In this document: positions 1 through 64,000 of the stretch, piece by piece
Numbering within the stretch: the stretch's first letter is position 1
How the letters are laid out: each line of letters starts with the position of its first letter
NCBI GenBank assembly: GCA_050575255.1
Contig: JBNZDD010013549.1
Coordinates: 880,413 to 944,412, forward strand
Length of the DNA stretch: 64,000 nt
Direction of reading: 5' to 3'
Origin: Harriotta raleighana
Lineage: Eukaryota
The notes under the pieces: model-generated
What the model was told of the DNA's origin: nothing
Databases searched by the model: none
Seen by the model: only the letters and a program-made list of their open reading frames with translations
Position numbers and translations under genes: made by a program

Positions 1-12300: not shown

Positions 12301-15300
12301 AAGGAGAGCGCTGTTTGAATCTTTTGTACAGATTAGAAGTGGTCAACGATTGTGATGACAGTTGCAGGGCAATATAGGGGACAGCTGCTCCCCACATGCA
12401 TTAAAATCTGTGCGTCAACCCCCCCCCTTTAACAGCTGGCCTGCCATAGCAAGCACAGCAACAAAGGGCAGGGAAAAGCCAGGTGGACGTTGTTATTCCA
12501 GAAAGGCTTTGCTCCTCCTTAAACCTCCGCTCTTATTCACACAGATCAAATCTGTTGTGCAAGTGACTTTCACACACGCCAGTTCATTATTCCTCGCTGA
12601 TTGCCTTGGATTTACGGAAATAATGCTCTTAATATCGCATGTTCTTTTAAAACTCCCACTCCACACCCCCCCCCCACCACCCCCGCAAAAACAGAAATTC
12701 TCTTCTGTTTTCTATTCCTATCGGAGTTGGGAAATATTCCCTTCAGTGGGTTGATCTTAACCAAGTAGGTGAATATTATTGAATGAAAAATGAACCTTAA
12801 AAGGGGGTGGGGGGGGGCGTCTTTGTTTGCAAACAGTAGCTTTTCCATCGTGTACTGTCAAATACTGTTGTGCTATTTCTAATTTAACAACGCACTAGTT
12901 TGGCATGCAGTCGACTTTTATCCACCTCAATAGGCAAGTTACCTCCCCAGCTCTTATTAACGTTTCTCATCACATTATAGGAAGAAGAAGTAGTCAGGTA
13001 ACTTGTTCCTTCTCTCTCTTGCTTCCACCCACACCCTCCACCCCTATCCCTGTCATTAATTTTCTGTTGCTCCATGATTAGCCAGGCCCTCCTGACTTGT
13101 GAAGTAATCTCTTGAGGAGTTTATTTAGAAATATTGTGAGCGGAATTGCTTCCTGTTGAAGCGAGAGCCATCTGTCATGGTGCAGCTGCTCACGCTTCAG
13201 GCCCATGCTCAGCGACTGCAGCCTTGGTGTGAATGCATTAACCCAGTGAATGTCCCGAATTACACACTGACAAGCCTGGGAGATGTCTGATTTAGGCCCA
13301 ACAATAAGGATTCCTATTCAGCAAGACAAAACTACCCAGTAGGAGTGTTTACTGTTTTGAAGGCAAGACAGACACACTGTTGGGAGTATTCTCTCCTGGT
13401 CCAGCAACATCTGCTGTCATTTTGAGGATGACTGGATCAGTGAGCCACCGATGTCCTGGTGGTTGACCTTATTAGTTGGCTGTAACCTAGACTAAAAGCT
13501 CAGGGTATGAACTGCTAAGATGCATTAATACCCTGGCAGAATAACCTAGAATCCAGCCTTTGCATTCATTACTTTTAACAAAGAATCCTGCAGACACTCA
13601 AAGCTGTCAGTTGATATAACTTTACAATCCTTACTGTAAGTGGTATAAAATAAAGACCCCTTCTCGTATGTTAAGGTCATCTTTTCCATTCTCATTTTTT
13701 ATTTTAATGTAGAGGCCAGGTGACTAAATTTATTGCTGAATATGCCTTCCTCTAACAAAACTGTGTATACACGATCAAGCCATTGAAGAATGCAGTTCCC
13801 TAGTGCAGTGTGTGTTCAGTGTCTTTCTATTGCATGTTGCTGAAAGCAGTGTCGAAAATATAGCTTCAATTTTCTTCCATCAAATAATCTGACCCAATCC
13901 TCTTACGGAGCTCAACTTTCACTCTAAAGCAACACAAGTACAATCGTCTAATTGCCAGTCAAAGGCAGCCCCGTGTATGTGTGAGTGGGAGATGAGATGC
14001 AGCAATATTTCAGCCCCAGAAGTTTACAGTGCTGAAGAAGGCCATTAATCCCATTGTGTCTAATCCGACCCAGGAACGCAGCTGCTCTGCCAGATTTGAA
14101 GCTATTTTGTGGGGGGCTGGGAGAGGTGGGGCTGCGTGGGAGGTTAGTATGTGTAGTACTGTACTGTGAAGTGGTGTTATAGAGTTTTTATTTTAAAAAA
14201 AGTATTGTTAACTGGGAATGGGCACGAGAGCAGAGAGTTTTTGGAAATCGTTCTTTGTAAATATCTCCTTCAGGCAAATTCAAAAAACATTGTTAAACTT
14301 CCACTTATCACAAAACAAATCGCAGTTATCGCAGGGTTATTTCTGCCGTTTCACAGTGTCCCGATTCTCTGTTGGATACTGTTAAGAATACATCTGAAGT
14401 AGATGAAGGCATCCGAAGGATGACCGAATCTGGTTGTCACATCAGCCGTGCTTTTCTAGTTCTGTTTAACTATAAACTTTCTTGCTCATTGTCTTAAGAC
14501 TATTTTAGCACCAGAATCCCATACTTGTGTGCTCCACAGGACACATTTTAAATCTGTTGCAATGACTGGGAATCTGCTTATGGGCAGAAATATACTCTGT
14601 TGGATGTTTCAGCCATTTATTTTATAAGGGTTTAGCAAAAATAGACGTTTTGTTTTCTACAGCAGTTTTTCAGGTGCGACTTTTAAATGCCAGGAATGGA
14701 GTAATCTTGGTGTTGTATAATGTGTGTGTCCATCTAGTTGTTTTTTTTAACTTCAAGACTGATGGTGCACTTTTACATTGTTTCAACGTAACTTTGGAAA
14801 GTTGTTTCACGTCTGAATCGCAGTGATTTCCAGCGTGACCCAAGCCATGAAGCGTGCTGCACTGGAGAGGTTCAAAGGTTATTTCCCCAGCAGTTCATTG
14901 TTAAGCACAGACTTCTTTCCAACTCCCTTTTTTTTCCCCCCCCCCTCAAAAAAAAAGTATGGAACACATTTATTCAGCACGCATTGTTGTAAATGAAATT
15001 CAGAAAGTCAAACATCTGTCATGCCAGACTGCAGCCATTGGCAGCTGAATAGAAATCCGCTCCATTTTGCACACAGAGAGCTCCTGGAAAACATTTGCTT
15101 AGTTGCGATGCAGTTTAAGACAGTCAGCTTGAGTTACAATGGACCCAGAAATAAAATCCTTTCACTTTTGAGGAATTTTCAAGTCCCACTACAAAGCCTC
15201 TCATTTCACTCTGCTTTTTATATACAGTGAATTCACTTTACAGCATATTCCGTGAAGCGCTTTGTGACGTCTTGAAGACGTGAAAAGCGCTATCAGATGC

Positions 15301-18300
15301 AAGGATTATTATTGTTATTATTAAGTGGGTGGATTCAGCAATTTTTTTTAAAAAAAATTAATCATTCTCTTTGGAATAATAGTCCATACTAAACCAGCTG
15401 GAATGTTTATGCATGCTTATAGTCTACTTGCCATTTAAGCAGATGAATACTTCAAATTACCCATCTTTTCCATGTGCTGAGCTTTTTCTTTTTTAAAAAA
15501 AACACATCTAGTTGTGACAGAGATCATTTTATGCCAGCCTTGTGCAAATGCCAGGCTCGTCTCTCAGTGAGTCTGCTTCCCAAAGGTAGAAGTATTTAAA
15601 ATAAGATTGCTCTCTTTACCAAACCCTTTAATCCACTTGCATTTGCTACAAAAACAGCTGGGAATTTCAAACCTAATTATGGTTTTCAGCTGTAGTGTAC
15701 ACGGCTTAAGAGTGCAATCCTGATCCACCAAGTGTGCAAAAATTCATCCAGCATACCATATTTTCCAGAAATAAAATAATGACAAGTTTAAGTCTTTGTT
15801 TGTAAAAGGACTTGTTCTCTTAAAGCTCAGACCAGAGCAGAAAGTTGGGTTAGTTGGAATTCTAGCGGTAAAATAGTCCTATAATACCCTGGTTGCCTAT
15901 AGTAAAGAGAAATAAAAGGCCCTTTTTAGTATGTGATAAAAACTTGGAGATTAACTGTAATTCAGATCCTTGGATTAAGGGTCGGACACATGAGTAGTTG
16001 ATGTATTTCTGACAACTGCGACTGTTTGTAATGGGGCTATTTAATTCAATCCATGAATATAAAAAATCCCTGCTAGTGTTTTGCTCTCTTCTGTAGTAAC
16101 TCGTTGTGTAATTTAGAAGTGCCTCTTACTTCAATGAGGATGGGAAAAACAATGTTTTCACTTCATCCAATCATTCCTGTTAAAGCAAAAACATGAGCAA
16201 ATTATCAGTTTTTCTTTCTCCCACATGACATTTAAGATTATTTTCCACCTGTCCAATCCTTCACACTCTCTTGAAGGCACTATCCCATATAGATACATAT
16301 ATTTATACCAATCTAAGGTGAGGAAGGGGAGAGGTTAAATCTTCTCCTGATACTCAAGGACACACACATATGTAACACAATCTATATGATTGCAAGTTGT
16401 TTTTATTGCTTCCGATGCATTGTTTTAACACCTGTAATTTTCACATATGCGTTTCAGGTACATTTTGAACAGTTTAAAGAAGCTTTGATCCTTATTTTGT
16501 CGACTACGATTGAAGGAAATTTCTCAGGGGATGATGGCTACCAGGAACCAGGTACGGTGATTCAGCAACGTTGGAGGAATTTTCAGTTCGGAAGATTTTT
16601 TTTTCAAGCTTGCTTCACGTAAATTTTCATGCACACTAGAAATCGAGATCGAAATTTTGAACGCGAGTTTCTCAAATAATGTTTTTTCTTACAGTGTACC
16701 TTCTTCTGAACACTGATAGCGAGGGCCTGAAGGAAATTGGATAATTGGTGTCGCACACATAGGACTATTAGTCTCTGCTGTCTACTGAACTGACAAACAG
16801 TGTGTCCTGTACACAAGCAAACAAGGCCTTTCAACCCAAGGACACAATATTTTAACACTTAATTTGGACTGTGAGTGTAGGATTGGAGGAAATAAATATT
16901 GTACAGAAAAAAAATTCACAAGCTAGAGTACAAAAACAAGTAGGATGTACAAAATAGGTTTGTAGTATCTTTTGCTGTCTCCCACCATGGTAATTAATGG
17001 TTCATTTGCACAGGATTCTTCTGCAATGGCTTTGAAAAGAATGGATTTAATGGGTCAAATGACTTATTATTGTGTTATACACTAATGTAACAAAGCACTA
17101 ATAGCACAGAGATTTACATTGAGTTGATATAAATAGCTTGAGTGTACAGGACCACTTTCCAAAAATACACAGTAGCTGTGAAGTCAGCTAATATTGTCTA
17201 CTTGCCTTATAGGACTTGCCGATCAATAATAAAAATAGAACTGAAGCCTTTGACATTGACAAAAGCTTTACATCAACTGGGGTTTACGTGGAGAATTTTG
17301 AATCGGCATGTGTATCAGTCAGTCAGTCAGTGTGTGTATGTGTGTGTGTCAGTGTGAATATATATGTGTGTGTCAGAGAGATAGAGACTGACCAGGGTAA
17401 CTCTCATACAATCCATTGACAAACTATCTGTTGAATACTAGGTACGCTTGTGGGGACAATACACCAACAACAACAACAAAATTACACTTGTAATAGTGCC
17501 TTTCACATCAGGAGGACGTCCCAAGATGCTGGGAATATTATGTTATGATCTCTCGGTTTGCATTTCACAGTATAAAGAGTTCATTGGTTCATTGCCTCCT
17601 ATGACTGGATAATGATTGAATTCAGGCCCTTGGTCTAAGAATAGTTTGGTTCAGGTGTTTCTCACTGATGTCCGCTGATTCAATCATAATATCGACTTTA
17701 GAAGCCTTGTCATGGATTCACTTGACATTTAAGAGGTCCGTCCTCCCGATGTGAAAGGCACTGTACAAATGTAATTTGTTGTCGTTGTTGTTGTTGTTGT
17801 TGTTGAGACTTAACCGGCTTTCTCTCCCGACACACTTAGTTGTACATTGTAACGTAGCAAGCTGGGGAAAATGAATCTCGAAAGTGGCTTCACGAGGCAT
17901 GATTGTTCTGCTTCAGTTAAGCCAAACGAAACAGATCTGTTTCAGTGAGAGAGACTCAGGAGTTGAGACTCAGGAGTTGAGACTCCAGGAGTTGAGACTC
18001 AGTGAACCATTGCGTGCATTGGCACTCACATGACACAGATTGTACGTATTTGGATGTAGTGACGTTACACGTTTGATCAGTAATAGCTTGGCTGCCCGGA
18101 TTCAGTGGAGCTGAGGTAATGTTTCTTCCTCTACATCTCGAGTGTTAGGGGCCGACTGAGGAACGGCTTGAATACACGTGAAGTCATGAAAATGGAACGT
18201 CTGCAATAACAAATCACGGATGTAGTGTGGTAGTGTTTGAAAATAAAACCATAGGGCATAAGTACCACTGTTTCAATACCAAAAGATGGTCGCTGCTGAA

Positions 18301-21300
18301 AGAAAAGCCTTGCACATCAATCACAAGAATAAATAGAAAGTTATGTACCAGCTCGAGCCCGCAACAGTCTGTGTGACGTCAGCTCAAAGAGGAATGCATT
18401 TCACTGTAACCTGGTAACACACCTTGCTCAATTAGTCATGTTGGGAGAGTGGAGACATGGCAGTGAATGTGAATTGAGCTTGGTAGCTGGAGTGGATGTA
18501 ATAATAATAATAATCCTTCCATTTGATATAGTGCCTTTTCAAGTCATTGCAATTCCTCCAAGCAGTTCATGGAATTTACTGTGAATTATAGTGACTGTAT
18601 TTGTTGGCGAATGCGATTCTTCAGTCACACGTGCATTCAGCTGAAGTGCTCGATATTTTCTGATATGAATTTGCTGATGGTGCGAATGGGGGATGTGCAG
18701 CCGGGCAGAATCGGCTGAACAGCAGAGCGAAGGTGGAGAAAATCAGAGGTAGGGAGGTGAGAGGATGTGAAGGGTTTTGTATGCAAGTGTGAGGATATTG
18801 AAATCGATCCACTGGAAACCATGGAGCCTGGTAAGGATGGGGGACAGCAGGCAAGCAGAGTTTTGTGCAAGAAAGGATTTACCTTTGTAACCCCCATTTA
18901 TGATGTCTCGGATGAATTTTCTGTTAAAAAGACGGAAGAGAGACACACTCTATTAAACCTCATTACTCTACTTCCTGTCAGAAAAAGCTTAGTACAGTAC
19001 TCACAGAGTGAAAAACTCTCACTAGATCAACGGAAGTTGGTGCCTACAGCCACAGTGTACTTAACCTGTCTGAATGATGACCTGAAACCATGTCATTCTA
19101 GCTCAAGATCGAAGCATTTTAACGAACCGCATCAGGTTTGGCTCCTTGAGACACTTCCTTCACTGAAATCCAACATAAAATTGCTGCTTTTTTGCTTGAT
19201 ATCGAACCACCGGCTCCAAGACAGTGCATCATCATTCAGGAGCCCAAAAGAAACCATTTGGATTGCAGTGTGAGAAAGTTTATCCCAAGTTATAGCAATT
19301 TAGTATTTCTAAATAGATAAATGAAACCTAGCTCAGCAGGATTTTCAGGCTGGCTCCTTTGTGGCCAGTTTGAAGTTCCGGGCTGTCTACTGCTCAAATC
19401 CTCCCACTAAAGCTGAGATAAGATTAGTTGTTGCTTGGCAGGGCAACAAGTTAAATTATTTCACAGCAGGAGAGGCCTGAATGTTGGGCATTGACTGCCT
19501 CGCTCCATTGCAAGTACATCCTTTGTCCTCCCAAGTATAAAGCAGCATTGACTGTGGTCGGGGAGAGGTTACAGCAACCTTGAACCACACCAACCATATT
19601 ATTAACTTCTTATCAGATATGCCGCAATGTAATTGAGGATTAATTCCCACTAAGGATGGAAGAAACAAAATCTGTAAATTGGAGCACACTTCAAATCTGG
19701 GACTCGGGTAAAGGGGGAGGGAACACGAGAGAATGGCCACAGTTCTGTCGTGGTTCAGTTAATAGCACTCTCGCCTCTGAGTCAGTAGGGTTTGAGTTCA
19801 AGCCCCACGATGAGAGGATTTTGAATTCACAGTCGAGGTTGGCAGTCCATATCAGCATCATTGGGAGAGAGCTACAATGTTAAGAGTTACAGTCCTTTGT
19901 TTGAGATGTTAAACTGAGGCCTTACATGCTTATTCTCACAGATGTTTAAGATCCCATTGGCATTATTTGAAAAGAGAAGGAAGTTTCTTCAGGTGTCTTG
20001 GCCAACAATCTCCAATATTACTGGTCACTCCCTACATAACTGATTTTCGAACCTTGCTGTGCACAACTGTGACTGCTGTGTTGCCAACACAAAATACTTT
20101 ACAGCGAATCCTGTGAAGCGCTTTGCAATGTCCTCCCAGCGTGAAAGGCTCTGTACTAAATACAAGGATTATTATTATTATGATCATTTTAATACAACGT
20201 GCGTTTGCTGTACAGCTGGCTAAGGTTTTTTCTCAAAGGCAACTCGGGTTTATTTGGGCCCGTTTATCGATCTCGATTTCTTCTTGTGCGTTCTTCACCC
20301 AAGTCTTGAAAGGTTTGGGTTTTGCATTCGCAAAATGTCCCATTGACAGGACTGCAATCTGGGGGTGATTGGAGGTGGATTGGTTACACTGTAATTGTCT
20401 GCCCACAGAATCCACAGAAGTGCAGCCAAAATATGTCAAGGATGGCAAGCGATACGGCAGAAGGACAGCGCCAGAATTCCAGGACTCGGTGGAAGAGTTC
20501 ACAGAGGTTAAAGTCACAGAACCTATAGCTGATGGGTTGGGACCTGAAGACGCAACATCTGTGGCTGTTGAGGTAGGGGTAAAAGCTGTTGATTCATTTC
20601 GCCTGTACCAATCGGATTGTTTCGAGCTTGCTGCCCAGCTTTATATTTTCACCCATGTGTTCACCGCTAACAAACTAACTGCTGTGTTTCGATCGTTGAA
20701 CGACCAGTGAGATGAGATGCCCGATCGCAGTAAATAATCTTTGCTGTTGCAAAAAATATATATTTTCTAGAACAGAGTAGTGAATCGATAGCTACCCCCT
20801 TGCCTCAGGTTAATACAATATTTACACTTGTGTCTCTGTGGTACATTTGTAGATTTACTTTACCGCTGAGTGGCTGGATCGCCCGATGACTTTTAACAAT
20901 AATTGAAAGTGATAGATAGCGCTATTCCTTAAAGGAGACACAAGTTTACAGAGTGAAACAAACAGATCTCCGGGCAGACTGACCATGGAACCTTTTGTGA
21001 GCTGCGTGATCTCTTATTACATCTCACAGAATACAACAAAAACTGACAACAATCCAATTCCTACTCCAGAAAGACCTGGAAATATTCCTGCTAGAGATTT
21101 GGTCATACAGACTTGCTCTACGTTCGTTTCATGGATCACCTCCTACTTTTTAGCTTTATTGAATATTTGGAGGCAAACGTGAACTAATTGGAATTTTCCT
21201 TTTCACTGATTCAAATGAGAAAAAAAAATACACAGGGATGGGAGTGTATCTGATTATTCAACCACAAATTACATATTGGCCCAAAACTGATACAGGAAAG

Positions 21301-24300
21301 AGCCAAGTGTACACAGAATTACTTCTGGTCGATGCATTCATTCAATACACTGCCATGTTACACACAGTGTGGAGGGTTTGTAAAGGAGCTCAGAGGGAAA
21401 CCTTTTAAATCTTTAGTTGTTTACGCAGTGTGTAATTAACACAGCAGTGGAAGTACAATGTAAATTCCCGTTGATGCTGTCACAGTCATAACCAAACGTG
21501 TTCTGTCAGTGCAGGATACCAAGAAAAATGCATTTCTGTGCTTTGAAGTATAATTTGAATTAGTGCTGGACAAAGGCTGAATTTGTTCGTAACACCATTC
21601 CTTGCATATTAATGGCTTTGAAATGAACTGAGCTTCAACTTGTGCTAGTTTCAAACTGGACAGTGCTGCTAAAATGGCGGACTGTAAGGATATGCCCTTA
21701 TTTTAAAGCTGGGTGTATAACTCACAGCAGTGATCTATTTATTATTTTAAGATGGTTTAGTAATGAACATCAAATAAAACGGTCTGAACATTTTCCCTGG
21801 GCCTCGTGAAAATCCGTGTGCAAATGTATCTAGGTTGTGTGGCCACCACACATGCATAGGTTGTTGTGAGTAGATTTACTCAGAGATATGGAGGAAAGGC
21901 AGGGAAATGAAATTTTTAAAAATCTCATCATGATGTAATAAACTGCCAGGACAGTTTCAATGTGCTGAAAGGTTTCTGTGTTCCTTACCCTTGTAAAGTA
22001 TTGCCTTCGACACATTCATCTCCTTGAGAATACGTTTGTGGGCAGAGAAATCAAAGAATTCCGAAAACCAAACCAATTAATCTTTTTTTTATATTAATGC
22101 CGAAAAATACTTTCTTCCATGGAATTCCTAATATAGTTGCAGGCGGTTTCATACTGCATATTTTAATATTCCTGAGAATTACACGCTCCATTAATACCCA
22201 TAGCACAATGTGCTGTATTGTTCTGTAATTTGAGTGGTTCTCTGAAAGCTTAATGGGCCCTAATGCTTCATGAGGCATATTTCAAATTTATAGACTTGCC
22301 TAGAAATAAAATATTTTCCTGAATATATTGTCGGAAGGTCTCAACTTTGACCTACAGCTGCTAACAGTTGCTATGGTAATATCCATCCAAGACAAAATAA
22401 AGGTGTCAATTATCGCCTGTGATTATTTACTCAGATTTTTCAGGGTGTTTCAGATTTTTCAGATTTTAGCGTCTGTTTGTAGAGTAATATCTAAATAAGT
22501 CTTTCCTCCCACATTTATTGCAGGATAAATGCAAAGATGTATTCCCAGCACAAAAAGTGTATCGGAAAACTTATTACACTGTTTAATCAAGGTTTTAATG
22601 AAGGGAAAAACAATTATTCACTGATGGCTGAAACCTGGTGACTTGGGACTGAGTTAATTGGAGCTGCCTGTTTTCTCCCCTCTGTACCTTATACAAAGCA
22701 ACATACAACAAAATGACTCATCTTTATTCGAAACATTACAGTTATCTAGAATTGCATTGCTTCTCTAGTAATATATTACGTATTGCCCATGTTCCATCTA
22801 GCTTAACCAGTAAACGTCCCAAAATATTCATGGAACACATTTAGCTCATCGTCCTACCAATCATCAATTTCCAGGGTTGTGTCTAGTTCCTTTTGGAAAC
22901 CATTCATAGTTCCCTTTTGTACAGTACCACCTCCCCCAGCAGTGTGTCACCACAAACCCTGTCACTGTACACAAGTAGGTGGGTGTGACATTATGTTTAA
23001 AAAGAACTCCCATTCCCTTGATGTCCCGTGACCACTGGTGTATTACCACATACACCAGCTACAACTTGCATTTATATACGGTAGTGACCCTTGCGCAAGG
23101 TAGGGTCTCAGAGTGCTTAACTGTGGTGGGGAGAAGAGAATGCTCTTTGAGGGTGATCGCATAGAGCTGCTGGGAGCTTGTTCTTGTTGTGGTTGAGGCC
23201 AACACAGTAGTTGTCATGGAGCTGAATTCTCAGCAGGCTTTGTTGGCAACAGGCAGACAAGAGGTGGGCTTTTGATAAGGGTTGAGGAAGCTGAATTTAC
23301 TTACGAGCTCAGCCATTTTTATTCTTCAGGCGTAAACAAGCCCTATCTACGTGCTAGAAAGTATTGCATTTAANNNNCCCCCCCCCCCCCCCCCCCCCCC
23401 CCACGTTGATTAAAAGAATAGCTAAGCAGTCTGTTTTTAAGGTTTAAATTTTGTATTGCCAACAGAGCCCAGAATGCCCGTGTAACAGACCAATCACTAG
23501 AACTATGGCAGAGTACCGTACATACCTTATGCTTGTAGAAACTCACCCTCAAAAGTATTGCAGCCGAATGAATATCAGTCGTGTCTTTGCACTCGGATTT
23601 TCTGTTTCACGTGAGCATCAGGTGATTGCTGGAGTTGAAATCTGAGGGAGAGTGACTTGTTGAGTTGGTGAGTGTCCGTGGCCAGACTGATCATTTCTCC
23701 TGGAGATACAAATACCCGTTTAGATAGCATCTTTCACATCAGGAGGAGGTGACAAAAACGCTAAACAGTTCACGATAATGCAGAATGACTGCCTCGACGC
23801 CCAATTCTGTGCAATGGCACAAATATTCCCAAGTATCGAGGGTGAAAAATTAATTTTGCCCCTAAATGATGTGTTACCCAAGGCTCTCTTGTTTTTCATT
23901 TCAATAAATAGGAATGGCACTTTCCTGAGGCTGGGAAAGCGCAGTCAGATTTATGATCTTCGCTGTGAGAATTGCAGTTTCTGCTTTCCCCAAAATTCAC
24001 GTGTATCATGAATCCCAAATGGCCAAACAGCGGAAAAATGCCAACTAGCAAATGTCAGAGGAGACAGAAACCTGTTTTGCTCACAAGCCTTTTTATTTTA
24101 CACATTGCCCGCTTGATTTGAAAGTTGCACATAAATGTGACATATCTGATTGGTGAATGTCACAAATTAGACCTTGGGTCTTAGGGTTCCTAGGAAGTCC
24201 TCTCTCCTGGAAAGTCGTTTCTCACCAGCTACCTAAAAACATACATTGAAGGCTATTTTGATAAGTTGCCCCCACCCCATCTCGTAGTTTTGGTGGAATA

Positions 24301-26852
24301 TGGCATTAGGATGCATCTTTCAAAACCGGACTCAAATTCTGAGCTACAGAGGATATTGTGTTTCAGTCAGATATTCAAAAGGTATTCAAAAGTTGTGGGC
24401 AGGCTTAAAACTATTGAGATGACTGCTTACTAACATGCTGATTTCTGTGTTCTCTGTGTGTAGACAGACAGATAGATTTGAGCATGATGTTGCGAGTTTC
24501 TAATTCTTTGAAATGACACAGTCCCAGTTAACGTGATAAGAAGCCATAATGTTGTATATATGCTACACCATTGGAGTCCACAGAAAGACTCATTTGCTGT
24601 GTTTGCAGGTCAGTAAGTAAATAATCCTATATTGAAATAGTGAACAATTGGATTTACAAATTGAAATTATTTCTATGACGGTACAAAATTAGAGGCTTCT
24701 AAATATTTCGTCTCTATTCGTATCTTTGCGTGTTTCCTGCGATTATAGCGCATGCATCAGTCTTTGCATAATTTAGCGCAATGCTAATGAGGCACTGACA
24801 AAAGCCTGGGCTTTTGTAACAATTATTTGGGTACCCTTAATTTCTGAATGAGAATCTGCCTCTATGAAACAGATGGTGAAGTGCAAAAGGTTGGTAGGTT
24901 CGTGCATAAAGGGTAAAAAAAAAAGGCTATGACACGTAAACAATAGCAAGAATAGCATGTGCTTATTCCAGTGTATAGGACACTGGTTAGAATACTAAAC
25001 CTATGCCATCTGCTCTTTGGTCGAGCAGCGCATGTGTCCATCTGAATAATGCATCCGCAATGCTCTGCCTTCTGCACAGGCTGAAGCACATCGTGACCTG
25101 GATCAAGCTATGCTGTACCCTTGATCGTTCACAAAATAAACTACACGGCATTGAAAGGCTTGGTTCATAGCCCCAGCGAGATTCATTTGTGCTGTGTGAA
25201 CGCCCAAGCTTTCTGATCAGGCAGCCGTTTCTGCCCTGTGAACTTTTTCACCCTCGTCTACACAATGAAATTACTGGGGGGGACGGTTTTCAATATGGTA
25301 ATCCGATGTACAGGATGTCTAAATGAATGTTTCTTGCAATATATCCAACAGCAGCAGTGATGTAAATGGTATTAATGTCTTAAAGGCACAGCTAAGTCAT
25401 TATACATTTATAATCCCTGCTACTTGTCAAGCAGGTTGCCTTAACTAATGAGTGAATTACTTCATGGCAGGCTTTTTAAGTACCTGTAGCAAATAAACTC
25501 ACAAAGCATAGTGGCCACTACTGTTTTCAGTTAGTTGTAAAAGCTACTGTTAGTCTGTCTGGAAACATCACTACAATGATATGGTTTGCCTCTCTCACCA
25601 ATGTGCTAGAATGCTGAATACTTGATAAAATTCGCAAACGTAGCAGTTTGTGGTTATGATGGGGTTTCCCTATTGGAAATGTAATACTGCAATAATATTT
25701 CTTTCCTTTGAAATAGCGCCTGATCACGTCATTCAGATGCTTCAAAGCGCTTCTCAGAATGTACTGTAAAGTACAGCAAATTGACTGTATATTTGTAGAC
25801 GATATGCGGCAGTCAATTGAGCACAGCAGCATCCCAAAGACAGTCGTGGATTGAAGTGACCAATTTGTTATTGGGTTTTTTTCTCTTAAGGGATTATCAT
25901 CAGGCGTGTGGAGCAAGGAAATCTGCTCAAGGTTTTACCCTGCCATGCACGTATGTGATCAAGGAATTTCTCTCTCTCTCTCTCTGTCCTCACCCTGAGG
26001 TCAACTTGAATCTGGATTTATCATTTAACTTCTCCCACTCAGTAAAAGTTATCAGACTTACCAGTGCACTCAGTGCACTGGAATTTCCTGCATCTGGATT
26101 CTCTGGCAGTTTTCCCAATTGCCTGCAGTCACATTTGTAAGAATGGATTGTCTTTAATCTATTGTTTGTGTTTTTTGTGATGGTTAAAAGATTTCTCTCG
26201 TCATCTTTGATTGTTTGGTCGATGGAAACCTGCTGAGGTGCTGTTTTGCTTCTGAGCATCGTTTACATTGACTTCATTCTATATCCCCCGGTCATCACTG
26301 TATGGATAACAAATAACAATCCCTCCATTTAATATAGTGCTTCTCACATCGAAAGGACATCTCTAAACACTTTACAGCATGTACTTTACAAAGTGTAGCG
26401 ACAGTGTATTCAGTAGCAAATGAGGCAGTCATGTCCCACAAACAGCCGCGAAGTGAAGAACCAATTTTATTTGTTGGCCAGGGCACCTGGATAAACTCTT
26501 TCAACCCTGCCTTACTTTAACACCTTCACTGAAATACTTCTGGTCCAATATAAGCCCTAGGTGATGCCTGTAAACCCCCAGCTGTGGCATATCTAAAGGG
26601 AATGTTTTGGGTTTACCTTTTCAATCCTATTTGACATCTTATAGAAAAGTTTTCTTCAAGGCTGGAGGGCCATGGGCTTGCGCACTTGTTCCTTGGTGTG
26701 AATAGGGCCATTCATCTAACATGGCAGGACAACAAGACACAGGTTCAGAGTTGCAGTTTCAAGACAGATATCTGGAAGCATTTCTTTACCCAGAGAGTAA
26801 TTAACGATTTGATCCAGCACTGTTCTGATCTCCTTCCGAATTGTACAACACC

Positions 26853-26893
<41 letters not shown>

Positions 26894-29800
26894 TGTATAT
26901 AAGGTAGCATATTGGTGTGTAACCTGCTCACTCAAAAGTTTTCAACATCAGTGCATCCTTGGCTATGGATTGTACAGAGGAGCTGAACAGTTCCGAGCTG
27001 TACAATACTAAACACAGCGTCACTTCTTGCTTTGAGAATAAATATAGTTCCTTCTGCTTATTGATTTATATTACGGTCCAAATGAGCAAGTCTGTCCTCT
27101 GAACCGCATTTATCTCTGTCTCCCAGCCCACACTGGGTAATTGTTACCCTGTAAGCAGTGCACTGAACAGCAGAGATAAGCACTGCTCACAAAATGTTTC
27201 TTTTTATCCGTTTGGAAATATGGTGGGGATTTTTTTTTTGACCCCCATCCCCATCCCCAAAAGGAAATTATCATGATGTCTCAATCGTGGGGAGGGAGGG
27301 GTCTGTTAAATAGTGTATGTGTTAGTGAGGGAAGCCATTTGAAGGCTCATGGCCAAATTGTACCACTATTAAATTACCTTAGGCCAATGTTACGCTCAAT
27401 AATAGGGTGTCTGATGTATTCCACCAGCTGCTCCATTAAAAAAAAATCGCCACCACGTTTAATCCTGTTTCTATGGAAACCATGCAGATTAAATGTGGTT
27501 TTCCATTTTCAATTAGAAAGATGCCCATCTGCAGTTGCCCTGTTTTTGGGGGGGTTCAAAGAGACACTATTTCACTGACTGCTGTCGTGGACCTAATCCA
27601 TCCAGCTTGCTCTCTGGGTAGCGCTCCTGATGTGACAGCCTGTTTGATCAGATTGCTTAGATGTTAGCAGTGTTTAAATTTAACCTTGGGGGAGGAGTGG
27701 GGGGTGGGGACGGTGGGGGGGAGTGGAGGGAGGAAGAGTTAGTGTGTGTTCTGATCAAAGCTGAATACAGCTTCGTACCATTTCTCATTAATGAGAAAGT
27801 GTTTCTTTACAATCAGCGTTGAGCCCATTTCCCTGGCCTATCTTTTTTTTAATATATCCTTAGAAATTTATCCTTCAATAGGATAAATTGATCCGGATAT
27901 GTGTAGGCTACACATTAACGTGTTCCTTGAATGTATTCAGTCATTCATTTTTGTCATTCATCAATTTATTTCGAACAAAACTCTTTATTTTAAGATGTTG
28001 GTATAGAAATATATTTTCAGGGGACATTCATAATTCATTCTATTTTCACGAGAGTAACATTAGTAGAGAACGTAAAGCTCCATTCAATACATTGCAGAAA
28101 ACAATTTGTTTTGCAATGTGATTTAATTTTTGGAGGGGACAGATGTCGCATATCTGTTTTAAAGTCTTGTGAAAAGATGCACCTTATGGTCCTTAATCTT
28201 GTGCTGCTTTTAACTGGAATAAACTGCTGATATTCATCACGCAGAGATGTCACAAAAGATGTGGCTCTCTTCTACCTGCCTGTACGGATAGGCACAAAAA
28301 TATGTTTTGTCATTTAGGCTCGCTGCATCCTTTTTCCCATCCCCCACACCCCCCCACCCCCCCTCCGCTGCTCAGTGATAAACTGTCCCATCCTCTCCTC
28401 CTCCATATGACAAGCAGGTCAAGGGCGAAACCTTGGGCAAGTTTCCTTTCTCCACACGCCTGATAATAATCCCTCGATAAAGGTAAACAATAAGACTTTG
28501 GTCATTTCAATCCACGGCTGTTTGTGGGACACTACTGTGCGGTTATTGGCTGCCGCGTTTCACCCATAACTCTACAGTCCATTCACTTTACAGCATATTC
28601 TGTGAAGCTCGTTGAGACATCTAGAAGGCGTGAAAAGCGCTATATCAAATATTATCCGTACTGTAGTAACATTTTTATATTTGCCTAGAGCCATTCCCAC
28701 AGAAGTCTCAAAGGCGCATCACAAAATGTGAACTGATAACTCACATTTACAATAACTACAACAAAATTACATTGACTGAAATGTCATTCAGTGGGGGTGT
28801 GGGGGGGAGGGAGAGGTGGGGGTGCAGAGGTTGATAGAATATTTACTGTTTGTACCATCCAATATGTATTTAGGAATATGTGAACTGTTTGTCCCACAGT
28901 AGGGAACTCTCCTTCACTGTATCGCAAGTCTCATTCATGGTAAGCTACAAGCAGAGATCGAAAAGGAAACTGTTTAGTTTAGTCTATGGTGAGCGTGTGA
29001 CTTTGTAATCTAACTGCCATGTGTGCATCTTTTTATAACCAGCAAATCAAACTGTTCAGACAGGGAGAGACAGAGGAATGAATGCATGTCGGTAGCGAGA
29101 TTCGGACGCTGAAGGGCTGCAGTAAAAAGCTGCCTTTCACCAGTCCTCATTTCGAATCTTTTAAGATACCCGAGGACATGGGACCACATATCTCAACCCC
29201 TATCTCGGGTTATGACTTTTAAGTGGTATTGACTTGCGTTCGCCAAAAAATTGCAAGACTAGAGCTCTTGTATTGTGTACACTGTGAATAGTATGGGTGA
29301 AAGTGGTTGTGGGGGGTGGGTGAGGGGGGGAGGTTGGGGTGTGTGAGGGCAGCAAAATATTGCTGGTAATTTTATCACTGTGTTCTGTGATGTTCAGTAC
29401 TTTTGTCTTTGAAGACAATGTGTGACCAGAACTGTTTCAAGACGTCCTCAGAACCCCACTGTTTGTCCGTGCTGTAAATCGCTGGTTGTCATGGTACCTG
29501 CTGCTTCGGGCCTAAGTGACATAAATAGTGTCTTTAGATTCCTTTATGACAAATTCTGGATTCTATTTTCTTCTTTAGAATTGGAAGACGTCCGCAGATC
29601 AGGGTGAAGAATATGAGGCTGAAGGTAAGAATGAACAATTTAAACCAATTTACAACAAAGTCTCTCTCCGAGCCTTTTGTTTTAATGGGATATGTTGGGA
29701 TATTTTAATGCCAGATTTAATACCACAAAATCTTTTAGAAGAATTCATAACAGATATGTCAACTGGATTAACCCCAGCAAGTCTACAATGACTCCCATTT

Positions 29801-32800
29801 CTGAGTGTTGAGTAACTCACTTTATAATTGCAATTACTTAATAATAATCCTTGCGTTTGATATAGCGTCTTTTATGTCAGAAGGACATCTCAGAGGACTC
29901 CACGGGACGTATTGTAAAGTGTAGTGACTGTATTTTGTAGGTAAGCAGGGAAGCAAATGGACACACTACAATGTCCCACAAATGATTGTGTCGTAAATGA
30001 TTCATTTTATCCTGGGGAATTTTAGGGGGGGCAGTACACTGGGAGAAACTCGCTTCACTTTACGAATTGTTTTCACTGGGATCTTTCATGTCTACCTCAG
30101 CAGGCAGAAGGGCCTCAGTGTAACGATTCATTCAAAGCATAGACTTCTGCTTAACATCTCGCCCGAAAGATGGAAACTCCCAACACACTGCGCTGGAGTG
30201 TCGACATCCACTGTGAGTTCAAAGTCCCAATGTGGGAATTGAACCCGAATCCTAACTCCGAGGTTGCAATGATACCAGGCTGACAGATTGTTATGCGGTG
30301 GTTACGTTGGCATGCAACTTATGTTAATGACGGTTCGTGAAGATCCACTGGCTCCAATCCTAAAGGCTGGCCTTCACTTACTAATGAGGGAACTCGTGTT
30401 TTTCCAGGACAGTTGCGGTTTTGGAACCCCGATGATTTAAACTCTTGCCAGAGCATGTTCAGTGCTGACCCAGACTGGATCGAGGAACGTCTTCAGGCCG
30501 TTTGTGAGGAGCTGGGTGTCACCAGAGACGATTATCTGAGCAGGAAAGAGCTGATTGCCATCTGTGACCAAGTGGGGTTGCAGAATGTTGACACTGAGGT
30601 AAGAATACATCAGAGTGTGTGTGTAAAAAAAAAAAAAAAAAAAATGTTTTAAGGAAATTCCTCTGATTTTCTGTACAGAAAGAAATAATATCCTTATTTT
30701 ACACTTTTAATAATGATACTAATAATCCTTGCATTTGCTACAGCACTTTTCACATCTTCTAGACGTCTCAAAGCTCTTCACAGAATACACTGTAAAGTGA
30801 ATTGACGGTATATTTGTGGTTGAAACGCGGCGGCCAATTGTGCACAGCAGCGTCCCACAAACAGTCGTGGATTAAAAATGCTCAATTTATCATAGTTTTT
30901 TTTTGTCGGATTATTATTAGGCGTGTGGAGTAAGGAAACTTGCCCAAGGTTTCGCCCTGAGCTGCCTGGATTCGAAACACAGATCTCTAGCCACTGAGCC
31001 ACATTATTGTACTCTACCCCTGAATTGTTTTGACCTGATTAGCAAGTTGGCTTTGATTTATTCCCCACTTACTCTCCTTTGGCCAAGAAAATGTTCGGTT
31101 CCCAGACCTCTAATCTGTGCTGGGTGACTGAGGTCCTTTTTTGGTTCTGTGCTTGGAGTTTTATTAATTTTTTAAAATGCAAAATGTTTCCCATTTTGCT
31201 AATGCTCCACCGAGGGAAAATCTGAGATACTGTAAAGTGCACCATGAACAATCAACTTGGATTTGTGACTGTCTATGGATTCTCCAGCTCAGTGAATTTC
31301 CTCGCCAATGTTGTGTGTGGGCGTGCACATCAAATTGAGGTGTGGTTGTGTTGGCTCCAGGCATCGTATTCAACTGTATTAAAACTGTACGTATACAGTA
31401 CTTGGGTCATGTGTGAATTTAGCTACAATCTGCTGAGCTGCAATAAGAGATTTCAGTGCGCTGACAATGCAGATATGCTGCAGCTATAATAATTCTCCCA
31501 GTGGAATCTCTGTGTGTACACATATATACTGTATATATATGTATATATATATCACAGAATTGCTTGATCTGAACACTGCTCCATTGTTTTGGATGCTATT
31601 CCTGTTGTTTTGGAACACTTTACCTTACCATTGCCCTCCGTGAAGATTTTCTAGTTGTGAGGATGTGAGAGCTGACGACTTAATGAGTAGATTTAGATAC
31701 CGATTTAACCTCACTCTGGTTAGCTAAGATGTGAGGAGCTGGTCATATGACATCATATGATCAAGCGGATCCATTTTGAAAACCTTCTAAACTCAATTTC
31801 CAACAATCCTTCACAGGTATTGTACTGGAGAGCAAAACAACCCCTCCCCCCCACCCCAAATTAAAACAGAAATTGCTGGAAATGTGTTGCAGGTTGATCA
31901 GCATGAGAAAGAAACTGCTAGGTTACTGCTGGCTTTGACCTACACTGTGATTCCAGTGCTCACTAATTTTATTTTGCCAGAATTCACAGTACAGTATATT
32001 GTTTCTCTTTTTTATTAACCCAGCCATCCCTTTTTGAGGTAGATGAAATGAAGCTCAAACCAGCTCCCGTTGCCTTCGCCTCACCGGGTCTGGCCTCCTC
32101 CATGTCCCCCGAACCCTCCGCTCCTCCCTCGGCGGCCATGCCTTCAGCCACTACTCCCCGAGGCTCTGGAACTCCCTTCCTCGCTCCCTCCGCCTCGCCC
32201 CCTCTTTTTCCAGCTTCAAGTCTCAGCTAAAGATCTTTCTCTTAGACCGCGCCTTTGGTCACCTTTCTACTCCTGCCCCTGGCTCGGACCCGGGATCCAC
32301 TATTGTGAAGCGTTCTGAGACACCGTCCTGCGTGGAGGGCACTATATAAATCAATGTTGTTGTTGATGTGTTATAATAACAATACAAACATAGGAAATTC
32401 TAGACTAAAAAAGGCCAAGGTCCATCTATTCCGCCTTCCACCTTACTGCTGGTCGCATGCACATATGTCTCAAACTCCCTATATACTACTGTATATAGGT
32501 ACACATTATAATCCTTTAATTATGCATTGCACGAACAACTCTGAGCACGAATAAGTGTTTCACTTAGTTTTGCTGAAATACAGTGAGTGACTGTGTATTT
32601 CTAGGTGATCGGGCAGCACAGTAATTTCTACTGTGACATCAATTTATTTTGCTCTACGGTTTATTCCTCACGTGAAGGAGGGTCATTTTATACCGTTGCT
32701 CTCTGACTAGCATTTTCTGTTCCCTCTGCACTTTAGATCTGCATTTATAAAAGGAGAATTGAAAGTACTCTCCCATTAGAGCGAGTGAACCATCCACAGT

Positions 32801-35800
32801 ATGTTAGAAAGCTCCACGGCTTCAAAAATCAATTTGTTTAGGCATCATCCCAATGAATGGCTGATTGTTCACTCAATCTCTCAAGGTTATGCCTTAACGA
32901 TCTCTAAATTTTGCTAGAGTATTAATGTCATCTTCTTTTGAAATGCGTTCTCAATTCAGTTGAATTCTTCTCCCTCAATATTTTTTTTAAAAAAATGAAC
33001 GAATGCTCTTTTGTGAAATACCGTTAATTTTCACAATGAATTCATCTCGTCTAGATTATGATATTGTAAATATCAAGTTAGAATAAATGGATGGGAGGGG
33101 GAGGGGGTAAGGGGAGACACATAGCTTTCAATTCTCATTCTCTGCAACACTCCCTTTGAATGCAATTCAAAAATAGCTTTCAGCTACTGAATAATCTTTG
33201 CGTTCAGGTAGAAGCCGGTAATGACACTGACAGTGTGTGTGCAGCCAAACATCTAGACACTGTCAGACATCCAGGACTGAAAGGAGAATGAGGGATTTAG
33301 ATAAATCTTTGCAAATGCAGAATCTAGTTCTTCAGCACTCCGAGGAGACAGTGGTGGTTTAATTCACATTATTTACAAGGATTCTTAGTTGTGTTGTCAG
33401 CACTACCTTCAGATCTCTATGCTCAAGATAATAATAATCCTTGCATTTGATATCGTGCTTTTCACGTCTTCTAGACGTTTCAAAGGGCTTCACAGAATAT
33501 GCTGTAAAGTGAACTGACTGTATATTTACGAGCGAAACGCGCAGCCAATCGCGTACAGCCATGTGTCCCACAAACAGTCATGGCCAATTTTTTTGAGGGA
33601 TTATTATTAGGCGTGCGGAGTAAGGAAACTTGTCCAAGGTTTCGCCCTGTCCTGGAATTGAACTCAGGTCTCTCGCATGTAAGGCGAGTGCTCTAACCAG
33701 TGAGCTATAGGACTCCACGCAAAAGTCAGGGATAGGGGAAAGAGGGAATTATCTGAATACCTGACTGATCATTATTCAGTGTCTCTTGCTGGAGGCTGTG
33801 TCAGTGTGTCAGTGATATTAGGGATGTACAGAGTTGCTAACACTCAAGCCCATCAGAGTGAAGAACAAGGTCCTGGAAAGCTGCTGTCATCTGTGGAATG
33901 GAACCTCAACATTTTGACTCTTTTGAACCTTCAGAGGAGGAGAAAAATGCAAAATGCAACTGAAAAGCTGTTGCTCACAGTTCAATGCGTTTGTTCTCTT
34001 CATTGCAACTGATTAACTCCCTCTGGTGGTTAGCTGCGGAGGCTGAGCTAATATTTTTATGCACCGTATGTCCGTCCGCTCGATACCCACACAAGTTGTT
34101 TCATTGAAGGTAACTGGCAATGCTAATGATAATATTGCCTGGCTCTCATAGCTGCTTGAGGTGAATCATTGCATATGGAAACATTTCTGATTCATTGGGT
34201 ATGAAACGGACGCACACTAACACCGGGTAATAAAAATAATAATAATAATCCTTGCATTTGATAGCGCACTTCACATCTTCTACATGTCTCAAAGCCCAGG
34301 ATACAAGAAACACAATGTACTGCAAAGTGAATTGACTGTATATTTATGGATGAAACTCGGCAACCGATTGCACACACAGCAGTGTCCCCACAAACAGTCA
34401 TGGATTGAAATGACCAAGTTATTCTAGTTTTTTTTTGGGGGGGACGGATTATTATTAGACGTGTGGAGTTAGGACACTCGCCCAAGGTTTTGCCCTGACC
34501 TGCCTGCATTCGAACACAGGTCTCTCGTGTGTAAGGCGAGTGCTCTAACCACTGAGCTACAAGACTTGTTCCTTTTTGTAGGCTAAGCCCAAGTTTTTAA
34601 TTACAAAATGCTCACTTCTATGTTATAGGTTCTTGAAGAGCTGGTTCGGAAACAAGAACAAGATGGCTTGATGACTGTAGAGGACTTCTTATATGGTCTC
34701 TTTAAAAATGGACAATCAGCTCCTGCCTCTGCTTCCACTCCTTACAGGCAACTAAAGAGACATCACTCCTTACAGGTAATTAGAGGGACTTACCTCCTTA
34801 CAGGTCATTTATCTTAATAAGCCTGCATTCTGTTATCCTACACACAGGTGATTTTGTTGTTGGTATTGACAGAAAGTCAGCAAGCCCAGGATACAAGAAA
34901 CAAAATGGAGTTTTAAACAAAAACGTATTTACTGTACAATATTCTAGCGCTAAAATGATTGCCTCTACTGTTGAACGGACTGATAGGTAAATCAGCAGTG
35001 ATGAGTTTCCTGCTGGCTTGTATATCTCAGTTCCAAACCACATACTACCTCCCTGAACAATCATGGGGTCAATGATTATTGTTGACCTCTGCCCGCCTTC
35101 TAAGTTTATGTGTTTTCGGATGTTGCCTGAATGTCCTCCTCCAACCTTCTCCCCTCCGGTGAGCCAAAGAGAAAGGCATCAATCAGGCTGACCACAACAA
35201 CTCCATTCATAGATCTCAGTTGACTGTGAGGGTTGGGTAGGTCTGACTGATTTGTACTAATACAGACTACTGTACGTAATAAGATGAGTAACTCATCACT
35301 CAGTCTGTGCCTCCACTGGATGGCGCTTTCGAGTTGGTGGGCGTCAATTGTGTGGGAATCCTGAAGGGAAAATAAACGTCACACTTCAAGGGTTTGTGGC
35401 CGCTGATTTGCTCCCTCGATGTCTCAGCATCTCCCTCCCCCCTGCCCCCCACCCCCAAGCTCTCCAGATGTCCTGTTGTTAAGTTACACACTTCATTGGT
35501 TTGTTTTGCTTGAGATGAACCACGAGGTCACCTTGATGATGTACTGATTTCCCTCTCCTCTATATTAGCCCTTTGATGAAAGTGGTCGCCGCACAGCTAC
35601 TCCATCTGCCATGACTGGTACAATTGGACTCCGTCTCTTCTCCTGTCTGGATGACGGGACAGGTTACACCTCGGCCGATCAGATCCTCGACGCCTGGCAG
35701 GAGGGGGGGATTGAGAACGGCCTTGAAATTTTAAAGGTATATATATATATATATATATAAAAAAACACACACAATCGTTTTTTTTTCAGTCAGTTTAAAT

Positions 35801-38800
35801 TAATCAGCCTCCATTTTAGCTTGGATTTCCACCGACAAAGTGCTCAGGTGTGGGCCCCGTGGCCACCTCGTGTTCAGCGTTTTCCTTGTAAGATGCCTAA
35901 CTCGCTTTGGTTACCGTTTCCAGACCTTGGATTTTGGTCCCGATGGCAAGGTGAACCTGACTGAACTCACGCTGGCTTTGGAGAACGAGTTGCTGATAAC
36001 CAAGAATGGAATCCACCAAGCGGTACTTGCCAGCTTCAAACATGAGATTCGACATTTAGTGTAAGTCGATTGTTTCTTCAGTTGTTTTAATTTGAGAAAC
36101 GAGACCAAGCCGTGCACAGATTCTGGTTCATAAGTTGCTTGTGAACTTATTATTATTATTAACTTATACCCAGTGCCTTGGGACGTCCTTCCCGACGTGA
36201 AAGGAGCTAAACAAACGTGTACATCTACTGTATTACGATTTATATAATACAACTAGTGCAAAGAAATCTAAGGGTTTGTTTTGTAATAAACTGAATAGGA
36301 CTTGGGTGCATGTATACTGTAGAATTATATGATTTCTCAAGCTATAACTCATACTTTACCTTCAATAATTATTGTAAAGAAATGATCCCTTCTGCAGCCA
36401 CAGATTAATTCCTTTAATAATGTTGTTCTAAAATCCAATATTTGCACTGATATTTTACGATTCAAGTTGAATGTATGGTGATACAACCAAACACTATGAA
36501 AAGCAATCATGTTTATCTTTCAGGGAATGGGTAGACCAGGTTTTAAGAGAAAAGGAGAAACTCCACACAGACTTGGATAAAGCAGATAGGTTGAAAAACC
36601 TGATGGCCTCTGAAGTAGATGATCATCATGCAGCTATTGAACGACTCAATGAGTGCAATCTCCGGTATTTGACAATCTATGACGCCTTGATTTGTATTCC
36701 AGTCTTACCTTGATCTCAAGGACTTTGCTGTAGATTTTTCGACTTGTGTCAAACCTGTCTATTGTGCAAATGGATATCTTGGCTGGAAGTTTGGCTTCAA
36801 GGGGAATTGGTTTTGAATGCCCTCCTGTGTCTTGCTGCTGAACACAAGTTTGTGCTGAAATTCTCTTCACTGGTTCTCTTCACTGGTTAGCCATGTGATT
36901 AAGGAAGAGAAAGAACTTAATTCATTGCATGTGGGAGGAGTGAAGATAAGGGGCAACTTACTGAGCACAATACACTTAGTCAATTGCTTAACATCGCAGC
37001 TACGTTCGCGAAAGGTGTGACTATAAGCGAAATGACGTTAAGCGAACCCGTGCAAGAATACCAGACGTTCAGCGTCTATGTACGCCTACGCTACCCAAAG
37101 TAGTTTATTTCCACCCCGCGCGAACTAGGTAATAGCGAACGTTTGCAACATTAGATGANCAGGTGATTTTGTTGTTGGTATTGACAGAAAGTCAGCAAGC
37201 CCAGGATACAAGAAACAAAATGGAGTTTTAAACAAAAACGTATTTACTGTACAATATTCTAGCGCTAAAATGATTGCCTCTACTGTTGAACGGACTGATA
37301 GGTAAATCAGCAGTGATGAGTTTCCTGCTGGCTTGTATATCTCAGTTCCAAACCACATACTACCTCCCTGAACAATCATGGGGTCAATGATTATTGTTGA
37401 CCTCTGCCCGCCTTCTAAGTTTATGTGTTTTCGGATGTTGCCTGAATGTCCTCCTCCAACCTTCTCCCCTCCGGTGAGCCAAAGAGAAAGGCATCAATCA
37501 GGCTGACCACAACAACTCCATTCATAGATCTCAGTTGACTGTGAGGGTTGGGTAGGTCTGACTGATTTGTACTAATACAGACTACTGTACGTAATAAGAT
37601 GAGTAACTCATCACTCAGTCTGTGCCTCCACTGGATGGCGCTTTCGAGTTGGTGGGCGTCAATTGTGTGGGAATCCTGAAGGGAAAATAAACGTCACACT
37701 TCAAGGGTTTGTGGCCGCTGATTTGCTCCCTCGATGTCTCAGCATCTCCCTCCCCCCTGCCCCCCACCCCCAAGCTCTCCAGATGTCCTGTTGTTAAGTT
37801 ACACACTTCATTGGTTTGTTTTGCTTGAGATGAACCACGAGGTCACCTTGATGATGTACTGATTTCCCTCTCCTCTATATTAGCCCTTTGATGAAAGTGG
37901 TCGCCGCACAGCTACTCCATCTGCCATGACTGGTACAATTGGACTCCGTCTCTTCTCCTGTCTGGATGACGGGACAGGTTACACCTCGGCCGATCAGATC
38001 CTCGACGCCTGGCAGGAGGGGGGGATTGAGAACGGCCTTGAAATTTTAAAGGTATATATATATATATATATATAAAAAAACACACACAATCGTTTTTTTT
38101 TCAGTCAGTTTAAATTAATCAGCCTCCATTTTAGCTTGGATTTCCACCGACAAAGTGCTCAGGTGTGGGCCCCGTGGCCACCTCGTGTTCAGCGTTTTCC
38201 TTGTAAGATGCCTAACTCGCTTTGGTTACCGTTTCCAGACCTTGGATTTTGGTCCCGATGGCAAGGTGAACCTGACTGAACTCACGCTGGCTTTGGAGAA
38301 CGAGTTGCTGATAACCAAGAATGGAATCCACCAAGCGGTACTTGCCAGCTTCAAACATGAGATTCGACATTTAGTGTAAGTCGATTGTTTCTTCAGTTGT
38401 TTTAATTTGAGAAACGAGACCAAGCCGTGCACAGATTCTGGTTCATAAGTTGCTTGTGAACTTATTATTATTATTAACTTATACCCAGTGCCTTGGGACG
38501 TCCTTCCCGACGTGAAAGGAGCTAAACAAACGTGTACATCTACTGTATTACGATTTATATAATACAACTAGTGCAAAGAAATCTAAGGGTTTGTTTTGTA
38601 ATAAACTGAATAGGACTTGGGTGCATGTATACTGTAGAATTATATGATTTCTCAAGCTATAACTCATACTTTACCTTCAATAATTATTGTAAAGAAATGA
38701 TCCCTTCTGCAGCCACAGATTAATTCCTTTAATAATGTTGTTCTAAAATCCAATATTTGCACTGATATTTTACGATTCAAGTTGAATGTATGGTGATACA

Positions 38801-41800
38801 ACCAAACACTATGAAAAGCAATCATGTTTATCTTTCAGGGAATGGGTAGACCAGGTTTTAAGAGAAAAGGAGAAACTCCACACAGACTTGGATAAAGCAG
38901 ATAGGTTGAAAAACCTGATGGCCTCTGAAGTAGATGATCATCATGCAGCTATTGAACGACTCAATGAGTGCAATCTCCGGTATTTGACAATCTATGACGC
39001 CTTGATTTGTATTCCAGTCTTACCTTGATCTCAAGGACTTTGCTGTAGATTTTTCGACTTGTGTCAAACCTGTCTATTGTGCAAATGGATATCTTGGCTG
39101 GAAGTTTGGCTTCAAGGGGAATTGGTTTTGAATGCCCTCCTGTGTCTTGCTGCTGAACACAAGTTTGTGCTGAAATTCTCTTCACTGGTTCTCTTCACTG
39201 GTTAGCCATGTGATTAAGGAAGAGAAAGAACTTAATTCATTGCATGTGGGAGGAGTGAAGATAAGGGGCAACTTACTGAGCACAATACACTTAGTCAATT
39301 GCTTAACATCGCAGCTACGTTCGCGAAAGGTGTGACTATAAGCGAAATGACGTTAAGCGAACCCGTGCAAGAATACCAGACGTTCAGCGTCTATGTACGC
39401 CTACGCTACCCAAAGTAGTTTATTTCCACCCCGCGCGAACTAGGTAATAGCGAACGTTTGCAACATTAGATGAATATATGTTCTCTGTGTATCAGCAATG
39501 TAATAATGAAACAACGTTAACCAAAGCAAAGTTAAGCGAGGTTCCACCGTAGTTCAAGGGAAAGCTGAGAGTGAGTGTCCTCCGGAAACAATTCAAGATA
39601 ATTACTCCAAAACTAGCTGCTTATTTGAATAAAATAATCACTATATTTCTAAAGCGTTTTGAGCACAGTTGAGTGGCCGTGGGTGGGCAATGCTGATTCC
39701 ACAATAGGTGCTTGAAGCTTGGCCAACGAAATGCAAGATGCTGCTAACTGTTTCAGTGAAGTGTGTACATTTCTCTTGGGATAATCAAATAATGAGCATT
39801 ATTGGAGCATCAGAGAACATAAAGAAAAGGGTGAGATGAGCTATATACAGTGTACTCAATTATAGATTCTTCCACATCTCAGCTCCCCACCCCCATCACC
39901 ACCCACCCCCCAGGAAAGGTTCTCACACTCCTAAAATCATAATTGGGGGAAAAAAATTGGGCCGTTCCTTCAGTGGAAGACATTGTTCATGACTCAGCCG
40001 ATGTTTGCTTTACAGGAAGCTGGAACAGGAGCACAGGGAGCGTCTCGCGGCCTTGAAGGCAGATCTAACCAAAGAAAAAGACCTGATTCTGCAGCAGGCC
40101 AGCAGGCAAAATAGCGAGCTGGAGAAGGAGATCGAGAAAGTGAAAGCGGAGGAATCGTACCTCAGAGATCGACTTGCACTGTCTTTGAAGGTGAGAGCTG
40201 AGCTCTTTTATTCTATTTTTGTTTCTAACTGACAAAGAAAGGAGAGACTGTTGGCATTTGTACAAAGCTTTGGCTGTGGGTCAGACAAGAACGTGCTCCT
40301 TTCAAGTAAAGCCAACAGTTGAACATTGCTCTTTGAATTGAATTCGAGATGAATTACTGTACAGAGTAATGCTGACTCCAATTCCAGACCATGTTTATAT
40401 GTCTTTTGTAGTTAACTCAATGTCAAATCACTGTAAGCAATTATATCCTGCTGTAGTTTTGCTGCATCAATTTGACATTGATAGAATGAAAAATATAGCA
40501 ATGAGTAGACATCAAACTTCCTGGGTTTTATTATGATCATTATTATTATTTTACTTTCAAATACTGCGCGAAATGAATTCTGGACAGTCGTGAGGTTGCC
40601 TAAACTTTCAATATCATTATCAAAGGAAAACAGTCGTCTGGAAAGAGAACTTTTGGAAAATGGAGAGAAACTGGTGGGGTTTGAGAACCAAGCTAAGAAA
40701 CTGCAAAAGAACCTGGACAATATTCTGAAGGAGAAGGTAGCTTTTTTTTGTTGAAATAATGCAAATATGTATTGGTCGTCCGTGTTGGGGCTTGTGGTCT
40801 GAGCAGCTTTGGTACTTTTAACAAAACTGTTTGTGAAGTTGAGCCCCCTATACAAACAAACAACTAGATGGATTCAAAATATGTTACATCTGTTCCCATC
40901 CACTCTTACAGTTTGGAGACCTTGATCCAACGAGCGCTGAATTTTTCTTGCACGAGGAGCGATTTTCACGGATGAGAAAGGAATATGAGCAACAGTGCAG
41001 GGTAAGTGAATCCACTACGGCATGTAAATAATGGGAAAATAAATCTACTGTGTGATGGAAAAATAAATGGAGTTGTTCACGTTTAGCTACAGCGTTCTCA
41101 GCAAGTTGCAGTTTAAAGTTGCTGAGTTTCAGCTGCCCTGAAGAACGTGGGCAAATATCCAGCAACCTTTTGGACAAGTGTTTCAACGAATGGGACTCAA
41201 ATCCAGCCAAGAAAGTGACAACTCATTCCACTTCGTGTTTGAGGACAATTTCTTTATGTGGAAGTGGAATTTTTATAGTCTACGTTACAAAGAGCAACTG
41301 CCTGGAATGCTCAGGAACCTCCTCAGCATGATTTAGTGTGAGAGAAATTAATTCAAGTTATGGCCATCTAAAACCGGGAAGGTTGAGTAAATATTAATCT
41401 TTTCCTGTCCAAGAATTTCTTCTTCTTCTTCTAAAAAAAAGCCTTGTTTCATAATCGTTCTGCATCTTTTAGACAAGAAACAACGAGAAGGTTGTTTCAC
41501 AGTGTCTGACTAGCGTTTGCAAAAGCAACTTATCCAGCGTTGAACGAAGATGAGGTCTTATCTGTCATTTTGAAACCCTCCTGGTTCATTGCAGAAGTTG
41601 GTTGAAAAGTGACTGCACTTGAATCAAATGTCGATGGGTTTGCAAGGCCCATGTAGCTCCCAGATGATAAGGGTGGGAATGCAATGCACTCGTTTATAAG
41701 AGGATTAAGATACGGACAAGAACCCAACTTGTTATACCATTATCAGGTAAAGTCGATTATTTTGTCTGGATGGGAGTGTGCTCACTGCTTTGAATCTCTT

Positions 41801-44800
41801 TGCTTAAATTAGGAGCTTCAGGATCGGATTGATGAGCTCCAGTCTGAGTTACAAGCATATCAGACCCAAGACAAAAGTTTCAAACAACTCTGGGGAAGTT
41901 CCTTGTCAGATGAAATGGAGAATCAGACTGACATGGTTGATCAAGGTACAGCTGCAAGCTCTCAAAGCATTTGACGATCATTTGACGAATTGCAATGTTC
42001 AACCACACTCAACATACTGTTTTGGAGTGTGAAAAGTATGTCTGTATTGTAGTGTCATCAAGTTGTCACTCAATATACAAGGATAGATTATTGTAGTGTG
42101 GGCGAAGCTTTTAGGAAACATACTTCGAGTCAATATGAAAATATACTGTTTGTCCAAACCGATGTGAACTATGTATTAATGTGGAATTAATTTTAGTTTA
42201 ATTATTGTAGCAAAAAAAAATTCCCTCTCAGGGCAAAAATAAAATTTAGAAACATTTTCACAAATAAGCATTCGTCTAACTTGTTGAGCAAATTCTTTAT
42301 CGTTCTATTCTAGGACTGGAATCTGAAGAATGTAATGCATTGAATCTGAGTCTTGAGGCAGAAATGGTCATCGAGCAAATCAAAGAGCAACATCACCAGG
42401 CGTTTGATAGTTTGAAAGTCGACCTTGAAACCAAGGCAAGTAAATTGGACTGACTCAAAGCAATGTAATTTATTATTGGAGAAGGTTTGTCCACTTCAAG
42501 GCTAAAATGATTGTTTTTTCTGGGAAGTATTGTGCATTGTTCAAGCAATTGTATTCTTCGTAATTCTATTTTGATGGCTAATTAGTATTTTGGTGATCAA
42601 ATTATCTTGTCACAATGAGACGCAAAGGATCTTTGACAAAATGCATTCTTATCTATTCAAATGGCCTATTTAAGCATTTGAGTGATCCATACTTTTGATA
42701 AATCACATTTGCTTATGCAATAACTATCTTTTACAAAATATACTGATTTGCTATCATCACTGGACTTTCACATCTTGTGACAGTTTTTTTTCTTGGGTTG
42801 AAAATTGTTACCAATGTATTTTGTGCTCATATATTGTGTATTTTCTAAAATATAAAATCTCTCTGGAGTAGTGTATGATCTGGATCTTTTTCTGCATTTT
42901 TTTTCCAGGTACATTTTTACAAGGCACAAATAGAGGAGACAAAACTCAAATATGAAACGGAGGAAAAAACTATCAAACAGAAGTGCAAGGAAGATATTGT
43001 CCAAATGGAAAAACAAATAGATGATCTCAAAAGCCATATTTCCGAACTCCGAGAAGAGACCAAGTACGTTAAAATGCTGCAGGAAACCACTAAATGCAAG
43101 TGCGAAGAAGAGAAACGGGCAGTGCAGGATTGGTTTCACGAAGAGAAACGTCAAATGCAGGAACAATTCAAGCAAAAACTCGAAGAAACTCTCAGGATGA
43201 AGTTAGAGGAAGAGAGAAGGTGTTTTCACAGAGAGAAAGAAACGCTGTTGGAGAAGCAGAAAAGTGCTGAAATGCAAATGGCGGCCCAAAAAACAGAACT
43301 GACACAGACATTCCTACAAGAGCGAGCTGAGCTGCTGCAGGTCTACGAAGCACAGATGTCTGAGATCGAGCAAAACCTGACGCAGGAGAAAGAGGAGGTG
43401 CAAAGGGATCTCCTGGCAGAAAAGCAAAAGGAGCTTCTTGCGCAAAGGTGAGGCCCTTGTAACTGGCATCCAAGGCCTAATAGATTTAGAAAGTTAATCG
43501 TGAATCATAGGGAGGAATACATGAGTGTATTTCTTCCTCTTTGGGACTGATTTGAAACAAATACATTAGCTTTAGGTTAATAGTTATCTTATGAATCCAA
43601 CAAAATTAACCTATTGTAATGTAGAAATGTCAGTCTGTAAACTTGAGTAACGTTTTCTTGCCCGACTGTTGAATTTTCTGATCGAGGGTCAAACGGCTCC
43701 AATTCCACTGTTTAATTGGAAAAAAAGAACTGAAGCAATGTGCGGAGATTCGGGACGATCTGGCTAGTTTATAAGAGAAATGTGTCCACAAAACATACAG
43801 TCAATCCATTTTACAGTATTAATAATATAATAAATAAATATAATAATAATAATGCTTGCATTTGATATAGAGCTTTTTATATCTTATCGATGTTCCAAAG
43901 CGCTTCACAGAATATACTGTTTTTGTGGGCGGAACGCGGCAGCCAATTGCGCACAGCAGCGTCCCACAAACAGTCATGGATTTAAATTACCAATTTTATT
44001 CTTGTGGGTTTTTTTGGAGGGATTACAATTTTTACAGTATATTCTGTGAAGCACTTTAAGATGTCTCAACAACTTGATAAGGCTCTGTATCAAATGTAAC
44101 GATTATTATTGTCATTTATTCCCAGTGGATTTGCTGGAATGACACTGATTTAAATTATTGAAATATTTAAAGCTCACAGGAGTGTCCAGAACGCCCAGCA
44201 TTCGATGACAGCATTAAATTCCTGGCCGCATAACATAACACTGCATAGGATATTTCTTTCAGATAATGGTTTGCTTCTTGTATTGTAATAAAAAATTGTT
44301 TATTTTTTCTAAAAAGAGTAATATTTGTGACATTTCATCACGTAGGAAAAACATGGAGAACGATTTTAAACAGAAGATTTCAGAGATGGAAGCCCACTAT
44401 TCTAAAGAACATCAAAAAATCATGCTTAAACTCAAATCAGAAAAGTCTGAACTTGAGCAGAAATATCAACAAGAAATTATGGAACTCCGCGATCAGCTCT
44501 GGGAAAAGAAAGGTCAGTGGGAATTTGAAAAGGAGGAGATTCTACAGGAATACGAAGAAGAAAAGGAGAGTCTAAAGGATGCGTTGGAAAACAAAATAGC
44601 CCTACTTTCTTATACGATAGCCCAGGAGAGGGAACTTGTGGAAAAATTGGGAAAAGAAGAATTGAATAAGTTTGCTTCTGAAAACCAGCAGCTGCAGAAA
44701 GAAATTACGGAGTTACAAGCCTCTACCTCCAGGAGAGAGAACAAGTTGTCAAACGAACTGATTTGTCTGAAAAGGGAAATGGAGGCACAATTACAAGTGA

Positions 44801-47800
44801 AGGACAAACAGTTGACTGAGGCTGAGGGGAAGTGGGAGCAGTTGAGGGTATTGCTTGAGAAGGTAAGAGCAGAATCTGAAGAGGAGAAAGCAGCACTGGA
44901 CTTGAGGAAACAAAGCTTGGAAGAAACGAATCAGGCGATGATGGAAGAAGCAGAGGCTTCTGCACAACCTCACATGTCGCTGGAAGAATTTGAGAGGGAG
45001 CGAGCTGAGATGAGAGCCGAACTTTCCAAACCGCAAGAGGCGGCAAAAGACGCGCTCAAGAACGCGGTGGCCCTTTGCGACGTGCAGAAAATCAATGAGG
45101 AGTTGTTGAGGGAAAATCAAGCGTTGGATCGCAAGATCAGCCAACTGCAGGAGAAGGCACAAGAACTGGAAAAAGAATCTCTGCTTCTCGCAGAACTGAA
45201 AATTGCTCACGAGGGAGTGAAAAGGGAGAACGAGGAGATGGGCGCTGAATTGTTAGAGCTGCAGGAAAGGACTAAAGATTTAAAAGGGAAAGCATTGGCA
45301 CTTGCCAGCCGACAAAATACCATTGAAATTCTTACAAACGAAAAGGCAGAAATAGGGAAACAAAATGTAGAGCTGCTGGAGAAAGCTAAACGGTTAGAGG
45401 AGAAAGTAATTCTTCTGACCAACATTGGGAAAGTACAGCATGAGTTTGAGAAAGAAAAAGCACAAAGAAATTCCGAGAATTTGAGCTTGAAAGAGAGGAT
45501 AAGGGAATTGGAAGAAAAATCCAGGGAACTCTTAATCCTTCAGACCACTGTAGAACTGCATCAATCCCAGAAGGCAGAAATAGTGAGGCAGCATCAAAAA
45601 CTCCAAGAAAGGTCGAATAGGTTGGAAGAGAAGCTTGTGTTTTTGACGGATTTAGAAAAGACACATGTAGAGCTTGAGAGAGAAAGGTCGGAAATCGTTG
45701 CAGAGAACGTCAGTCTGAAGGAGAGAACGAAAGAGTTGGAAGAGAACGCTTTGTCCATTCTAGCATTGCAGAAGAAGAATGCTCACACCGAGAGAGAAAA
45801 TGTTGAGTTGAAGGCTGCCATGGCTGAGTTGCAAGCACAATCTACTGAGATGGAACGCCAGGCTAGAGTCAACAGGTAATGGTCACGTTTGGCCTGTGAG
45901 TTTTCAGTAAATTTCCTGTCAATCGTGAGAAGCTATTTTGCTGTGTAAAAAAAAATATATATATATTTTTAGTTGGCTAAAGTTTACAATTAACAATTTC
46001 ATTTCTAATGCTTTTTCCTTCCAAAAATGCATGGACAGCTGACTTCTGCTGTGAGATGTGGTAAGCCTGGAACCAATAATGGGTTGAGGTGGTGCATTTA
46101 TTTTTGCATCATGCCTTTGTGGTGTCTGAATGCTTGAAATGGTTTCTGTTTTGATGTTGTTGTTGAACGCAAAAGGCTCAAAGTAAATGCTTGGACATTC
46201 TGTTCTGAATAAAAATTGCTGCCAACATCATTATGAATGTCAATCGCGCTTTCATTCCCCCAAATTTGATTCATTGAGGGCAAAAGTCGGTAGCGGGTCA
46301 TTAATCAGATGTGTAGTTTCACTGAACCTGACGTAAAGCAAGACGAGTCTCTGTAAGATCACAGCTATTTCTCAAAGGATAATTGTTGATTAGACAAGAG
46401 TGTGTAAAAACCATTAAGTTGCAAAAATTGGGACAACCTTCTGGCATTCCTAAACTCATTCCTTTCTCTATATAAACAACGTTTACTCACGACTTTGAAT
46501 AACATGAGCACTCCCCTCTCCCCCCCCTCCCACCACCCCCAACCTCAGTACCCCCCACCCCTCAGGCCATCAACTTGTATTTTGCTAAATGGTGTTTATT
46601 TGGGGGGTTGGGTGGGAAGGATGTTAATACAGGGAATGGGTACTTTATCTCAGTAAGAAAACGAGGGAAAGCAGTTGATGAATGCTAGTGCTTATGTTAA
46701 ACTGCGCAAGAAAAAATAAGAGTGGGAATATTATGGAATATGTAAAATGCACCACCTTTTTGTGGGTTTCATCAAGCATGTCAGAAAGGTGATGTTCATT
46801 CCTCGTCATTGAGTGAAATGCACCATTGCATGCCTGATTGTCTCTGTCTGACAGTCTTGCATGATTTCTTTGTTCACCTATTTGTTGACTTGCATGTTCA
46901 TCTCTTTCCCCACCCCCAAGTTGTCGTCCGCCGTTACATTTTATTGCTGAACTAAATTGTTTGTTTATCCTCGAGGGTTTCATGTAATAAACATTTAGCG
47001 ATATCTCAACCATACCCTTTGCATCTCCCCGTGAGTGTCTTTCGGTGTGCACACATGTGCATGAAAATGCTACAAACGCAACCTGAATTTGGATATTCTT
47101 GTACGAGTTGCACTCAGTTTGCATGAAGCATTTTAGTTTTCGATTCATCAAATTACGTGCAGCAGACTGGCTTCGTCACCTGACCATGTTTAAACCTGTT
47201 CTTGCAACGTTCTTTCTTGCACAGTGGTGAAGCTGAAGAGCTCACTGAGAAATATGCCACCTTGCAACGTAAAATGGAAGAGGAAGGAAATTTTCATCAG
47301 AAAGTAACGGAAATGAATAAAGCGCAACAGGAATTAATGTAAGTTCTTGGAAACACTCATGAGACAGCGTAACATTCGTAATACTGTACTCATATTTGGT
47401 GATTAGTAGCTTGCATTTAGCACAACAACTTTATACCTTTCAAGCTACTGTACAGTACTTGCATTATTATCAAGCTGAATACAAACTTACATGGGTTTCT
47501 CGTTTTACAGGCAACAGGGGGAGATTTTAAAGGCTGAAAATATGACTGCTCAGAGAATTATAGAAATGCTGAACAAACAGGTACGTTCTTCATGATTTCA
47601 GAAAATGTCAAACTTTCAGAAGTTTCAAAGATCAGTTCCTGCTGTATTGTCGACAACATACCACTTGGATGAACTGAGCAATTTCACGTAGCAGGATCCT
47701 GATCATTGTATGAACTGTAAGCTGTGCTTTTTGTTAATTTAAAATGCTTTATCAAGCGCTTTGAGACGTCGATAAGATGTGGAAAGCACTATATAAATGT

Positions 47801-50800
47801 AAGGATTATTATTATTTATTATTATTACTGGATGATGATGATATGATAAATTCATCATTGAACAGGCCTGCTCCTGCTTGGGGAGTCCTGATTCTGTAAT
47901 GTTACTAATTCTCATTTTAAGTAGAATAATGCAGTGCTGATATTAAAATGTAGGTCACTTGTTGGGTTTAGAAATATTTTTAATCCATGGTCCTGTGCAA
48001 CCGAGGGATTAATAATGAAACTCAGTGATAATCTATTTGCAGATATTGGCAGTGTTAAAGTGATTAACAGAGGAAAAATTTAGGGCAGGGTGCCTATAAT
48101 CTTGGAATTAAAACTGATTGTGTGAGAAGGCATTAATCTTTTTTGGTCATTTGCTGATATTAACTCCCCCAAATGTCTTGATTATTTTTTAAGAAAGTCA
48201 GGTATAGACTGTTGCCTAAACATCCTATAAACTGCGACTTCAAAAATCGTGAAGTATTATGCTGTTTTTGTTTGCTGTTTCCGGGGACAGTATTAAACAC
48301 CCTGGTTTGAATTGCAGCAGATGTTGTGACTTTTAACTGCTTTCCATATCTGTTGGTGCGCTTGCTAAACTGACTGCCGCCCCGACCGTTCTCAAAAACC
48401 TTTGTTCCAAATTGTACCCCAAATCAGATGGCGGAGACAAGATCCCGCACTCGGCAGCTGGATGCGGAGAATGAGGACCTTTGCCAAAAAAACTCTAAGA
48501 ATCAAGCTGACTTGCAGGATCTGAACCGCCGGCTCACTGATCTTCTGCGACAGAAGGAGAAAAAAATGGATAGGCAGCTGCTCGAAGAGTGGGAGCAAGA
48601 AAAATCCCAACTAGTGAAAGAAATGGAAAACAGCCGAATCGAGGTAAATCTTTGTGATGACTGCCTCCTAACCAACCACAGTGGCCCTAATCGTTCAGTG
48701 ACTTTTGAACGCTTCATATCGAAATCAAAATTACTAATCGGCATTTACGATACCCATTTTGTGCTGCTGGGAGTATTCATTACAGTTTGACTGCATTTTC
48801 AGTGAAGAACTGAGGGTGAGGGAGAATATTTCCATATAGCTTTCCTCCTATTTTGCAACTGAAATTGCTTCTCAACAGAGAGACTCTTTCAGCCAAAAGG
48901 GTGGGATAATGTGGCATAGCTTTCTGTCCTCTGTGGGTGTATTTGTTGCGGATCAGATAGTCTGTTTATACTCTTCTTTCTCTTGCGGATGCTGCACATT
49001 ATCATCCAGCGACGCTCTGAATGAAAACATAGCTTTGGGTGTGTTGGCAGTCATGACGTTACATGTACATCTTGCCTATTTCCGGACAGTCATCCGCTCT
49101 TGTATCGGCTTTGGAGACCGATTTGTCTGAAGTGGAGCTGAAGAATCACCTGCTGGAACAGGACAAGCTTCTCCTCAGACAACAGCTCGAAGATGTGACG
49201 TTTCAGGTAGAGACGACTCGCCAGTTGATAGTACATAATACAATTCAGTGTTGATAATGATAAATCTAAGTAAACCTTTTTAAAAAATAAAAACTGTCAC
49301 AAGTCTGCCAGTACTTTATAACAACATGTTTAATTGAATATCATATTTTTGGAAAAGGATTTGTGTGCTTTTTCTTCATGTGATTTGAAGATGCTGCCAA
49401 GCCTTCATATTAGTAACTCGAGAGTCCTTTTGCACAAAGCAGTTCTCTGCTTATTTGATATTGTGAGAATATTTGTTTGATGAAAGACACCGGAATTGTT
49501 GTTGTTTAGTTCAGATATTAATTCACTGGTTTCATACAGTTACATGAAGTGATGATGCATAGTTGTTGACATCCTTAGTGTTCTTAAATGGCTTCTGCAT
49601 TGATGTAGATATAAAATGAACTTCTTCTCTCTCAATAAGCTGAACAGCAGTTTCTTGTTTCTCCAGTTATCCGAGTGTAATGAGCTGGAGAGTGAGGTCA
49701 CTTCTCTGAAGAGTACGAATGAAAAGTTAATACAGGAGAAAGAAACATTAAGTGAGGAGGTGAACCGCTGCGTTGAAAGGGTATGGAAGCACATTCAATA
49801 CTAATTGGTAGCTGTTAATCGCCTTTTATCGTTTGTTTTAGATTGAATAGGTAGCCATCGCCATCTAACTCGGATCCACAAATGCTTCTTATTATACATC
49901 CAGATAGCCAAAATGAACATCACGGAGTTGCAGATAATCGGTTTGAGACAAGAGCTGCAAGCTTTGCAACAACAAGTCGAGGAGTTGACTACGCAGCTGA
50001 CAACGTCACAAGAAAAGGTATTGCGGTATCTTAAGTTATATTTTGCCCGCCTCTTCAGCACCCTCAACGCAGCTCTCTTAATTGTGAAATCATTAAAATC
50101 TCTACTATAAGAGACACCCCTTTATGTAGTTTCGCCGCGTTGACTTTTCAACTCTTTAATCAGACCTAATTTTCCATCCTAAATTTTGCTATTCAAATTT
50201 GATCCTCTTGTCCTATCGCCCAGATCAAGAGGCTGGACGAAACCTTACAAAGTGCTCATCTCCAGGCAGCCCGGCGTAAGTCAGACTTCCGCGTCGCACA
50301 ACAGGAGAAGGAGGCCTTGAAACAGGAAGTGGTGTCATTGCACAAAGAACTTCAGACCACCAAAGATGAGGTACAATGTGACATCGATTCTGCTTGATCT
50401 CATCACGTGTAGCCTGCAACATTTCAAATGAGGCCGAAACTGTTCCTTGGCAACCGCATTGCATTTGTAGAGCGCCTTTCGCGTCGGGAGGACGTCCCAA
50501 GGCGGTAAAACCAACCTGAGCTCGTGAACATTTGCTCAGAAGAGCAAAATCTGAAACCCGATGCTTCCCAATTAAAAAATACAACAATCACTTGTACAAT
50601 AGTAGCAATACTCAAGCATCCATTGTTGAGAGGAGGTCAATGGTCAATTGGTCAATGCTCCCAATTTTGTGGGTGAGAGCTTCTCATTTCTCATCCGTTA
50701 ATGCGGATTGTACGCTCCTGCTTGGGATTCTGCACTCGGTTAGTTGCAGGTTTCAGTGACGCTGTCAGAACACACTATTCCACAGGCAGGAACAGACAGT

Positions 50801-53800
50801 CAAAGGATGAGGCATTTGAAGATGCTTCCATTCCAGTTAAGCAGCCGGTCACAGTATTGTCGTAGAACTAATGCTCTTCCAGAGTTTCCTTCAACAATCT
50901 TCTGATTTTCAAATAAGATCATGATATCTTTCTTATTAGAATCAGGTGCTAAAGCTGAACCTGCATTCTGTGGACTTCCAACACAATCATAAGAGGCTAT
51001 ACCGGGATGACCTGGCTCGGCTGGTCGAGAAGGAACAACAAATATTGAGGCAGGAGAACGAGAGGCTTCAGAGAGAGGCTCAGCACACAAAAGGAGAGCT
51101 GCAGCAGGCCCGAGAGAAGGTAACGAAGAAAGCACCTTCAGACTTCAACATGAATTGCTTTGTATCTTGGAGGAAGACTGTGACTGCGTCTCATTTCTAG
51201 CAGCCATTGCCATCTAACTGAATGAGCACGTCTAACTAGAAAGTAGAAGTGAAAAAAACCCCCCAGCAAAGTTACATTTGTATATAAACACATCCATCTA
51301 AGTAGCCCACTGAAAACAGAGGCCTCTTTCATCTTTTAGACATGGGTTCAAATAACCATTTGTCTTTCGAGGAGCAAGGTTGCAACCAGGCCTATAGAGG
51401 ACTGCTCTATAGAAAAACATGGGCAGCTTGTTTGCACACAGCAGTGACCCAACCAATGGACTGAATAATTCAAAGCGTCAAGAGATTTGGTTGATTTGGT
51501 GTGGGTTAAAAGAGGAGCCCTGTAGCTCAGTAATTAGAGCTCTTGTCTTGCAAGTGTGAGACCTGTGTTTTCAATCCAGGCAGATCAGGGCGAAACCTTG
51601 AGCATGTTTCCTTACTCCACCCGCTTAACAATAAGCCGTCCCCAAAAAACTTGGTCATTTTAATCCATGACCATTTGTGGGACACTGCTGTGCGCTATTG
51701 GCTGACGCGTTTCGCCCTTAAATACGCAGTCAATTCACTTTACAGTATATTCTAGGAAGCGCTTTGAGACGTTTAGAAGACGTGAAAAAGCGCTGTATCA
51801 AAATGCGAGGATAGTCGGATGCACAAATCCCACGTGAAGTTTCAGTAGAACATGTTTTTGTTTAAAATCAATACTTTGATGAAAAATTTACCGGGAAGAA
51901 CAATATTATTTTCTCGTTTTGACAGATCAAATATCTAGATTCTGCACTTCTCACCCTCAAACAGCAGAAACACTACAATAAATCTGCCATGGTCAAAGCT
52001 GCTGAACAAGAGAAACTCAGCCTGAAGAGAGAATGTGACCAGATTCAGAAAGAACTATTATCAGCCAACAGGAAGGTAAGGCATAAGATTAATAGAGGAA
52101 AGATTGTTTTCCTCTCTAGGAACATCCAATTAGAAGGGAAGGGAGGCAAGAGAGTTAGGAAGGAAACGTGCCTGCATTTGAGTTAAGATTTGTCTCTGAA
52201 TAGATGAATAGAAAATAAATGAAATCTTTATAAAGTGTTGATGGAGCAATAACTCTGGAAGAAATTAATATCAAGAAAGGATTCTTTAAACAAAATAGAG
52301 GCTGCTCAAGGTCATAAATAGTGAGCTCAAGTAACCTCTATTCAACGGTAGCCTATCTGCCCTCAATCCGAATCCAGTCTAAATATCATGCATAAATGAA
52401 ATATTGAGTAGAGTCTACATGTGGTCCTGAAACTGCATTCATTCTTCTGCTAGATGGGCTCACTCGAACAGGAGCTGGAAATCCTCAAAGTAGAGAATGA
52501 AATGCTGCAAAACACCCAGGCCATCCTGAAGAGCCAGTTGATGGAGACTCGTGATCAGGTACGTTGGGTAAAACTGAAAGAAATTTGTGATCAAATGATG
52601 TTCTATTTATTTGGTATTCTTGAGCTCCCCATTGTTGCTCTTCTGCGAGACCAGCTAACACAACACTGACCAGACATCAAATCTAAGACAACAACAACAA
52701 AATTACATTTATAGAGCACCTTTCATGTTGGGAGGACGTCCCAAGGCGCTGAATCCATTGGCTCGATATCAAACTTAGCTATGCATTTATGTGACTTACA
52801 AAAGTCACATAAGTCACTTTGGAGAAGTGTTATGTTGGCTATTTTCTGGTCAGGATGAGCAGAAACCAAACATTTGTTTATAGTCTTTAGCTCTTCTTTC
52901 TTGCACTCATTGTGTTTGTGACTGATGTGCATATAAAACAAAGTGAATTGGGTACACAATGCACCAGAAAGGTTTATTGGCCTGTAGGTTTATTGGCCAG
53001 TGGGGCTTTTCATTTCAAATACTGTAATTGCATAATCACAGTGTTTACAAGGCTGTCATTTGACTGACTTCATTGTGAACAAATAAACTCGATCAGCCTG
53101 TTGAATTTGCAATTAAAATCTTACTTAGAATTTAAGTCAATCTCGTGACATGGAAGTCATGATGTGAAGACTTCAAGGTTTTGGATTAACCTGTGCCTTG
53201 CTAAGTACAGTAGTATATTTGTAGTATTCTTTAAATGTGAGTTCTGCCCTCCCTTATCTTTTGAAACATTGTTCCTTGGAACTGTATAAAGTATGTAGTT
53301 GAAATTGTATACCTTGTAGTTGAGGAAGTTATTGTTTACGTTTACTACTTCACAACTTTGCACGTTGACTTTCCTGCTAATTTGTGTTGTTCCAAACTTT
53401 AATATATTTACCGACAAAAGCATTTGATAAATGTAGACATTGTTCAGAATGTGGCTGAAGTACGCCAGAAAAATAAATGTTTCTATGCCATCCTTCGCAC
53501 CTTAATGCAGGTTTCCAGCAGAATCCACTCAGTCACAGCAGTTGAAATTAAAGGGCAAAATCAAATAGGGAAATCTAAATAAGATAGAAATAATGAAAAT
53601 CCATAGCAGACCTTTCAGTGTCTGAAAGAAATAATAATCCTTGCATTTTGATGTAGCGCCTTATCAAATTTTGTGTTTCGCCCACAAATATACAGTCAAT
53701 TCACTTTACAATTTATTCTGTAAACTCAATTTATTTTGAGACTTTTAGAAGACATGAAAAGCGCTATATCAAATGCAAGGATTATTATTATTATCAGGTA

Positions 53801-56800
53801 TCAACGGGCTTCACAGAATATACTGTAAAGTGAATTGACTGTTTATTTTGGGGGAAAACATGAAAGCCAATTGTACACACCAGTATCCCATACACAGTCG
53901 TGGATTTAGTGATCAATTTATTAAAAAAATGTATTATCACTCCCAGAAAAGCAAGACAACAATCGACTAACAACCGGGTTCTGACTGCTAGGTAAACAGA
54001 GGCGTTGTGGAGTAAGGAAACTTGCCCAACATTTTGCCCCCTGGGAATCAAACCCAGGTCTCTCACTTGCGAGGCGAGTACTCTAACCACTGAGCTAGAG
54101 GACGCCACAAAAGGGTGACCTTTGATCAGTTTTCAAAGCGTGCAGGGTAGAAGGGGATAAGCTGTGATTCAGTGAAGACGGTTGTTTGGCCTAGAGAGGA
54201 AATATCGTTGTGTTCTTTTTATATCTGACAAGGGAAGGAAGATTGCGTCAGTAAAAATGCATTATGAGGGAACCATCTGTATTAACTGACAGGAATGCAA
54301 GGCAAGATCTCCCCAGTTGTATGTTTAAGTGTCATCTGGAATGTGATATGCTGCCGTTCAGGTCTAACTGGCTGATGTTTTTACACACGCTGAAGTCAGT
54401 CATCTTTTCAAAATCTCCTGGAAGATAACAACTTAATGCTCAAATAATGGGATTTACAATGTGATTCCAGAGTGGTCTAGCCATATATCAGTTGGACAGG
54501 AAAAGTTTGTTCAAGCAAACAAGGATATGTTAGTTTGTTCTATGGATTGCAAGTCTATCACTTCTTCTGATCTAAAATATGACAGCTTTATGTTATATCT
54601 TGTATAAAGCTGACTCTAGTCATGTATAAAACAAACTGTTCTCAGGACCTCAAAGAACTGTTGAACTACAGGCTTCTTAAGAGTCTGCAGCGGAGAAAGG
54701 CGACAGCGGTGGCTGCTACTTTAGTCTGTATCAGACATCACAGCTGACATTGCTGCAGCTGGCTGTGGTTTGACTGTTTATGCTCAAAGCAGAGTTTTTC
54801 ATGTGATTCCATTCCACGTATCTCCTTGTTCTAATGCTACTTCAGTAATCCCAGTAATGCTCAAAAACAACTTCACAATAAATGTGGTTCAATAAAATGA
54901 ATTGAAAGTCAGAACAGCCTGACTGTACTTTTTATAACTCTAGAAAAACCTTTTGACGCTTTTCACGTGTCACTTTTAATATTTTACTTTAGTATGTGTT
55001 GTTGTGAGCCTTTGATTTCATTTCGGTTTCTGACCAGGCTTCTAAATTTAGGGCCTTTTCAATTATGTCTTTATTATGGTTCATTTCCTGCACCACAGTT
55101 ACTCTTTTAGGGCTGTAAATGTGGCATGAATGTCATAATATTCAGCCAATAAATAGCACAGCCTTCCAATAGCAGCCCCAAGGAAGTACCCTTGTATCTG
55201 AAGCATATTCAGTGCCAGATTATGAGCGATACCATAAATACATCACTATAACTACCAGTGCAAATTCACTCCAGTTATATTTGGCTCCGCAATTTAGGCA
55301 GTCACAATAATCTCAACAAATTGCATCTGTATTGCGCCCTTCAAGGGAGTAATGTCTCGGAGTGCTTGAGTGGTTTGACTTTTGAGCAGGAAAGGGAGGG
55401 GAGTTGACCGAAGGTAGTCAAAGAGTCAAATCTTCTGGTGTGATTTGAACATGCAGTGCTACTCTGTGAATATGGACACCCGAGACCATATGAACAGATC
55501 TGTAAATGCGCATTAATGGTCCAGAACACACAGAAAGTATAAGCTGGCCAGGATGTATTTAATGTATCTCGTATACATTTGCCAAATTGATATAACAGGG
55601 CATCTGTTTGAGTCCGCAGTATTTCTTGTGATTTAGCAATACTGACTTATTGTGGGGACTGCTTTGCCTATCTCTTTAACCCCCCCCTTTCCCTTGCTCC
55701 ACCTCTTTCCCTTCCCCATCCCCCCACCCTTTCCCTTGCTCCACCTCTTTCCCTTCCCCATCCCCCCCCACTTCCCTTGCTCCACCTCTTTCCCTTCCCC
55801 ATCCCCCCCCCCCTTTCCCTTGCCCATCCCACCTCAGAATCCATTGTGGTGCGTAGACAAATATTTTACTCGGAACAGGTGAATGTTGTCGGTGAATCGA
55901 ATGCTTTTCATGTAGCTACAAGAGAATTTGTCAAGTTTTCTATTGTTAAAATCTGGAATAAAAACTGATCCTAAAGGTGTGGCCAAATGATACTTCGGGC
56001 ACCTCATCGTTTTAAAAGTGACTGATTTGCGCAAACGTTTGATCCGAGTTATTAATTTCCTTTTCCTTCATATTAAGCTGCTACATGCAAATTCGAGCCT
56101 GACGTTTAGCCAGTCCCAGAATATCCGTGAGCTCCAGCAGCTGAAAGAACAGGTCTGTAGCATGGTCCCACAAGAGCAAGTAGCACAGCTCCAGCAACGT
56201 CTGAGCCTTGAGGAAGTGCAGAGTCGCCAACTGCAAGAACAACTGGACAAACATACCGCTGACCGCAACACACAGCAGGTAAGGAGCATTCCAAGTGAGA
56301 AGTGCCCAAGCCTCCAGGCCTATTGTAGTGGGTATAGTAAAAATGCAAGCAATCGCAAAACTGTGACAGTACTGTAGTGTTGACTATAATAGTGCAATTT
56401 TGATACTTGTTTAACACTCTTTTTCTTTGTTGGTCATGTAAACACTACAAAAACTCTCCTTTCATTATTTGCTTGTTCTTTTTTCTTTACATGCAGTTGT
56501 CGTTTTTTGTAGTTGTAGTCTGGGATATTGTGAGTCAATTCTGAAAAAAACTACAGGGTGAAGTGTACCACTTGCATTCTTTCCATGTAGGCCTTACTAC
56601 TGGACCAGCGAGCTGTGCATGCTGATACCTACAGAAGGATTGGGCACTTGTGAAGGCTTTGACAGTACACAGCAGTTTCTCATAAGTAGCCAGCAAAAAC
56701 TATTGTCGTTGGTTATGCATTGGGTGGGGGAAGAGAATAGTGTTCTAAATTATTTTTTAATTTATTATGTTCTTGGTGTAGAAATGTACTTTAATAAAGC

Positions 56801-59800
56801 TGTAATGTAAGTTCATGTGAAAAGAAATTGATAAGTGTAATATACATTGTTAAAATTTATTTAATGTAATATTTAACTTTTCTAGCATTATAGATATGGG
56901 GTACTTTTATGGATTGTACATCAAGGTTTATAATTCCACATAAAATACACTAATTTAATTCTGTTATTTCAATTTCTACTGTTTGTTGTATCCCTAAAAT
57001 CCGGGCAGTAAAGTATCATTGACAGTATTGCTGCAATATGGATGATTGATAACATGCAAAATCCATTCACACACATTCCTTTTTTTTACTCTGTGCATTT
57101 TAGGCTTTAACACTATATTTTCTGTCTCCAACAAATTCATCACAGACCCACTGCCTGAATTGAAAGATCACACTGGACTTTTCTATGTAGTTATTTATGG
57201 TTTCCTGATTTGTCATGCATTGTCTTTTTTTGTTATACCTTTGTTTTGACAATAAATTTGTAATTTCTAATTAGTGTGTGTTTTGATATTGATACTACAA
57301 CTGAGTATAGTTTTTTTATGAATCATCAACTCCTCAGTGAAAATGATGCACGTGAAATTGCTGTAAAATGTTGATTAGCAACATTTCTCTGTTTGAACAA
57401 TAGTAAAGGTTGATTCCATCTCTGCTGTTCTAAATGGCACTGTGAGGCTGCAAATCTCCAGATTGCGGTCTAATTAATAAAGGCACAATATCCCTATTAT
57501 TCACTGAATAAACACAGACGTTATCATTTACCGAGAGGAATTTATAGGTACTCTAAATAATGTACTACAACAACAAAATTACATTTGTAGAGCGCCTTTC
57601 ATGTCGGGAGGACGCCCCAAGGTGCTGAACAGTCAGTGGTCAGGGCTTGAGTATGGTTTGGTGGGGTGGGGGTACAGGGTTGGAATAAGGGAGGGCAGAA
57701 GCCAGATGGTAGCTGACGGCATGGTTGAAACAGAAGGTCGTATGACTGGCCTAGAAGGAGGCAAGGGAGGGAGCAAGGCAAAGGGATTGTGGGATGAATA
57801 ATTGACAATGAATGAAAATCATTACTTAGTTACATAATTCATAAATCCTTTATTCCTATTTATAATATAATTTCCTCTCTTTATACATATTTATGTGTAG
57901 CACATAATACAGCAGTGCTTATGTACTGTTAATACATAGCAACTAATAGATCTCCATTGTTCCCTTGTTAATTATATTAACAATTATATAATTATCCCTT
58001 GTTAATTATAACTTTTGCTTTGTTGGTTTTGCACTGATAGATCGTTGTAATATTTCCTCATGTCGATTTCAGTTTACCAGCTATCTAGTTTGTTCAGAAA
58101 CCACGCATTTTTTTTGTTATACATTTTGTTTTGACATTAAATAAGTAATTTCTATGTTTTGTGTGTTTTGATGCTGTAATGTAGTTGTCCCATTTGAACA
58201 TTTGCCTGACAGTATAGCTTTTACTCCTTACACTACCAGTTCACTGTTTTGGGTTTACCAGTTGGACTTTCCCCATAGTATGATTGTGCCACAGCCCAAT
58301 CCCTAGTTGAGAAGCTAAGCAGCAAGGCATTCTGTTCCATATCTCTGTCAATTCCACCGTGTATTCCACTACCAAAAGGTGTATGAGAACAGAGATAGGT
58401 GATCAGCCCTACTTTATCCTTCTTTTCCCCTTTCTGTGCTTTGAACTGAATTTTGATTGTTTGATAATCTATGCCTTACCATTCCATCATTGGAACATAA
58501 CTGCGAAGACTTTGGCTATTAACATTTATGTACTTAAAATTAGATCCATTGTTGATCACAATTCTTACTTCAAGATATCCTCCGGCTTTGATTTTTTTGT
58601 CATAATCAATCACAAGCCACATGAATATTAGTGATAGCTATAAATTGTGCTTGTATATATCTTGGACAAACTGAAATCTTGTGACTGGAGTTTTTGAATA
58701 AAAGAAAAAATCAACTCGCAGATACTAGATCCTTAAGGCATTATTACTACTAAGGCTTAGTTTATGTACACGGGATCTAAGATTTACATCAACTGTTTTT
58801 ACACAATCAAATAGTTATTTTCAACCAGCTGATACATTACAGTACTGACATGACAGATGTCCAAATGTTTTTGCATACCACAGGCCTTGTGCTCACTATA
58901 CTATTTGCAGTAATTTGCTATGTTGCACATTTCTTCAATGTTTGCCACTAAAGTACAATGCTACTTTGAATTAATGTAAATGTGTGCAAAGCTTATTTAT
59001 TTCCTCCACTGTCTTTTTACATAACCATTTGACAAGCACTAAAAATTTTGAGATATCTGCTATGGATCCTTACCAATGTATTTATCTGCATAAAAAGGTG
59101 CAAGCTAATTGTGTTTTTGCTTTGCCTATGAAATCACATTTGACTATTAACTCAGCTGAATGCTTCAAGTAACTATTTTGCTTCATTACTTCATTTGCTT
59201 CATTTTAAAATCCTTTGGAGACCTTTATTTTATTTGAAAGGTGCTATATAGATAATTTTTTTGTGTATTCTATGTGTTGTATATCTTTTTGAAATACATT
59301 GCCAAGCAAAATATTTTTATTAATACCTCCAGTTCCTCCCCAGATTAGGGCTGAATCAATTCCTTATGCAGTTTGCTTTCTTTCTGACTAAACAGAAATC
59401 AGTCTAATAAATATTTTGCTTTCAGGAAGGATATGAACAACTGTTGAAAAGGACAGAAAGAATGCAAGATGTTGAAAATAAACTGAGGAATGTTAAGTTA
59501 CATCTTCAGGACAAAGTCAATCAATTGAAAGAACAGGTATGTTCACCGTATGTTACTAACTGAACATTTGTTTCAGCCACAATACAAAAGCAGCAATGCC
59601 CATTTAACAAACAATAGAGTGTAGTAACATTGTACAAAGGTGTGATTAGTATACAACAAAGTTCCTGTAATGCATTAATTTAGTATTAAAGTAAGATTGT
59701 TTCTTTGAACAAAGGAAAAATTTTCATAACAGAATTTTGCTTTACAGTTGTCAAAGAATATTAAAGCAGATGAAATGATCAAGGACTTGTATGTTGAAAA

Positions 59801-59960
59801 CGCACAGCTACTCAAGGCACTGGAGATATCTGAACAGCGGTACAAGACAACTGAGAAGAAAAATTACCTACTTGAAGAAAACATTGCAGGCCTTAATAAA
59901 ATTCTCAAGGACCGATCAACATCATCACTTTCTGCTGCCTCAGCTCGTTACTCAACCTAA
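9202..59960 (+). CDS. NIN: Ninein (centrosomal EF-hand/coiled-coil microtubule-anchoring protein, dynein adaptor), full multi-exon gene, about 1940 aa
   Basis: join(9202-9384,16458-16551,20409-20572,29579-29624,30408-30598,34629-34775,35569-35736,35924-36060,36524-36664,40016-40190,40626-40736,40912-41001,41813-41945,42314-42435,42909-43447,44346-45875,47225-47338,47511-47580,48428-48643,49090-49206,49667-49780,49904-50017,50224-50370,50940-51119,51926-52075,52454-52558,56078-56278,59426-59536,59748-59960) = 5823 nt with compatible phases. The N-terminus MDEAEQDKYEARLKEVFDSFDTTGTGSLGQEELTDLCHML and C-terminal KDLYVENAQLLKALE match vertebrate ninein as I recall it. Confidence 0.95.
9476..10015 (-). 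mobile_element. CR1-type LINE 3' fragment (RT C-terminal region and TTCTTATG tail)
   Basis: Minus-strand ORF WSPYLKKDVLALEGLQRRFTRLVPGMRGLTYEDRLNKLGLYSLEYRRIRGNLIETYKILKGLD; (CATAAGAA)n at the left end. Confidence 0.9.
16458..16551 (+). CDS. NIN: NIN coding exon 2 (VHFEQFKEALILILS...QEP)
   Basis: TTTCAG| acceptor, CAG|GTACGG donor, phase 0-1. Confidence 0.92.
17951..18002. repeat. 14-bp tandem repeat, about 3.5 copies
   Basis: (GAGACTCAGGAGTT)n. Confidence 0.9.
18640..18870 (-). mobile_element. Degenerate L2-type LINE fragment
   Basis: Minus-strand translation SPILTRLH...IDFNILTLAYKTLHILSPPYL, typical L2 ORF2 C-terminal motif. Confidence 0.7.
19750..20180 (+). mobile_element. Older tRNA-derived SINE (DeuSINE-like core); related inverted copy ~29838-30270
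   Basis: Head TAGCACTCTCGCCTCTGAGTCAG...GAGTTCAAGCCCCAC, core GAGATGTTAAACTGAGGCC...AAGATCCCA, L2-like tail. Confidence 0.6.
20409..20572 (+). CDS. NIN: NIN coding exon 3 (QPKYVKDGKRYGRRTAPEFQDSVEEF)
   Basis: CCACAG| acceptor (in-frame alternative 9 nt downstream), GAG|GTAGGG donor, phase 1-0. Confidence 0.9.
25730..25945 (-). mobile_element. SINE fragment, same family
   Basis: Reverse-complement body. Confidence 0.72.
28412..28652 (+). mobile_element. SINE, 5'-truncated, same family
   Basis: GGGCGAAACCTTGGGCAAGTTTCCTT...GCGCTATATCAAAT. Confidence 0.8.
29579..29624 (+). CDS. NIN: NIN coding exon 4 (NWKTSADQGEEYEAEG)
   Basis: TTTAG| acceptor, AAG|GTAAGA donor, 46 nt, phase 0-1. Confidence 0.88.
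30408..30598 (+). CDS. NIN: NIN coding exon 5 (QLRFWNPDDLN...QNVDTE)
   Basis: TTCCAG| acceptor, GAG|GTAAGA donor, phase 1-0. Confidence 0.93.
30718..31003 (-). mobile_element. tRNA-derived SINE, same family
   Basis: Reverse-complement copy. Confidence 0.82.
32050..32368 (+). mobile_element. L2-type LINE 3' end
   Basis: Pyrimidine-rich body (CCTTCAGCC...CTCTGGAACTCCCTTCC), stem-loop tail GTGAAGCG...CACTATATAAAT and (GTT)n terminus. Confidence 0.7.
33428..33716 (-). mobile_element. tRNA-derived SINE, same family
   Basis: Reverse-complement copy from the (ATA)n tail to the GAGCTATAGGACTCC head. Confidence 0.85.
34232..34563 (-). mobile_element. tRNA-derived SINE, same family
   Basis: Reverse-complement full-length copy. 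Confidence 0.85.
34629..34775 (+). CDS. NIN: NIN coding exon 6 (VLEELV...SASTPYRQLKRHHSLQ)
   Basis: TTATAG| acceptor, CAG|GTAATT donor, 49 codons. Confidence 0.92.
35569..35736 (+). CDS. NIN: NIN coding exon 7 (PFDESGRRT...GLEILK)
   Basis: ATTAG| acceptor, AAG|GTATAT donor; duplicate copy at 37884-38051. Confidence 0.92.
35924..36060 (+). CDS. NIN: NIN coding exon 8 (TLDFGPDGKVNLTELTLALENELL...EIRHL)
   Basis: TTCCAG| acceptor, |GTAAGT donor, phase 0-2; duplicate at 38239-38375. Confidence 0.92.
36524..36664 (+). CDS. NIN: NIN coding exon 9 (EWVDQVLREKEKL...MASEVDDHHAAIER)
   Basis: TTTCAG| acceptor, CCG|GTATTT donor, phase 2-2; duplicate at 38839-38979. Confidence 0.92.
39296..39551. mobile_element. 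Tc1/mariner (Tigger-like) non-autonomous DNA transposon remnant
   Basis: Right end GTTAAGCGAGGTTCCACCG-TA resembles a Tigger-type TIR plus TA target site; internal repeats of TAAGCGA; CpG-rich relative to flanks; left TIR decayed. Confidence 0.5.
40016..40190 (+). CDS. NIN: NIN coding exon 10 (KLEQEHRERLAALK...RDRLALSLK)
   Basis: TTACAG| acceptor, AAG|GTGAGA donor. Confidence 0.92.
40626..40736 (+). CDS. NIN: NIN coding exon 11 (ENSRLERELLEN...ILKEK)
   Basis: CAAAG| acceptor, AAG|GTAGCT donor, 37 codons. Confidence 0.9.
40912..41001 (+). CDS. NIN: NIN coding exon 12 (FGDLDPTSAEFFLHEER...QCR)
   Basis: TTACAG| acceptor, AGG|GTAAGT donor. Confidence 0.92.
41813..41945 (+). CDS. NIN: NIN coding exon 13 (ELQDRIDELQSEL...)
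   Basis: ATTAG| acceptor, AAG|GTACAG donor, phase 0-1. Confidence 0.88.
42314..42435 (+). CDS. NIN: NIN coding exon 14 (LESEECNALNLSLEAEMVIEQIKEQH...LETK), GC donor
   Basis: TTCTAG| acceptor; phase requires the AAG|GCAAGT donor. Confidence 0.88.
42909..43447 (+). CDS. NIN: NIN coding exon 15 (VHFYKAQIEE...ELLAQR)
   Basis: TTCCAG| acceptor, AAG|GTGAGG donor, phase 0-2; contains ORF 43005-43451. Confidence 0.92.
44346..45875 (+). CDS. NIN: NIN large coiled-coil cassette exon (equivalent of mammalian exon 18), 1530 nt
   Basis: CGTAG| acceptor, CAG|GTAATG donor, phase 2-2, length divisible by 3; inside ORF 44266-45879. Confidence 0.92.
47225..47338 (+). CDS. NIN: NIN coding exon 17 (GEAEELTEKY...QQEL)
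   Basis: GCACAG| acceptor, |GTAAGT donor, phase 2-2, 114 nt. Confidence 0.85.
47511..47580 (+). CDS. NIN: NIN coding exon 18 (QQGEILKAENMTAQRIIEMLNKQ)
   Basis: TTACAG| acceptor, CAG|GTACGT donor, phase 2-0. Confidence 0.87.
48428..48643 (+). CDS. NIN: NIN coding exon 19 (MAETRSRTRQLDAENEDLCQKN...SRIE)
   Basis: AATCAG| acceptor, GAG|GTAAAT donor. Confidence 0.88.
49090..49206 (+). CDS. NIN: NIN coding exon 20 (SSALVSALETDLSEV...)
   Basis: GACAG| acceptor, CAG|GTAGAG donor. Confidence 0.86.
49667..49780 (+). CDS. NIN: NIN coding exon 21 (LSECNELE...NRCVER)
   Basis: CTCCAG| acceptor (in-frame alternative at 49640), AGG|GTATGG donor. Confidence 0.83.
49904..50017 (+). CDS. NIN: NIN coding exon 22 (IAKMNITELQ...TSQEK)
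   Basis: ATCCAG| acceptor, AAG|GTATTG donor. Confidence 0.88.
50224..50370 (+). CDS. NIN: NIN coding exon 23 (KSDFRVAQQEKEALKQEVVSLHKELQ)
   Basis: GCCCAG| acceptor, GAG|GTACAA donor. Confidence 0.9.
50940..51119 (+). CDS. NIN: NIN coding exon 24 (...EQQILRQENERLQ...QAREK)
   Basis: TATTAG| acceptor (in-frame alternative at 50946), AAG|GTAACG donor. Confidence 0.87.
51514..51811 (+). mobile_element. Full-length tRNA-derived SINE with L2-like tail
   Basis: tRNA-like head (TAGCTCAGT...GTTTTCAATCC A/B boxes) and tail GCGCTTTGAGACG..AGAAGACGTGAAAA.GCGCT; shared with more than 10 copies in the window. Confidence 0.85.
51926..52075 (+). CDS. NIN: NIN coding exon 25 (EQEKLSLKRECDQIQKELLSANRK)
   Basis: TGACAG| acceptor, AAG|GTAAGG donor. 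Confidence 0.9.
52454..52558 (+). CDS. NIN: NIN coding exon 26 (MGSLEQELEILKVENE...TRDQ)
   Basis: TGCTAG| acceptor, CAG|GTACGT donor. Confidence 0.87.
53800..54107 (-). mobile_element. tRNA-derived SINE, same family
   Basis: Reverse-complement copy with head CCACTGAGCTAGAGGACGCC. Confidence 0.8.
55680..55830. repeat. ~39-bp pyrimidine-rich minisatellite, about 3.5 copies
   Basis: Unit CCCCCCCCTTTCCCTTGCTCCACCTCTTTCCCTTCCCCAT. Confidence 0.9.
56078..56278 (+). CDS. NIN: NIN coding exon 27 (LLHANSSL...MVPQEQVAQLQ...NTQQ)
   Basis: ATTAAG| acceptor after pyrimidine tract, CAG|GTAAGG donor. Confidence 0.88.
56591..56653 (+). CDS. NIN: NIN alternative terminal (neuronal-type) exon, ALLLDQRAVHADTYRRIGHL*
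   Basis: TTCTTTCCATGTAG| acceptor, phase 0 compatible with the exon ending 56278, TGA 56651-56653, AATAAA at 56793. Closely resembles the mammalian alternative NIN C-terminus as I recall it (ALLPEQRAVHADSYRRIGHL). Confidence 0.85.
   Translation, partial: ALLLDQRAVHADTYRRIGHL
59426..59536 (+). CDS. NIN: NIN penultimate coding exon (EGYEQLLK...QDKVNQLKEQ)
   Basis: TTTCAG| acceptor, CAG|GTATGT donor. Confidence 0.9.
59748..59960 (+). CDS. NIN: NIN last coding exon (LSKNIKADEMIKDLYVENAQLLKALE...ARYST*)
   Basis: TTACAG| acceptor, TAA stop at 59958-59960. Confidence 0.92.
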   Translation: MSKNIKADEMIKDLYVENAQLLKALEISEQRYKTTEKKNYLLEENIAGLNKILKDRSTSSLSAASARYST

Positions 59961-60970
59961 CATGTTATATTATTTAGATCATGAACGATAAAGTCCAAAG
60001 AAGGACATGTTTAGAAACACTTTTGCACTTTAATACAGTACTGTACTTTAAATATTTCTTTAGCAAGTGCTTGCTTTTTCCTGGACTTCTGAATGTTTTG
60101 AGAATTGCAAAATGAAATAAAAGTAAATATTGTTCTAACTTTAACAGTATTGCCTTCAAAACACTGGTATACGTCACCACTCAGTATTTAAGGATGTATT
60201 CAACAATCTGATGTGAAGGAGAGTTACTTTTTAAGAGACTTATGAGGGAAAAGTTTTTTTATATAAAGCTGTCTTTTTTTAAAAAAAGGATAAAGAGTTA
60301 GATGTGTTTTGATTTGTCTTTAAACATTCTGTGTAGGCCAAAGATGAATGTGACTGGAACAAAGCCAATTAAAATAGTTTTTGTGATATTATTGTGAGGA
60401 AACAAGTACATCTGTAGCTGGAACTAAGGCCTACTTTTCCTTTTATACAACTCAGTTGCAGAATATTCTTATTGATAATTTAAAAGTATAATATGTTTTA
60501 AATAGCTTGTATCGTTTATGCATTTAAGTGTGGAACACTGACAAAAAGGCAACACTATCTTATCAAAGAATTGTAAATACTGAGTTTTTATTTGAGATTA
60601 TACTATGCAGAACAATCAGATTAAACCTGTGACAGTATTTGCATTTACATTTACACTTGTGTAAAACCAGCTGCCATGTGGTGCTTTAAGATGTATCATG
60701 CTGCCTAAAATGTAATTGTTCCTGTAAAAATGTTATTTGTCTTGAATACAGAACACAACATTCATACCTCCATATTGAACATAGCAGTATGGATAGATGC
60801 AGGTCATGTTTGCAAGCCATAAATATATATGTTAACCCACGCATCTTATGCCTGGCTGATCAATGGGGTGCTTGGAAATATCATTTGCTTAAAGCAATGG
60901 TTGTAAAATTATGTCTGAATAAAAATTAGAATTTGTGTTAGAAATATTGATGTTATGAAGAAATAAATTT
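59961..60970 (+). other. NIN 3' UTR with candidate polyadenylation signals
   Basis: AT-rich region with no recognisable repeats; AATAAA at 60116, 60918 and 60962. Confidence 0.55.
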
Positions 60971-61529
60971 TTGACTGTTGAAACAAATACTTAAAACTAT
61001 AAAGAACTGTAATTTAACCAAAGGATTTGCACTTTTCAAAAATTCTTAACACTCATCACTTCCATGCTAAAAGCTCCCAGGTAAGACAGAGCTAGCAGCT
61101 ACATTGAACATTCTGGATATTGTTGGAATAATCCACAACAATTTAGTTTCTGCACATTTAACAGTTCTTTGATTGATGCGACTATAAAATTATAGTCTGG
61201 GATAGGCTCTAGTCTAAATTATTCCTTCAATTTGAACATATCAAATGCAAGGATTATTATTATTATTATTTCTTTCTTTGTGGTTCATTCCACACCACAA
61301 ATTATTTTCCAGTTAGGAGGCCAATGGATGTCTTGCTGTTAGTATATTTTGTTCCATGCTGTTCAATGTTTATTTTCAAGACACATTTTCATAAGGTCAT
61401 TGTCAAAGGTTATTGGCTTATGGTATTTAAGGGAAAGGGAAAATTACTACTGGATATAATTGGTACAAAGAATGGAAAAGAACTGAAAAGAATGGAAAAT
61501 TATACATTTCTTTCATGAAGGAGCAGTGA

Positions 61530-62045
61530 GCAACAACTTAACAATAACAACAAAATTTCATTTATATAGCGCCTTTTACGTCGAGAGGACATCCCAAGGT
61601 GCTGGACGTAATGTTTCAGACCCGAGCTGGGGTCAGGATTGAGGAGGGCGTGAGCTGCAGAGTTTTGGATTATCTACAGATTGTGAAGGGAAAAGTTGGG
61701 GAGGCCAACAAGGAGTTGTCATGGTCGAGCCATGAGGCGACAAACATGTGTGTAAGGGTTTCAGCAGCCTGAGGTGTGAGACAGTGACAGAGACAGGTGA
61801 TGTTGCGGAGGTGTGGAATATGCGGGAGAAAAGACTGCAAAGGTTCAAACAAGACATCCAGATTCCTGATGGGCTTGATTAGGTGGAGTGTGTATTCACA
61901 GATGCTGATGCTGCCAGTGCCTAAGGTACGGAGGCGCTGATGTGAGCCAATAGGAGGACCTTGGTTTTGCTGACGTTCAACTGTAGAAAATTGTCTCTAA
62001 TCCAGGATGATGTCTGACAGGCATCCTGGAATTGAGGGTGGAGGC
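61530..62045 (-). mobile_element. Degenerate L2-type LINE fragments
   Basis: Minus-strand peptides WIRDNFLQLNVSKTKVLLL and AAETLTHMFVASWLDHDNSLLA; (ACA)n tail at ~61540. Confidence 0.7.
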
Positions 62046-62059
62046 AGAGAGTATAATTA

Positions 62060-62343
62060 AGGGTATAAGATTCACAAGTGTGAGGATCTGGGTTTGATTC
62101 CTGGCAGGGCAAAACCTTGAGCAAGTTTCTTTACTCCACATGCCTGATAATAATCCCTCAAGAAAAAAAATATTTTGATCATTCAACCCATGACTGTTTG
62201 TGGGCCACTGCAGTGCATAATTGGCTGCCGTGTATTGCCCACAAATCACTACACTTTACAGTATATTCTGTGAAGCACTTTGAGACATCTAGAAGATGTG
62301 AAAGGCACTACATTAAAAATGAAAGGATTATTATTATTATAAT
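62060..62343 (+). mobile_element. tRNA-derived SINE, same family
   Basis: Body and GGATTATTATT tail match the other copies. Confidence 0.8.
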
Positions 62344-62537
62344 TGGGGGTATAGATGAATGGAGGGTGGGTAATGATGGGATGGCGAGGGCTGTAAGTGA
62401 ATGACGATGAGTAGGGATGGAAAGCATCCGGATGAAAGGTCGTGGATCTGAAACGTTGACTCTATGTCCTTTCTCACTAGATACTGCCTGACCCGCTGAG
62501 TGTTTCCGGTCGACTTCTGTTTTTTTTGTGTGTGTGA

Positions 62538-63042
62538 ATATAAGAACACAAGAATTAGGAGTAGGCCATTCGGCCCCTCGAGCCTGCCCTGCCATTCAAT
62601 AAGATCATGGCTGATCTTCTGACCTAACTTTAATTACCTGCCCTATCCCCATATTCCCTAATCCCTCTGTTTTTAAAAAAAATTCTATCAGTCTCAGCTT
62701 TGAAAATGTTTCCTCAACTCTGTTCTAGAAGGCTGACCCATAATTTTCAGACTGTGACCCCTGGTTATAGATTCTCCTACCAGGGGAAACAGTCCCTACT
62801 TTATCCAGCCCTTTAAGAATCTTATATGTTTCAATAAGATCTCCCACTAATTCTTCTGTACTCCAGAGAATACAGCCCCAGTTTATTCAACCTATCCTCA
62901 TAAGTCAGTCCCCTCATCCCAGGAACTAACCTCGTGAATCTACGCTGCAGCCCCTCTTAAGGCAAGTACGTCCTTTTTTAAATGAGCAGACACCATAAAC
63001 TGCACATCATACTCTAGGTGAGGTCTCACCAAAGCCCTACAC
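62538..63042 (-). mobile_element. CR1-type LINE 3' fragment, same young family as 9476-10015
   Basis: Long near-identical stretches to the 9.5-10.0 kb copy (e.g. AATACAGCCCCAGTTTATTCAACCTATCCTCATA) with an internal deletion. Confidence 0.88.
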
Positions 63043-63109
63043 AGGTGAGGGACCGAGGGGCTAGTGGCAGACTACACGCATCACCACCATCACCACAACA
63101 ACTTGCATT

Positions 63110-63910
63110 TATAACGGCGTCCTCCACGGCCGGGGCGGCGTCCACAATGGCGGCGAGTGTTGACTGCGGCGGTGAGGTAAACACAAGGGCTCGCGGTCCG
63201 CGTTACGTCGCCAGCCAATGGCGGCCCGGTCGAAAGCGGGGGCGGGTTCGCGCCCAATTGGCCGGTTTTTTTTTCCCGAGGGTGAACTATTTGGGCTACG
63301 GGTATCGGTAATATTAAATTCCCGGTTGCCTGACGGGAGAAGAGACGGGGTGGGTGGGGGGGAGAGAGGAGAAGAAGAAGAAGAAAGAAGAAGAATAAAC
63401 GCGCTGGTCGGCGTCGACGGCTCCCAGGATTCCGCGGGCTCCGCGCAGACTCAGATCGGATCCCAGCGGCGCGAGAGCCCCCACCAACCGCCGGAGCGCG
63501 CGAGCCCAGGGACCAGCCCACAGCCACAGCAATACCAACACCCCCCCTCTGCTAGGGGATTGGAGACAGCAGCCCGGGCGCGTAGATCAGCCGCGAAGCC
63601 CGGCCGTGTGCTTCGGTCGTTGACATCGTTTCTGAGGAGAAACCTCCCCTCCCCACCCACCCACCCACTTCTCAGCGTCTTGTGGGTCCGCGCTGCTCCC
63701 CCCGCAGAGATGTGGAGGGACGGGCGGCCCGAGTCCCTATGAGTTGAAGCAAGCGATGTTATCCAGGAAGAAAAGTAAAAACGAAGCGTCCAAACCGCCC
63801 GAGGTTCAGGGGAAGTATGTCAAGAAGGAGACGTCCCCGATGCTGAGGAGTAAGTGAGGGGGAGGGCTGGGTGGGAGTGCTCCCGAGTTATGGTGGAAAC
63901 CCGGGGCTGC
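63110..63910 (+). promoter_or_regulatory. CpG-island promoter/5' UTR of SAV1
   Basis: Abrupt rise in GC and CpG; CCAAT boxes (~63215, ~63255), GC box GGGGGCGGG (~63238), two AATGGCGGC YY1-like motifs (~63146, ~63217). Confidence 0.75.
63756..63849 (+). CDS. SAV1: Salvador homolog 1 (Hippo pathway scaffold), first coding exon
   Basis: Encodes MLSRKKSKNEASKPPEVQGKYVKKETSPMLR then A|GTAAGT donor (94 nt); matches the vertebrate SAV1 N-terminus; NIN-SAV1 adjacency is conserved in human. Confidence 0.93.
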
Positions 63911-64000
63911 TTCACCTGGGACACTTTAACTCCTTGTCTCTGTTTAGTAAACACCAACTTCCACCAACTTGATTAACTTCCCCAAACTTGTGTCTCATTC

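What the first reader, a model, noticed from the sequence alone, without database searches (positions are those of the whole stretch)
56591..56800. Hidden alternative terminal exon: neuronal ninein C-terminus apparently conserved in a distant vertebrate
Seen: inside the 3.1-kb intron before the last two exons lies a phase-0 exon (acceptor ...TTCTTTCCATGTAG) encoding ALLLDQRAVHADTYRRIGHL-TGA, followed by AT-rich UTR-like sequence with AATAAA at 56793. It is missing from the ORF track. Established: mammalian neurons switch NIN to a non-centrosomal isoform by including a short late exon that replaces the centrosome-targeting C-terminus and by skipping the large central exon. Inference: this 20-mer is nearly identical to the mammalian peptide as I recall it, and better conserved than neighbouring coiled-coil exons. 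That suggests a dedicated short motif under strong selection. The predicted neuronal isoform here is about 1343 aa.
Basis: partly seen in the sequence, partly recalled or inferred. Interest (0 to 1): 0.72.

Follow-up and report, generated by a model that had tools for sequence, protein, structure and literature searches.

The report
Ancient alternative tail of vertebrate ninein
This chimaera-type fish's ninein gene, which makes a microtubule-anchoring protein, has a second last exon that swaps the final 107 amino acids for a 20-residue tail almost unchanged in sharks, birds and a mammal; it is an already catalogued isoform rather than the known neuron-specific one, and the tail's end likely acts as a docking or degradation signal.

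Summary
The exon is real. 56591-56653 follows a normal acceptor in phase 0 and encodes 20 residues plus stop. The same tail ends 28 stored ninein proteins: 11 from cartilaginous fishes, 16 from birds, 1 from buffalo (16-19 of 20 identical). A contig from a close relative joins it to the upstream exon, on a short overlap. It is not hidden: Callorhinchus milii and shark annotations carry it, and it is the mouse ISO2/ISO3 last exon, expressed in macrophages and centrosomal (PMC12135376).

The 'neuronal' label is mostly wrong. The mammalian neuronal 61-nt exon 29 is a different exon, one step upstream; it shifts the frame and stops translation before this tail (human isoform 6). No exon-29 counterpart was detectable in this window. 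The AATAAA at 56793 is disrupted in the relative, whose contig runs past it.

Two points were not found in the papers searched. The tail is conserved across jawed vertebrates, and it ends in R-x-x-G-x-x, the CRL2-APPBP2 C-degron pattern (untested). The tail switch may also predate exon 29. The scan's earlier notes hold no ninein finding. Ordinary orthologue with one testable idea.

The parts
56591..56653 (+). Coding part of the NIN alternative last exon: 20 codons + TGA, phase 0; orthologue of the mouse ISO2/ISO3 terminal exon
   Evidence: junction contig in run X1
56571..56590 (+). Polypyrimidine tract and acceptor AG of the alternative exon
56633..56650 (+). Last six codons (R-R-I-G-H-L), matching the R-x-x-G-x-x C-degron pattern of APPBP2; function inferred, untested
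   Evidence: 28 of 28 tails, 0 of 163 other ends; pattern from PMC10614623
56616..56621 (+). TGCATG (RBFOX-type motif) inside the exon; the only one between 47121 and 64000; also inferred in the crow exon
56654..57006 (+). Alternative 3' UTR, minimum extent seen in a relative's contigs; true 3' end not mapped
   Evidence: X1 records 2 and 3
56793..56798 (+).
56078..56278 (+). Shared upstream exon (model exon 27, 201 nt) whose donor chooses between 56591 and 59426
59426..59536 (+). Canonical penultimate exon, replaced in the tail isoform
59748..59960 (+). Canonical last coding exon, replaced in the tail isoform (107 aa together with the previous exon)
52559..56077 (+). Intron in which amniotes carry the 61-nt neuronal exon 29; no counterpart detected here
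44346..45875 (+). Large central exon (1530 nt, frame-preserving), counterpart of mammalian exon 18; skipped in two annotated Narcine isoforms

Best explanation
56591-56653 is the alternative last exon of ninein (NIN), orthologous to the mouse ISO2/ISO3 terminal exon: splicing from 56278 to 56591 instead of 59426 replaces the last 107 residues with a 20-residue tail and a different 3' UTR, and the tail is likely a short binding motif whose end is predicted to be a CRL2-APPBP2 C-degron or docking site. Shown: exon anatomy, reading frame, orthology from chimaeras to a mammal, and use of the junction in a relative's contig (short overlap). From papers: the mouse form with this tail still reaches the centrosome, and the CEP250-binding region (human 1933-2096) is only partly removed. 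Inferred: the switch trims the CEP250-anchoring end and adds a free C-terminal motif that tunes ninein turnover or partner binding. My odds for the APPBP2 part alone are about 0.3. Inferred: this exon is older than, and separate from, the amniote neuronal exon 29, which stops translation upstream and leaves this exon as untranslated RNA.
For: 28 of 191 stored proteins over 1000 aa end in this tail at the same junction; selected without using the last six residues, all 28 end R-R-I-G-H-L. X1 contig: its first 27 letters match the end of exon 27 at 23 of 27 places versus 9 of 27 for the intron, then it runs on through 56589-56726. The mouse switch has the same geometry: an acceptor in mid-intron, 20 aa replacing residues 2007-2113, i.e. 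107 aa, and a mouse primer reads N-T-P-Q-A-L across that junction. None of the 38 proteins with an exon-29 peptide carries the tail, and 0 of 47 chondrichthyan proteins have an exon-29-like end. The best exon-29 profile score in the window intron is 24, against 97-105 for true members, and 29 of 60 shuffles reach it. R-x-x-G-x-x is a stated APPBP2 substrate class (PMC10614623); the chance of the pattern in any of four registers is about 0.7% from ninein residue frequencies.
Against: The junction contig has under 31 letters on the exon side, below the tool's own bridging threshold, and is not listed among the joints; the run is only guessed to be RNA and is from a relative about 91% alike. The degron match was noticed after the fact among many known terminal motifs. 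It explains only 6-7 of the 20 conserved residues. GFP-ISO2 was expressed and centrosomal in macrophages, with no instability reported in the section read. Third codon positions are also alike between this fish and crow (11 of 16 codons for identical residues, 5 of 7 fourfold; no baseline measured), so part of the constraint may act on RNA. Absence of exon 29 rests on similarity to amniote peptides; a diverged version would be missed. No amphibian or teleost ninein with either ending was retrieved (only 120 of 293 hits were listed). The window has Leu at position 4, where all 28 others have Pro.
Confidence: 0.82

Rival explanations
1. One reading: in cartilaginous fishes, which seem to lack exon 29, this last exon together with skipping of the large exon is the neuronal, non-centrosomal switch (1343 aa), and amniotes later added exon 29 on top.
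For: No exon-29 counterpart here. The large exon is frame-preserving and skipped in Narcine isoforms X5/X6. 5 of 16 bird tail proteins are short forms of 1329-1380 aa. PMC6429586 describes a neuronal 'exon 29a' replacing '29bc'. In X1 the tail contig (depth 26.7) exceeds the canonical one (12.5), a weak hint because contig depth is a poor measure.
Against: All 11 chondrichthyan tail proteins are long (1781-1876 aa), and the 3 short ones end canonically (annotation models, not phased reads). Mouse ISO2 is non-neural and centrosomal. The tissue of X1 and X2 is not on record. An RBFOX motif inside an exon usually goes with repression (recalled, not tested).
Confidence: 0.25
2. The sequence is conserved mainly as RNA (splicing or 3'-end control, an RBFOX site, a 3' UTR for exon-29 transcripts), and the peptide is a by-product.
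For: TGCATG is kept in fish and crow; third positions are alike at 11 of 16 codons. The one substitution seen at the Val of that motif is Met, which is compatible with keeping the motif. In exon-29 transcripts the exon is untranslated.
Against: All 5 third-position differences at codons for identical residues are silent, and the amino-acid changes are few and mostly conservative (D/E, T/S, V/M). The same DNA read in the shifted frame differs much more between fish and crow. Frame, length and stop position are the same in all 28 proteins.
Confidence: 0.12
3. A chance open frame in an intron, or an artefact.
For: It is only 20 codons long and absent from the ORF track; this gene's assembly has an artefact elsewhere.
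Against: Score 87 versus 25 for the next place; annotated in 10 chondrichthyan species, birds and buffalo; junction contig.
Confidence: 0.01

Closest known systems
Mouse ninein ISO2/ISO3 (NP_032723 / NP_001273009) and human RefSeq isoform 1 (NP_891989), as described in PMC12135376
   Same: Acceptor in the intron before the last two exons; 20-aa C-terminus replacing 107 aa; alternative 3' UTR; a mouse primer shows the tail begins A-L after the same upstream exon.
   Different: Here in a holocephalan fish, with Leu for Pro at position 4 and Asp/Thr for Glu/Ser at positions 5/13 relative to buffalo and birds. The mouse and human ISO2-type proteins themselves were not retrieved; buffalo stands in for mammals.
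Callorhinchus milii ninein A0A4W3IK06 / A0A4W3IG09 and shark RefSeq isoforms (e.g. XP_067847740, XP_038634331)
   Same: Same tail at the same junction, 16-19 of 20 identical.
   Different: Automatic annotations, not discussed in any paper found; the window's species differs at position 4.
Neuronal ninein (mouse Neuro Q61043-4; human UniProt isoform 6, 1275 aa): exon 18 skipped, 61-nt exon 29 included (Zhang et al. 2016, seen only through PMC11422218, PMC6429586, PMC12651242)
   Same: Also removes the C-terminal CEP250-binding end; same gene region; the window has the large skippable exon.
   Different: A different exon, one intron upstream, frame-shifting, with an unrelated peptide; its product lacks the 20-aa tail; no counterpart detected in the window.
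R-x-x-G/C-degrons of CRL2-APPBP2 (ASCC3 type, R-x-x-G-x-x; PMC10614623)
   Same: Arg at -6, Gly at -3, two residues after Gly, free C-terminus.
   Different: Pattern match only; ninein is not mentioned in that paper's main text; binding and degradation untested.

Membership tests
NIN ISO2-type alternative last exon | Lies in the intron before the last two coding exons and replaces 107 aa with 20 aa | tested here: met
   (1940 versus 1853 aa)
NIN ISO2-type alternative last exon | Peptide orthologous to the mammalian tail | tested here: met
   17/20 to buffalo XP_055393580; mouse primer reads A-L at the junction
NIN ISO2-type alternative last exon | Spliced to the upstream 201-nt exon in RNA | tested here: inconclusive
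   One contig of a relative (X1), 23/27 letters on the exon side, under the 31-letter bridging threshold; no run of this species was listed
NIN ISO2-type alternative last exon | Own polyadenylation site within the intron | tested here: inconclusive
   Relative's contig reaches 57006, past the 56793 hexamer, which is disrupted there; contigs cannot show ends
Neuronal NIN exon 29 (61 nt) | Cassette exon directly after the exon ending Q-L-M-E, upstream of the ~200-nt exon | tested here: not met
   The finding lies after the 201-nt exon
Neuronal NIN exon 29 (61 nt) | Exon-29 peptide with a frameshift into the next exon | tested here: not met
   Unrelated peptide; no match in 52559-56077 either
Neuronal NIN exon 29 (61 nt) | Neuron-specific inclusion, non-centrosomal product | not testable with these tools
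   Tissue of the runs not on record; mouse ISO2 is macrophage-expressed and centrosomal
APPBP2 R-x-x-G/C-degron | R-x-x-G within 0-3 residues of the C-terminus | tested here: met
   28 of 28 tails, 0 of 163 other stored ends; rule from PMC10614623
APPBP2 R-x-x-G/C-degron | Binds APPBP2 and destabilises a reporter in an APPBP2-dependent way | not testable with these tools
   No APPBP2 sequence in session; Koren 2018 not held; NIN not found in three other degron papers' supplements

The most novel reading that the evidence does not exclude
An alternative last exon kept since the origin of jawed vertebrates swaps ninein's CEP250-anchoring end for a tail ending in a CRL2-APPBP2 C-degron, so splicing sets ninein's half-life or docking. 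In cartilaginous fishes, which lack the amniote neuronal exon 29, this is the ancestral way to release ninein from the centrosome, and exon 29 was layered on later.
Probability: 0.18. Interest if true: 0.65.

Novelty: new member of a known kind. Interest (0 to 1): 0.33.

Why it matters
The mouse isoform with this tail was characterised only in 2025 and compared only with human (PMC12135376). Near-identity from chimaeras to a mammal says the 20 residues do a specific job, and a 2025 review asks whether variable ninein C-termini direct binding at non-centrosomal sites (PMC12651242). The R-x-x-G-x-x end gives a cheap, concrete test. Separating this exon from neuronal exon 29 also corrects an easy confusion, and suggests that the two tail switches have different ages. 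Without those tests it is an annotated orthologous exon.

Tried and rejected
1. A 61-nt exon candidate at 56497-56557, suggested by an apparent likeness to a published 'exon 29a' primer: rejected. The primer's best ungapped matches in 52000-60500 (15 of 22) equal shuffled primers (mean 14.2, max 15), and true exon 29 lies elsewhere.
2. AATAAA 56793 as the poly(A) signal: not supported.
3. The look-up of sequencing runs: no RNA holder listed; two small-share runs were laid. X2 shows no junction contig for the exon, only an unspliced contig across it. Contigs show presence, not absence, so this is not used as evidence of tissue specificity.
4. Metagenome scan with a degenerate exon motif, to get vertebrate DNA: 0 matches.
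5. PDB and Pfam with the 20-mer: 0 hits.
6. Representative-protein search with exon 27: 7 hits, none ending in the tail.
7. Zhang et al. 2016 and Koren et al. 2018 are not held.
8. Literature: the peptide's last seven residues occur in 0 papers. None of the 15 papers listed for the search on ninein, splicing and cartilaginous fish contains 'ninein' (557 matched, 15 seen). NIN is absent from an NMD-escape paper.
9. Earlier scan notes: none on ninein.
10. No structure or complex job was run: the tail is 20 aa and no partner sequence was in hand.

Full report
Observation. The window holds one ninein (NIN) gene on the + strand. The best protein hits to exon 56078-56278 are Callorhinchus milii nineins at 88% identity, then sharks and rays at 70-79%, so the source is a chimaera-type fish. 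A 29-exon model gives an open 1940-aa product. It needs a GC donor at 42435 and only one copy of an exact 2314-nt duplication that flanks a single N. Inside the 3147-nt intron 56279-59425, an acceptor at 56589-56590 opens a phase-0 exon of 20 codons and TGA. Its pyrimidine tract is ordinary for this gene.

Conservation. Of 191 stored proteins over 1000 aa, 28 end in this tail at the same junction: 11 chondrichthyan (10 species), 16 bird and 1 buffalo. These come from capped searches; one search listed only 120 of 293 hits, and no amphibian or teleost tail was seen. Identity to the window peptide is 19/20 for C. milii, 16-18/20 for sharks and 17/20 for the birds scored and for buffalo. Against four birds, flanking exons 26-27 are 43-49% identical and the two canonical last exons 64-76%; about 8% of 20-residue windows reach 17/20. 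Chosen without the last six residues, all 28 tails still end R-R-I-G-H-L. The window alone has Leu at position 4. The exon is thus already annotated in relatives, and is hidden only from the ORF track.

RNA. No run was listed as an RNA holder; two small-share runs of a relative (about 91% alike) were laid. In X1, one contig begins with 27 letters that match the end of exon 27 at 23 places (intron: 9) and continues through 56589-56726. This is the predicted junction, but the overlap is below the tool's 31-letter bridging threshold. X1 behaves as spliced RNA: it has a GT..AG joint 59532-59744, and a contig whose loose end matches the end of exon 26 at 25 of 30 letters (read by eye), so exons 26 and 27 are joined directly there. 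Another X1 contig runs to 57006, past the 56793 hexamer, and both runs show an insertion inside that hexamer. Tissue is not on record, so the neural claim could not be tested.

Which mammalian exon is it? PMC12135376 (sections 4 and 5, passages and supplement legends read; the alignments are figures and were not seen) describes a mid-intron acceptor that gives a 20-aa end in place of residues 2007-2113 in mouse ISO2/ISO3. ISO2 is expressed in a macrophage line at about a ninth of the canonical form, and GFP-ISO2 is centrosomal. That geometry, 107 residues swapped for 20, is the window's. The neuronal switch of Zhang et al. 2016 (not held; seen through passages of PMC11422218, PMC6429586, PMC12651242) uses a 61-nt exon 29. 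Stored human, bird, turtle, crocodile and lizard proteins show a different 20-residue peptide directly after the exon-26 orthologue, then a frameshifted stop; human isoform 6 ends 30 residues after that junction. The mouse exon-29 forward primer reads V-V-G-S-S-R, part of that peptide, and its reverse primer lies in the 201-nt exon's orthologue; the ISO2-type reverse primer reads N-T-P-Q-A-L across the tail junction. No stored protein has both peptides. So the finding is not the neuronal peptide. Against a clean separation: PMC6429586 calls the neuronal exon '29a', alternative to '29bc', and its 29a primers read into neither peptide. The PMC12135376 legends also suggest that Neuro transcripts share the ISO2 3' primer site. 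The last exon may therefore be neuron-enriched as RNA in mammals while its peptide goes untranslated.

Exon 29 in this fish. Intron 52559-56077 holds no match. The best profile score is 24, against 97-105 for members, and 29 of 60 shuffles reach it. It has no TGCATG, and 0 of 47 chondrichthyan proteins have an exon-29-like end. A diverged version could be missed. The simplest reading (inference) is that the tail exon is ancestral to jawed vertebrates and exon 29 is younger.

Mechanism. Shown: an alternative 3' splice choice replaces the end of the protein and the UTR. From a review (passages of PMC12651242), human residues 1933-2096 bind CEP250, so the tail form loses most but not all of that region, which fits ISO2 staying centrosomal. 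Inferred: the tail is a short linear motif. Its end matches R-x-x-G-x-x, a class that PMC10614623 (passages read) names as APPBP2 substrates. 28 of 28 tails and 0 of 163 other stored ends have the pattern, with about 0.7% chance from residue frequencies. This was noticed after the fact, covers a third of the conserved residues, and has no direct support. I put it at about 0.3. Some RNA-level constraint is possible: TGCATG at 56616 is inferred in crow too, and 11 of 16 third positions agree (no baseline).

Novelty and score. The exon and isoform are known in mammals and annotated in sharks, so this copy is a new member of a known kind. Searches for the peptide and for ninein with cartilaginous fish (15 of 557 listings seen) found no discussion of its depth of conservation. 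The library lacks most subscription papers. Other papers seen as passages only: PMC13756106, PMC12221596, PMC10835012, PMC12652946, PMC13187750, PMC12976096; supplements searched only: PMC12871134, PMC10567573; section 19, passages and primer table: PMC11422218. Interest 0.33.

Noticed in passing
window 45876-47224 (intron after the large exon): Six TGCATG (RBFOX-type) motifs at 46028, 46827, 46858, 46891, 47058 and 47120, out of 15 in the whole window; 2 of 2000 Markov simulations reach six and the reverse strand has none. Five lie 100-400 nt upstream of exon 47225-47338, whose orthologue is skipped in a Chiloscyllium isoform. A candidate for RBFOX control of the large exon or its neighbour.
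   Followed up: partly
window 34845-37158 and 37160-39473: Exact 2314-nt tandem duplication (100% identical) around a single N, repeating three NIN exons; most likely an assembly artefact.
   Followed up: yes
window 42435-42436: NIN exon 14 uses a GC donor (GC-AG intron); the frame is open only with it.
   Followed up: yes
window 56600-56602: Codon 4 of the tail is CTG (Leu) where all 28 other tails have Pro; a species change, a polymorphism or an assembly error.
   Followed up: no
window 56533-56544; protein P0209: A stingray isoform (XP_072895929) stops three residues (S-Q-F) after the exon-26 orthologue. The only S-Q-F-stop in the window's two introns lies 47 nt upstream of the tail exon but has no AG before it. 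Possibly chance, possibly a ray form of early truncation.
   Followed up: partly
proteins P0111, P0119, P0120, P0123, P0124, P0163, P0176, P0177, P0179: Bird annotations hold an extra short segment between the 201-nt exon and the tail exon that shifts the tail exon into another frame or ends the protein; nothing like it was evident by eye in window 56279-56590.
   Followed up: no
window 49090-49206 (model exon 20): Present in C. milii and bird proteins (79% and 44-46% identical) but absent from the five shark and ray isoforms compared (0-3%): an alternative or lineage-lost exon.
   Followed up: no
window 9505-10004 and 62557-62991: Inverted pair of a repeat element, 88-96% identical; further SINE-like repeats near 57561-57862 drew hundreds of contigs.
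   Followed up: no
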